A stretch of DNA of 58,102 nt, filler included, from Dugesia japonica (taxonomy: Eukaryota): assembly GCA_001938525.1 (NCBI GenBank). It is 5 parts of 5 records of this genome, joined end to end, with 100 filler letters (N's around TTAATTAATTAA, not from the genome) between each part and the next. Parts side by side here need not be neighbours in the genome. Positions count along the whole stretch, not along the records: positions 35,133 to 49,435 come from MQRL01577807.1; positions 49,536 to 58,102 come from MQRL01498894.1; 3 more parts are not named here. One strand, 5' to 3'. Made by a program: the position numbers and the translations under genes. This document shows positions 1 through 58,102 of this stretch, piece after piece (the stretch's first letter is position 1; the number at the start of each line of letters is the position of its first letter). The notes beneath the pieces were generated by a model that was not told where the DNA came from, ran no database searches, and saw nothing but the letters and a program-made list of their open reading frames with translations.

Positions 1-347
1 AGGATTAGTGATGTAACGAAACTGTATTCTAATGCATTTAGTTGGAAATTTTTAAAATGACATCATATTAGGTAATATTAGTTAAACGGATTAACTGTGT
101 CAAAATATTTTGCACACAAATTATGACGTACAATTAATTTAATCGGAAAAATTTTATTTTTAAAGAATTAACTGTGTCAAACTTTTTCAGGCTTTTTAGC
201 TGGCGAGCAAAATTTATGTGTACTTACAATTTTTATTCGTATTTTGAAAAGTTTGGTGAATAATTTTTAATTTTGGCTTTCTAGTTGGGAATTTATTNNN
301 NNNNNNNNNNNNNNNNNNNNNNNNNNNNNNNNNNNNNNNNNNNNNNN

Positions 348-860
348 TATTTGGTGTCGTTGAATGAAGTCAATTTTTGATTGGTTCAGGTGAATTTGGT
401 CAACAATTTGCTTGATGAGTTCGAATAAAGTCAATTTTTGGCTGGTTTGGTTGAATGTTTTCTTGGCATGGTCAGTTTGAGAGATTTTTGGGTGGATTTG
501 ATTAATTATTTACTCGGGCTGGTCAGTTTGGATGATTTTTGGTTGATTTCAGCCAATTATTTACTCGGTTTGGGCGATATTGATCAATTTTGTCTAACAT
601 TAGTCCATTTTGTGTAATTTTCAGACAATTTGGTTGAATTGCTTTTCGTGAATAGTCGGTTTTGGACGATTTGGACAAATATTTCCTTGGCATAATCAAT
701 TTGGGTAAAATAGGGGGAAATCGGTCAAACTTGTACTCGGAAATGACCAGTCTGGGTAATTTTTGGATAATCTTAGTCAATTGTTTACTCACAAGGGTCA
801 GTTTTAATGTAAATTTGAACAATAATTTCCTCGATCTAATCAGTTTGGGTTGAATTTTAA
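348..860. repeat. Degenerate tandem repeat, ~51-bp period
   Basis: AATTATTTACTCGG recurs at ~504 and ~555, with many TTTGG/GGTCA sub-motifs. Similar sequence occurs in reverse complement at ~49150-49435. Confidence 0.55.
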
Positions 861-1369
861 CAGATATTGTTGGGGAAAGTCGAATTTCTTAAAATTTTCA
901 AGTTTTTTTTTAGATTTTTTATAGAAATTCGGATGAATTGTTAATGTTTGTTAAAATAATATGACAATTTTTAAATTTTTAATAAAAGTTTTATTGGAAT
1001 CCGGGTCTTCCAAAAATTCGAAAATTTTTTCGATAGTTTTTTATTGAGATTTTTACATTAATCGATTCAGAATGACCTCGGGATCATTTCTGACTAAAAT
1101 AATTTACTTTTAGCTTNNNNNNNNNNNNNNNNNNNNNNNNNNNNNNNNNNNNNNNNNNNNNNNNNNTTACATTAATCGATTCAGAATGACCTCGGGATCA
1201 TTTCTGACTAAAATAATTTACTTTTAGCTTATTTATATTGATTTCATGTTGAGATAAAGCTTTTTTCTTGTCAAGACTACGTGTATATAGTTAAGTGAAA
1301 AATATTTGCACGTGTATATAGGTAATGGAGTTTTAAAAAATCTACGCGGTGCAATAAGAAAAAGGGAAA

Positions 1370-1782
1370 TATAACTTTTTGAGTACTGAATATATAGATA
1401 CCGCTTACAAAATACTTCTATAAAGATTTCGTATTAAATACAATGTTATGGGACAAGTTTTAGGAGATCAAATATAAATTAAATAAACTTAATTTTAAGG
1501 TTCAAATTGAATCGACATTTTCTAAATTGTTCCTATCAGAGAGTTCAAATAAACAGAATTTTCTAATAAGTTTAATATTCAATCCTCAGTTAATAAATTT
1601 CTAAACAAGAGCAAACGTCATAATTTTAAGGAAGAAAAACCATGGAAGAGATTAAAAAAGAAAGATTTAAGCATTTGCAAATTTGAAAAAGGCAATGGAC
1701 TAATGATAATAAACAAGAATNTTTATAAATTTAAAATGATGATGATATTGAATACAAACAAATTTGAATGATTAAACCTAAA
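1370..1782 (+). pseudogene. Penelope-like element, region N-terminal to RT (5' part, split from the RT by an insertion)
   Basis: Translates near 1683-1775 to FEKGNGLMIINKNxYKFKMMMILNTNKFE, resembling the PLE KADKGNxxVI(M/L)DKxDYxxKMxxIL motif. Start boundary approximate. Confidence 0.55.
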
Positions 1783-2693
1783 TGTTGAGATANCTTGGGG
1801 GATTTGGCCAAGATAAGTCAACAATGCGTGAGTTTAGTAAATTTAAGATTAAATAATCCCAATATATTAATGTTATAGAGTTGAGCCTATAAACCTTAAT
1901 ATAGTTACTATAAATATAATGATAATGGATATATAGGCTATATAGTATTCCTTATAAAATAATAAAAATTCACTTTTATATTTAAACTTTATTATAAGCA
2001 ATAACAATTTTACAACGTTTTAAATTTTAAACCTTCGTTGTAAATCTAAAGAAGNTTTAAACGATTGGACGGTTTTTAAATTGGTAATTCAAACTGAATT
2101 TCAATCGCTATTTATACTAAATCTATAGAAAAAACGGAAACCATAATTTAAATAAAATTTATATTAATAATAATAATTGTACGGATATTTATTATAAATA
2201 AAATAAAATTTTACGTATAATTACAATTTTCTTTGATAAATCCACATAATGAAATTCACATTTTACATTTTAAAACAAATAAATCATATATCGATGTTTA
2301 TTCAGTGATAAATCACATGTCGATGTTTATTCGATTCAGTTATTACGTTTTAGAAATTTACAATCAATAAAATATAGAAATAAAACGTTTACATCAAAAA
2401 TAGAATTTTACAAAAAAATATAAAAAAAATTTAGATTGAAAATAAAAATAAAAATTTACAATAAAAATAAAAATAATAATTATTAAGAATAATGATTGTC
2501 AGGATTCAAGATAATCGATATTTTGAACAAAAATATAATATTAGTCCGAATAGTTTGAATAAAAGTATATTGTTAGTCCGAAGTTTTGATTGAATTGTTC
2601 GGATATTGATTTTGAATTGCTGGTTGACTCGAATATTGGATATGGATTGTATTGTATTGTATTGTTGGTTATACGGTTGGTTTTTTCCCAACA
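1783..2693. mobile_element. 911-bp non-coding TGTTG...CCCAACA element (solo-LTR-like) inserted in the Penelope ORF
   Basis: Termini TGTTG (1783) and CCCAACA (2693). Flanks CTAAA/CTAAG (5-bp TSD, one mismatch). Penelope-like coding on both sides. Confidence 0.65.
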
Positions 2694-3950
2694 CTAAGAA
2701 AGAATAGCGTATCATCACCAATTAATGATGAAAATTGAAAAGTAAAAATTTTAAATAAATTTAAAAAAAGGAAATTACATGGATAGTTTAATTTCAAATT
2801 CTATGTTATGCTATGGAAGTCAGCTTGCAAAGCTTTATGGCTTACCAAAAGTACATAAACCTTTATTACCGGTTATATTAATGATAAACACAGCGCAATA
2901 CAAAGTTGCTAAAGTACTTGACAAAATGCCTAAACTATTAATATGTATAGAATAAAAGGATACTTTTGAATTCATAAATTGCTTATAAATAAACAACTGA
3001 TCTCATATAAGGAAATTATGGTTTTATTTGATATAGTTAGTCTGTTTATAATCGTTTCTATAAATGAGACTATCAATATTTGTGTGGATCTCTGGTCAAA
3101 TCATTACGCAAATTTAAACTATAAATTTGATGAAACAGCTAGAAAGGAACTGTTGACATTTTGCTGTAAAGATGTTAATTTTTTATTCAATAATGTTCGA
3201 TTCACTCAGGAAGGTTCTCCTTTGGCACCGACATTAGCATCATTATTTTTGTCTAAAATAGAGTTACGAATTACTAATTTTTCTGGTAATCAACCCATAG
3301 AATACAAAAGATACATAGATGATATCTTCCTTATTTTTAAAGACCAAGATAATATACTACATTTCATTTAATATATGAACAGTCTTCGTTAAAATATGAA
3401 ATTCATTACAGAAGTTGAAAAATGAAAGTAAACTATCATTCTCAGACGTTTTTGTTTGTAGACAGGGTTGCAGCTATATTACTTCACTTTATAAAACACC
3501 AACATACACAGAACTTAATACCACTCCTAGAAGTTTTTGTGATGGTCGATATAAGAATGAATTAATAAAATATTTGGTTCATTGAGTGTGGTGTATATTA
3601 TCAAGGTTTGATATTGCTGATGATGTTCTAAACAAATTAGATAGTAGTCTTCGAGCTAATGTATATAATCAAAAATGATTTATAATAATATAAGGAGTAC
3701 TCTAAACTATCTGTGCTTAACATCAAAAAATGAACATTAAAAATAAACAAGAAAAAATAACTATAAAACTATCATTCTCGAAAGGATCTAAATGATTAAA
3801 ATGCTCCTTCATGAAATATTTTGACGAAAATAAATTTAGATTAATTGTCACCTAAAAGAAATTTCTCTTCTTCAGTTATTTAAGCAACAAATTTACTACA
3901 CCAAAACCTTTGCTCACTAACCTAGTTTATCAATTTAATTTAGGAAATGA
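2694..3950 (+). pseudogene. Penelope-like retroelement reverse transcriptase, degenerate
   Basis: Motifs LYGLPKVHKP, FDIVSLF, GSPLAPTLASLFL, YKRYIDDIFLIF and KLSFSDV, with stops and frameshifts. No GIY-YIG domain seen. Confidence 0.85.
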
Positions 3951-4445
3951 TTAATATTTTTGCGGCCGATATTTATTTCATACTTTGTCATACTTAAACA
4001 CTACAAGTGTGCTTTATATAAAACAATCGTTGCCCGAAATGAGCGCATTCACTATTGCATTGTATCCATCCTATACTGTAGAACCTTGAATGTATGATTT
4101 ACCAGACAGATATATTACAGGGGCAAGTTTCACCATAATAAATTGCAGTTCTAATATTCTTTTAATTTTTTACTTGCTGCTGAGCTCTGAATACATTTGT
4201 TGGGGTTCCACCTGAATTGGGTTGAGAAAAACACGGCTGGGGAAAAACAGCACTCAGAGGACCCTTCCAAGAATTTAACCTAACAACTCTAAGTTAGGCA
4301 TTCAGCATATAGTGGTTGANNNNNNNNNNNNNNNGAGTTGCACGTCCATATGCCTTTGAATTTGGGTTCACTATTTTTCCTATTATCCCGAATTTATCAA
4401 AGGTTAGAATGAGTTAAACAATGAAAACTTTATTTTATCTAATAA

Positions 4446-4844
4446 TTACATAAGATCCAATGCACCCGGGTCTAACCACTGGGTCGGATCAGTCATTAAA
4501 AAATTGAACGACGCTGAATCGTCACTATCATCCGATCGGACCCATGTAGGGTTTCCTAATTGACGGGAGAGGTCTGCAATATATTGTTTTAGGAAGTCAA
4601 TTTTCCGTTGTAACAATAATTTAGACTCGTCCGCGAGTGCTTTGGTCTGAATCTCCAGGTCCTTCTGTTTCTTTATAATTTGATCGAGCCTTTTAATCAG
4701 CGTATCACGTTGTTCCAGATGTTTTAAAAGTGCTCGCTCAGTCTTGCGTTTCAAATGTCGTTCAACTAATAGGCGGCGCAGTATGCGATGGCACCTTCGC
4801 AAATTGTTCGGAAAATTAATACGTGGCACTGAAATAAGATACAT
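4446..4844 (-). CDS. Element ORF4 (copy A): basic N-terminus plus coiled coil, unknown function, open frame
   Basis: 132-aa ORF closely matching 48188-48583 and 38713-38911 (LLQRKIxFLKQYIADLSRQxGN, DPxQWLDP). AATAAA follows the stop. Confidence 0.75.
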   Translation of the reverse strand: MYLISVPRINFPNNLRRCHRILRRLLVERHLKRKTERALLKHLEQRDTLIKRLDQIIKKQKDLEIQTKALADESKLLLQRKIDFLKQYIADLSRQLGNPTWVRSDDSDDSASFNFLMTDPTQWLDPGALDLM

Positions 4845-4946
4845 TGTTAAGTTATTTATGTAAAAATAGTCAAAAGATAATCAAGTGAGTAATTCAGAAA
4901 GAAAACTGTAGTTACGACAAGATGTTTACTTGTAAATTTACAAGTA

Positions 4947-5306
4947 TCAAGGACGCGAGGTCTGACTACCCTTGTCGACCATTAACGGTTTGAGGGGTAT
5001 GGCAGCCTTTAATCTATGGACATCCTGTACCAATTTATTCTCACGGTCTTGGTAGGACCGGATCATCTCGGTAAAAGATTCTAACTGAGCCTTTCAGACT
5101 CTTTCTTGCTTATGAGACGCCTTGGCTTCAGACTTGAAGGTTATGAACTTCCGTTTATATTGACTAGCCTTACTGTTGGCGTTTGCTACATCCGCTTCCC
5201 AGCGACGTTTCGCTAGTTTGTATACATCCCAGGTCATCTCAAGATCTTCACTAGTCTCGCGGTTTTTCTTGGTGGGAGCGACTGGGCGGTTCAGAGAGGA
5301 GTGCAC
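4947..5306 (-). pseudogene. Element ORF3 (copy A): coiled-coil protein with one premature stop
   Basis: TGA at 5096-5094 where copy B has TGG. The frame continues KAQLESFTEMIRSYQDRENKL...VDKGSQTSRP*. Begins at tttag|TG. Confidence 0.8.
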
Positions 5307-5520
5307 TAAAATATTAAAGGTTAATGAAAAGTATTACCATTGATATTACGGAAGAACTCAGAACCTTTTTTAGTTTCATCGACAGAAACTCAAACATTCT
5401 TACGATAACGATAACANAAACTTTCCTTTATTAAAATAATAAAACAGAACTAAGCAAATTATTACTAACTAGAGACACGTATTTATTTATAAAATTAAAC
5501 ATCAAATAATGAAAACACTA

Positions 5521-5863
5521 TTAGTTAGTGGTTGTGTCAGTGACAGGAACGGTGTTTTCGGGATCCTCAACCCCGTGGGTTCCCTAACACCCCATAGTAA
5601 ATTCGTGATAAAAGCTTGCACGACTGGGGATGGGCCGGAGGTTGGTAAGTAAAAGGTGTGGCGTGGTTACGCACTGGTCCATTCCATAGTTGAAAATTCA
5701 GCCTCTCTCCAAAGTTCTGAATGCGAGCTACTGCGGCTTCTACAGGAGGCAGATTCGATTGATCCCCCAAGAAACCTGCATCTCGGTTATTTGGATTATG
5801 GGGGCGCCTGAAAATTATGCGGCGAGTTCTTCGATCGACCACCCGTTCCCATATGGATTCCAT
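5521..5863 (-). pseudogene. Element ORF2 (copy A), frameshifted in its 3' third
   Basis: MESIWERVVDRRTRRIIFRR...SNLPPVEAAVARIQ matches B and C. The LLWGVREP tail lies in another frame. Confidence 0.8.
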
Positions 5864-5988
5864 TTCTAATCAAAATTAATAGTAATTACTACTAAACCAT
5901 AATCAAAATTTATATAAGTATATATGAAATGAAACGTGAAACGAAATAACGCAACATTTAATTAGTAAGGAATTTATTTATTCAGATT

Positions 5989-6169
5989 TTACTCTCCGGA
6001 TTCACCATTTATATCGACTTCCCAGGGGAGGGGATATAATTCCCTAAAACACCTCAGGTCTAATTCATCCGGTGAGAGTATAAGATTGATGACCGATCAA
6101 TTGTCTGAGCCTGTTCTGCTCTCTTTCTCGACAGATCAAGTGCAACGTATCCGTCAGATTTCCAGACAT
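5989..6169 (-). pseudogene. Element ORF1 (copy A), frameshifted
   Basis: MSGNLTDTLHLICREREQNRLRQLIGH / LILSPDELDLRCFRELYPLPWEVD, homologous to 40522-40719. Preceded by ttaattcag and followed by AATAAA. Confidence 0.75.
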
Positions 6170-8231
6170 CTACCTGAATTAAACAAAACAAGAAAACTCA
6201 TTATCTCTAAAACAGGACATTACGGAAAAATAATTGGTGAGAGATATTTTACCCGGTGGTATCATACACTGTCTGCATGGCCCATTACGTTATGACCCTT
6301 AACCGAACATTCCTTACAATGCAGCGGCCCCATACTCAGATAATGCCAATTGTATCATTTGAAAATATTAACAATGGGGTAACTTTGATAACAATAATGT
6401 TATGATGAGGATGGAAAAAAGTTACTACTAATGATAAAGTTGGCAACAACATAACCAGTACCAGGATACTGTTCATGGCCATAATGTTACCACTGACAAC
6501 AATATTAACGGCAATCATAACCATTAAATAAATCAATACTAAAATTAACAATAAGAAATAATAATATTAATCCCCAGTACTCATAATGTAATATTATTAC
6601 TAAGCAACTTAAGATTATGTTCATTATTCTGTACTAGTTATCCTGATTTTATGATTTTATGTTAGTTTTTGGATTTTATGGTGATTTGAGTCAGGATTAA
6701 CGGTTGAGTATTTTATTCGTTAACTTAATATTAACATAATAAAACATTTAATTAAAATCACATAAACCAGATTAAATTCCAGATTTGAATTACCGCGCAA
6801 CGTGGTTGCTTGGTGACCTGGGTACATACCTACTTTATTGATTAGGATGTCACACACATCATTTGATAGGAAGATATTATTAGTCACCGTTCTTATAATC
6901 AACACACTAGGTAGCAGTCAGGAATCTCTTTAGTAACAAGAAGAATTTCACCTTTCTGCGATAACAAATTATTTGCTAGTTTGCAATTATACCTGCTCCA
7001 TGAACCTAACCATTTATTTATTAACTAATGAACTTCAACTCTGGAATTAATTCTCAAAACGACAAAACTCAAATCGTGTAATTTGAAACTCTATATTCTA
7101 TAATTTTGCACTATCCTGATTAATGGTTTGTTATTTAATGAATAAATTGATGTATTTACATTAAATATTTTCTATGACAAATAAAAAAGAAAATTTATTG
7201 AATTAATCATATATTTATTATTAGTTAACTTAAATTCATAACATAAAATTTTAAACATAAAAATTTACTTTCAATAACTTCCAAAATTCTGCAATGGGTT
7301 CTCGATAAAATTTCGCTGTTAGATATTTTATTGTGCATACTTACGGAGAGAGATTTCAAAATTTGGATTCCTTTTTGAGGTTTTGATTATTATGATCGAT
7401 TCTCCTTTCCAAGAGTATTTTCTTTATTACTGATGAATAATTTTTTCGGTTACTAAATACGTGAATTACTTAATCTAATAATCAGATAAAATATTGTTGT
7501 TTTTCGCTTAAAGTCAAGGGNGTTTAAATACCATTTTACCTTATTTGGTATTTGGCCAGTTATTTTTATTTTCAGCTTCTGGCTTCTTATTGGCGTTGGC
7601 GCCAATTTTTAGAAATTTTTCCATATTTTTAGACATTTCATTGGTGCCTATTTTTGGAATGGCACATGATGATCATGTCTTTGTTTTATTTATACTTTCA
7701 GTTTGTCCATTGGTTCGTTTTTTGGAATCCTGCAGTACTCTTCTGGATGATCGTAAGGTTTTTTATCAGTAAAATACTGATGAACCATTCTAAATCCCTC
7801 TGAAATTTTCTTACGCCGAGCTCCTCTGATTTTCTGGAGCAAAGATATTTGGAAAAAACAAATTTTGGATTAATTTTAGTTTATTTTTTAAACTTAATTA
7901 ATTAATATTATTTTTTTGTAATTAACAAATTTTGTTGATAATTTACTTGCTTCTTTAATAATGCTTTGGTAATTTCTTTTAATTGATGTAATTCGGGAAT
8001 GTTGAGTTTGATTACCCGAGCTCTTCATCTTCAACTTCTTATTAACTTAAAAAATTATCAATTTAATCTTCGNTACTGCCTGATCTTTATCTTTGGTTTT
8101 TCTTCTGTTCCAATTGGTTTTGCTGTGCTTTGTATCTATTGTTATTATTCTTTACTCTTCTTCAATCCCTTACGATGCATGACCCCCTGGTCCTACTTTG
8201 TCCGTAATTGGATGTTTCACCCCAACACATT

Positions 8232-8490
8232 GAAGTTTTTTCATTTGTTTTATCTGTTATATTATCCATGAAATCATACAAAATTTCCTTTATCTTATAC
8301 AACTATGATTCTTCAATTTCTTTCTCTTCCTTCTCTCCATCTATCTTTTCAAATTCAGCACGGATTCCAAATTACACCTTCCAATGTTTGAATTTCTTGA
8401 TCTCTTCTTCCACCTGATTTTTCGCGTAATCTGGTGTTTGAACCGATTTCAATTCCACATTTTTCCCTTGAATTAGAGACTGGCGTATGA
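8232..8490 (-). pseudogene. Possible Polinton-type PolB N-terminal remnant, continuing across element A into 3960-4197
   Basis: The 3960-4197 part gives GKSYIQ...NAIVNALISGNDCFI, resembling the GSSYI...AIINxxNxDxxCF region of Maverick PolB ORFs. Heavily decayed, recognised by eye only. Confidence 0.3.
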
Positions 8491-10900
8491 TTCATTGAAA
8501 TCTGATTTACAAATATAATCATTAAAAATTCTTGTTACTCTTCTTCTCTTACTATTTCCATAATTTTCAGTAGAAATCCAAATTTTCATATTTAAATCCA
8601 TAAATTATTCATTCTTTTTTGGAAGCGATTCATCTAGTCCAGTTATTTTTTATAATTTTGAATTCATTGAAAATCTTTGCGGTTAATTTTTTTTACCAAC
8701 ACAAATAAATCATTTTTCAAAAGATGTTTAACCATTGATCTGTCAAATAAGTGAATAAACAATTTTATTTAAAATGAAAAGTTTTAATAGCAAAAGATTA
8801 AAATTGTTGTTTTTTTTCAATATTTCAGCTATACCTTCTTCAGGAATTCTTCAGGAAATCTTCAGTAAATTCTGGTTATAAACTTTGAAATAACAACTGA
8901 AATTAAATTAATTAAATTAATTTGATTAAATTTATTTTTCCATGGTTATTTTTTATAATTTTGAATTCATTGAAAATATTCACGGTTAATTGTTTGCAAA
9001 CATTAAAAAACATCACTTTAAAAAAACTGTTTAACCATTGATCTGTCAAAACAGTGAATAAACAAGTTTAAGTTAAGAATAAAAATTTTAGAGAAGTGCT
9101 TACGACACATCCAAGCATTAAAATTACTTAAATGATATCTCTCGCAAAAATATACAAAGATAAGGAACACTATGAACAAATGGCTAGTAATGAAGATATT
9201 TGTATGATACAAAAGACGAGTTATGCAAATGCGGTGAACTTGAACAGAAATAATGTTGTCGAGTGAATAGAGACTACATATGAGTTATTTGCTAACCAGA
9301 AATAATNNNNNNNNNNNNNNNNNNNNNNNNNNNNNNNNNNNNNNNNNNNNNNNNNNATAATGTTGTCGAGTGAATAGAGACTACATATGAGTTATTTGCT
9401 AACCAGAAATAATAAGAGTTATGGAACAATGACAGTAGAAATGCCTAAAATTTGAGTAAGATCATGTAAGAGAATTGCAAATCCAGTGATGATGAAAAAT
9501 AGAACAAAGATAAACAGACCAGGATCCATTGTATCAATAAAATATTTAGCAAAATGCTATTTTAATCGGAGCACAGAGATCCAATAGCCCTATAAAGAGA
9601 GGCTTCATGAGGGACAATATTATTGTTGGGAAGAACTCGAACACAAGAGATATCAATGTACATTGAAGATCAGATGTTTAATATACGGTAAAACTGTTTA
9701 CAGTTTAAACAATGTCAAATGTTTCAGGGTTGGTCAGGTAAAAGTAATGTCAAAATTATGTGTATTCAGGAAGAATTGAGCGAACAGAAAGAGGGAGATG
9801 GGAGTATAGTTGCATATGACGTTGTAATGGGAAAAAACCAAAACGTCTCAATGGAATTAGCATAAAGAGTGGAGAAAATAATTGAAAATATAATTAAAAT
9901 AGAGACATGTTTGAGAAGGAAGATGATCGAGAGTGGAGTGAAGTGCATATTAATAGAGTCAATTTAGAAATGTTATAGGATTCGGGAGATTGATCCAGAA
10001 TTTATAGGTGGCATTGACGCTATGCATAAATTCGGAGTTACATTGGTTAAAACAATTAACATTGAAGCTGATTGTTTGAAGATAACTCACTCAAATTAAG
10101 AGAGAAGGAATGGAAGAGATTCTCTAGAAGGTGATTCGTTGATCTTTGTGTTAAAGTTAATTAATTCACGAACAAGCATCATAAGTTAGCGAACTTGTAG
10201 AGATCGCAGTTTTCAAATTATCTTTATTTTTAAAGAAAGTGTCAAAGTTTGCATTCATTAAGATTAGAACCGTTGATTGTTTGATGCCAGTGTTTGATTT
10301 CGTCAAGACAAACTAAACCTTATGTGATTTTTTGATTTTATTTCTTAATTGGTGGATATAGAGTTCAGTATATCTCTTTATTTTTGGGAGTGACATTTTG
10401 AATTCTACAAAATTCTTTTGATTATTTAATGTTTCAGTAGGAAGGTTTTCAGTCTAGCTGGAGTCTCAAATTTGTTCTTCAGTTTCAGATGATTTACCAT
10501 TATACTTCTTGAATTTTCTCGGTCAAGGGAAACAAAATAAATAAATTATTTACTCAAAGGGCTGGAGTAAACTGTACATATGTTCATTAATATATAATAA
10601 TTGAAAAATTAATTAAAAAAAAATTTTTTTTTGTCAAAAATGTTATTTTAGTTGAGAATATTTGACTTTAAAAATATTTATAAAACTTTCAAATTTGAAT
10701 ATTTATGGATAATTAGTTTAAATAATTTGTTTACAATTTCGGCTTTCATGATATTTTTAAAATAAATTCGTATTTTTTTTTTGAAATAATTTTAAATTAT
10801 TTTGTTAAAATAATAAAATAAAAAATCAGAATAAACCTAATATAGATTTTTACGTAAATAATATTGTTTTAAAAATCTTTGATTTTGTAATATTTAAATA

Positions 10901-12872
10901 ATGTCTTCACAAGAGGTATATTTAAAATTAATTATATATATATATTAAATTCTTTTGATAATAGGAAGAATTAGAAGTTTTGGATTCAATTTATGGTGAT
11001 GACCCGTGTTTTCAAAAGATATCAAATACGAAATTTCAATATAAATTTGGTAATGATGGCTCTTTCAAATCGTTTTTATTAGAAATAGAATGGACTGAGA
11101 ACTATCCCATGACATCTCCTATTATTAATTTAAATGTTTTTTATAATCAACATACTAATAAAAATTTTAAAACCATTTTATACGATAAATTATCAGCGAT
11201 TGCTTCACATGACATAGAAAATCCCGTAACGTACACATTATTTGAACATGTTCGTGATAATTTAGACGAGTATTTAGATTTAATAACTGTAGAAAATAGA
11301 TCTGAAACATTTGAAGAAAAGGTATGTATTTTTTATCTAAATATTTTTTTTGCTAATGAAATAGAAAGCAGATTATTTTTCAATACGATATTTCATTTTC
11401 TCAAAATAAATTTTATTCATATGATACTTTATGCTGTTATGTACTAATTGGTGGGTTAGACATTTATCATAATATTATGAATTTGGTTATGAAGTTTTCA
11501 TAAAATCAATTATATATTTTAGTAGACTACTGGTTTTGATCGTTATTTTTTAAAATTTAGAGAAATTAAGCATGTTATATTTAAAATTTTATAATTAAGT
11601 TAAATTTTATAAATATTTTAAGACTTTGTTAATTGAATAAATTTTAAAGTAACTATTTTCAAAGTTTCAATAAATTAAAATGCCCACTGTCTTTCCCGGA
11701 TTAATTTGCGCGTGGGAATTATTCGGTTGGACCCAATTTTCTTTAAAATCTAAAGTTGTGTAGCACCATAAAAAGTGGACTGATCCAATGCCCTGTTTTT
11801 AAGTTAATAAATGTGGGTCTTCGCCTTTTTAAGTTATTATATTTATTAATCTACATTTTATCCCAAAAACAAGAAATACTATTCTAGTTTTTATTTATTA
11901 GTAAAAAATTGAGTAATAAGTGTTTCATCTTTTTGTCAATAATACAACAATAGTATATTACCATGGCCATCAAAAAACACTCATATCCATTTCGTTTGCA
12001 TCAAGATTATTTATGATAACATTTTATTGCTTATCCTATGCCTGATATGCTTGTGCAGTATTTTGAAAGCCAGAAGACGCTGACTCTTCATCACAATTGT
12101 CGTTATCACTTTCCTCTCCTTGTTATTTTGTTATTTTATTCTATATATTAGTCATTTATGCAACGTATAGGTAGAATTGTGGTGCCATATCATTCATACC
12201 ATCATTTCTTCATAAAAAGTGAAACTAAATAACTGCATATCGTATACTATATTAAATGCATAATAAAAATAGCATCAAAATGTGTACTTGCACTTTCCTC
12301 GAGCATAGATACTGTTCCTGTCCCAATCAGACCAAAAGCGTTTTAAAAAATTGATCGATATTTTCACCACATTTTTAAAAACATGTTTTCCATTGCGAAA
12401 ACATTACATTTTATTTACTAATCGCTATCTTTTGTCGAGGGTTTAGAGCGATATTACAAATCACCAGTATCTAAATACTCTTTATTAAAACCAGTTTTTT
12501 GACATGAAAACAGACTTATATCGATACTAGTTCTTAAAACAATAGATTAGGGGTGATATGTGTTGATAGAATGCGCCACTAACTATCTTCTGTTAATTCC
12601 AACAGTTATTTTTAGTAATAATTATAATTGTCAAACTATTTTTAATTGAAAAGTAATCTGCTTTTAATAGTTCAAATTTTGAGCCGTTTTTTTTATTTGT
12701 GAATTTCGATTTAATACAGGAAGGTAACACAGATGTGAAAAAAGTAAAAATTAAAAAAGAACAACTTACCAAAGCTCAAAAACGTAAACAACAAGATAAA
12801 CTTGGGGAAAATGGAGAAATACCTCGTGGTAAAGAATGGGTCAGTGTTCTTAGACATTTACAACAACTCTGA
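10901..12872 (+). CDS. RWDD4: RWD domain-containing protein 4; exons 10901-10915, 10965-11321, 12720-12872 (174 aa)
   Basis: GT-AG introns join MSSQE|EELEVLDSIY...WTENYPMTSP...PVTYTLFE...|...KKEQLTKAQKRK...GEIPRGKEWVSVLRHL*. Has the RWD YPxxxP motif and the characteristic RWDD4 C-terminus. Confidence 0.93.
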
Positions 12873-12948
12873 TGAATATTTCTATTAGAATTATTTATTG
12901 TTGANNNNNNNNNNNNNNNNNNNNNNNNNNNNNNNNNNNNNNNNNNNN

Positions 12949-12960
12949 TTAATTAATTAA
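12949..12960. other. Artificial contig linker TTAATTAATTAA (also 22789-22800, ~35077-35088, ~49480-49492)
   Basis: The same 12-mer, with stops in all six frames, is embedded in N runs four times. Confidence 0.9.
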
Positions 12961-13569
12961 NNNNNNNNNNNNNNNNNNNNNNNNNNNNNNNNNNNNNNNN
13001 NNNNTCATCATCAATATCTTCATCGTCACTATCTTCATGGTGTAAATATTTTTATCCAAATAGCATGTGTACATGTTCCAGTCGCCCCGTATAATTTTAA
13101 AATTCTTTTACATAGTTTTCTGAAATTTAATTATTGCATTTGTCAAAATCTTCATTAATAAATCATTTGTAGCTGATGATGATGATAACGTACTATCATA
13201 TGCTGGAAGAATCCGAATCATCATCTATGTCAGAGTTTTTAATTGCATTATGCGTATTTTTAATCATACAAACACAAAATTGAAATTATTCGATGCAGAA
13301 TTAAAAGGCAAACAAAATGATGCAGTTAATACTTTAGTCTGGTGGGTGACAAAATCATTATTAAAGATTTATTATAGATTAATTAAAGATTTTTAAAAAA
13401 ATGTTTAAGATATTTTTTCTTCAAACTATACTTGTCTTATTATTAAAATAAGTGAAGAGTTTTTAAACTATATATATATATATTTATAATTTTAGAAAAG
13501 AATCGGGTGAATTAACAAAACGTTATTCGGTTTAAAATAAATCCTGGAATGGAAAAAATTAAACACTCA

Positions 13570-14256
13570 AATTTCAGTCAATGAAGAACCAAATCTTTCT
13601 GTAAATAAATGCATTTATTGTATCATAGTAATACAATAGTCATGGGATAGATTGCGATTTATACTAATATTCATGTTTCAATTATAACTTATTCTTTTGA
13701 TTACAGCGAATTAAGCATTATATATAATTAAAGTTTCTTCTTTATATGGTACATCTTTTGTGATTTTTGCTATTTCATATTTATTAAATAACTTTACTTT
13801 TTTATAACCATATTCTAATAAATTATTATTTAATTCTTCAGTATTTAATTTTGATTTTTATTCAATTAATTTTTCTTTATTTAAATGATCTTTACATATT
13901 AAATGATTATTATATTCTCTATTTTTTGCAAAGTTTTCATCACATATTTCACATTTAAATTCTTTCATACATTTTCCCCCATGAAAATAATTTCTTCGTG
14001 CTCCAAATGTTGTGAATTTCTTTCCACAATTCGGACATTGAAATTCTTTAATTTATTTAGGAATTAATACAATTTTCGATTTTAAGAACAAGTATGACTT
14101 TTGTACAGTTAATGTTTAAAATTTCTTATCATACTGAGGACAAAATAAAATCTTCTTTATTACATCTAATATTAGGTTTCCGTAAATTTCATTTTGGTTT
14201 AAATTTTTTATTACATTTCTCACATTTAAATTCTATATTTGTACTATATTTGCCAT
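13570..14256 (-). pseudogene. Degenerate intronless C2H2-type zinc-finger ORF
   Basis: FKCEKCNKKF, FQCPNCGKKF and FKCEICDENFAKNREYNNHLICKDH, separated by stops and frameshifts. 3' end approximate. Confidence 0.65.
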
Positions 14257-14325
14257 TTTAAAAATAAAATTATAAAATTATTATAAAATGATTTTAAAAA
14301 TCGATAAAATTTTAACTTTTAATAA

Positions 14326-14774
14326 CCCTAAAGTCTTCAAGATAACCGGCATCAGTGTATAAGCTGCACTGTCATATTTATAAAAAATCTCTTCTTATTC
14401 TGAACATAACCCGCATCTCATGCATAACTCTCTCTTCAAAAATGTCATGTTTACGTAATAATGGTAATAAACTACGCATTACATAATAATTTTTTTATTA
14501 TAAAATAGATTTTAGAATTTATAAAATAGATTTTAATATAGATATATTTCGTGAACTATTAAATGCCGAATTCTAGAAAATCCTATACAGCCTTTAAAAG
14601 CTTGAGATTTTTAGTTATGCCAACATGACCCTTATTGATGTACTTTTGCGCAATAAATCATCGATTATGTTAAGTTTTTTGATTGCATAACTCGCATCTC
14701 ATGAATAACCCACACAATATCAGATAAAACAGAGTTTTTTATATAGACCACGGGTTATCTTGGAGATTTTAGGA
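14326..14774. mobile_element. pogo/Tc1-mariner-type MITE
   Basis: Imperfect TIRs CCCTAAAGTCTTCAAGATAACC / GGTTATCTTGGAGATTTTAGGA with TA on the right flank. Internal repeated CATAACYCGCATCTCATG. Confidence 0.6.
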
Positions 14775-16179
14775 TACAATTTATTGTACATTTTATTTTT
14801 TACTTTACAATTTCTGTTCATTTTACGGTAAAGTTTACAATTTTCATTATACCACTTTTTTACAATTACTAATATTATTTTATAAGGTTATATCAAACAA
14901 AAAATTTTAAACTTTTAGAACACACATTATAAAATCAGAAAAATGTTTTAATGGTGAATGTTTAGTAAGTCAAAATTATCAGAATCATAGTTTTCAATCA
15001 ATACAAATATGTCAAATAATTTTTGAAAAATTATTTCATGTGATTAAAGAAGTAAGAATTAGAAAACAATTTACCAACTATAATTTGATGATAATCTTTA
15101 TGATAAATATTTTTCATTTACAACTATTGATTACATTTAAAATCGAAATTGAAAGTTAAAAGCGTTAATCAAAATTAGATTTTTATTTTATCTCCAAGAT
15201 TTTCGGCTAATCATAAATTTAAATCAACTATTCAACTTTTCAATATTTTACTGTGAATAACAGAAAAATATTGATACTGTACAAAGTGTTGTCAAAATAT
15301 TTTCGAAAACAAAAATATTAATATTTAATAAATTTATGATTTTATAAAAAAAACTTTTTTGGTGAGATTTTCAATATTTATTTTACATTTGTTTTAAAGA
15401 AAACACATGAACTGAACAGTAAATTAATACTTTCACTATATTTTTTATAAAAAGCTAAAATCTCATATTTTTTCATAATAATCAAAAATAATATATTTTC
15501 AATTATTTATAATAAAAAAATTTTTTAAATCATTATTTTATTTTGTTGCATAATGATTAACAAATATAAAGAATGGGGGGAATTTATTTTTCTTGTGGAA
15601 CTGTTATACATGAAAAATTCAATTATTAAAACTTAAAAAATAACAATCAAGAATTTAGTTATTTCTTTTCAATTTCAAGAATAAATAGTTTATTTAGTAG
15701 AGAAAGAAAATCTTGGATATTTACTCAATTCATCAGTCATCCGTAGTAAAAAATGCAATTGTGGCTGCTGTCCATAAATTTTTTTAATCGTTCAATAATT
15801 ATCTTAAATGATGGACTTCAAGTAGAAATAATAAGAAATTTATTAAACAAACATAATCAAAAACAACGAAACGATGAAGCGACAGACAAATGTGCAAATC
15901 GCAAATCAAAGTTATCTGAATGCATCTCAGCCACCTTATAATGTCATTTCATTGCTCTTATAAGCGAAATCATTTTCTGTGAGATACTCACTAAAATTTT
16001 TCGCTGAAGGTTATTTGCACTCCATACTGGATGTTTACTAAGCCTGAAATATGACTTAGAGTCGCCATATGATTAAATTTGCATTCTTTAAAAATTCATT
16101 TTTCGAGTTAGGAAACACTGATTTAAATAGTGAATTTCAGGGAAATATTTTGTAAATTATGTTTATTATATTTTTTTAA

Positions 16180-16666
16180 CCACTTGACCGGGAATGACAT
16201 GCTATGCTGTTATCTTCAACAAATTTCGACATAACATGTTTGTAAGTTCATTTTTCTATATTCGGTTAGAAAACATATTCTGCTTCATAATTTATAAAGA
16301 AAAGATTACAAATGACAATTTTGAAAAAAAAATATTTCATTTAAAATTTATTTTTAATGTTTAAACAGAAACACAAAAGCTTTAAAAACTTGTGTTTCTA
16401 TTTAAACATTTATAACCAAAACGAGTAGAACAATAGTTCCTGAAGAAGGTATAGCCGAAATATTGAACCGTCTAGGAAAATAGAAAAACATCGTTTTGAT
16501 CTTTGCAATTGAAAATACATTTTAAATGAAAGATTTGTTTTCTCAAAATATTCATTAATTTTACAGATCAATGGATAGAACAATTTTAAAAAAAAGATTT
16601 CAAATGTTTTCACATTGCAAATAGTGTTGTCACAAAATCCTGTCAATTTATTGTCAGGCGAAGTGT
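16180..16666. mobile_element. Possible piggyBac-type MITE
   Basis: TTAA flanks with imperfect TIRs CCACTTGACCGGGAAT / ATTGTCAGGCGAAGTGT. Confidence 0.35.
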
Positions 16667-17971
16667 TTAATATTTTATAGAAATTTAATAAACTTTATAC
16701 TTGTTTAAGTTATTATTATTAAAATTGATTTTTTATTTGAGATTTTTTAATAAAATTGATAAGTTTTATGCAGTAAAAACTTCAAAAAAAAATTAAATTA
16801 TTATTACAAGTTATTGAAATTTTTTTATTTTTCTTTTTCATTTTCTGATTTTATTAGTATTTTTTACAAAATGGTTTGTCAGTAATAAGTAGGTTTGTAG
16901 CAACGCTTTTCGAAGTTATGAAAAAAATTATTTTTAATTTAGTTTACGTAACATTTTTGTTTAAGAAACAATAGTATTAATTTTTTAATCACATAATAAT
17001 TGTAAAATATGTTATAATGATGAATATAATATTATCAGTGAGAAGATGAGCATAATACGCTGCTTTTGTACTATACTAGTAGTAGGAAGGGAGGAGTCGA
17101 GGNNNNNNNNNNNNNNNNNNNNNNNNNNNNNNNNNNNNNNNNNNNNNNNNNNNNNNNNNNNNNNNNNNNNNNNNNNNNNNNNNNNNNNNNNNNNNNNNNN
17201 NNNNNNNNNNNNNNNNNNNNNNNNNNNNNNNNNNNNNNNNNNNNNNNNNNNNNNNNNNNNNNNNNNNNGAATATAATATTTGAATTTGTCTATGTAACCA
17301 AGACATAGATTAGATTTAGGTTAGGCAATATTAGAATAATAATAAATGAATTTCGAAATGAACAGAATTAATACAGCTGTCGGGCACGGTCTTAGATGTG
17401 GGAAAAACAGACAAACAAACATGGAAATAAAGAAATCATTCGCAAAACCTTAAGAAAGGGGATAAATGGTAAAAAGAAAAATTCAATAAATCGTAAGGAA
17501 GTTGGTAAATAAATTATAATATCAAATAAATAAATGGACAAATAAAATATTTCAGGAAAATGAAAAGGGGCAGTAAAATTATTGGAAGAGAACATTACAA
17601 CAAAAAATATTAAAAATAAAAAATGGAGCTGGAATTTTGAAATCTGCAAATTTTATATCATTATTTATAAAGTTTGTGTAATACACAATTATTAATATCC
17701 GTATTATTAAAAATAATTATTGTTAATTAGAATTAAATTTATGTTTTGATATTTGTAGAGTTATAAAATAAATACAAAGTAAATATTAGTCAAATTATAA
17801 ATTATGATTAGAGTATAATAAAGGTATTATAATTGAAAATATAGTAATAAAATTATAATTCTTAGTAGTATAATTGTTATGATTCATTTTTAGAATTTTA
17901 GTAAATTAAAACAAAATACTTTGAATTAAATTGTTACTATTAAAGTTGTTATTATTAGTATTAGATTATTT

Positions 17972-20172
17972 TGCTGGGACGGAACCCAACCGTTAAACAG
18001 CAATAAACAATAGGTACAATAGTTAATCAAAGAAAGTGGGGGAAATAAATAGTTAATCGGCAAATCAGAATTTTATTACTGAAAGTAATTTCAATTACCA
18101 GAAATAATATATCACATACAAAAAATGAAGATAAGTGCCATATGAGCAACAGATATTCAAGAAAATAAAAGTAAATTAGCCATTAAAAGAAAGCAATTTA
18201 CCAAAAAACCTTGAACAAAATATAAAAAATTACTCAAATATTCCAGTTAAATCCACCAACCAAAATGGAATGACACAAACCAACGCAAAACACTCTGAGT
18301 TAATACAAACACGAATAAGTGATTTAGAATTTCTATCGGACGAACAAATTATCAAATTCCAAAACATATTAGAAGTTCCAACTAATAATCCAGAATACGT
18401 AAATTATGCAAGCAGAATTTCAATTAAATCGAGTCGCATCTCTACAATATCATTATTAACTTTCAATTTAAAACTCTCTCAGTCGACAAATAATTGCCTC
18501 AAAAATCAAAATTGGGCAATTCAGATCAAAGGCGACTCAAATTTAAATTCCGAGAATCAATTATTATCAGAATAATTATTGTTGTTTGCAGCAAACTCTC
18601 CCTCTTTTTTTGTCGTTAGTTGCTTAAAAGAATCATCTGCACTCTTCTTCTATGGGTCCGAGCCTCCTTTCTATGATATAGTAATCTTGAAGATTCTATT
18701 TTGAATTACTTGTTCAATTAGTCGGCATCTTGTAGAACAACTTATCTGTTTGCTCGACAATCTTTATATCTGTCTCGGACACCTTATTTATTAACCAATT
18801 GTTCTTCCTTATGATTGTCGTCTGCATCTTTGTTATCATTACTCGAATTAAATTCGTTGTTTATATTGTTGTCACAACTTGCCAATATTCGGGGTAGGTC
18901 TACTGTTACTGCATCATTCATTTGGAATATATGATCATTATTATTGCTTATATTAAAAAGGTCATCATTACTCTCTTAATCATTAGTATTATCATTGACA
19001 TCAACAAGATTGTTATTAGCAAATTAGATAGTTATTAGGAATAATTATTTTACTGAATACTTTCGAATGGAGAATCGTTACTTTTATTATTTCATTAATT
19101 TTACTATTTAATCAAAGGAAAAATCATAAATCATTATGTAGGAAAATTTTATTAGAACTGATTAATACGAGCTTTAGAGTTCATACTACAATACAGGTTA
19201 CAAAATTACTTACGTGAGCAGTGATAATCGTCCTGGGCAAGGAGCTTATTACTATCAATTCCTCAATTTAATCTTCATAATAATCTATAATTTATCCATT
19301 CTAACTCATCGACAGAAACCGTTACAGAGCTTTTGACATAATTTTCTAAGAAGTCACCTTTAACTTATTAAACTCAAAAGTGAAATTTTTCTTTTTTTAA
19401 CCTTTTTTTATTGGTTAATTTTTTGGAATTCCAAAATTGATGGAATCCGATTGGCCGTTTTCAAAAACCCTTAGAACTTTCTTCTTAGTGAAGCTACCGT
19501 CTTCTGACTAACATTTTCGAAATCTACGCACTTTTTTGATCATAACTTTTTTGTTTGATAATTTCTTTGGTTTTCTTCTGTTTTCAAATTATTTCAAATT
19601 ATTCTGTTTTCAAAATATTTTGGAATAAAACATTTTATTTTGACTGGTTTATTTTTATTTCCATAATTTAATTATTTAGTTTATTTGCTTATTTGTAGCC
19701 TGATTATTTCGATTCTCGTAGTTATTATTGTTATTATCGATAATACTGGGAATATCAGAATCATCCATATTGTTTTCCTCTTATTATCATCGTGGTTATT
19801 TTATCCCTAACAATATCATCATCGTACTTATAGGGTTTATCCGTGTTAATACTAGCAATAAACTTATGGGCCCTCATTGTCATTATTATCACCAATGGAT
19901 TTATTTATCATTATTAATTATACGTTAAATTAAATATCAGCACCGTTATTATAAATTATAATCAATTCCAGCATACTAAGGCTTGTGTCTATTTTCTTAT
20001 TATAATAACTCTTTGAACAAGTTCCTTTCTATTACTATCAGACTTAATTAAACTTTTACTAGTATTAATGTTCTGTATAGAATTAATTGACTTGGGTGTT
20101 GTCATGACTACTACTTTCATCACATTTCTAGCCTTTTGTCGGGTTGAATCAACGGATACCAAATTCCCAATA
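17972..20172. mobile_element. Degenerate 2.2-kb TG...CA-type element
   Basis: Ends TGCTGGG and CCCAATA (one mismatch each to TGTTGGG/CCCAACA). Flanks TATTT/TATTC. No recognisable ORF. Confidence 0.4.
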
Positions 20173-20349
20173 TATTCAGTTCAAGTATTATCGCACAATG
20201 AAGTTTATATTAAGACTTAATTAATCTGCTACATTTAAATGAAGGAAAACAATTCCAAAACCATGAACAACCAGCTACTATTTCGGTACAGGCCAAGTAG
20301 GACTTTTGGTGCAGAGGTGCAAATTTCCACAATCATGGATGGCGAAATA

Positions 20350-21509
20350 TTTAGTTGTAACATATGATATGTCCGAATTTAATAACCTATTTTTAAGATA
20401 ATCAAAGTCAAGTAATAATTAACACGGAAATTATTTATAAATCATTTTAAAGCTTGAAATATGGATTATCTTTATATAACATTTGTTTTAAAATAACATT
20501 TTATAAAATTTTTTTGAAAGCATGGAAGAAAAAGTAACAAATATGGAAATGCGTACCATTTTTTATATGAATGGAAATTGAAGCATAATGCAGCAGAAGT
20601 AGACGACCTGGTCTCATCATTAAAATTGACAAATTATTATTCCAGGTTGAGCTAAATACAAGTCAATCAGTTAGAGAACTTGCAAAAACGTTCAAAGTTA
20701 GTGGTCAGACTATCTCCCGTCATTTAAATGAGATTGGTAGGAAGAAAAAGATGGACCAATGGGTTTCTTATTTTTGGAATAAATTCCAAAAATTTCAAAG
20801 ATTGGATTTTTGCCGAAAGCTTTTGAAGCGCCATGAAACAGATTTTTTCTTATATCGCATCATTCCGTGTTATAAAAAATTGGTTATTCATCATAATTGT
20901 AGACGTTCTTCTCGATGGTTAGATGCTAATGAAGCTCCGTTACACTGTCCAAAACCAGATTTGAATCCGAAAAAGACAATGATAACAGTTTTGTGGTCTA
21001 TGGCTGGTGTTATACATTATTCTTTCTTAAACCAGGTGAGCCTATTACCTCAAACAAATATTGTTCTGAAATTGAAATAATGTATTAAAAAGTATGCATT
21101 AAACAACCATCAGTGGTCAACAGTAAAGGAATCACCATGTTTCATGACAATGCCCTCCACCCATATGTTGTAAAGAAGACGTTGCAAAAGCTGATCAACT
21201 TAAATATTGAAACTTTGCAAAATTCGCCAGACTTATCACCAACCGATTATCATTTTTTTAAGAATTTAAATCATTTCATGGATAAAAAAGTTTTAGTGTT
21301 CCGGAGGATGTCAAAGCTACCATATCCGATTTCATCGACTCCAGAAAGTCCGATTTTTATGCTAATGATATTTTAAATATAGTCTCTAGATTTCAGAAAT
21401 GTGTAGATTATAATGGTGACTATTTCATTTAANTAAAAAATGATTTCATTGGACTTTTATCAAATTTATTGTCTATTACGTAATCGGACATTTTATATGT
21501 TACAACCTA
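20350..21509 (+). mobile_element. Mariner (DD34D-type) transposon with pseudogenised transposase (~20522-21431)
   Basis: TIRs GTTGTAACATATGATATGTCCGA / TCGGACATTTTATATGTTACAAC. HTH SVRELAKTFKVSGQTISRHL, FHDNA and SPDLSPTDYHFF motifs; frameshifted. Confidence 0.92.
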
Positions 21510-21710
21510 CGACCACCAACTGGTCACAAACAAGCCAATCAGTAAAAGAGAAGATCTGTATCATGATGATCAAAATGCCGCAGTTAAGACGACAGAATAT
21601 TATATACACTCTTAGAGACGAGTCTCAGGGTGTAAAGATTTGGTAGTTAGAGTCGGAGGTCAAATGGGTCAGACAGAAAAATTGAAGGTTTGTGAAAGTT
21701 ACAGCTGGAT
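21510..21710 (+). pseudogene. Possible BEL/Pao integrase C-terminal remnant flanking the mariner
   Basis: Fragments NWSQTSQSVKEK and KDLVVRV resemble the W...VGDLV...GKDGxVR tail of BEL/Pao pol. Highly decayed. Confidence 0.3.
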
Positions 21711-23019
21711 ACTCTTCTTCTTCATCAGTTCCTCCATCCAAGAAGATCCGCAAAGTTTGATTTTACCTTAGTACTGAACATTAATAACTTTACTTAGTGA
21801 TCTCTTTGTTTGTAAATAAAAATATAAAATATAAAGTGTTTTTTGATTCATTGACTTAATTCAACACTAATGCTTCTATTGCCACGAAAAATAAACCAAA
21901 AGAAGATTAAGATGGTGAGCTCATACACTCCTAACGATGGGTAAGAGTAATCGGAGCTGCCATCAACGCAACTGAAAGGGGGTTGCATAAAATTCTCGTT
22001 TACGGGTTGTGGATAATGTTCCTGCTAAGCTGCGCGCGAGCGCTCGCGCAGCTTGTTTGATGTCTCAGCGCAGCTAAATTTATTCTGCGCGCAAGAACAA
22101 TTCTTGTGATTTCTGATGAGCCCTATTTCTTCTAATTGATTACATTTGTTCTTTGTGAATCAAAATATTTTTAGTCTTGACATAGTTAAGTTTAGAATTT
22201 ATATGTTTGATTTAATGGCATTAAATCTAATATGATGCTATAGTCCTCTCAGCAAGAAGTTTTATGATCTGGATAATAAATATTTAGTAGAACACAAACC
22301 AAATGTCAGCATATGATGATTTCCAGCCTCAGAGAAAGTATTTTAGACTGCTTCAAATCCTCGTGGTAATGATGCATGGCTTGGCGCGGGAAGTGGGAGT
22401 GGAAAGCTGTATATGTAAAAGAAGAACTATGGAGGGATAATATTCACGTCGCTGCCTTAGCTTGCTCAGTCACACAGCTGCTACTTATCTGAAATGGCTG
22501 TATGCCACCACTGGTAAATTGACATCTCCTGTGGGTTTCTAGAATATAAGACCAGTGATAGTAATTGAGACACCAGATCTACTCTCCTTCTTCTCTTTGG
22601 TAGACCTTGATTAATGTCAGAATTTCTGACTTTAATTAATGTCTTCCGTATGGAAGGAGAAGAGAAGATCTGGTGTCTCAATTACTACCATTTGCCTACT
22701 AGTCGCTAGAGTAGTAGAGTTAACATTGTAAGGTAATTTTAAAANNNNNNNNNNNNNNNNNNNNNNNNNNNNNNNNNNNNNNNNNNNNTTAATTAATTAA
22801 NNNNNNNNNNNNNNNNNNNNNNNNNNNNNNNNNNNNNNNNNNNNAAATCCTTAACAACTCGTCATCAATACGTTAGGCTGCACTTCTGAAATAGCAATAA
22901 TGGCCATCATCTGATAATGAGTCCATGGATACCAAGTTTTGCATCATAGCTTATATATATATATATATATATATACACTCGTTTAAATTTAATTTTTTAA
23001 ATATGGAAGTCTTTGTTAC

Positions 23020-23700
23020 AGGGCTTCTGAGAAGTAAGCCACATTACAAAGATGTGGACTGCTTGATTGAAACCTTAACAGTTTCTCAAACAAAGAACCA
23101 CACAAAACAAGAACTGTTTAAAGGTATTGGAATGCCACCCCAGCCTGTTGCCACAAGATGGGCAAGTTGGTTGAATGATGTGAAGTACAATGCTGAACAC
23201 TTTGTAACGATCAAAGCAATTATTGGCGACTTGTAAAGCGGGCAAAAGAAAATGATACGCATTCAACAGTAGCCAAGAGTTTGCGTGAGATTGTCAAAAT
23301 TATATTGTTTTGGCTGAAATTATTATTCCTGCTGAGAGTACAGATTACACTACCGAGTCTGTCGAAGGAAGTTTTTGAATTGCGGTTCATTAAATATCTA
23401 TGTCATATCAAAAAGTAAATTGAAGAAAGATTCGTGAAAAATAGAGTAATGAGTAAAAAATCTGCATTATAAAGTCCGAATTTTGGTCAAAAAAGTCAAA
23501 ATTTTCTTTTTAACATGATAAACAAAAGATTGTACTAATTATGACAATAAGAAACACGAAAAAAGAATCAATTTAACCAATGGAATATTTTTTTAATGAA
23601 ATTTCAGCCTACTTCAGCTTGTGTCAAAAGAATTTTTTCTTTGTTGAATAAACAAAAGACTGAAACTTTGCTCCTGAAATTTGGTAATAAAATTATGTTG
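23020..23700 (+). pseudogene. hAT-superfamily transposase remnant
   Basis: PPQPVATRWASWL and FQPTSACVKRIFS (degenerate ERxFS). Confidence 0.65.
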
Positions 23701-24579
23701 TTATAATGTTCAATAAAATGTAAACTATTGATATATTTTTCATTTACAAATCTAAATTTTCATAAATGTTAAGACTACTAAGCAGTGATAATTGTTTAAA
23801 AAAAGTAACATAATATCAAAAATTTGTTAAAAATTTTCATTATTATTTATTATTTCATTATTATTTATTTTCATTGGTAAAAAAAATTCAAATTTTTTTT
23901 AAAGGTAAAAACGAATGCTCTAATGACACATGCGTGATTAATTATGACTTCATGAAATAATGACAGAGGTATCATGCAAGCAACTAAGTCAAATGATACA
24001 AAATTCAGTTGAAAAACAAAAAGAAAAAGAAGTCAACTGACAGACTCTTATTCCATTGCTAGTTGGAAAAATTGACAGCAGCACTTAATTGAAGAATTAT
24101 AAATCCATGCATTTGGAGTCTAATTAATTTCTGAATCATTTTATAAACAAATTATCTGAAAGATTTTGTAAATTCGAAGATATTACCAAAAATCAAGAAT
24201 TATTAATTCTAACCAAAATTTTATAAATTTGATCATGATAAATAAAATAAATTTTTCCAGGAAAAATATTCCCACATAATTAAACTGAGAGAAAAAAAAC
24301 TAACATTTAAAACAACCATTCTATCGATTCTGTGGATTAGTTTTAATTATTTTTTAAAGATTAAAAAATAAATTATAATCCTACACACAATTTTCCCTAA
24401 AGAAAATACTACTGATATTCATTAGTAGATAATATTAATATATAATTATACTAGGTTTTAATTTAATTCCGTATTTATGGCTGGTTACGGGCCAGTAATT
24501 AAACAAAACCCAATCATGACATAATACATTACAATATATTAGTTTCTTCTGTATTAAAGAATATTTATTTCAACTAAAT

Positions 24580-25967
24580 ATGAAAATAAAATTGAGAGAA
24601 ATTTTATTCATTTTTCAAATTCCTTTTATCATTGGTAGCAATGTTACGTTAAAAGTAAATCAATTACCAATACGCATTAACTTCGCAAATGAATTTCCTC
24701 ATAACATTTCGAAATCGTTTTTTTTTTCTTTAAAAAATATAAATGAAGATTATAACTACCAATATTCTGAAATTATAATCAAATTATTATCTAGAAGTAA
24801 AGAACAAGAAAATTTTATTGTTCAACCGTTTATTTCCGATAATACTAAGAAGAAATACAAAGGAAAATATTTTTCATACAAAANAATAGTGATCAATCGA
24901 TTTTTTACAAATTTTACGATAAATTTCCATGAGAAAGCACAACAAGGATTTATTGAATTGATATTTATTTTGAATAAGGAAAAAAACGAAAAGAGAAGTT
25001 CATTTACGATTTACAAAAACAGAATTTTGTTGGAGTTTATTTCAGTTTTACAATTGAAAATTTTGAATAATAATTTAAATGAAAATTCTTTAATGATTAA
25101 TAAAACGGCAACAATAAAATGCCGGTTGATAAAATCATGGCAAAAATCAATAGTTACCATCATAACATCAAAACCACTGATTATTGTTAATAAAGGTTCA
25201 GAAATGTCGAGTGAACAAACGATTACATTTATTCCATCGGAAAACAATGACAAAATGAAAGTTATTTGTTATACGGCTGAATTAAAACAAGAAAGAATTG
25301 TTCGAGTTTATCGTAAGTATTGGTTTTTTTCTTTTATTATTTACAATAAAATTAAATTGATTTCCAGACCGTTCAACGTCAGTAGAGATCAAACCGGCAA
25401 ATTATTATTATTTAGAATTTGGAGATTTATTGGAATGTGTAAATACGGGTGGCGGTTATCCAGAACCAGAAATCAAATGGAAATTATCTACAAATTCTCA
25501 TAAGAATTTATCGGATTATTTCCAATTCACAAATTCAAATAAAAAAGCCTATTTACGTGTACTAAAAGCAGCACCGGAAATGAGTAAGTGGTCATTTGAA
25601 TGTTCAGCCACTAATTATCTACCTATCAAACAAATTGGTGAAACAAAACAGTCGATACAATTTACCATTACAGAATTGTCTACAAATTCTCGAAATTTAA
25701 GAAAAGCAGTTTATTTGCCAATTTCTATACCAATTGTTTTATTAATTTTATTAATCTTCAGTTTAATAAATTTATGTAGAATGAAAAAGAATACCAGAAC
25801 AAAACGTTTTCAAATGAAAACTAAAGAGTAATTGATTTTAGTGTTAAATTTAAAGTTTTAATTTTAAAAATTTTCCTAGGGAATTAAGCAGGATAAGAAA
25901 AGAACGATTTCTAAAGAAAACTAAAAAGTTTAATTTTGTTTTACCAGATGATAATGATAATTCATAA
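24580..25967 (+). CDS. Immunoglobulin-superfamily type I membrane protein; exons 24580-25312, 25368-25827, probable 25880-25967
   Basis: Signal-peptide-like N-terminus. Ig-like ATIKC...ITFIPSENNDKMKVIC. A 55-bp phase-1 GT-AG intron leads into LECVNTGGGYPEPEIKW...FECSATN, then a TM segment and basic tail. Last exon less certain: unspliced stop at 25829-25831. Confidence 0.8.
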
Positions 25968-25987
25968 TTAAAATTGAATTTATTTAA

Positions 25988-26167
25988 ACCTTATCCGGTC
26001 AGATTCTTTTAGCTACATAAAAGGTTCGCATGTGTACGAATTTGTGTGAATTTGTGTGTACGAATAAGTAGTGGCAAAGAAAATAATAAATTAATTAATT
26101 AACATGTAATTAATTAATTAATTTGTAATAGAATGTGTCCAACAGACACAACATAACCGGAAAAGGG
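25988..26167. mobile_element. piggyBac-type MITE (180 bp)
   Basis: TTAA on both flanks. TIRs ACCTTATCCGGT / ACCGGAAAAGGG. Confidence 0.65.
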
Positions 26168-28001
26168 TTAATGATAATTTATATAAATGTTGTTTAGTAT
26201 TAATTGTTTTTTAATTAGATATTTAATTTCAACAATAAACTCATTTTTAACTTATATATTAAAATTTTAATTCACAAAATTTACACTGTTTTATTGACAT
26301 TTTTTGACTAAGAATGAGATTAAGAAAACAACAATTTCTAAAAAAAATAAAAAGTTTTATTTTGTTTTACCAAATTAAAATTCATTGAAATGTAATTACG
26401 ACAAAATATGAACAAATAAAGTAATAAATGAATAGTAATAAATGAATGAGTTTTATCAACGGTTATTCATTTACAAAATTCTTGTGGATAGAATTTTTAT
26501 AATTTTTTTCGAAAGTAATTTGGTTTTTATAATCGTAATTTTATTTTAATAAGAATATTGTTTTTATTCTAATATTTAACAAAACTAAACAAAACTCAGA
26601 AATGAATTATTTATAATCAATAATTATTAAATACCCAGAAAAGGTTAAAATCACCAATTTTGTCAGATATGTTCGTAATGTTTTTTTTATGTTTTCAATT
26701 GAATTTCTTAGCAAAATCGTTTTCTAACAAATTAGCTAAGTCTTGTATTTTTTAACGATTTTTAAAAATAATTTCCATGTAAATTTCTTGAGAGTTTTCC
26801 TTTATTTTTTCTCGTTATATTTTAAGTAATTTCATTGGTTAGAAATTTCCGTTTATAATATTTCGTTTTTTTGAAATTAATTTCATTGCTCTTGTTGGGA
26901 TTTGCAACCCCAAGCTCGCCATATCTATTGAAATACTTACTTTAATTAATTGATCACATCTGAGTCCTAAGCTAAATCTATTCTTGAAATTTTAAATTTA
27001 TAAAACCATTTTGATTTTTTCATCCCAATAAATAACTGAGTATTTCACCAAACTATTTATTAATACGAACAATGATAATAAATTATGGAGCAAATTCCAT
27101 CAAATTTGCAAAGATTTATATTCAAGTACACACATTTGCCAGCTCGTTTTATATAGCAACTAAAAAATTATTACCAGAGACTTCAATTCAAGTATCGAAT
27201 ACTTGATACTCGAGTATACTCGTCTATTTTTCAAGTACTCAGTAGTCGTAAATTTGTTTCCACAACGTTGAGAACCATGCATCCTGAACACTTGATTGAG
27301 ATCTGATAAATAAAACTCATCAGTAAATTTTATTTATATTGTTAGATGAATTTTGAGAACTCATAGGATTATCAACATCAAAATTCAACTCCATACATTT
27401 ATTAAAATAAAAACTTATTTTAATTATTACTTATTTCATTATTTGGTTAATCAAACAAATTGAAATCCATGCTTCAATTAGAAATTATTTTCTAATAAAT
27501 TCAAAATTTTAAATTAAAACTTTATTTAAAATACTTCGAAAATTTAAGCAAATAATTATCTGTTTTCGAAATTTTATTAAAAAAAACTTTCACAATATTT
27601 TTAAAAAAAACATCATTCGCTACTAAAATATTTAATTTTTACTTTTAAAATTTTAACTATATAAATATTTTTATATAAAAAAATATTTGAATTAATCTTT
27701 AACTACACATAATTTTCGTACCAAAACTTAATTTAATTTATTTTATCAAAACAGAGATTTTTTTAAAAAAAAATTCCCAATCAAATCACATAAATTTCAA
27801 CTCGCTTCAAAACCACTCACAAATATATTTATCGTTTTATATTTTTTTCCGCTGTTTAGATGACTTTGGGATTTTGAAAAGGCAAATCAACAAGTGCGTG
27901 AGTTTAAATCAGTTTAATTTTAAAATCTAATAATTTGTATTGTGATATATGTATGCCCAATATCTTAATATAGTTATTATAAATAAAATGTTAATTGTAT
28001 A

Positions 28002-29370
28002 CAGTGGTGGCTCAAAAAAGTTTTTTTAACCATCGCGCCCTAGATAGATGTAATTTATGTCTCTCCTCTATTCTTCCCGTGTATCGAAAAAACAAATATT
28101 ACATTGAAAAAATTGTTTTTATATTAAATTTACATTACATTAATTAAATTTTAAGAATTACATAAATACCATATATTTCTGTAAATAAAAAAGTTAAACA
28201 ATTAATTCAATTCATTTTTCTAAATCTAAAAATATTTATTAATTGTAATTTTATGTTTTGCTTTAAACTTACTATATTTAGATTGTTGTTTTTACCTACA
28301 TTATGTAAAAAACAATAATTAATTGTTTTATAACTTTTTTTATCTTTTACTTACATTTTTATATTTAAAAAAGTTTAATTTTTCTAAACTTTGGTTTAGC
28401 AAAGTCATCAACATAATCTTCAATATTAATGCTTTGGGCTATTTCATCTTCAATTGACAGTGTCGCCAAGCCTACAACCCGTTCTTAAGTCATTGTTAAA
28501 TGAAGATAAGTTTTTATTAATTTAAGTTTTGAAAAACTTCTTTCGCAACTTGCTACTGTAACAGGTAGCGTTAAAAGTATCCTTAAACTAATAAAAACAT
28601 TTGAATAAATATCGGACAATATTTTTTCACAAATACAATGTAGGGCATCTTTCGGTGACGAATTTTGTTCAACTCGTTTTGAAATAGATTGTAGTTCATT
28701 ACATAAATCCNCTGCTTCAATGTACTTCGATCCNTTGTGGCTTAATGTTGATTCAAACTTAGTTCACGACGCATACAATTCCTGTGTTTTTGCTTTTTGT
28801 GGGCTGTGAATTTCAAAAATAAACCCAAAAACTGATTCAAGATTTTGCATCTGTTCAAATCGATCGTTAACAGTGTTAATTGCTGTATCAACGACTACAA
28901 AATAAAAATCAACTTTAAAATAAAAGTATCGCGGATATATATTTCCAGTCACTGCAACCATATTCAGCGACGGATGTAGACGTTTTTTTCTCCTTCTCAC
29001 ATAGTTTACAGCAAAAACAAAACAACGAATCTGCAGTAAGTGAATATTGTAACCAATTTCTATTTGTTACTTCACCATTAACAAGTCTTTTTTTATAATT
29101 GAAGTTGGAAAATTTTCGATTATTAGAGTCACTTGGATATGAAATATCATGAATTGTTTGCCATCAATTAAGAATAATCATGCAGCGTACTGTGCCACTG
29201 CATTTTGTTGGCCATGTACCAGGATCCATGTAGTCGTATTCTAATGTTAAGTGGTTTTCACATTCCTTATTATTTTCATTTAAAGGGGCTTCAGCATCAA
29301 TAGAAAATTCCCGATTCTCTGTAATGTAGATATTTTCACTAACACTTTTATTGTTTTGGTTTAAGCATGT
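28002..29370 (-). mobile_element. hAT transposon remnant (C-terminal dimerisation domain and one end)
   Basis: LRILLTLPVTVASCERSFSKLKLIK...LATLSIE...DDFAK at ~28375-28620 and FYFVVVDTAINTVNDRFEQ. End begins CAGTGGTGG at 28002. Confidence 0.85.
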
Positions 29371-29371
29371 A

Positions 29372-29851
29372 CACCCATCCCTCGCTTAACACGATACTCG
29401 CTTAACACGGTTTCGTTTTAACACGGTTTTTGACAAACAGTTTTGTTCGATTAAATCTTGCCTTGCAGACGTGCACACAGCGTGTTGGAATTTCATAGAA
29501 TAACGTTTAGGGTATATCTGGATAATAACTGTCCATTTTAAAAGTAAAAAAAAATAGTATCTGAAAANNNNNNNNNNNNNNNNNNNNNNNNNNNNNNNNN
29601 NNNNNNNNNNNNNNNNNNNNNNNNNNNNNNNCCAATAAAAAGAAGGAAGATCCCCATATTAATATCTTCTAGTGAGAGTGACATTGAATAATATCTTTTA
29701 TCTGTTTTCATAATGTTTCAAAAAATTTTTAGTCCTATCTACCAATTTCTTAATTATTTCTAAAATAGAACCTATACTCTCTTTTTCATATACACCCATC
29801 CCTCGCTTAACACGGAAGATAGGTTCTGCTAGATCACCGTGTTAAGCGAGA
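29372..29851. mobile_element. Two Tigger/pogo-like termini in the same orientation
   Basis: TA+CACCCATCCCTCGCTTAACACG at 29372 and 29793, with subterminal TTAACACG repeats and an inverted CGTGTTAAGCGAG. Confidence 0.6.
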
Positions 29852-31442
29852 CTAACAAATATATGTGTTATTGTACAAAATAAAAATATTTAAATTAAAA
29901 ATCCAATGGTTTTCTATTAATATAATGAATATTTAAAAACTTCATGTAATTACTGAAAATCGATGATAATAAATATTTATAAGAATTAAATATTCAAAAA
30001 ATAAAGAACAATCAATAAAAATATTCACTAATTGTGCATTTTTATGTCTATTGTTTATAATAAAAGTTCAACAGAATAAATTTCGACGAAAAATAAAAAG
30101 AAATTATTTACAAATAAGTTTCACATAATAATTATAATAATAAAAGTAATTATCAAATGAATCAAATAAAATGTCTTATCAAGTTTATTAAATTGTGATT
30201 TATCTTCTATCAAATTTATTTAGCTGGATTCATTAGTGAATGTCAAATATTGATTGAGTAGGTGATGAATCTTGAGGTCTCGAATCGAATATTTGTATTT
30301 GTAATTTGGGTGTTGTTTGATGTTATGTTTTTTGTGTGATTGTATGTGTGTGTATATTGTTGTATGTATTTTTTAATAGTTGTTTTCTCTAACAGTTATA
30401 TATAATTTCCGATGCACACATAAAAAATTCCTCTAAAACCATTGCAAATTCCTTGGCACAGGAAATTATTAAAAAAATGCGCCCGTAAATGTTTCTGAAA
30501 AAATGTATCTCAAGATGTATCACAAGATGCATTGAAATACATAGATCGCACTATAATTACATCAGATCCTGATCCTTTAAAACACTTGATTGAAAGAATG
30601 CCAGAAACCAAATACATCCCATAAAAATGATTGTAGGCAAAATTTAAAAGAAGATTTTAAAAAGCTACAATCATTTCAACAGCAGACGAAAAAATTGGAT
30701 GCATTATTCAATTCATTGATGACAATGCAACCGATATCCACACAAGCGTAGATAGAGGAGCATGGGGGCGCCAAAATGGTGTTTGAAATATTTGTATTTT
30801 GTATTTTTTGTATCGTTTTAATATGATATCTATCAAGATTGATGGTTCGTCACTCTCTTGCAGTCAGATTTTTGTTATGCACTATCAATCTTATTGTGTG
30901 AATTTAATATTGCTAAACCTAGTCTTTAGACTACAGATTTCGAAACCTATGACCAGAAACATACATCCTATTTAGATATAGTATTTCGTTTGTATTACTT
31001 CTTGCTTGACTAATCACATGTTNNNNNNNNNNNNNNNNNNNNNNNNNNNNNNNNNNNNNNNNNNNNNNNNNNNNNNNNNNNNNNNNNNNNNNNNNNNNNN
31101 NNNCGCAAAATATGAATCTTGTCCCCGAGTGCTAAACACACTAGCTACGCCTCTGCATCCACAGCAAAAGAAAGAGTTTTTTGTTCTACGCGAATTATAA
31201 AATTCAAAACCACGTACTAATTTGAAATTTGAGACATTTAATTCTCTATTATTTTTAAAATATATTTTTTTTAAAATGAAAGCAACTAATGAAATTAAAT
31301 AAGCTTATTTTTATTTATTTATACATATTAATTTGAATTATTAATATCTTTTTTGGTACATCTAAAAGTACTGGAGTATTCGAGTATTTAAAAATTTTAC
31401 TACTCGATACTCCAGTAGTTGAGATGTCGAGTAATTGGTGTC

Positions 31443-33490
31443 TAGACATTCCAACTATTCAAGGTTTTCAACTATTCGAATAACGAATAGAAAAATTTTA
31501 AAAATATTCGATTATTTGAATATTCGAATAATTTACTAAAACTTTAAAAAACATTATCAAAAATAAATATTATAGTAATAAAATTATTAAAAAACAGTTA
31601 AATATTTTTTTTTACTTTTACTATAGAAGTATCTGCTAATGCGAACGTCAAAACTGACTTTACTGATTTGTATCAGTTAGTGATTAATCAGTGATCTGAA
31701 GGATAGTTGTACCGAAAACGGGAACTTTTAATAAAAGGTAAAAAAGTAAATGGTAAATAAAAGGAAGATCACACAAGACTATTAGTTATTTACATGTTTT
31801 ATTTATTACTTTTAAACAGATATTTTAAAAATAGAAGGGAATTGAAAGTCTCTAAATTTAACTTTGATCTCCTTTTAAATTTTATTGCATCTGCTGTTGA
31901 AAACACTCTTTCAGATGCTGTTGAGGTAGGTCGTATAGTAATCAATGCGTTATATGAGATATCCAGCGTTGCCGACCGTTTTTTGAATAAATCAAATTAG
32001 CGAAATTCTTTTTTCAGTTCATTATATTTATTATTTGTTTCAATATTAACATTACATTTTTCTGTAATGGAACTTATTGCATTTTGCAATTCTTTTCGTA
32101 ATCCAGCTGGTGATCATAATTCTATTACATCATCGTTGAAGATGATGTGGAATTATCATTATTAATTTCTTCAATTAATATTCCTGGATATATTTGTTTC
32201 AAATGTTTTCCAGCAAATGAAATTGCTGCATTTTTTGAAGAATATTGAAAATAATCGTTGGAACTTTGTACATTTCCACCATGTAAATAAATTATAAGTG
32301 CAATTAAAACTGAATCTCTTTTTTCATTCATCCTTCTTTTAATAGCACATAGCAACTTCTCTGCGATATTAGTTTGGAAAGGTTGCAACTTTTCAAAGAA
32401 AAATTTGTAAACTCTCTCAACTTTTATGAGATCTGCATTATGTTTGCTCAATTCACTAACGGCATTTTCAATTGGCTACAGAACATCAACAAGGTTTTGT
32501 AGAACGAAAATATCATTTTCTGAAATTTATTCTAAATTTAATTTCACTAAGGATTAATTGACACATTCTGATAAAATTAAAAATCGTCGAATCATTACAA
32601 TCAAAGAATTTCATCTTGTTTTGATGTCCAATTTAAAATTCAGTTTTTTCCTCATTTTTTGAACTATATTTTGTTGCACAAAAGAGTGCTTTAACGATGA
32701 GTTTTTAAATATTCTTATAACATCTCTTAACCAATTTGACCAAAATCAATACTCAATATCATAGCATCTTTATTTTCTTCAACAAACTCTAAATTGTTAT
32801 CCTAATACTGATCTTCTGTGAAATCTTCTTCTACATCATATTCAATTTCATCATCAAAAAACATTTTGATATCGTCCAAGTCCAATGCTTCACTAGGAGT
32901 AGAATTTATTGGTACATAATAACAGTCCATTACGGCCAAATGGAGTGCATGATTATTGCAAAGCTGATTTAAAACATCTAATATTTTCCCATATATTTTC
33001 ATTACAGCTGCTGATTCATTAGTTGATGCAATAACACCACTTTTTAAAGAAATGCCAAAGTTTGCTAGCTTAGCTTCAATTAAATGTTTAATAGTTTCTG
33101 CATTTCCCTGCTTAACTATTTCCGTTAAGCCCAGTACATATCATTCAACTTTTTTTGATTCTATTCCAAGTTCATGAACTGTTACGTTTACATATCGTAA
33201 GATAGTGCAATTTGTCCATTCATCCACAGTACTAGCAAATTTACGATTTGCTTTTATAAATTTTTCAAATTTATTTCGCAGTTCAATACATTTTTCTTTA
33301 TAAACGCTGATGATGCATTTTGAAATAGTTGTTGGACTTTTTGGCATTTTATAACCTTTTAGTTGCATGTATTCAGCTATTGCATAGGATCTGCTTATTA
33401 TTTTTTTCATTATTTTCATAATTTTCTTTATACTTTTCACTTGATACAGATTATGATATAAATCTGTTGATTCGTAACTTCAAATGATTA
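31443..33490 (-). mobile_element. hAT transposon with fragmented transposase
   Basis: STVDEWT (first D), CNNHALHLAV (CxxH), DIKTR*NSL and RPTSTASERVFS (catalytic E) in order across broken ORFs. TATTCGAA subterminal repeats at 31455-31530. Confidence 0.88.
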
Positions 33491-34534
33491 ATCATAAGAG
33501 TGGTCGTACTTCTACATCCTACGTTCGCGTTACAGGTACCACATGGGGCTTCACCATTTTTTTTCGTCTTTTTTAAAAAACTTCCACACCTCGGATTTTT
33601 AAACATGGCTAAAAATCTAAATATATAATTATGTAAGATAATCTAACAAACTTTAATTTACCTTTCAAAGATAAGAAATATCCAAAATAATTAATAAAAC
33701 AATCAGTGACGTAGCCAGGAATATATGAAGGGGGCTTTTAAATTTTTGTCAAAATTTTTGTTTTCGTTTACTAACATAAAACAACAAGGACGCCAAGTAT
33801 TAAATAATGACGTCATTAGCTGATTCTTTAAAGTACAGAGACAACGTATGGGACATCAGAAAAAAATAAATAATTACAGTGTACTAAGAGTATAGAGTAC
33901 AAACAGGTGTTACAGTATTACTGTAAATAAATTAATAAAAATAAACATGAAAATCTTTATACCAGTCTGCTGAAAATTTCCTGGGGATTATTTTTGGTAA
34001 AATTTTTATTTTTTTGAAAAGCTTTTTCTCAAAATTTGATAATAGACCATATATTCGATAGAGAACTTTACGCTGATCACAAATATCATAGTTAAAAATT
34101 GTCAAAACTTATCCATTATGAAATAAAATTTAAAAACCAATATTTTTATAAATAAATCAAAAAAGTATGCAATTAAGGGACCAATGCGATCGCTCTTAAA
34201 TTTCTCTGACAATATTAATGTAAGATGTTCATTAAAAACTCTCCCTAAAATATAAATATTTAAATTTCAATTATCCCCTTAAAAGTTTGATATTAATAGC
34301 TCTCAGATGAACATTAAAATATACAACAAATTAAATGATAATGATAAAACATAACATTTGTTCTGCAAACATTTATTCAATAGAACATTTTATGGATGGT
34401 TGATATTTGATCTCAATCTTAAATGGAATTACTAAGAAATTAAATCTAATAATACCAAATAACTAATAAAATCATTACTTTTAACGGAACTTGATCGAAT
34501 CTGAGTCTTATTCCCTACGTGATAAAAACTACTC

Positions 34535-35032
34535 TAGTGTGCATATGGTAAACTTGCATTTTTTATGTATCTTTACTTGTTTGTCGTCATTATTAGTAAA
34601 TGCGACTTTAGGTTACTTAAAACTGCATAATTGGTGGTTTTTTGTTCCTATTCTGAAATCATCTACTGAAACCAATTGATTATTGTTATAACAATCTAGA
34701 TTCGGTTTATGGTTGATGTAGGTATCTTTTAATGTTACACCCTTAGGCTTTATGATAAGGTCTATTAACACTTTAGTCTCGGAAAAACCCCATTCTTTGT
34801 ATTTCTTTCATTTATTCTTGTGTTTAAATTTTTCTATCATAGAATTAAAGTTGTCACTGAAAATTGGATGTTTTCTACTATAGTTTGAAGTGTTCAATAA
34901 CTTACCTAGCACCATTACACCAAGTACTTTTTCCAACTTTATGTCTTTAACTTTTGAGAAAAGCTATCAAAGTCATTAGCTAAAATATTAATCACACATT
35001 TCTTATTTCTCTTATATTTCTCAAGCTCGATG
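34535..35032 (-). pseudogene. Polinton/Maverick-type protein-primed DNA polymerase B, C-terminal remnant
   Basis: ILANDFDSF (DTDS-like), LNTSNYSRKHPIFS...IEKFK, KPKGV, IGTKNHQL...KVAFTNNDDK and SLPYAH* in the order known for Maverick pPolB C-termini. Confidence 0.7.
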
Positions 35033-38000
35033 NNNNNNNNNNNNNNNNNNNNNNNNNNNNNNNNNNNNNNNNNNNNTTAATTAATTAANNNNNNNNNNNN
35101 NNNNNNNNNNNNNNNNNNNNNNNNNNNNNNNNATCAATTCTTCGTTTACTCGACAGCTTTTACAACTTTATTTTCTTTTTATTGTTTTATCCTAGATTTT
35201 GTTCAAAAATATATGTCACACATGCCTTGAAAAGAAATGAAATAATATGGTGGTTATGTGGAGTGGCAAAAGAAAAATTCTGATGGTGGCGTTAGTGGAA
35301 TAAACTGATGAAAAAAAATATTTTTTATATAGGTATTGGATAACGACAATAGAAGAGACATTAAAATCTAATAATGACATTCTTAGAATTGAGTAGCTAT
35401 TATTGAAAAATGAGAGATAAATTTAACCATCATTAAAGTAGCGAAAATCACTAGTAATCTAACATAATAATTATCCCAGTAGTAATTTAAATGTCGCTAA
35501 ATACACTGGTAATAATTTGTAATAATTATTATAAAACCATGAATCTTATAACTATTCGTCATTACTGATTTCAATGTCAACTCTGGCATAGACGACCCAA
35601 AAAGAAAAATAAAAACTTCATGTGTTAAAAATGATAGCAATTATTAGCAATGATTATAATAATCAATAATGATACTATTAATGATGGTGCTAGAACTAAT
35701 AATGATAGCCATTAGAATAGTGATAAATTGTCGTAATAATAAACCTGGCAAGGCCTTAATTGAGTATGACTTAATCATGATGATATAACCACTGTGAAAT
35801 AATTAGTCAGATAGAATTAATACGAATAATTAATTTACTGTCAAATAACTAGCAGTGATTGATGGTAGATAAGATTGCAACATGAACAGACTGGCCTATT
35901 TCCAGTAGTAACGAGGAAACAAAAAAAATTACTTCTAACGGTTTAGTGACGTCACTTTCGATCAGACTATCCATCGTATCCAGAAAAAAATCACAATCCG
36001 AGGTTCATTAATCTCAACACCAGTTACTTTGCCCATATGAAATAGCCGAACTATCCTATTAGTGTAAAGCCTTCCATTAACACGATTTGTCTAAGTTGAC
36101 TGCAAGACACACACCTGCAGNGATAGGTTACTCACTCAATAATAGTTCTGTCTTTCTTAACAGAAATCCACTGATCAATGGGTGTCAAAGCGTGTTGGTG
36201 TGTCGAAAGAAATATTTTCCAGTGAGTGACTGATTCACCATCATCAATGCATTTATGACGCCGTGCTCCATTACTTCATTATGCACAACGTATTGTGTTA
36301 TTTTTACGGTGAATTTATTGATCGTCTGCAAGTGGAGAGTTTTTTATTATGAATTTCAACTGGGCTTAACATTGTTTGTAGCCCTATCGGCTACAGTAAA
36401 CATTCATGTTTAATTCTGATAATTAAAGCATCAGGGAAGCACACTGTCGCCCTGAGCAAAGTGCTGTGTTGCATACACGATCATTACTGTTGAGATCACC
36501 TATTGTAAAGTAATATCATAGCCGTTGGGTAACAACATTAATTAAAAAAAATTTTTATTATAGGTAAAATAAATTTATATCAAACATTTTTTTAACAATC
36601 TCGTTTCATGAGACATAAAATATAATGATAAATAAATTACTTTTATCGTTAACAATTTCAGGCCAGCTGCAACGGGTTGTTTTCTAATTTAGAGGCTGTG
36701 AACGATTTCAATTTCCCTGGTAGTAGACTTCTTGATTCACTATCTCTTCTTCTCTTTTTTAAATCAAAGTAAGTTTNNNNNNNNNNNNNNNNNNNNNNNN
36801 NNNNNNNNNNNNNNNNNNNNNNNNNNTTAACAGAAATCCACTGATCAATGGGTGTCAAAGCGTGTTGGTGTGTCGAAAGAAATATTTTCCAGTGAGTGAC
36901 CTATTCACCATCATCAATGCATTTATGACGCCGTGCTCCATTACTTCATTATGCACAAAGTATTGTGTTATTTTTACGGTGAATTTATTGATCGTCTGCA
37001 AGTGGAGAGTTTTCTATTCTGAATTTCAACTGGGCTTAACATTGTTTGTAGCCCTATTGGCTACAGTAAACATTCATGTTTAATTCTGATAATTAAAGCA
37101 TCAGGGAAGCACACTGTCGCCCTGAGCGAAGTGCTGTGTTGCATACACGATCATTACTGTTGAGATCATCTATTGTAAAGTAATATCATAGCCGTTAGGT
37201 AACAACATTAATTAAAAAAAAATTTTTATTATAGGTAAAATAAATTTATATCAAACATTTTTTTTAACAATCTCGTTTCATGAGACATAAAATATATCAT
37301 TAAATAACATTATATGTTTGGTCGCTTTTCAAATTCAAATAAATATTTTGTTACTACAAAATTTTATAATTTCCATAATCACTCGGGATAATCANNNNNN
37401 NNNNNNNNNNNNNNNNNNNNNNNNNNNNNNNNNNNNNNNNNNNNNNNNNNNNNNNNNNNNNNNNNNNNNNNNNNNNNNNNNNNNNNNNNNNNNNNNNNNN
37501 NNNNNNNNNNNNNNNNNNNNNNNNNNNNNNNNNNNNNNNNNNNNNNNNNNNNNNNNNNNNNNNNNNNNNNNNNNNNNNNNNNNNNNNNNNNNNNNNNNNN
37601 NNNNNNNNNNNNNNNNNNNNNNNNNNNNNNNNNNNNNNNNNNNNNNNNNNNNNNNNNNNNNNAAAAAATAACCATTAAATAATAAACATATAAATTCAAA
37701 ACATTTTTTACAACAAAGTAATGACAAATATTTATTAAGATTTCATCATTTCCTCATGAATGTCAATAAAATCTTCAATTATTTGTTTGAGGATTACAAA
37801 CTTGCATTTTTCACATAACCAAATTCCTTTTTCGATGTTATTGTTATAAACTTTGATTATAGATTTAATATCTGTTCCAAAACAATCATAGACTTTGATC
37901 CAATATTTTTATGGATTCCAGTTTTGTGTTAAATTCTTTGGATTTCTAAATTTGTTTTCTTAAATGGTTTTTATAATTTCTTAAAAACTTTTTTATTTGT

Positions 38001-38712
38001 TAAATGAAAAAAAAATATAAAGCCTGGTTTAAGGCTTTTCTCTTCAGGATATTGAAATTCATCGTCTTTAGAATCAACATACCAATTTTCATCATCTGAT
38101 TTCTCTTCTAAATCGAAATATTCTCTTTCATCTTCGCTACTAATAGGCCTTGATTCATTTTCCATTAAATTTCAAATTTGTTTGTTCATTATTCTTATAA
38201 GTATATTTAATTCGATTTAGTTTATATTTTCTAAAAGTTAGTATTATTTTTTCATATATTTTTTATGATTTTATAGTCACATTGGATTAAAGTTTAAATG
38301 TTTATTTCTTACTTTATTTTAACCAGTTTTTGTATAATTAAGCCGGACTTTCCAATATTTTGCACAATTTACGCTATTTTACCATATGCTCCATAAATTT
38401 CTATATTTTACCCTGTTTTATCGATTTTATTTTTATTTTATTTTAATTATTTCTTTTATTATTATTGTTGGGGTTCCACCTGAGTTGAGTGAAGAAAATG
38501 TGGCTGGGGAAAATCAGCCCTCAGGGAACCTTTCCAAGAATTTAACCTAACGCCCCTAGGTTAGGTATTCAGTTTATGGTGGTTGACCTCTCGCTTAATG
38601 GGAGGTGCGCGCCCATAGGCCTTTGGATTTGGGCTCACTACTTTCCCTATTACCACGAATTTACTAAAGGTTAGAATGAGTCGAACAATAAAAACTTTAT
38701 TTTACATGAAAA

Positions 38713-38911
38713 TTATATGAGATCAAATGCACCCGGGTCTAACCACTGGGCTGGATCGGTCGTCAAAAAGTTGAACGGCGCCGAATCGTCATTATCGTCC
38801 TATTGGACCCATGCAGAGTTTCCTAGTTGACGGGAGAGATCGGCAATATACTGTTTTAAAAATTCTATTTTGCGTTGCAACAGTAAATTTGTTTCTTGTG
38901 TGAGAGCCTTA
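38713..38911 (-). pseudogene. Element ORF4 (copy B), 3' part; 5' part lies in a gap
   Basis: KALTQETNLLLQRKIEFLKQYIADLSRQLGNSAWVQ*DDNDDSAPFNFLTTDPSQWLDPGAFDLI*, with a premature TAG. Confidence 0.75.
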
Positions 38912-39204
38912 NNNNNNNNNNNNNNNNNNNNNNNNNNNNNNNNNNNNNNNNNNNNNNNNNNNNNNNNNNNNNNNNNNNNNNNNNNNNNNNNNNNNNNNNN
39001 NNNNNNNNNNNNNNNNNNNNNNNNNNNNNNNNNNNNNNNNNNNNNNNNNNNNNNNNNNNNNNNNNNNNNNNNNNNNNNNNNNNNNNNNNNNNNNNNNNNN
39101 NNNNNNNNNNTCGGCGACAGATAGGTCAATTAACTAAGCAAAAGTGATAGAATTAAAAAAAAAACATTTTAATATCAAAACATTTATTTAGGCAATGGCA
39201 GATA

Positions 39205-39651
39205 TTAAGTTCTCGAAGCCTGGGTACCCTTGTCAACTATCAATGGTTCGAGGGGCATTGCAGTTTTCAATTTGTGAATATCCTGAACCAGTTTATTCTC
39301 TCGGTCTTGGTAGGACCGGATAATCTCAGTGAACGACTCTAATTGAGCCTTCCAGATTCTCTCTTGCTGGTGGGATGCTTCAGCCTTGGCTTTAAAAGCC
39401 AAACATTTCTTTTTATAACGACCTATTTTGGCCTCAGCAGATGCTGTACTGGCCTCCCATCGCCGTTTTGCTAGTTTATATAGGTCCCACGTAATTTCGG
39501 CATCATCAATGGACTCTCGCATTTTCTTGGTTGGTGCAGTAGCGCGATTCAATGAAGAGTGCACTAGAAGAAAACGAACACAATACAAAGCCTTGGTGAG
39601 TAACACCGAATACTTACATTTATTGTTACCCGGTGGACAACTAACTATCAT
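39205..39651 (-). CDS. Element ORF3 (copy B), open; possible 54-bp intron 39617-39564
   Basis: Uninterrupted HSSLNR...KRRWEA...IIRSYQDRENKL...VDKGTQASRT. Consensus GTAAGT donor and ttcttctag acceptor in phase 1. Confidence 0.75.
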   Translation of the reverse strand: MIVSCPPGNNKCKYSVLLTKALYCVRFLLVHSSLNRATAPTKKMRESIDDAEITWDLYKLAKRRWEASTASAEAKIGRYKKKCLAFKAKAEASHQQERIWKAQLESFTEIIRSYQDRENKLVQDIHKLKTAMPLEPLIVDKGTQASRT

Positions 39652-39805
39652 TAATCTTAGTTTTAATATATGACAACTTCGGAATAAAAAGATTTAGTGA
39701 TAAGNNNNNNNNNNNNNNNNNNNNNNNNNNNNNNNNNNNNNNNNNNNNNNNNNNGGAATAATTAGTAATTTTATTTTAACACACAACAAAATTAATAGGA
39801 ACACA

Positions 39806-40153
39806 CTAATGGGTAAGAGTCGAATCTTTCACGGGTGCCATATTCTCTGAATCCTTGCTACCCGAGGGTTCTCTTACACCACATAATAAATTTTTAATAA
39901 AAGCTTGCACCGATGGGGGTGGGGCTACAAGTTGATAATGGAATGTCGTGACAAGGATTCGGTCCGGCCCCGTCCAGCTCTGATTATTTTGTCGTTCGCC
40001 AAAATCCTGGATTCTGGTGACGATGGCATCTACCGGTGGTAAGTTTGATCGGTCAGACAAAACACCTGCGTCGTGGTTATACGGATTCCTATGTCGCGGG
40101 AAAATTATGCAACGAGTCCTGCGGTCGATTACCCTCTCCCATATTTATTCCAT
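39806..40153 (-). pseudogene. Element ORF2 (copy B), stop at codon 3
   Basis: ME*IWERVIDRRTRCIIF... otherwise one open 116-codon frame. Confidence 0.8.
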
Positions 40154-40521
40154 TTCTGACTGAAAAATTAAAATTACCATCAACATAATACGATATTCGT
40201 AACATCAATAAATATAAAACAAAAGTAGTTAAATAATAAAAATAAGGGTAATCAACACTGAATTTTATTTTATGGTTCATAGACAGGTTCAATATCCAGG
40301 TCAATCTCCCAAGAGAAGGGATATAGTTCCTTAAAACACCTTAAATCCATTTCATCCCGGGAGAGAACAAGATGAGGGAATAGGAGGTGACCAATCAATT
40401 GCTTACGACGGGCCTGTTCTCTTTCTTGACGANNNNNNNNNNNNNNNNNNNNNNNNNNNNNNNNNNNNNNNNNNNNNNNNNNAAATAATAAAAATAAGGG
40501 TAATCAACACTGAATTTTATT

Positions 40522-40719
40522 TTATGGTTCATAGACAGGTTCAATATCCAGGTCAATCTCCCAAGAGAAGGGATATAGTTCCTTAAAACACCTTAAATCC
40601 ATTTCATCCGGGGAGAGAACAAGATGAGGGAATAGGAGGTGACCAATCAATTGCTTACGACGGGCCTGTTCTCTTTCTTGACCAATTAGGTTCAACGTCT
40701 CCCTCAGGATTGTAGCCAT
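40522..40719 (-). CDS. Element ORF1 (copy B), 65 aa, open
   Basis: Homologous to copies A and C. ttaattcag acceptor 4 nt before the ATG and AATAAA right after the stop. Confidence 0.7.
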   Translation of the reverse strand: MATILRETLNLIGQEREQARRKQLIGHLLFPHLVLSPDEMDLRCFKELYPFSWEIDLDIEPVYEP

Positions 40720-43700
40720 GTGCCTGAATTAAGAAATCAAAAATCATCCCAATGACAATAAGTTATTGTGGGATAATTCGGTGGTTCCTGAAGGTTAGTT
40801 TAGTCGGCTGGTTTGGCTAAGTCTATCGACGATCCTACGAGCTTAGTGCCTCATCAATCCCGCTTTGCGGAAAGTTTTCGGCCTACCGATGAACGTTTAA
40901 TTAATAGTCATACTATTAAATATTACCAACAAAACGCTGACAATCTATGTATTAGTAAGGGTTTTTAATGCGAGTACTAATGTCACCAGAGCTACCGTCA
41001 ATCGGGTTAAGATGAGTAATTTTAATTGGGATGATAGTGATACGTTGATAATAATATGAATTACGTCAAATGTAATATTAAAGATTATAAAATTGTTACT
41101 CAGATTGCTAAGGAATAAATATTGCGACAGGAATAAATATTAGTGCTGGTAATGAGATGAATCGTTGCAATAATGTTAACAATGTTCTTATTACTAAAAT
41201 TACAAGGGAATTATAATAACCCAATTACAATAGCCATTTAATTACCGGCGAGATTATTTTATTATTAATTTGATGTCTAGGCTCTACCAAATAGACCAGA
41301 TGCCATATTGTGGTGAATAAAACACTGCATAAGGTGTCACTAATAATGTTATTAACAAAGGAGAAAGTCAGGGCTAATGAAATATTCTGTTGAATTAATT
41401 CTGGGTAACATGCCCTTAATGTCAACTCTTACAAAAGTGGAGTCTGACTTGTTGATGATTATCCAACACGATAAGGGATGAATCAGAAATAATATTCTTA
41501 TTTTGCAGTAATATTCCACACTAGTGGTGACAATCTTAGTAGATTCATGGACATCAATGAATTCGTATCTTCCTATTGCTAAATGGTGTGTTGGATAGCA
41601 AATAACAATTTATACGCAGAGGGTTGGTATATAGATTATGGAAGAGTTAGTGATTATTACACACCTGCTTCTGAATCATGGATATTTTCCTATCGGACGC
41701 GTTTCGATTCTGATATTAATCATGAGTGGAGTGTAATTTGCTGCTGTTTTGTTAGAAGGGCTAACCACAACTCATATGCGGAGGAATTCAGGTNNNNNNN
41801 NNNNNNNNNNNNNNNNNNNNTTTTTGAAATTAATGATCAAAATAAATTAGATGAACGTTAGGTTATGCAGCAGGTAAAATTAAATTTACTGTTATTTGGC
41901 TTTAAAAAGTATATATAAATTTTTTCTCATTTGATCTTATGAACATATATAGCATAATAACTTATCGAGTAAAAAAATAAGTTTATAATTTCCACCTGTG
42001 GTATTTATTCACCAGCAGCATTTAATGCCTTTCGCATAAATTGAAAGTAAAACCAATTTTCATGTATAATAAGATATATNNNNNNNNNNNNNNNNNNNNN
42101 NNNNNNNNNNNNNNNNNNNNNNNNNNNNNNNNNNNNNNNNNNNNNNNNNNNNNNNNNNNNNNNNNNNNNNNNNNNNNNNNNNNNNNNNNNNNNNNNNNNN
42201 NNNNNNNNNNNNNNNNNNNNNNTTTTCTTTGGGGAACAATCAATTCAAATTTATAAATTAAAGATGTTACTTTATTAGTTTTTTTTCTAACTATTGGCGA
42301 GAATCCTTCGCAATCGTATCAGAATTATTTTAATACTCGAGTAATGCGATTGACACAAATGGATAAATAAAAATTGAAAATTGTTGTTTTTCGTTTCAAA
42401 TCAAGGGGGTTTAAATATCATTTTACGAGACACCCCAACTTGTTTGGCATTGGTCTGCTATTTTTAGTTTGAATCTTCCGTACTTGATTGATTTTGATGA
42501 TAATTTTCTGTAATTTTTTTAGAGTTTGAGAACTCTAATTGGCAGTTATTTTTAAAACCTCATATGATCGATTGTGCTTTGTCTTGTTTTTATTTTCTGA
42601 ATNNNNNNNNNNNNNNNNNNNNNNNNNNNNNNNNNNNNNNNNNNNNNNNNNNNNNNNNNNNNNNNNNNNNNNNNNNNNNNNNNNNNNNNNNNNNNNNNNN
42701 TCACTCTTCTTGAATTTTCTTGCGCTGAATTCCTGTGATTTTCTGGAGCAAAGTTATTCTCATAAAATGAATTTTGGCCTAATTTTAATTTATTTTAACC
42801 TTTAATTAATTCATATTTTCTTTATAATTAATTGTTTTGGTTAATAATTTTCTTGCTTCTTTAAATAATAATTTAATAATTTTCTTTAANNNNNNNNNNN
42901 NNNNNNNATTATCCAGGTTCATTGTTATAGGCTTTTCTTATGTTGCTCCCTATTATCATTAATTTCCGACCCGGTCTGATTTTAGTACTTGTTTTTAAGG
43001 TTAGTATTTTTTCCCTCATACAGTATTATTCTTCTCCTTCTTATGGTACTTGCTGGTTTAAGACCCTCCTGGTCTAGTTTTTTCGTTGACTGGGTGTTTC
43101 ACCCCAACATTATTTATTTTTTATTATTATTTATTTTATTATTTTATTAGTCGAGTATTTATTCGAAAAATTATTTTCGTCTCTTTCAATAAATATTTAA
43201 AATTATTTCAAATTATCTAATGCTTAATAAAAATGTTCAATTATTATAATTAAAGTTTGAAATGAATTTTTCATTATTTTCATTAAGGTTAAAGATTGAC
43301 GATTTTTAATGATGTTATTCTTACGTAGCATTAACTTCTCTATCTAATAGTTACTTTGATGCTTAAATTTGAGTTAAGCTTCTATTTTCATTAATACTCG
43401 ACTCTTATTTAAAAAACATCATTTAACTATTTATTTGAAAGATTTTTCTAAAATTAATGTTTTTACATAAATTCAAGTTGTATATACTTTACTGATAATT
43501 ATTTGAAAATTATTAAATACCCCATACTTAATCTATTTATCTATTATGAGTTATTTCCAACAATTGTTTAGAAATTATTTTAATGAATCAATGCTTAATA
43601 AAAGTTTTCTATTATAAATTAAACATTAATTACAAAATACATGCGAAATCTAATTTTATTTAAAAATATTTCAAAGTTTCATCAATAATCAATAAACCTT

Positions 43701-46700
43701 TAATATTATAATTTTAATTTAACCATAAAAATATATATATAAAATGTAATTTATTTTCTAAATTACCTTTAAAATTTTATTCAAAACATAATTCAATTTA
43801 CTAATAAAAGCAAAGTTTTAATCAAATTAGCTATTGAAAATTAATCAATTCACCATACTTAATTTATTCAATCAAATATATGGATTATTTTCAATAAATG
43901 ATTATAAATTATTTCAATGAATCAATCTTAATAAAAAATTCATATTATAAATAAAACTTCAATTAAATTTTAACGATAAAAATAGAACACTAATTAAAAT
44001 AATTGAACTAAAATAATCTAGAAAACTAAAACCATGTTGTATTGTTGTCTGAAGATTGGTGAGTAGATAAATTTTATCCAAATTTATCTAAAAAGCTACC
44101 CAAAATTGACCTTACCCAATAAATTATCATATTTTTCTGTTCCTCGGGGACTCCAAAATTAAGCACTTGTTTTTTCAATATGACTACTTATCTATACAGT
44201 TGGTGATTTTTAAACCGTGTTATCCGTACTCACCGTAAAACATTCTATCGAATAGTATTAATTTCGATAAATTTTGAGGAATTCTTATACTTTCAAAAAA
44301 TGTTACCAAGTCCGGGAGGACGGCTGTACATATTTGTTAGGAAGCATTTTTACAGAGACGATATTTAAACTTTGTACAGTTACTTTTTCCTCCTGAATAA
44401 AATAATATCAAATTTGAAATCATACGAGTTATGTACGCAGAGAAAATTGAGTTCAAAAATTCAAAATTTGAGATTTTTTCATGACAAAACCCCATTTATT
44501 TCATCGAGTATTAACTTTAGCAATTTTAGGTTAACATATTTGGAATCAGCGAAAAAGTCTCTATAGAATAGACACTATTGGGGTGAAACACCCGTTAAAA
44601 AGGGAAAAAAGGTAGAAAAGCCGAACCAACCGAAAGGAACGGCAAGACCATTATCAATCGTGAAACATAGAAGGCAATGCATGAAATACAACAAAAAAGA
44701 ATGAAATAAAATCGAAGAGGAATACAGAGAACCAGGTGAATAAAATTAGCATAAATCAATATTGGGAATTAAGGAGAATTATTAAATAGTAATAAAAACC
44801 AAGAAAATCGGTATGAAAATAATTAATTAACAGAAGAAAAATAATGATTAATTTTAAATAAAAAAAGAAGCAAAATTAACAAAAACATTCGTTTTATCCG
44901 AATAACTTCGCTCAAGGAAATCAAAAAGAATCGGGGTAAAAAAATACAGAAAGAAAATATCGAGATGCAGTTGAAATTACTAAGAAGAAAAACTTACCAC
45001 CTTCCAGAGGGTTGCTGCAGGGTCCTAAAAATCGAACCAATTAGAAATCTAAAAATAAAAATAAAACAAAGACACAATTATCATATGTCAGTCCAAAAAT
45101 AGACGCCAATGGCAACTCTAAAATTCTGAAAAAATTTAGAAAACTGGCACTGGAACCAATAAAACCAGAAAACGTTGATCTAAAAATAACTAACGAATCT
45201 GGAGGAAGTTGGGGTGTGCAGAAAATCATATAAAAATGACCCCTGAATTTAGCAAGAAACAGACTAAAAAATAATAAAACGAACTACAACAAACTTTGAT
45301 AAATTGTGAATTCCAAAGCACATATTTGAAATCGGAAAATTATCAAGAAAAAGAATAATATTATACTAGTTAACTTAGAACGAGGAAAATTGCACTCCAA
45401 CGTACAGGGAAATCAAAACAAAGAATTTACTTCGAATCTAATTGAAAGGTCGTCACTCAAAAGCGGAAGGAAAAACCTTAATCTTGAATCAAACCCGTTG
45501 CAGAAATTCGTCAATTGATATTAAATAAAATATTTATTTTATTATGTAAAGAATTGCATGGTCAGAAAATTTTGATGTTATGTATTTCTAATAAAATATG
45601 TATATTAAAATTTCAATTCATTATTTAGTCAATTAAACGTATTAATAGATAGAAAATAGACTACTGTGACTTTGAATGATAGTAGACTCGTAAGTGACAT
45701 TTTACGGTAAATTCCTTGTAACGTTCATTAAATTAAAGAAAGTATTAACACATAAACATCTAGAGACCCGGTTAATTGAGATCTAAACAAATTTATGCTT
45801 ACCTGTGGGGTAAAAGTATAAACCAAAAATCGAATACGTCATAGTTTTCCTTTGCTAAGATTGTGAGTGAAAAAAGATAAAATTCCAACAATTTATTTGA
45901 CAAAATAATAAACTATTTCAGTTATATCAGAATCATAATAAATCCACAGATTTTAATGATAAGCGTCCACTAATGTGTCGATCACTGACTCTGATCGGTT
46001 GAATTCTACTGATATGGAATGGCCACATTTTTTGTCATAGAATAGAAATAACTATCGCATTTCATAATTATGTTTAAAGACAGTGAATCATCACCTAAAA
46101 TTATAACTGCCAATAGGTTGTGCATGTGCACCAACCCAAAAGTCATACCATTAGAATGTGTACTCATAATGATGGCTGGATGTGGTTGTTTAACTCTGTC
46201 CTCGCAACCCTACAAGAGACTAATTCTATGCACACCTACATGTTGCAGATCCATCTAATCGGTTGTCAAGGGGATAAAATCACCATGCAACGGTGAAGTG
46301 TGGAGGTTTAAAATAGAAAAAATTTTATAATTATTATAAATCTCATAATTTATGATTTTCTTATTATTAGATTCATTATTTTATTACTATTAATAATTAC
46401 CTTATTGTAGGTCTAATTTCACGACAATCATCATATACCGTCAGTGTTGGTATTAGTGGTTTAACCAGAGTAAAATCTTCCCTTTATTAAAATTGAATAA
46501 AATTCAAGATTATGATTACTATTAGCCGCTGGGGTGCCATTCCTGATGTCAGAATTGTTATTCTTATGTTTTGAGCACCATGGAGAATATTTTTCTTCCG
46601 TTATAGTACTAACTCCCATATGATTCGGGTTCGGTTGTTTGATGTTGCGGTGCAACTTATTATGGTTAATCGTCGATAATGTTTGACGAACTGTCATTTC

Positions 46701-46860
46701 CTTGCCCGAATCATTCTAATCCAAATTAATATCATTCCCTTAAATATTATCTTTTAATGAGGTACACCACATGGTCATATTAAGGGTCTGTGGTTACTTT
46801 TCGTTTTTAGGGAACTCAGTCATAAGTCGAGAATGGTGATTAATGACTTCATTCTTTAGC

Positions 46861-47043
46861 ATGCCCGCAGAATTATATCAAACCATACGGTGGATTAGAA
46901 GGCAACGACAAGTTAGTTGGACGAAACAATTGATAGCGCACCTATTGACCCGAGGAAAAATAGAGCATCCAGACGAGACAGATCTTTGTTGTCTAGTTGA
47001 AATGTTCCCCTTGAACGATGGAGTAGATCTAGATGAAGAGTAA
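46861..47043 (+). CDS. Element ORF1 (copy C), 60 aa
   Basis: KQLIAHLL...PDETDLCCLVEMFP aligns with KQLIGHLL...PDEMDLRCFKELYP. tttag lies 1 nt before the ATG. Confidence 0.65.
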   Translation: MPAELYQTIRWIRRQRQVSWTKQLIAHLLTRGKIEHPDETDLCCLVEMFPLNDGVDLDEE

Positions 47044-47179
47044 CCTTAGTTGGTTGATTCCCATACGATAAAATAAATTGTATAAAAGCTTACTTTGTTT
47101 CTAAATTGTTAACTTAAATTGTTTTTCATTTTAAAATTGTTCTATTTGAATTTTGGTACTTATTCCGTTTTTCTTGGCT

Positions 47180-47528
47180 ATGGAATCCATCTGGGGACGA
47201 GTAGTCGATCGGCGGACTCGCCGTATAGTTTTCCGTCGACATCACAATCCCCACGATCGAGACGCAGGAATTCTGTCCGACAGATCAAATTTACCTCCCG
47301 TCGAAGCTGCTGTAGCCCGTATCCAGAGCTTCGAGGAGCGCTTGAGTTTTTCTTCAGTGGAGTGGGCCGGAGCGCAATCATGCTACCCCGTTCCGGTATC
47401 AACCCCCAGCACCCCCGCTAGTAGTGCAGGCTTTTATTGAAAATATGCTATGGGGAGTTAGGGAACCCTCCGGGTCGGAGGATGCCGAAAATTCAGCTCC
47501 TGCCGAAAACATTACTCCTGACCCTTAA
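47180..47528 (+). pseudogene. Element ORF2 (copy C), one frameshift
   Basis: 349 nt versus 348 in B. MESIWGRVVDRRTRRIVFRR... / VQAFIENMLWGVREPSGSED. Confidence 0.8.
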
Positions 47529-47732
47529 TGTACAACATGTTGTGAACTGATTCGTTTAATAAATGAATGTTTTAATTAGTCTAAACAAGTTTTCTTCAGT
47601 TATTAGTTTTAATGAACAAGTCACTTTAAAATCACTCTATTAGATTTTTATACCTTGAATAAGGTTGTATAATTGTCAGTAATTCAGATATTGATGTTCT
47701 GAGAGAAAAGCTATTACCACCTTTTATTTTAG

Positions 47733-48111
47733 TGCATTCCTCCTTAAATCGTCCCACAGCTCCTACCAAAAAAATTCGAGACACTAGTGAGGACAATGAA
47801 CTCACTTGGGACTTATATCGTTTAGTAAAACGACGCTGAGAAGCCGACGTGGCAGCTGCCAGTAGTAAAGTCTTCCGTTATAAAAAGAAGTGTGTTCTCT
47901 ACAAAAAGGAAGCAGAGGCCTCCCACCTACAAGAGCGTACCTGGAAAAGCAGGTGGAATCTTTTTCGGAAATTATCCGGTCCAGCCATGACCGAGAAAAT
48001 AATCTGGTTAGCGATATCCTGCGACTACGAGAGAGCATTCCGCTCGAACCTTTAATGATTGACAAAGCACCCAGACCCGCGGAGCTAGCTACGTTCATGC
48101 TTTATAAATAA
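47733..48111 (+). pseudogene. Element ORF3 (copy C), with a stop and frameshifts
   Basis: HSSLNRPTAPTKKIR...KRR*EA.../ESFSEIIRSSHDRENNL...PLEPLMIDK. Confidence 0.8.
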
Positions 48112-48187
48112 AGTTATTATTAAATTTTTCTAGTGTAATTCGTTAATATGTCAATAATCATTCAAAATTTTGTAAATTAATATAATA

Positions 48188-48583
48188 TTGCTTATTTTAG
48201 TGCCTCACACCAATTTCCCAAATAGCATCCGCCGATGTCACTGTATATTGCGCCGCCTGTTGACAGAGCGACATCTAAAACGGAAGACAGATAAATCTCT
48301 ACTAAGACACCTAAACCAACGGGATAGGCTAATNAAAAAACTCGACCATATAATAAAGAAACAGGGTGATCTAGCCATCCAAACTAAGGCCCTGGAAACT
48401 GAAACCAAACAGCTTTTACAAAGGAAAATAGAGTTCCTAAAGCAGTATATAGCAGACCTTTCCCGCCAGATTGGTAATCCTGCCTGGATTCATTGGGACG
48501 ACAATGATGACGTCGCCGCCTTTAATATTACCGTCACCGATCCAACTCAATGGTTAGACCCAAGGGCTCTGGATTTAATATAA
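48188..48583 (+). CDS. Element ORF4 (copy C), open frame; start uncertain (TTG, or spliced at 48200/48201)
   Basis: Colinear with 4446-4844. AATAAA downstream. Confidence 0.7.
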   Translation: MLILVPHTNFPNSIRRCHCILRRLLTERHLKRKTDKSLLRHLNQRDRLXKKLDHIIKKQGDLAIQTKALETETKQLLQRKIEFLKQYIADLSRQIGNPAWIHWDDNDDVAAFNITVTDPTQWLDPRALDLI

Positions 48584-51500
48584 ATGTTTTAGTAAAATAA
48601 AATGTGTATAATTGAGATCGTGTTCCTTTTCATGAATTATTAATAATAGGGAAAATAATGAACCCGAATACAAAGGTTTGTGGGTGTGCACCTCCCATTA
48701 ATAGACAGGTCAACCACCATAAACTGAAAATCTGCCCTGGGGCGGTAGATCTAAATTCTTGAAAGGGTTTCCCTGAGGGCTGTTTTTCCCCAGCCATCGT
48801 TTTCTTCATTCAACTCAGGTAGAACCCCAACAGACACTTTATTAAAATATTTAAGAAGAAAAATATTTTCGAAACATTTTTATCTGTGTAAAATGATCGC
48901 CGTAAAATTTTAAGCAGTTTGGTATTAAAATCTTTGAAATCTGAGATATAGAACATATTTTTTCAAAACTTTAGATGGTTTACTCAGACTACCAACAAGA
49001 CTTCATTTAAAAAATTTTAAATTCTCATACTATTTAAACAACATGATCGGTTTGTCTAGATTCTTTTAAAATATTCCCATTTAAAATTTTTAAAAACTGT
49101 AAAATTTAAAAAAATTCAACTTTTATCATGAATTTCCTTAAAATTCAACCCAAACTGACCAATCCTATAGAAATTATCATTCGAATTCTCCTAATACTTA
49201 CCCTTGTGAGGAAATAATTAACCAAATCGTCCAAAACTGACCAAAACAGACTAATGTGAGAAATATTCGATCAATATTACCTAAACTGGGTAAAAAAAAT
49301 TGACCAAATTGTCCAAAACTTAACCAAATTAACCATTCACTGAGGAAATAATTGACCAAATTAACCTAAAAATTACTTTTGTGAGAAAATAATTAACCAT
49401 TCCCGAGAAAAACGTTGATCGAATTTACCTAAAACNNNNNNNNNNNNNNNNNNNNNNNNNNNNNNNNNNNNNNNNNNNNTTAATTAATTAANNNNNNNNN
49501 NNNNNNNNNNNNNNNNNNNNNNNNNNNNNNNNNNNAATTTTATAGATATCTGAAAATCATAGCATGGATTCTTTAAAAAGCATGAGTTTTTTGAATTTCT
49601 ATATTTTTCTAATAGCTAATTTCTTAATTATTTTTATTAAAATAATTCAACAATTTATTAATTCTTTATTTTATTTAATTGATTACATTTTAGATTCAAG
49701 AATGTCCGAGGGAATGGAAAATCTATCATTTCAAGAGAAAGTTCAATTATTTGAATTTGCAATTAGTCGAAGTTCTCATTAAATATTCGATTGTTCAATT
49801 ATTCAATTATTTTTTATTAAGTAGTTTTCATTGGTGATTAAATTGTGAAATTCTTTTTGACATGGTGTTATGTAATATCATTAGAAACTGTAATGAAGTT
49901 GTTCACTACTAATAGCCACCACCACTACCACCACCATATCAGCATTTAATAATTAATAATTTATTATCATCATCGTCATCATAATTAGTTGAAAATTTTA
50001 TTATTAATTTGTAATAATCGATTGTGGGTGGCCTTATTTAGCATTCCATTGATTTTAGATTTTTTATGTACATTTGTCCCTCTTTTCTATGTTGCGTTTT
50101 AGTGTTTGTAATTCAGTTTTTTAAATTTTTTTATTGTTCACAATTTTTCAAATGAAATTGTTGATCTTTAATTTGGGATCTGTTTTTTCTTATGCAGTGG
50201 ACCGATTTTTTTAATATCATACATTCGTATTGATTTTGTTTTTTTTTATTTTTTTTTCAATTTAATGTGATTAATTGTTAAATTATTTCTGATTACTTTT
50301 TAATAACTAGATTCAATTAAAATTGATTTAGATAGCTTAACTACTCACAAAACAATAAGTTATAAAAAATTTAGCATTTCTCTCTTTGAATGTATGTTTG
50401 ATCTCAATTATTAATTTCAATAAATAGAGCTAAAAATCTAATTCTAAAATGCTTTTATTTTTATGTTGGAAAATTTATTGAATTTTCGACAGTTATTTCT
50501 CAGTTGAAAATTAAAAAAAATCTCAATGTTAGACTCTACAATTTAATTGATCGGAGAAATATATACTTTTTGAGCAATTGACCAGCACTTCACATCATTC
50601 ACTCATGCATTCACCTATTATCAGATACATTATAAATTTATTCCATCAAATGTGTAAAGATCAATATTGGAATATTATATAATTCGCAGTTATGTCACAT
50701 AATTACTGTTAGTTAATACAACATTTTTTCCAATAAAACTTCATTCATTACAAAACTTTGATCATTTGATTTTATTTACTTTCTGGCTGAAATTACATTT
50801 CCTCCATTTTCTTAAATTCACTATTCAAATAAACGTTTTGTAATATGTTAATGTTTATTTTTAAAAAATTAAATTAATATATGTTGGGCTAGAATGCCTG
50901 AATAACGGGAAAATACGGGGTTAAAACGTGACTGATTGAGTAAATCAAACGAGCAGAAATTAAGAAATTTGATATACTGGACCAGAAAATTTGATTATTA
51001 TAAGTATTATTATCATTATTATTATATTATTATTATGGGTATAATTATTATGAATCTACTATAAAAGATCCGAAAATGAAAATTGGGCGCAAAGAACTCT
51101 GAGTTGGATTATCAAGATAATTTGTTAGAGAAATACGACAAGAAGGTTTAGATAAATAGTAAAAATCATCTTCTCTATGATATTATATTAAAGGGGCCTC
51201 TATGACCCTAATTATTTATTATATTAACGGTAATTTCCGTTTAATATTATTATAATCTCTTAATTAATGAAATAATCTGGTCCAGTCATTGTCTGGTTAG
51301 GGTTAATGAAGTCTAAAATTAACAACAAAATCAGTGAATCACCCTAAACCAGACAAAGAAAATTGATAGCAACCACACCAGTCACCCGAGGTCACACGAG
51401 GTGACTGATGACAACAAAATCACCAACAGTGATAAGGAGCCATACAGTCAAAGGAGCAGAATTAGGAATGGCGGTTATTGATTGGCCGGCTAATGAATAC

Positions 51501-51759
51501 CCGCAATCTGTAGTTGGAAAGAGTGAATAAAACTGGAATACTCAGCAAAAATAGACACTCTTTCACAATCAATTTTGTATTATTTATTAACCTATTGCAA
51601 CTTGTAAGAATTTCGTCTATTTGCAAATTAATAACATTTACCAGTGGAGAAAATCTAAGTATTAAAAAAGTCATTTTTAATCATATTGCTAATATTATTA
51701 TAATGTATGCCTTACATGCTCGAGTGTTCTAAGAAGTCGGATGGTCGTGCTACCATCAA

Positions 51760-52110
51760 TGTTGAAACAAATTATATGAAAATTCCAATGAATTAAAATA
51801 GTGAGACGAAATAATATGATCGCAACAAGTTGCTGCAAACTTCCAGAAATAATTGCAAACAGTTTAATGCACTCATTATCATCTATGTTGAAATAAATTA
51901 TATGAAAAATTCCAATGAATTAAAATCATGAGACGAAATAATATGCTCGGAACAAGTTGCTGTAAACTTTGAGAAATAATTGCAAACAGCTTAATGCACT
52001 CATCAATATCAAGATTGTAAAAAATTAGATGAAAATTTCTAATGAATTACAATCGTGAGAAGAGTAAATGCTATCGGAAAAATTGTTATAAAATTTGAGG
52101 AATAATTCTA
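51760..52110. repeat. ~126-bp tandem repeat x3 inside element D
   Basis: Units start at 51760, 51886 and ~52013 (TTCCAATGAATTAAAAT...GAGACGAAATAATATG...); the third is more diverged. Confidence 0.8.
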
Positions 52111-52912
52111 AAATATTCAGAGGAACAAAAAGCGAGAGCGGAATGAAGGTTGTCGGACACAGTATTACTAAATTGAGACAAATGTTATGAGACAAATTAA
52201 TAGAATTGGATTGCGATAATGCAACATTAAAGTGAAATATCTAGAAAAAAGAAAAGATATAAAATTATAATGAGTTGAAAGAGGTGACACGGAATGATAG
52301 AGGTCAAACGGCTGATTAAATGAGACGGACCTGCTTGAGGGAACAAATGAATTTAGATCAAATTTTTATGAGTAGGATGGGAGCTCGATGATTATGATTT
52401 AACTTAGATAATAAAAAAATATGTTGTGCAACTTAATGTCATAACTTATTTTTAGTTTTTTTTTCTTTTTTGGTATTTTTAATTGGAAAATTTGGATAAA
52501 CTTTATGTTAATTTTTTCGCAATGTATCAATTTTAATTTTACAAGGAATTAGAATAGTATCATAAATATGCACTTCTTTTTCTTTAGTTTTGACATTTAA
52601 ACATGCAAGCAATTGAATTATAAATTGAGTAATAAATAAGTCTTAAATTAAAAGATTCAAAGCATCTTTACTCCATGATGAACTAAACATATCTTACAGA
52701 AAATATTAAGGAATTTAGAAGCAGAGCTTCACACTAGTGGTGACTAGAAAAGATGATTGCTTTAGTAGGCACCTTCTCTGGTCCGTACTATAGAAGCAAG
52801 GGGACCAGAAATGATAGGCTGCATTCCGAAAAAACGGAAACTGGTTATAATCTTTATTTAATTTATATTTATTGATTGAGTCGGAAAAATACGTAATTTT
52901 ATATTAATAGAA

Positions 52913-53317
52913 ATGACAGCATATTTCAAACCCCACATACTACTAGTGCTCTCAAATGACGGCGAAGAAGGAACCTTCTGGATCCCATGGCGAAAAACAG
53001 TAGAGCTATTGGACGACCAGAAAGCAATTTATGAGAAGGAGAAACAGGAGATGAGAGCAGGTCAGCAGGAGTTAATGAAACGCCACCTTGAGCTGCGGCG
53101 GCAATTGAAAGCAGTCAGTGACGACACAGAGAAGCGCAGAGACGGTTGGATTTACAAACAGTGGCCCGAGAGCTCTCAACGGCAACACACCATATGATTG
53201 ATCACCAATTTTTGATGAAACAAATGGAGAAAGTGATTTTCAGGCAACTGATTGATGACACTGGGGTCATGACCGAAGCATGGGACCCAGTGTGTATTAA
53301 AATCGAATCTCTGTAGG
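52913..53317 (+). pseudogene. Element D coiled-coil ORF, probably frameshifted
   Basis: tag|AA ATG context as in family-1 ORF2. 94-aa ORF plus an out-of-frame continuation to TAG, then AATAAA. Confidence 0.55.
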
Positions 53318-53617
53318 AAATAAAATAAATGTATTGATGTTGTGCAAGTGTCGACTTTGTTTGTTTGTTTGTTTGTTTAATTACGTGATATGTATGTCAC
53401 GATGTTGATTTATTTTTATCATAACGACCTGCAGAGGCGGCGAATAATTTAATTACGATAGTAATTTAGTTTTAGTGAATGAAAGTTTTGTTTATGTTAT
53501 TCCTAAAAGTGGCGGAGTGGAAAATTTCCATTCTCATAATTAAATAATGATAATAACATTACTGATAATATGCTATAATTACTTTTACATGCATTCATCA
53601 TAATAAAATTATTTTAG

Positions 53618-53927
53618 TGAACAAATCTAGCGAGGAAATGATCTAGAAAAATGATGAGATGGCTGCACAGAAAAAAGGAAGGACGAGAGGCGCGAGTTGC
53701 GCAATGAAATAATGAATCTAAAGGGGCAACTGAATAAGTCGTCCAAATTGAAAGAGAAGGAGTTGGCTCTCCAGCAGACCAATTGTCTCATGGCCGATAT
53801 CATCAAGATATACGCGGACCATGAAGCTACAATTTTCCACACTCTGCGAACCTTGTGGTTAAATTATCGATCGTCGGAAGAGTCCACTGATACAGCGGAC
53901 AATACAGTGGACCTGGATGCACTATAA
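53618..53927 (+). pseudogene. Element D ORF3 homolog
   Basis: ttttag|TG start. ERRELRNEI...KEKELALQQTNCLMADIIKIYADHEATIFHTLRTLWLNYR, then AATAAA. Confidence 0.7.
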
Positions 53928-56900
53928 CCAGTGGAGAAACTGTAAATATATAAATAAACGTTAATTGATGTTCATTGAGTTGTTCTGAATTACGACTGTG
54001 TCTGGTAAAGTAAAATCATAAGTGTTATTACAAGCCGAATTTCAACTGAGCATTTGAGAAAAATTGTTGTTGGGGTTCAAAAATTTAGTGAGTAAGACGC
54101 GATACCACAAAGTCGCGTTGAACCCAGGAAAGATAGGGGCATGATACAGAGGTACTATAAACACTTGGGGTTTTTAGGTGTGCCTCTAGACATTATAGTG
54201 AATTACTAAATTTGAAAGTGAGATCAGAGAGTTATAGAGAATAATTTAAAGATCGAAAGCCTAAAAACCCAACATATATATTTTTTACAAATTTAAGATA
54301 TTAAATATAAACTCTATAATAAATTTAAAATTTATTCAAAAAATATTTTCATGTTAATTTAACAAATATTTTAATTTAATATTAAATATTATAATTTAAC
54401 AAATATAATTTAAGATTTGATAAGTTTTAGAATGTAACATTTATATTTAAATTTATCATTAACCTTTACAATTTCGAAGGTAATTAATTTTATTAGTTAT
54501 TTAGGATTTAAATCCACTCTTTAATTAATACAACTTTAAAATCTATTCTAATTTAATTTTAGAATTACATTCGAAAATTTACCAGTAAATTTTAAAAATC
54601 ATTTTAAAACTTATTTTTAAAAGGTTTAGAAATTCCCAACGTAAAAATATCTTACAGTAGCAATAAGTACCAGATAACGAAATCTATCTTTGATACTTTT
54701 ATCAATAATAATTTGACTGTAAATCAGAAAAATCAATATTCGACTTGCTTCTCTTTTGTAATTATCAACAGACTATAAAATGTAGTTTGGAGGCATTCAA
54801 AACTCTCTTCCAAGAAATGAAGTCATTCAGTTTGTTGGGCTGGAACACATCAAGAAATACAAAATGAGACATAAAAAAATGTTGAAAATAAATGAGTAAA
54901 ATAAGGACAACAGTGGGCAAATTGGATGTTCTGGACCAGAAAATCTATTATCATGAATAAAATTATCATTATTATTATATAATTATTATTATAATCATTA
55001 TGAAATTATTTATGAAAATATCAAAAAAAATCGAAAATTGGACGTCAAAGACCCAAATGTCGCCGCATATGAATGAAAATTATATCAGATAAAAGAGAAT
55101 CACGAACTAAATAATAAAAATAATATACAATAGTATAATAAAATGTTAAAGGGCTCTCTGCGACCCGTTTTATTTATTATAAATAACGCTAATTAGCGTT
55201 TAATATTATTGAAAAGTTAATTAATTTTGGTCCAGTCATCTTCTTGCCTTGTCTGAATCTGATGATAACAGTTGCAAATAAACAAGGAAACTGATTATTT
55301 ACCGGGAGTCAGACAAGGACTTTCCATGGAAACCAACAGATTCATCAGAGGTCACATGAAGTGACAGTCAAAATTTATCAAAATCCGAAAAGTCCGAATT
55401 TGTGTGCAAAAACACTGAGATACGCACACCAATCTGGAAGGCCGGAGAGAGAAAATTCAAAAGGATTGGTTGGCTAATCGAGGGCCAGATTTTCCGTTCA
55501 TCATCTTTAATAAAACCCGGCTAATCGAAGAAAAAGCACCACTTTTTTAAAACAATTTTGTTTTAAAAAAAATTTTTTAAATCGTTTTATCACAAATTTA
55601 CTGTTTGTTATAACTATTAACGGGTCAGGAGGAACCCAAAAATCATTTTATTTACAACTGTTAAAGGATCAGGAGGAACACAAATTCATTTTATTACAAC
55701 TTTTAACCGACCAGGANGAAAACAAATCAAGTAAATTTTACTTAATTTAACTAACATTTTGTGACTGTTTTTCCGAGTGTCCATATCGAGATAGTGTTTT
55801 ATTTACTGGTATGATGCTATGGATGATCGTGTTCCCGAACGAGAAATATTATGATCACCGCGAGAAATCTTATGAATGGAACGAGAAATATTTTGGCAGA
55901 AAAGCGCAATATTATGATCAGAACAAGAGAGCTTCTGAACCGAATGAGAAATATTATGGATAGAAAGAGAAACAGATAAATTACGTCCAGGAAAGCGACC
56001 AGAAAATTCATCCGAAAAGTAATCGAGAAAAAGTATAATATAGCAAAAAATGACGTGCCGACAGTGCTCTAAAACAGTAATCTGGAGAGTGAATAGAAAA
56101 GCACTCAGAAGCTATCTATCATTGAGAGAAAAATTGCGTACTGAAAAGTAATATTTACAGTAATCCAAATCGAGAGAGAAAATTGAGTGCAGAGAAATAA
56201 ATTTACTGAGGAAGGTTTGGCATGAGCGGCGGTTATGATAGGTCGCAAATAGCTCGGTCGGAATCAGGCAGAGAAAGCTCGGTTTATGTTTTGTTGTAGA
56301 ATTGTGTTACTGTCTGGTATTTTATCTGTATACACATTTATTCGATGCTACTAATTAATGATTTTAATAATACTTAGTTTAAATTGATTTCTTTGGATTT
56401 TAACGTTTTATTTTCTAAATTTTAATGTTTAGTCGAAATAGAATATTCACGATTGATAAATAATACCTAGCGATTGAGCGTTATATTTTTCTTACTCGGC
56501 GAAAATCGCGTCGACACTGGACGATTAAGTAGATTCAACTCAGAAATTCTATAATGAATCAACTGTCTAACAAATGTTTTTGGAGGGATTATAATCCACA
56601 ATCTCCAATCATATGAATGATAAAATTCGAATTAATTTGTTGGCTANNNNNNNNNNNNNNNNNNNNNNNNNNNNNNNNNNNNNNNNNNNNNNNNNNNNNN
56701 NNNNNNNNNNNNNNNNNNNNNNNNNNNNNNNNNNNNNNNNNNNNNNNNNNNNNNNNNNNNNNNNNNNNNNNNNNNNNNNNNNNNNNNNNNNNNNNNNNNN
56801 NNNNNNNNNAGTAGGGCGAAGAGCTCGTCTATGTGTAATATTTTGTCCAAAATGTTTAACAAATTTATCTTCGCTTTATGTTTTGCTCAATTTATAAATT

Positions 56901-57046
56901 TTTATTAGACGTATCAAGATCAGGAATCAAATGTGCAATCCAAGGCAGCCGCAACGTCGTATTTGGATCAGGACGGAAATTACTACTTGGAATAGAAGGA
57001 AGTACAAGCCATGCTAAATCAGGTGAGAAAAGAGTAGGCACTGATA

Positions 57047-57343
57047 ATGCAGAGTTTAAAGGCGGCTTTGAAGGCGGCGCAGTTGCAAATAATTATCAAA
57101 GATGCAAACTGGCACTTGGCAGAATACCAGCTAAAATGTCTGCGAGAAGGAGAAGAACGAGAGGAGAACTCGAGTGCGGATCATGCACCGGAGGTGGAAT
57201 TATGCATAACCAACGTACGGACCATAGTCGGAGGTGATGAAGAAAAGGAGGAAGCCGAGGAAATTCGAATTATTCAGGAGCTGATGCAAATGCGGGATAG
57301 AATAGCCATCTTGCCGTTATGTTCTGATGGCCTTGATGTTTGA
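57047..57343 (+). CDS. Element E acidic/coiled-coil ORF, likely the remnant of a longer frame
   Basis: 98-aa ORF with raised GC at the same position as D 52913-53317, but no obvious similarity to it. Confidence 0.4.
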   Translation: MQSLKAALKAAQLQIIIKDANWHLAEYQLKCLREGEEREENSSADHAPEVELCITNVRTIVGGDEEKEEAEEIRIIQELMQMRDRIAILPLCSDGLDV

Positions 57344-57618
57344 TTTTAATAATGTCTTGAATAGAAAGTTTTTTAAACTGGAGTTGGCTTATTATTTTGG
57401 TGTGTTCAAATGTGGAAGTAATAATATCGACGCCGTAATATGTACGTCACTGCAAATTTTATATGGTATTAAAATTGTCCGCAGAGGCAATATATAATGG
57501 AGTAAACAAATTTTTTTTGTAACGGCCGAATGTTGGCGAGTTTAGGATCTTTTCGAACTAAATTTATTTATACAATTTTTATTGCGCCATCATTATTTAA
57601 AATGTGTTTACATTTCAG

Positions 57619-57937
57619 TGAATAAAAGCAACGAGGAATCCATCCCGAGAAAAGAGGTGTTTATGATGAAGAATAAATGGAAAGAGGAGCGCAGGGAACT
57701 CCGAAACGAAGTGTTAAGATTGAACGGCAGGCGTCAAAACAAACGGCTAAATATGATCAGCATAAGGAGAAGGAGCTATTCCTATAAATGTCAAACCGAC
57801 TCATGGCGGATGTTATTAAAACTTACGCGGATCGTGAGAATTCAATGTTCGCGACCCTCCGAACAATGTGGATAAACTACCGAACTGCACCAGCAGAGGC
57901 TGAGGAGAAGGGCGTATCGGTTAATTTAGATTACTAA
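57619..57937 (+). pseudogene. Element E ORF3 homolog (frameshift plus stop)
   Basis: tttcag|TG start. KNKWKEERRELRNEVLRL/RQASKQTAKYDQHKEKELFL*MSNRLMADVIKTYADRENSMFATLRTMWINYR, then AATAAA. Confidence 0.75.
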
Positions 57938-58102
57938 TTTAATGTACAAATAAATTTTAGAAAAATTAGTTGAATTATTTTGATATTTTTGTTGTGGTCA
58001 TAATCTTCCGAGCATTTGGTGAATAATAATCAAAGTTTAACGTCGACATGGTGTAACTGAAGCAAATTGTATCATGAATTACGGAGAATGTGAGAGTTAT
58101 GG

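What the first reader, a model, noticed from the sequence alone, without database searches (positions are those of the whole stretch)
44576..48832. ~4-kb mobile element carrying four orphan genes and no transposition enzyme (three diverged copies)
Seen: copies at 4198-8227, 38466-43109 and 44576-48832, each with TGTTGGGGT...ACCCCAACA ends (one substitution in C) and its own TSD (CATT, TTAT, GACAC), so three independent insertions. All share the layout: ~1 kb conserved CCAAT-rich 5' region, variable spacer, ORF1-ORF4 (about 60, 115, 120, 130 aa), conserved ~200-bp 3' end. I see no RT, integrase, DDE or recombinase motif, though B has gaps. Known: TG...CA ends with 4-5 bp TSDs are the signature of retroviral-type integrases (LTR retrotransposons, Ginger). 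Inference: either giant solo LTRs whose LTR holds an accessory-gene cluster, or a non-autonomous cargo element mobilised in trans.
Basis: partly seen in the sequence, partly recalled or inferred. Interest (0 to 1): 0.92.

Follow-up and report, generated by a model that had tools for sequence, protein, structure and literature searches.

The report
Gene array inside giant retrotransposon ends
A 4-kb jumping-DNA unit, repeated many times in an AT-rich animal genome (probably a planarian), carries four small protein genes of no recognised family that were kept by selection; it is likely the left-behind end repeat of a larger retrotransposon, which would make it an unusually gene-rich end, more like a complex retrovirus than an ordinary jumping gene.

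Summary
Three diverged copies (4.0-4.6 kb) have 9-bp inverted ends and their own 4/4/5-bp target duplications. In each of three DNA runs, 48-57 contigs leave the shared 3' end into varied AT-rich flanks. All four ORFs show purifying selection (pN/pS 0.18-0.50, p<=2e-5), although 6 of 11 readable ORF copies are broken. They look like alternative last exons rather than free ORFs: 10 of 11 readable starts follow a splice acceptor and 11 of 12 stops precede AATAAA. ORF3 and ORF4 lack an ATG and start AG|TG. Two more elements (D, E) share the design. The ends fit the LTR integrase-site consensus and fail the Ginger inverted-repeat length, so the best reading is solo LTRs of a giant-LTR Ty3/gypsy-type element with an accessory-gene array (0.7). 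Not shown: a paired copy around gag-pol, a primer-binding site, or any spliced read. No homologues were found, but a control shows the protein collection lacks close relatives of the host. The scan noted elements of apparently this family on other pieces of this genome (three notes). New variant of a known kind; interest 0.6.

The parts
44576..48832 (+). Copy C, 4257 bp, TSD GACAC, inserted in a high-copy repeat
   Evidence: contigs join the two flanks across the element (44554->48848, 44570->48849)
4198..8227 (-). Copy A, 4030 bp, TSD CATT
38466..43109 (-). Copy B, 4644 bp including 585 N, TSD TTAT
44765..45250 (+). Conserved A-rich 5' block of C with three CCAAT (45037, 45106, 45156) and a TATA-like site (45229); predicted promoter
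   Evidence: function inferred
45295..46845 (+). Variable spacer of C, unalignable to A and B; GC-richer patches with short ORFs on both strands, no family found
46861..47043 (+). ORF1 of C, 60 aa, open; acceptor-like AG 1 nt before ATG; helix then DExDLxCxxE motif and acidic tail
   Evidence: pN/pS 0.37-0.50
47180..47528 (+). ORF2 of C, ~115 codons, frameshifted near the middle; the acceptor AG of A and B is absent here
   Evidence: pN/pS 0.28-0.33; model pLDDT 41.7 on the B copy
47731..48111 (+). ORF3 of C, starts at acceptor AG|TG with no ATG; internal stop and frameshifts; predicted coiled coil
   Evidence: pN/pS 0.24-0.34; weak coiled-coil Pfam hits on the B copy
48199..48583 (+). ORF4 of C, 127 aa, open (one N), starts at acceptor AG|TG; two long helices and an acidic tail
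   Evidence: pLDDT 77.7, helices 8-43 and 47-91; pN/pS 0.18
48596..48832 (+). AATAAA, GT-rich stretch and best-conserved terminal block ending CCCCAACA; predicted R/U5 end. A donor-like A|GTGA site lies at -172/-173 in A and B (4371, 38638); C lacks the GT (48658)
4446..6169 (-). ORF1-4 of A: 6169-5989 (frameshift), 5863-5521 (frameshifts), 5306-4938 (internal stop), 4829-4446 (open)
38713..40719 (-). ORF1-4 of B: 40719-40522 (open), 40153-39806 (early stop), 39564-39205 (open), ORF4 readable only 38908-38713
50882..54274 (+). Element D, second family with the same design: TGTTGGG...CCCAACA, TSD TATA, acceptor-led ORFs, last exon AG|TG at 53618, donor-like A|GTGAGT at 54088
   Evidence: the 3' end rests on a 4-bp TSD in AT-rich DNA
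54833..58102 (+). Element E, relative of D, cut by the window end; last exon AG|TG at 57619

Best explanation
The 4-kb units are integrase-type insertions carrying four protein genes kept by purifying selection, and they are likely solo long terminal repeats of a Ty3/gypsy-type retrotransposon whose LTR holds an accessory-gene array predicted to be expressed by alternative splicing. Shown: fixed TG...CA ends with 9-bp inverted sites, separate 4-5-bp target duplications, many other insertion flanks, selection on ORF1-4, an acceptor before and AATAAA after nearly every ORF. Inferred step 1: a full-length LTR-gag-pol(-env)-LTR element inserts, then recombination between its two LTRs leaves one LTR with the TSD, which explains the lack of any enzyme gene. 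Inferred step 2: one shared leader exon is spliced to one of four last exons, each with its own poly(A) site, so one promoter yields four small proteins while unspliced RNA would read on. ORF3 and ORF4 would get the first base of their start codon from the leader (A|TG). The leader could come from the CCAAT/TATA block at ~0.7 kb (genes in R/U5, my slightly preferred reading) or from the end of the 5' LTR spliced to the 3' LTR (genes in U3, using the A|GTGAG-type site at about -175). Inferred step 3: the products are soluble intracellular regulators (coiled-coil adaptors ORF3/4, a short acidic motif protein ORF1) that help the element against host silencing or tune the cell cycle, as accessory proteins of complex retroviruses do; this last step is the weakest (about 0.35).
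For: Ends match TGTTRNR...YNYAACA; AATAAA plus GT-rich stretch near the 3' end; terminal block most conserved and middle most variable, as described for LTRs (PMC3601003). Giant LTRs with 10-bp inverted ends and many solo copies exist (Retrosat2, 429 solo vs 162 full; PMC3485330). In three DNA runs 48 of 1715, 57 of 1461 and 48 of 1628 laid contigs stop matching at 48832 and run on into mixed flanks (agreement 0.48-0.50); summed depth falls from ~3000 to 0-6 within ~10 bases. pN/pS 0.18-0.50 in 9 of 9 whole-ORF pairs, Fisher p<=2e-5; the two shifted sense frames give 0.82-2.91. AATAAA within 50 nt of 11 of 12 stops against 15% (31% in AT-rich windows) background; the copies are related, so this is four positions, not twelve. 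Acceptor AG 1-4 nt before the ATG in 5 of 6 ORF1/2 copies; AG|TG in 3 of 3 ORF3, 2 of 2 readable ORF4 and 2 of 2 D/E last exons, against 6% of 210 acceptor-like sites. Precedents: split AU|G start of springer-clade env (10.1101/2023.08.03.551782); short alternatively polyadenylated sORF1 RNA of MDG1 elements (PMC11952523); ORF and second promoter in MMTV U3 (PMC9412291). Six S. mediterranea gag-env-pol elements (1-215 copies) are listed with no LTR or PBS by a method capped at 3-kb flanks and 5000 bits, which very long LTRs would escape (PMC13524379); this is compatible only, not a link.
Against: No paired copy, gag, pol, PBS or PPT was seen. The plurality letters behind 48832 are AT-rich with no TGG start in three runs, though 186 loose-end rows were not shown and a minority of full-length copies would be drowned. 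No RNA-supported joint inside the element among the 15 of 108 joint rows shown, and RNA depth over ORF1-4 was 0-1.6 in three runs read at 6-25%. No donor is conserved across A, B and C downstream of the CCAAT/TATA block; the -175 donor is strong only in B and D, weak in A, absent in C, and expected by chance in about 6% of 230-nt stretches. Four poly(A) signals inside an LTR must be bypassed for full-length RNA; how is untested. One antisense frame also gives low pN/pS (0.28-0.67), the usual shadow of the sense frame but not excluded by this test alone. TSD length varies (4, 4, 5, 4).
Confidence: 0.7

Rival explanations
1. The 4-kb unit is itself the whole mobile element: a non-autonomous cargo element with integrase-type ends, moved in trans by a Ginger-like or LTR-type integrase, that keeps its own spliced gene array.
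For: Every complete copy in the window (A-D) stands alone with its own TSD; no PBS plurality behind the 3' end; Ginger ends also start TGTNR with 4-5-bp TSDs.
Against: Inverted ends are 9 bp against 40-270 bp (Ginger1) and 50-180 bp (Ginger2); TSDs are not CCGG/CCGT. The two ends are otherwise unrelated and asymmetric, with promoter-like and poly(A) features in LTR order. Long purifying selection on cargo of an enzyme-less cut-and-paste element is hard to explain (inference).
Confidence: 0.13
2. They are solo LTRs, but of a non-autonomous LARD-like retroelement (long LTRs, non-coding interior) or of a BEL/Pao element rather than of an autonomous Ty3/gypsy element.
For: All LTR features tested are shared by these groups; SIRs are conserved in BEL/Pao too. 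LARDs with ~4-kb LTRs are recalled, the paper was not held.
Against: Mostly 4-bp TSDs (BEL/Pao recalled as 5-6 bp). Gypsy elements are the prominent LTR class in Schmidtea (PMC11410931), if the host is that genus.
Confidence: 0.12
3. ORF1-4 are fragments of gag, env or a Burro-type polyprotein, or captured host exons, not a dedicated gene array.
For: Burro polyproteins hold Smc-like coiled coils and accessory ORFs (PMC6431247). The collection lacks close host relatives, so captured host exons could be missed.
Against: No gag, env or zinc-knuckle family; ORF3 found no credible relative of any length among 1.84 billion representatives (one 33% repeat hit). Each ORF has its own stop, AT-rich spacer and acceptor in all copies; GC 43-54% against 14-31% between them.
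Confidence: 0.05

Closest known systems
Ty3/gypsy (Metaviridae) solo LTRs; giant-LTR families Retrosat2 (PMC3485330, passages), Ogre (PMC6431247, passages), Woot of Tribolium (recalled, 3.6-kb LTR; only a search listing seen)
   Same: TG...CA ends with short inverted sites, 4-5-bp TSD, multi-kb length, many solo copies.
   Different: In the passages read their extra ORFs lie in the internal region; here four selected ORFs lie between the two end motifs.
Burro/GYPSM1 giant gypsy-like elements of S. mediterranea (PMC6431247, passages of section 7; Grohme et al. 2018 not held)
   Same: Probable host, multi-kb LTRs, thousands of copies, accessory coding capacity.
   Different: Burro's extras are domains of a ~4,900-aa polyprotein or an upstream ORF; no LTR-borne array is mentioned. 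Identity with a Burro or other catalogued LTR could not be tested.
GLT and GLT2 repeats of S. mediterranea (PMC8532177, passages and Table S1, cells cut at 400 letters)
   Same: Read by eye, the GLT2 probe on its reverse strand shows an AT-rich spacer, a pyrimidine-rich acceptor followed by TG, and an open helical-looking frame, the same design as ORF3/4. GLT2 is derepressed in neurons on smedwi-2 knockdown.
   Different: One qPCR primer of each finds no match in the window at 3 mismatches, so not these copies. The likeness was not computed, and the paper does not discuss ORFs in the passages read.
MDG1-group sORF1/sORF2 (PMC11952523, abstract and section 7)
   Same: Small selected accessory ORFs upstream of gag; a short RNA ends at an alternative poly(A) site after sORF1.
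   Different: Two unspliced ORFs outside the LTR; sORF2 is a membrane fusogen. ORF1-4 show no long hydrophobic stretch by inspection.
Errantivirus env, springer subclade (10.1101/2023.08.03.551782, passages) and MMTV sag/naf in U3 (PMC9412291, passages)
   Same: Start codon completed by splicing; protein coding inside an LTR with a second promoter.
   Different: One gene each, against four or more alternative last exons here; no sequence likeness found.
Ginger1 and Ginger2/TDD DNA transposons (PMC2836005, PMC6839031, passages)
   Same: TGTNR ends, 4-5-bp TSD, 2.6-7 kb size range.
   Different: Long TIRs and an integrase gene; both absent here.

Membership tests
Ty3/gypsy LTR (solo) | Short inverted integrase sites TGTTRNR...YNYAACA | tested here: met
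   A, B, D match at both ends; C has one substitution at base 2
Ty3/gypsy LTR (solo) | 4-6-bp target site duplication | tested here: met
   4, 4, 5 bp (A-C), 4 bp (D)
Ty3/gypsy LTR (solo) | AATAAA with GT-rich downstream stretch; conserved 3' part, variable middle | tested here: met
   3 of 3 copies at about -240; block identities
Ty3/gypsy LTR (solo) | PBS after the 3' end or PPT before the 5' end in full-length copies | tested here: inconclusive
Ty3/gypsy LTR (solo) | Paired direct copies around gag-pol with PR-RT-RH-IN order and gypsy phylogeny | not testable with these tools
   No genome held; no locus found in viral or metagenome contigs
Ginger1 | TIRs of 40-270 bp and CCGG/CCGT TSD | tested here: not met
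   9-bp inverted ends; TSDs CATT, TTAT, GACAC
Ginger2/TDD | TIRs of about 45-300 bp | tested here: not met
   No inverted match beyond 9 bp in the outer 400 bp
Ginger1/2 | DDE integrase gene | tested here: not met
   None in the ORFs scanned; B has gaps; a non-autonomous member would also lack it
Burro/GYPSM1 or another catalogued planarian LTR family | Sequence identity to the library LTR | not testable with these tools
   Repbase/Dfam not available; Grohme 2018 not held; two GLT/GLT2 primers do not match
Spliced accessory/env genes with split start codon | Spliced RNA joining a leader ending in A to TG | tested here: inconclusive
   DNA pattern present in 7 of 7 readable cases; no RNA joint, coverage near zero
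MDG1 sORF2 / FAST-like fusogens | Transmembrane helix followed by a basic patch | tested here: not met
   By inspection of ORF1-4 translations; no predictor run; spacer ORFs of A and B are hydrophobic but not conserved
LxCxE Rb-binding viral proteins (E1A CR2-like) | LxCxE motif with acidic tail | tested here: not met
   ORF1 has LxCxxE; Adeno_E1A hit E=0.23, 11.5 bits against a cut-off of 27.7

The most novel reading that the evidence does not exclude
The 4-kb unit is not a by-product but a self-contained, enzyme-free gene cassette that spreads as such: integrase-type ends borrowed from a partner element, one promoter, and a bank of alternatively spliced, selected genes with splice-built start codons, present in at least two families. 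It would be a new kind of mobile element, seeding very many copies of a regulatory programme through a stem-cell-rich genome.
Probability: 0.13. Interest if true: 0.88.

Novelty: new variant of a known kind. Interest (0 to 1): 0.6.

Why it matters
LTRs are treated as non-coding promoter/terminator repeats, with single-gene exceptions such as MMTV sag. An LTR holding four selected genes as alternative last exons would put an invertebrate retrotransposon at the regulatory complexity of complex retroviruses. It would also mean that each solo LTR can remain a protein-expression unit. If the host is a planarian, A-C alone fill 22% of this window (A-E 34%), and repeat masking hides these genes from annotation. 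They would be directly testable candidates for how gypsy elements counter PIWI silencing in adult stem cells, and for part of the tissue-specific transposon signal seen on smedwi-2 knockdown (PMC8532177). Ten literature searches listed no description of such an array; Repbase entries and the supplements of Grohme et al. 2018 could not be seen and may already catalogue the repeat.

Tried and rejected
Homologue searches, all blank or chance: ORF4 (15 candidates, 0 scored), ORF2 alignment (76 candidates, 0), ORF3 against 1.84 billion representatives (1 hit, a repeat protein of a protist, E=1e-4, rejected), Atlas for ORF3 (unnamed clusters at 0.91, recognition below threshold; the ORF2 request did not complete), exact look-up of 10 ORF forms (0 of 10), PDB sequences (best E=0.003, coiled coils), Pfam (only sub-threshold hits), Rfam (0). 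ORF4 and ORF2 were searched only among proteins of similar length. Control: the host RWD-domain exon finds only 3 proteins at 45-48% identity, so blanks do not show absence in flatworms. Viral and metagenome contigs: nothing. Folds: ORF2 model unusable (pLDDT 41.7); ORF4 helical, no match at E<=0.001 in BFVD or PDB. My by-eye idea that the D/E last exon is homologous to ORF3 was not supported (BLASTP none; hhalign probability 3.3%, E=0.013); ORF3 and ORF4 are not detectably paralogous. So D/E share design, not demonstrated ancestry. Terminal 200 nt: folding z of -0.06 to -2.2, not convincing. A hammerhead in the 3' block was considered by eye and dropped (motif order wrong, no Rfam hit). No complex prediction was run. 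bioRxiv 10.64898/2026.01.28.702291 (passages) held nothing on these elements.

Full report
Setting. The window is AT-rich eukaryotic DNA (GC 19-39% per 2 kb) with an RWD-domain exon and a mariner remnant. No genome is held for it. The RWD exon's best relatives are 45-48% identical, one from a spider, so the host is an animal. Earlier scan notes on this genome call it a planarian; I did not verify that. It agrees with the >70% A+T reported for Schmidtea (PMC11410931, passages).

Observation. Three copies are real: A 4198-8227, B 38466-43109 and C 44576-48832. They have TGTTGGGGT...ACCCCAACA ends (C has one substitution) and TSDs CATT, TTAT and GACAC. The inverted end is 9 bp; no longer inverted match exists in the outer 400 bp. 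Contigs of a DNA run join C's two flanks across the element, so C sits in another high-copy repeat whose other copies lack it. At the 3' end, 48 of 1715, 57 of 1461 and 48 of 1628 contigs laid from three runs stop matching at 48832 and continue into mixed AT-rich sequence (agreement 0.48-0.50). Summed depth falls from about 3000 to 0-6. The end is therefore fixed across many insertions. Depth reaches 4e5 on a 40-bp core near the end; the tool warns this is no copy number, so I say only that the family is abundant and has further subfamilies.

Anatomy. Read in C's direction there is an A-rich 5' block of about 0.7 kb (64-72% identical among copies) with a cluster of CCAAT sites followed by a TATA-like site. 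Then come a spacer of 1.3-1.6 kb that does not align (46-47%), four GC-richer ORFs separated by AT-rich gaps, and a last ~245 bp that is the best-conserved part (72-83%).

The ORFs are genes. In 9 of 9 whole-ORF pairwise comparisons pN/pS is 0.18-0.50 (Fisher p from 2e-5 to 2e-39), with synonymous sites near saturation. The two shifted sense frames give 0.82-2.91; one antisense frame gives 0.28-0.67, the expected shadow. The A-C pair of ORF2 was left out because both copies are frameshifted; two partial ORF4 pairs with B show the same trend. Of 11 fully readable ORF copies, 6 are broken and 5 open, so selection acted in the replicating lineages and these insertions are decaying.

They are built as alternative last exons. 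ORF1 and ORF2 have a pyrimidine-rich AG 1-4 nt before the ATG in 5 of 6 copies. ORF3 (3 of 3) and ORF4 (2 of 2 readable) have no ATG and open at AG|TG in the same phase; 6% of 210 acceptor-like sites in the window are followed by TG. AATAAA lies within 50 nt of 11 of 12 stops, against 15-31% background. I noted the shared phase before opening earlier notes; the reading as a splice-built A|TG start comes from note e1-9389716. It has a precedent in springer-clade env (10.1101/2023.08.03.551782, passages). The donor is not settled. None is conserved after the CCAAT/TATA block. A donor-like site ending in A lies at -172 to -186 in B and D, is weaker in A and lacks GT in C; chance is about 6% per 230 nt. 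RNA does not help: three runs gave depth 0-1.6 over the ORFs and no supported joint among the rows shown.

A second family. D (50882-54274, TSD TATA) and E (54833 to the window end) start TGTTGGGCT, share a 5' block (71%) and a last exon (47% amino-acid identity over the aligned part) that also opens AG|TG. Homology of that exon to ORF3 was tested and not supported. Read by eye, the published GLT2 probe shows the same acceptor-TG-open-frame design (PMC8532177 Table S1), but one primer each of GLT2 and GLT does not match the window.

The proteins. No family, homologue or fold match was found. The control weakens this: the collection has no close relative of a conserved host exon. ORF4 models as two long helices with a disordered acidic tail (pLDDT 77.7). 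ORF3 gives weak coiled-coil hits. ORF2 gave no usable model. ORF1 ends in DExDLxCxxE and an acidic tail, close to but not the LxCxE motif, with a sub-threshold E1A hit (E=0.23). None looks like a membrane fusogen by inspection.

What it is. The ends fit the LTR integrase-site consensus, and the order variable middle, AATAAA, GT-rich stretch, conserved end is that of U3-R-U5 (PMC3601003, passages). Ginger elements need TIRs of 40 bp or more (PMC2836005, passages). Giant LTRs with 10-bp inverted ends and abundant solo copies are known (PMC3485330, passages), and planarians hold giant gypsy elements in thousands of copies (PMC6431247, passages). Six S. mediterranea gag-env-pol elements are listed with no LTR or PBS by a method that looked 3 kb out and capped matches at 5000 bits (PMC13524379, section 15 and supplementary file 1); they are possible partners, untested. 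Against: no PBS plurality behind the end (186 rows hidden) and no paired copy seen. I put solo LTR of a Ty3/gypsy-type element at 0.70, a stand-alone cassette at 0.13, LARD-like or BEL/Pao LTR at 0.12 and gene fragments at 0.05.

How it likely works. A full-length element inserts and later collapses to one LTR (inferred, standard for LTR elements). One leader is spliced to any of four last exons, each ending at its own poly(A) signal; unspliced RNA would bypass these sites if their use is tied to the upstream acceptor (inferred from general terminal-exon definition, recalled). MDG1 elements make a short RNA ending after sORF1 (PMC11952523, section 7) and MMTV codes a protein in U3 with a second promoter (PMC9412291, passages), so each part has a precedent; the four-gene bank does not, in what I could read. 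The products are most likely intracellular regulators acting on silencing or the cell cycle (about 0.35).

Novelty. The repeat itself may be in Repbase or in Grohme et al. 2018, neither of which I could see. Ten searches of the open literature listed no description of a spliced gene array inside an LTR. Three earlier scan notes describe what seems the same family on other pieces of this genome; C's ORF1 shares the EHxDETDxxC...PL part of the motif given in e1-9268182. They are unchecked and not counted as support. Verdict: real, new variant of a known kind, interest 0.6; higher if long reads confirm the splicing or show that no full-length partner exists.

Noticed in passing
window:50882-54274 and 54833-58102 (+): Elements D and E, a second family with TGTTGGG ends and acceptor-led ORFs; D holds an internal TGTTGGGGT at 54068, 207 bp before its end.
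   Followed up: partly
window:41583-41792 (+), inside B's spacer: Antisense, aromatic- and cysteine-containing frame of at least 70 aa behind a strong acceptor-like site, with a donor-like site near 41876; C has a donor-like site on the same strand at the aligned place. No Pfam family.
   Followed up: partly
window:6339-6566 (-) and 46052-46255 (+): Spacer ORFs: a hydrophobic 76-codon frame in A and a cysteine-rich 68-codon frame in C; not shared between copies, possibly lineage-specific extra genes.
   Followed up: partly
window:51751-52107 and 55800-55980: Tandem repeats at the same place in D and E, about 126-bp period in D, shorter units in E with open tyrosine- or arginine-rich frames.
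   Followed up: no
window:53122-53313 (+): In D a second frame with an ATG overlapping the stop of the upstream ORF (ATGA overlap near 53195), as in stop-restart translation.
   Followed up: no
window:48752-48795: A ~40-bp core of the terminal block has about 100 times the contig depth of its neighbours, so it is shared by many more subfamilies or by another repeat.
   Followed up: partly
window:10965-11270 (+): Exon of an RWD-domain (RWDD4-like) host gene, Pfam E=5e-15.
   Followed up: partly
window:24520-25831 (+): Two overlapping frames (327 and 156 codons) ending in an Ig-like C2 domain and a membrane-like segment; a single-exon-looking surface protein gene with a frameshift or N-related break.
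   Followed up: no
window:20589-21080 (+), 32125-33479 (-), 28764-29066 (-), 2970-3371 (+): Remnants of a mariner transposase (Pfam E=4.5e-13), probable hAT-like transposases (by eye) and a reverse transcriptase fragment (E=4.7e-5) lying 0.8 kb outside A's TSD.
   Followed up: no
window:22556-22690: A 135-bp imperfect palindrome (81%).
   Followed up: no

Follow-up and report, generated by a model that had tools for sequence, protein, structure and literature searches.

Five elements and their termini

The window, the whole 58,102-nt stretch of joined Dugesia japonica records analyzed here, contains five units, A to E. We refer to A, B and C as family 1, and to D and E together with 18 database relatives of the last gene of D and E as family 2. 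The features discussed are as follows.

4198..8227, minus strand: element A of family 1, flanked by direct CATT repeats; ORF3 at 4947-5305 carries a single stop
38466..43109, minus strand: element B of family 1, flanked by direct TTAT repeats; ORF3 at 39205-39563, frame open
44576..48832, plus strand: element C of family 1, flanked by direct GACAC repeats (5 bp); ORF3 at 47733-48111 is interrupted by a stop and by a frame break
50882..54274, plus strand: element D, 3393 bp, TGTTGGG...CCCAACA, direct repeat TATA (4 bp); likely solo LTR
50965..51289, plus strand: 5' block of D, conserved, non-coding, 71% identity to E 54919-55239
51754..52107, plus strand: tandem repeat in D, 127-bp unit, 2.8 copies
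52913..53316, plus strand: upstream ORFs of D, 94 aa (52913-53197) and 40 aa (53194-53316), after AG|AAATG; no relative detected
53618..53927, plus strand: last ORF of D, opening at AG|TG; stop at 53644-53646, frame break near 53674-53678
54068..54274, plus strand: structured 3' end of D, where an internal TGTTGGGG can base-pair with the CCCAACA terminus; fold z -2.5
54833..58102, plus strand: element E, left end following CAGTT; right end past the window, about 180 nt further on if colinear with D
54919..55239, plus strand: 5' block of E, conserved, non-coding
55591-55727 and 55862-55972: tandem arrays in E (42-bp and 21-bp)
56647-56809: 163-N gap inside E
56909..57343, plus strand: upstream ORF of E, 144 codons long and interrupted in frame by stops at 56993 and 57035; acceptor without ATG
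57619..57937, plus strand: last ORF of E, opening at AG|TG; frame break near 57713-57736, stop at 57785-57787

The TGTTGGG heptamer occurs 13 times in the window against 3.5 expected, and none of 100 shuffles reached at least 13 copies. The inverted repeat at the ends is perfect in A and B (9 bp each) and in D (7 bp) and carries one change in C; for E the left end only is available. All four complete elements, A to D, are flanked by target duplications (p ~0.007 each at window composition), which measure 5 bp for C and 4 bp for A, B and D. The first-pass annotation gave D and E the TGTTGGG/CCCAACA termini, which was confirmed for both ends of D, with TATA on either side, and for the left end of E. 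Beyond the termini the two ends of a unit are unalike, with 14-21 matches within the first 40 positions.

D and E are related elements of 3.3-3.4 kb that share two blocks of DNA (71% over 339 nt and 71% over 84 nt); by inference their 5' block is a candidate promoter or leader. The claim that they have little DNA similarity to family 1 held, since blastn gave a single weak match, between C and E (65 nt, E 5e-4), and one AT-rich alignment reached p<=0.05 among 24 comparisons of D/E with family-1 end regions. AATAAA hexamers are numerous in the elements and the 3' ends are structured, while RNA reads on A are too few for end mapping. A family-1 3' hairpin was dropped after compensatory changes were found in 0 of 28 pairs (3 sequences). 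Rfam and ARAGORN each returned 0 matches.

The last ORF of D and E and family-1 ORF3

The last ORF of D and E, which we call the helix gene, is under purifying selection between the two elements: differences by codon position are 13/7/22 and 6/1/13, and pS is 0.74 vs a pN of 0.26. The core Y-A-D-R/H-E is invariant in the 18 relatives, all of them unnamed and drawn from environmental or run assemblies on contigs of 508-2243 nt. We found no DNA context for these relatives in viral or metagenome contigs; a prokaryote genome collection gave 1 match to one stretch, without returning its locus. It is very unlikely that E is chimeric across its N gap, or that the gene was captured from a host or a virus instead of being intrinsic to the elements, as the unnamed sources and the prokaryote match might suggest. 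Indeed D is gap-free and has the same layout as E, the distance from the last-ORF acceptor to the left end is similar (2736 nt in D, 2786 nt in E), and D and E alike have conserved motifs flanking the gene upstream.

The proteins of both families are each modelled as one helix followed by a loose tail, and the D/E product is probably a single-helix accessory protein of ~100 residues, as predicted from these models. Searches of Pfam, PHROG and the PDB gave sub-threshold generic coiled-coil matches only. For ORF3 of B, a homologue search (lengths 64-207) gave 2 candidates, neither significant, and the ESM Atlas gave weak unnamed matches only (recognition 1601). An acidic V-x-L-D motif is found in the tails of 18 of the 20 family-2 proteins vs 9 of 877 window segments; the family-1 tail, L-I/M-V/I-D, is a weaker fit. 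The core of a SIMb-type SUMO-interacting motif is VIDLT (PMC3901395). The SUMO-motif pattern is present in 18 of the 20 tails, several members being off the core, and the tail is unstructured in the model. On sequence, then, the tail resembles a SUMO-binding motif and is a candidate only.

The last ORF of E and family-1 ORF3 both open at AG|TG, as had been claimed; AG|TG is also the start of family-1 ORF4 in A and C. The further claim that E aligns with ORF3 without gaps stood in part. Against B, and with the break read as X, W0, E32, I46, Y49 and D-R-E-N coincide; K15 is missing from E in either frame, and the in-frame stop at 57785-57787 had been overlooked. Identities over 55 columns amount to 11 with B, 8 with A and 8 with C. 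D does not fit this register: it is four residues shorter and so requires a gap, it contains the stop at 53644-53646, and its frame breaks at the expected W site. Among the 20 family-2 proteins the upstream W has a spacing of 49 in 2 and of 56 in 2, and is missing in 16. P0002, a member with a naturally open frame, fits the gapless W0/K15 register and E fits it partly, while the family-wide alignment requires a 7-residue gap. The match between families covers ~22 residues around Y-x-D-R-E, and the hydrophobic positions -7, -4, -3, +7, +8, +11 and +14 about the Y coincide between families.

Within the window alone, p<0.05 was reached in 2 of 6 pairs, D being in neither, and HHalign gave 4.7%. 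The first-pass annotation had proposed a profile-profile comparison with coiled-coil control; run on the database relatives, it gave HHalign values of 79-81% (P 1.3-1.6e-5, 64-71 columns), and the reverse comparison gave 26% (P 7e-4). With a profile of 14 relatives, A3 and B3 were the top single-domain non-members among 898 sequences (E 1.3e-3 and 1.7e-3). Full shuffles reached the observed score in 0 of 2000 cases for B, 0 for A and 1 for C, and heptad-preserving shuffles in 0, 2 and 3 of 2000, respectively; with a 6-row profile, 0 and 1 of 150 column shuffles did so. Conversely, a family-1 profile placed 12 of the 18 relatives above every unrelated window segment. Four seed relatives were drawn from a mixed-family profile, which introduces a small selection bias.

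Convergence is possible because repeat proteins match the same motif: 8 of the 12 matches in one search were unrelated-looking repeat proteins, and with a 3-sequence profile one of them scored 16.1 bits per domain vs 15.9 for B3. The two families, both solo LTRs, would then encode unrelated helical proteins with a short amphipathic motif in common, a reading that also draws on the marginal window-only statistics, on the 7-residue gap, on the lack in family 1 of the L-A-L-M-Q-T-N-R block that characterises family 2, and on the score of the E upstream ORF (p 0.013 vs C3). We consider it unlikely in view of the shuffle and heptad controls and of the family-1 profile result. Moreover, the repeat proteins drop to at most 10.3 bits per domain under the 14-sequence profile vs 13.5-13.6 for A3 and B3, and the families are alike in gene length, late position in the element and end type. 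Since the 18 relatives deepened the profile, homology has moved from marginal in the window to likely, and our comparisons indicate that the last gene of D and E and family-1 ORF3 are probably homologous, via a short C-terminal segment.

The neighbouring ORFs had been said to differ and to form exchangeable cassettes. Similarity between neighbours is indeed undetectable, the upstream ORF of E having no significant match to those of D. Exchange is unsupported, as rapid divergence accounts for the dissimilar neighbours equally well and the ORF order is constant across A, B and C. Over all ORF pair comparisons, p<=0.05 was obtained in 8 of 97 pairs vs ~5 expected. On inspection, another shared gene seemed plausible, either between the upstream ORFs of D and family-1 ORF4 or between the upstream ORFs of D and those of E; it was rejected, none of these comparisons giving p<=0.05. 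No coding exon conserved upstream of AG|TG was found among A, B and C or between D and E.

Identity of the elements

The LTR consensus of animal Metaviridae is TGTTRNR...YNYAACA, with inverted repeats of ~7 bp and AATAAA signals (PMC3601003). The ends of A to D match it, and their target duplications fall within the 4-6 bp expected. Generic LTR integrase ends and an inverted repeat of only 7-9 bp make solo LTRs the best fit, and we regard A to E as probable single LTRs left by a Ty3/gypsy retrotransposon of large size. The proposal of an old superfamily recognised by its termini is weak, since these termini are the general LTR consensus; the core gene, on the other hand, is likely shared. The sequence beside the element ends in the window showed neither a primer-binding site nor a polypurine tract, gag/pol or second LTR, so the LTR assignment is indirect, and none of the loose ends shown for A was a paired LTR or gag-pol junction. 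In each DNA run, over 4000 contigs aligned to A, and the deepest DNA bin, 4952-5093, covers the helix-gene segment of ORF3. RNA reads on A numbered 92 of 13.6 million and 23 of 11.6 million, none with at least 95% identity and none listed with a splice joint; no RNA run was listed as carrying D or E.

We think it improbable that, as the first-pass annotation implied, A to E are complete cut-and-paste elements of a non-autonomous kind that carry small cargo genes and are moved in trans by an integrase-like, Ginger/TDD-type transposase. Ginger1 and Ginger2/TDD resemble A to E in their TGTNR ends, 4-bp (TDD 5-bp) duplications and similar length (2.6-7 kb for Ginger), but differ in having a DDE transposase and long terminal inverted repeats, of 40-270 or 50-180 bp vs 7-9 bp here (PMC2836005). 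A separate target duplication around every complete unit, and the failure to find an internal retrotransposon region in the window, would agree with such elements. On the other hand, a Pfam scan of 16 element frames (the longest of 162 aa) detected no transposase, integrase or RT, though non-autonomous copies would also lack a transposase, and the unit ends are otherwise dissimilar, like U3 and U5. Solo LTRs with accessory genes are likelier than cargo transposons of a new class.

Proposed history and comparison with known systems

The account as a whole, in which D and E are solo LTRs of a Burro-like element with a decayed helix gene related to ORF3, seems to us somewhat better than even. An integrase would insert the full element, making the 4-5 bp duplication, and LTR-LTR recombination would leave a single LTR. 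The small LTR genes, each behind its own splice acceptor, would be expressed from the LTR promoter through alternative splicing and polyadenylation, the AG|TG junction likely completing the start codon. The predicted helix would likely pair as a coiled coil, and there is a small chance that, by way of its acidic V-x-L-D tail, it would engage SUMO-linked factors of host chromatin or silencing and so aid expression of the element. Copies would decay after insertion; the frames of D and E are broken. In a bolder and unlikely version, giant LTRs would be multi-gene transcription units in which one leader exon is joined to alternative acceptors, completing the start codon at AG|TG; the shared gene, retained between LTR lineages whose synonymous divergence is saturated, would be a coiled-coil SUMO decoy against host silencing, and solo LTRs could act in trans long after the loss of gag/pol.

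Complex retroviruses offer a parallel in HIV nef and MMTV sag, where a regulatory ORF lies in or overlaps the LTR and is expressed by splicing, as proposed here; by description, these have one gene per LTR and LTRs much shorter than A to E. A Burro/GYPSM1 element would be expected to encode a giant gag-env-pol polyprotein with BIR, MATH and BCL2 domains; the window contains no internal region. Burro/GYPSM1, the giant Ty3/gypsy elements of planarians, are very large LTR elements in animal genomes rich in AT, as is proposed for the source of A to E, and they too have accessory ORFs; the domains described include some linked to ubiquitin-like signalling, Ubi2/SUMO-like among them, and the implied LTR length is in the kb range (PMC6431247). 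Burro totals >30 kb, with an internal region of up to 25 kb, and Ogre LTRs measure 1.9-6.5 kb (PMC6431247). Compared by description, they differ from A to E in that the accessory ORFs are internal and, as far as that source describes them, the LTRs contain no arrays of small genes (PMC6431247). Animal Metaviridae LTRs share the short TGTTRNR...YNYAACA repeats of A to E (PMC3601003). Unlike Metaviridae LTRs in general, the units here span 3.4-4.6 kb and contain more than one ORF under selection, with a splice acceptor ahead of each. The sORF1 and sORF2 of the Drosophila MDG1 group are, by description, small (70-110 aa) selected accessory ORFs like the helix gene, but they lie between LTR and gag and are unspliced; sORF1, a predicted helix-turn-helix protein, localises to the nucleus and is encoded by a short transcript that arises through alternative polyadenylation, and sORF2 has a central hydrophobic segment (PMC11952523).

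In the literature searched, the original Burro paper excepted, arrays of ORFs within the LTRs of planarians were not described, although they may be partly in print already. For cell differentiation in this group of animals, the silencing of LTR elements by piRNAs is important (PMC8532177). If the LTR reading is true, animal gypsy LTRs can hold several selected spliced protein genes, one of which is common to lineages whose DNA is beyond alignment. The shared gene would then be a marker with which to classify thousands of anonymous repeats, and the helix gene a candidate retrotransposon-encoded regulator.

Ends and layout of the two families

Termini of the form TGTTGGG...CCCAACA define five units in the window, A to C (family 1) and D and E (family 2).

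Extent of the five elements and their flanking direct repeats
Element A, 4198-8227, flanked by CATT
Element B, 38466-43109, flanked by TTAT
Element C, 44576-48832, flanked by GACAC at 44571-44575 and 48833-48837
Element D, 50882-54274, flanked by TATA
Element E, 54833 to beyond the window, left end only in the window

All four complete units carry a flanking direct repeat, a 4-bp match expected by chance at about 0.007 at window composition and more often around B and D, where the flanking DNA is AT-rich. The duplication is 5 bp long in C and 4 bp in A, B and D, and the left terminal motif of C has one change. The perfect terminal inverted repeat spans just 7-9 bp. Element E contains a 163-N gap; the distance from its left end to the last-ORF acceptor is 2786 nt, as against 2736 nt in D. 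From the stop of this ORF there are 347 nt to the element end in D and 165 nt to the window end in E, whose right end is expected about 180 nt past the window.

The DNA dissimilarity between families reported in the first-pass annotation was borne out: D and E have in common a 339-nt 5' block that is 71% identical, along with a portion of the last ORF, whereas against family 1 they give a single weak 65-nt match and one AT-rich match in 24 end-region comparisons. The shared termini correspond to the general LTR integrase consensus, TGTTRNR...YNYAACA (accessible text of PMC3601003), and therefore say little about kinship.

Several further features were observed. An internal TGTTGGGG 207 bp from the right end of D could pair with the terminal CCCAACA (54068-54274; fold z -2.5, 3 of 200 shuffles); it is not surrounded by a matching duplication, and A, B and C contain no counterpart. 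The 3' ends of family 1 (4198-4319, 38466-38590 and 48708-48832) are its best-conserved non-coding part and have a predicted hairpin in common, with no compensatory changes in the three sequences. The motifs ATATGTAyGTCAC and GCAGAGGC are conserved between D and E 5' of the last ORF (53385-53520 and 57435-57545), and both 5' regions contain a GTCAC-n5-GTGAC palindrome; these are possible promoter or splice signals. ORF1 of C (46840-47043) has a motif resembling H-x6-EHxDETDxxC-x3-MxPL. TGTTGGG and CCCAACA also enclose a 1.8-kb stretch at 868-2693, which has no matching duplication and no similarity to either family.

The helix gene and its probable kinship with family-1 ORF3

The last ORF of D and E is a real gene, yet broken in both copies, by a stop (53644-53646) and a frame break in D and by a frame break and a stop (57785-57787) in E. 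With breaks read as X, the two proteins are 49% identical, and their codon differences fall mostly at third positions (13/7/22 over 38 codons, 6/1/13 over 15; pS 0.74, pN 0.26). A first profile search returned 12 proteins, four short true relatives and eight multi-stretch repeat proteins. The second, whose profile contained no family-1 rows, returned 18 relatives at E-value 5e-15 or better, all unnamed proteins on contigs of 508-2243 nt. Among these, D and E, pairwise identity is 25-85%, Y-A-D-R/H-E is present in 20/20 and an acidic V/I-x-L/F-D tail in 18/20. One relative, P0002, has an open frame and is 59% identical to E. The helix protein had no Pfam match at the curated cut-off (8 proteins scanned), no PHROG match (12 scanned) and no PDB match under E-value 0.25. 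P0003, P0004, P0006, P0008 and P0010-P0013 are unnamed tandem-repeat proteins with the unit A-D-E-M-L-x-x-Y-x-G-R-E, and the four scanned had no Pfam match at cut-off.

That this gene is also ORF3 of family 1 was barely supported by the window sequences alone: the B-E pair scored 52 (reached by 3-8 of 3000 shuffles) and A-E 47 (48-88 of 3000), the other four of six pairs showed nothing, and HHalign gave 4.7%. With a profile of 14 relatives, the ORF3 proteins of A (E-value 1.3e-3) and B (1.7e-3) were the top single-domain non-members among 898 sequences, that of C reaching 0.16. Full shuffles reached these scores in 0 (B), 0 (A) and 1 (C) of 2000, and heptad-preserving shuffles, a control in the spirit of the coiled-coil bias correction that the first-pass annotation had proposed, in 0, 2 and 3 of 2000. 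HHalign rose to 79-81% (P ~1.5e-5, 64-71 columns), with 26% in the reverse direction. Hydrophobic positions -7, -4, -3, +7, +8, +11 and +14 relative to the tyrosine coincide in both families. DNA depth on A peaks in the bin 4952-5093, which spans the matching segment; in two DNA runs, 47 and 55 contigs diverge just before 5029 and 19 and 14 just after 5087. Against homology, four profile seeds came from a mixed-family profile, unrelated repeat proteins can also match the motif, and the gapless W0/K15/E32/Y49 register proposed earlier holds throughout in P0002, K15 included, but the family alignment needs a 7-residue gap and W0 is not conserved. Taken together, the evidence makes it likely that the two ORFs are homologous.

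Neighbouring ORFs and expression

Upstream ORFs of D showed no match to those of E, nor did either set match the ORFs of family 1; of 97 pairs compared, eight reached p<=0.05 against about five expected, scattered apart from the D-E last ORF and the ORF3 proteins of B and A with E. The neighbours differ as described, but this does not establish exchangeable cassettes: unmatched ORFs are compatible with swapping or equally with divergence beyond detection, and A, B and C have an identical ORF order. Of the four ORFs in family 1 the helix gene is the third, and in D and E it comes last. Its AG/TG start, remarked on earlier for both families, is found at ORF4 of A and C as well, and AG/AAATG opens ORF2 of A and B and an upstream ORF of D. 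Being unspecific to the helix gene, AG/TG points to a common mode of ORF expression, not to common descent of one ORF.

Each ORF is preceded by a T-rich acceptor, and AATAAA follows most. Because P0002 has no methionine within the first 38 residues past the acceptor position and the sequence directly upstream contains no conserved coding exon, a leader exon joined by splicing would likely complete the start codon. In two RNA runs, each read to about a quarter, 92 reads out of 13.6 million and 23 out of 11.6 million matched A, none at >=95% identity and with no RNA joint listed.

AlphaFold2 predicted one helix with a loose tail for P0002 (16-104, pLDDT 83, pTM 0.43) and B ORF3 (12-101, pLDDT 86, pTM 0.44), an outcome generic for shallow alignments. 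piRNA-guided chromatin silencing uses SUMO. The acidic tail appears to resemble the acidic-flanked SIMb core VIDLT (accessible text of PMC3901395), and the planarian element Burro carries a SUMO-like domain (PMC6431247). The role we favour, with low confidence, is that of a putative coiled-coil accessory regulator that would engage SUMO-marked host factors.

Nature of the elements

The window is AT-rich, its per-kb GC content lying between 0.18 and 0.41 (Schmidtea A/T exceeds 70%, according to a portion of PMC11410931), and eukaryotic in make-up, with a host exon encoding an RWD domain, a gene for an immunoglobulin-like membrane protein, and decayed pieces of mariner, hAT-like and reverse-transcriptase sequence (10965-11447, 24520-25831, 20589-21376, 28485-29163, 32125-33479 and 2970-3371). 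Near-identical direct repeats flank 50-N gaps at 40231-40682, 36157-37312, 1053-1230 and 9250-9413, and are likely assembly overlaps, not real duplications.

Ginger transposons have similar ends, but their inverted repeats measure 40-270 bp and they encode a transposase (excerpt of PMC2836005), whereas the perfect repeats here span 7-9 bp and a Pfam scan of element frames gave no transposase. Burro exceeds 30 kb with an internal region up to 25 kb, and the LTRs of Ogre elements in plants are up to 6.5 kb long (PMC6431247). Because of the general LTR ends, the missing Ginger hallmarks and these sizes, the units are best explained, and quite likely, as solo LTRs of a large gypsy element. In two DNA runs 4112 and 4380 contigs match A, mostly below 95% identity, so A belongs to a large diverged family; contig depth does not measure copy number.

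In MDG1-group elements, known small accessory ORFs are located outside the LTR (available section of PMC11952523), unlike those of A-E, which lie within the units read as LTRs. A survey of env-carrying gypsy elements has flatworm members, and LTR-borne ORFs go unmentioned in its accessible portion (PMC13524379). ORF arrays in planarian LTRs were not found described in literature that excluded Grohme et al. 2018 and supplements, possibly relevant. The observation of the first-pass annotation is partly confirmed and its interpretation partly supported: on balance we lean towards A-E being solo LTRs that carry genes and belong to two distant lineages, with one helical accessory gene probably common to both.

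Follow-up and report, generated by a model that had tools for sequence, protein, structure and literature searches.

The window analysed here is a 58,102-nt stretch of Dugesia japonica DNA, in which five AT-rich eukaryotic scaffolds (GC 0.19–0.39) are joined with N linkers between them. It contains three copies of one mobile element (A, B and C, family 1) and two elements of a second family (D and E). The block that the original prediction had described as a conserved structured region is exactly the final 193 nt of the mobile element. The elements, together with the parts of copy C on which the analysis centres, are:

44576–48832, plus strand: copy C of family 1, 4257 nt, with a 5-bp target duplication; likely a solo LTR
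48833–48837, unstranded: target-site duplication of C (partner at 44571–44575)
48633–48832, plus strand: conserved terminal block and best-conserved tile, the putative R/U5
48824–48832, plus strand: 3' short inverted repeat of C, which fits YNYAACA (as given in the available part of PMC3601003); likely an integrase attachment site
48596–48601, plus strand: AATAAA, lying 236–237 nt ahead of the 3' end in A, B and C alike
46840–48583, plus strand: four small ORFs in a row, broken in C, most then followed by AATAAA
4198–8227, minus strand: copy A of family 1, 4030 nt, with a 4-bp target duplication
4198–4397, minus strand: terminal block of A, including 15 N
38466–43109, minus strand: copy B of family 1, 4644 nt with N gaps, with a 4-bp target duplication
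38466–38665, minus strand: terminal block of B
50882–54274, plus strand: element D of family 2, 3393 nt, with the same kind of ends and a 4-bp target duplication
from 54833: element E of family 2, truncated, with the same kind of ends

The last ~200 nt had been proposed as the best-conserved block, and this was borne out by comparison of the copies: among 22 tiles along C, the last 200 nt rank first in identity for both A–C (0.75) and B–C (0.81), and they tie for the best tile between A and B (0.83). The identity of the terminal tile exceeds that of most coding tiles, and the first 200 nt of the element reach only 0.54–0.59. All three copies begin TGTTGGGGT (with one change in C, which departs there from the TG start) and share the 3' terminus ACCCCAACA. 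Target duplications of 4, 4, 5 and 4 bp flank A, B, C and D, respectively, and the Metaviridae end motif TGTTRNR...YNYAACA, as given in the available part of PMC3601003, is matched at the 5' end by three of these four elements and at the 3' end by all four. The terminal inverted repeat is just 7–9 bp long, the first 20 bases matching at 11–13 positions. Moreover, five RNA reads (run X12, one of four runs) join position 44570 directly to 48847, so that the flanking repeat must exist elsewhere without element C. Copy C sits inside this other, abundant repeat (44300–44572 and 48847–49400), which is well represented in RNA reads, and a piece related to it lies at 755–997. The interior of C attracts next to no RNA reads at 85% likeness. 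Two pattern scans of metagenome contigs for further copies gave no matches, and 15 of 15 matches to viral contigs were rejected as chance 18-mers without extension.

The family-1 element is most likely the solo LTR of a giant Gypsy-like retrotransposon. In the LTRs of animal Metaviridae (Ty3/Gypsy), R/U5 is better conserved than U3, and stem-loops are named as a cause (available part of PMC3601003). The block resembles such an R/U5 in the TGTTRNR...YNYAACA ends, in the AATAAA placed before the 3' end and in the conservation of the 3' part; the element differs in that the LTR is 3.4–4.6 kb long and carries small ORFs, and the available text of the same source does not describe the P1, P2 and P3 fold presented below. 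Burro/GYPSM1, a planarian giant Gypsy-like element, measures over 30 kb in total with up to 25 kb internal (available part of PMC6431247). It compares well in its implied multi-kb LTRs and in its very AT-rich animal genome, although the likeness is one of description, not of sequence, and LTR RNA structure goes unmentioned in that part of the source. Every copy ends in a target duplication, and none in the window adjoins a primer site, a polypurine tract or gag-pol, so we infer LTR status and orientation rather than observe them. We regard A, B and C as dead recombination leftovers, so that some of the broken pairs reported below are likely to be later decay. The pairings considered for the block of C are:

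48730–48750, plus strand: P1, a 7-bp hairpin with a variable loop, from folding and pair comparison
48765–48770 with 48822–48827 and 48772–48777 with 48814–48819, plus strand: P2, the terminal stem, enclosing a variable 17–18-nt linker
48778–48795, plus strand: P3, a 5-bp hairpin nested inside P2, its 8-nt loop nearly invariant, with read variants at 48779 and 48781
48675–48683 with 48717–48725, plus strand: an alternative 9-bp helix, overlapping the 5-bp GCCCA/TGGGC stem
48662–48685, plus strand: the 5-bp GCCCA/TGGGC stem, unsupported as a helix common to the copies
48649–48655, plus strand: a purine run complementary to the P3 loop (48784–48790), a possible but weak kissing or pseudoknot pairing

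Folded singly, A, B and C are each predicted to form the same P1, P2 and P3, with mean pair probabilities of 0.67–1.0 for the main helices. The ACCTAAC/GTTAGGT stem, for which compensatory changes had been claimed, is P1, and it retains seven of seven pairs in all three copies after alignment by hand: relative to B, C carries two double changes plus a G-U, and A has one G-U. The hand register is needed because the loop is 7 nt in C and 8 nt in A and B, and MAFFT misaligns it. For C versus B, five random changes would keep all seven pairs with a chance of 0.022, and would do so with two or more double changes with a chance of 0.010, both figures being uncorrected for the choice of helix. The GCTG/CAGC hairpin within the terminal stem was likewise recovered, since P3 is predicted inside P2 in each copy, although neither helix shows double changes among the three genomic copies. 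The second stem said to covary, GCCCA/TGGGC, was not confirmed: B and C do differ there by one double change, yet two of the five pairs are broken in A, which had been left out of the original account. The overlapping 9-bp helix has nine of nine pairs in both A and C, where two double changes are seen, and seven of nine in B; the ensemble of C favours it (0.94) over the GCCCA/TGGGC stem, which is absent among the C helices above 0.15 probability. With the 5-bp stem broken in A and the 9-bp helix broken in B, the 5' half of the block is without a settled fold. The P3 loop could form seven pairs with 48649–48655 in all three copies (in a shifted register in A), a contact that 10–12% of shuffles also allow. 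Two GAACCC-like motifs (48661–48666 and 48822–48827) can each pair with 48765–48771, and together they possibly constitute a two-state switch.

The expectation that the block would fold better than dinucleotide-shuffled controls failed for the block as a whole: over 193–195 nt and both strands, z was −0.34, −1.19, −0.49 and −0.95, none of them significant. Only the last 70 nt of C pass, with z −3.2 (2 of 150 shuffles); the corresponding values are −0.7 in A and −1.6 in B. In a scan of the element in 59 tiles, none scored below this segment of C (z −2.9). When the sequence is folded as DNA, z falls below −2 only in B. The two strands have similar z, and each of them forms P2 and P3. The terminal unbroken helix is 6 bp in B and C and not unusual (331 and 342 of 400 shuffles), a non-significant result for two copies whose stem is interrupted. 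Nor was significant covariation obtained from the three-copy alignment, in which no measure beat shuffles (161–393 of 500, with P1 of C misregistered); in the RNAalifold consensus the covariation term is positive (+3.67), with double changes in 2 of 51 pairs. Paired columns are variable in 5 of 40 cases versus 12 of 41 for unpaired ones (p = 0.10), and the one-sided changes speak for the sense strand by no more than 4 to 1. The broader claim of a selected RNA or single-stranded DNA structure is partly supported: selection on P1–P3 has moderate, not formal, support, one of the two stems said to covary fails in A, and the whole block folds no better than its shuffles.

RNA reads from relatives of the element provide further variants of the same helices. 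Summed over four runs, 63 of the 65 reads carry a change at position 48779, and 45 of the 65 carry one at 48781. Run X17 has a loose-end line of 8 reads (agreement 0.69) in which both P3 pairs are, on inspection by eye, restored, G-C to A-U and U-A to C-G, and the 3' arm of P2 reappears beyond an unrelated linker; in the X17 upstream line (9 reads, 0.75), the arms at the position of P1 differ yet still pair. By counts, the chance of such pair-keeping is 0.012 and 0.045, and the two helices scored had been chosen in advance of these reads. At this same place, the loose-end line of X15 (6 reads, agreement 0.64) leaves P3 unrestored, so pair-keeping changes are found in one of the two lines among those listed. 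These are majority lines, which mix families and carry no phase information, and the reads, which occur in both mate directions, give no strand.

The second family also has a structured end. The end of D aligns locally with the family-1 block no better than shuffles do, and it folds at z −2.3 to −2.9, with a helix that none of 400 shuffles matched:

54168–54179 with 54259–54270, plus strand: 12-bp helix reaching the terminus of D

The family-2 end is richly structured over 54040–54274 (z −2.56), and the TGTTGGG motif recurs internally at 54068, where it offers the D terminus another pairing partner. The idea that D and E are the paired LTRs of a single element was rejected, as they are 71% identical and D has its own target duplication.

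Protein searches with the small ORFs of the element returned no family at E 0.001. A Pfam scan of four family-1 ORF pieces gave only sub-threshold coiled-coil matches and no transposase family, and ORF3 did not align with a family-2 ORF. ORF2 opens with an arginine-rich stretch that is kept in all three copies. Its positions, and those of the splice acceptors checked, are:

47180–47440 in C; 5567–5869 in A (minus strand); 39806–40144 in B (minus strand): ORF2, no family found
47731 and 48198 in C; 5311 and 4832 in A (minus strand); 39567 in B (minus strand); 53612 in D; 57612 in E: splice acceptors

In both families such acceptors precede the last ORFs, and all seven of those checked are followed by TG in phase 1. 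The last ORFs behind them have no ATG there, so the first codon base must come from a common exon further upstream; were that exon to end in A, the start codon would arise through splicing itself.

Taking these observations together, we suggest, with a probability of roughly 0.6, that the block forms the conserved end of what is likely a solo LTR of a giant Gypsy-like element, and that it likely serves as a folded R/U5 leader ahead of the primer site. In RNA made from the 5' LTR, the block would lie directly before the primer binding site. The predicted order is P1, an invariant unpaired spacer, and P2 enclosing P3 and the variable linker, with P2 predicted to join the LTR's terminal bases to a stretch 50–70 nt upstream and to leave the final 2–5 nt free. 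P2 would then fall on the first bases copied after priming, the end of U5 being placed at the base of the stem beside the primer site. By analogy with the U5 stems of retroviruses and Tf1, the fold may control the start of reverse transcription, and the invariant unpaired motifs may be protein or tertiary contacts.

The small ORFs of the LTR lie behind splice acceptors, which means that unspliced RNA must escape splicing, and this raises an alternative modelled on HTLV Rex: the block could be a response element for an RNA-binding protein encoded by the element, or a spacer fold for 3' processing, with an arginine-rich protein from the LTR binding the fold and exporting unspliced RNA. The arginine-rich start of ORF2 in all three copies and the invariant P3 loop fit such a scheme, as does the location of the HTLV-2 RxRE within R/U5 (available part of PMC3434621). 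Further likenesses to HTLV, from the same part of that source, are a multi-stem RNA of ~200–250 nt in the LTR beside AATAAA and small accessory ORFs, one of them arginine-rich; there is, however, no homology to the Rex response element, and the element studied here is not a vertebrate retrovirus. We consider this alternative unlikely, given that neither homology nor a fold link to Rex/Rev was found for the ORF proteins, that binding is proposed by analogy, and that P2 extends to the very end of the LTR, as suits a role at the primer site. The block is a new RNA class only if the link to an accessory protein holds. An invertebrate Gypsy-like element with the control circuit of a complex retrovirus, in which a row of LTR accessory proteins, one of them with a Rex/Rev-like arginine-rich motif, act on an R/U5 RNA whose pseudoknotted fold would also turn the primer site on or off, is a doubtful proposition. 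Conservation could also act on the DNA, through the integrase attachment site or through promoter or polyadenylation elements, the stems being incidental. This would accord with the non-significant z of the whole block, with covariation no better than in shuffles and with the p of 0.10 for paired versus unpaired columns; P2 and P3, being nearly invariant in the three copies, say nothing about pairing, and the P3 loop repeats the purine-run motif in the opposite orientation, as in a possible DNA-binding site. The pair-keeping changes in P1 and in the RNA reads, the linker and loops that vary between fixed arms, and the 12-bp terminal helix of family 2 make this explanation improbable.

If the orientation were reversed, the ORFs would be antisense and the block would be the U3 end beside the polypurine tract, with the fold on the other strand or in single-stranded DNA. 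That both strands can form P2 and P3, at comparable z, and that reads occur in both directions, is compatible with such an arrangement, which we nevertheless find quite improbable: an AATAAA lies 236–237 nt ahead of the end of the block, the ORFs run in the same sense, and the conserved end of the element is this one and not the other, as reported for R/U5 in the available part of PMC3601003. Little credence is likewise due to a non-autonomous cut-and-paste element of the Ginger type with subterminal DNA palindromes. Ginger1 does have TG...CA ends and 4-bp duplications (available part of PMC6839031), and no full-length LTR element was seen in the window. However, the inverted repeats are 7–9 bp here versus 100–150 bp in GingerRoot, conservation is strongly asymmetric between the two ends, and no integrase-like DDE transposase was found in the four family-1 ORF pieces scanned, although a non-autonomous copy could lack one. 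The short inverted repeat, the position of AATAAA and the poor conservation of the other end thus suit a solo LTR better. Finally, a stand-alone ncRNA or self-cleaving ribozyme, the former having been offered in the original prediction, is very improbable. Related sequences are indeed present in RNA libraries, but the fold ends exactly at the end of the element, and no Rfam match in the window reaches the gathering score (best E 0.29–1.3 near the block). CUGANGA, the hammerhead core motif, is absent from both strands of the last 260 nt of the four elements, and an ARAGORN run was negative.

Maps of cis-acting RNA structures exist for retroviruses and for yeast Ty1/Tf1. For the folded R/U5 leader that we favour, the closest parallels are the stem-loop called U5-IR in retroviruses and Tf1 (available part of PMC3601003) and the 5' pseudoknot of Ty1, which is required for efficient initiation (available part of PMC4974528). 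As in U5-IR, a stem is predicted at the end of U5 in A, B, C and D; unlike it, the stem here includes bases of the attachment site. No sequence likeness would be expected, and a shared role is proposed by analogy. Structured U5 leaders are already known, and for giant flatworm-type LTRs they seem to be undescribed. The full-text literature within our coverage, which does not extend to Grohme 2018 and its supplements, yielded nothing combining planarian, LTR, RNA secondary structure, retrotransposon and covariation, and a related search returned the GingerRoot paper alone; among the nine flatworm rows of supplement 2 of PMC13524379, the six Schmidtea rows give no LTR or primer site. If diverged families of giant LTRs do share a fold, it would offer a way into the start of reverse transcription in these 30-kb elements, and would also serve as a structure-based marker for diverged solo LTRs.

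The window contains several other features. Tandem repeats occur within both family-2 elements, a 127-bp one in D (51751–52107) and a 21-bp one in E (55838–55984). A reverse-transcriptase fragment lies at 2970–3371 and a broken mariner-type transposase at 20589–21376; an RWD-domain exon (10965–11447) and an immunoglobulin-domain gene (24520–25831) are also present, and an 81-bp inverted repeat is found at a scaffold end (22542–22704).
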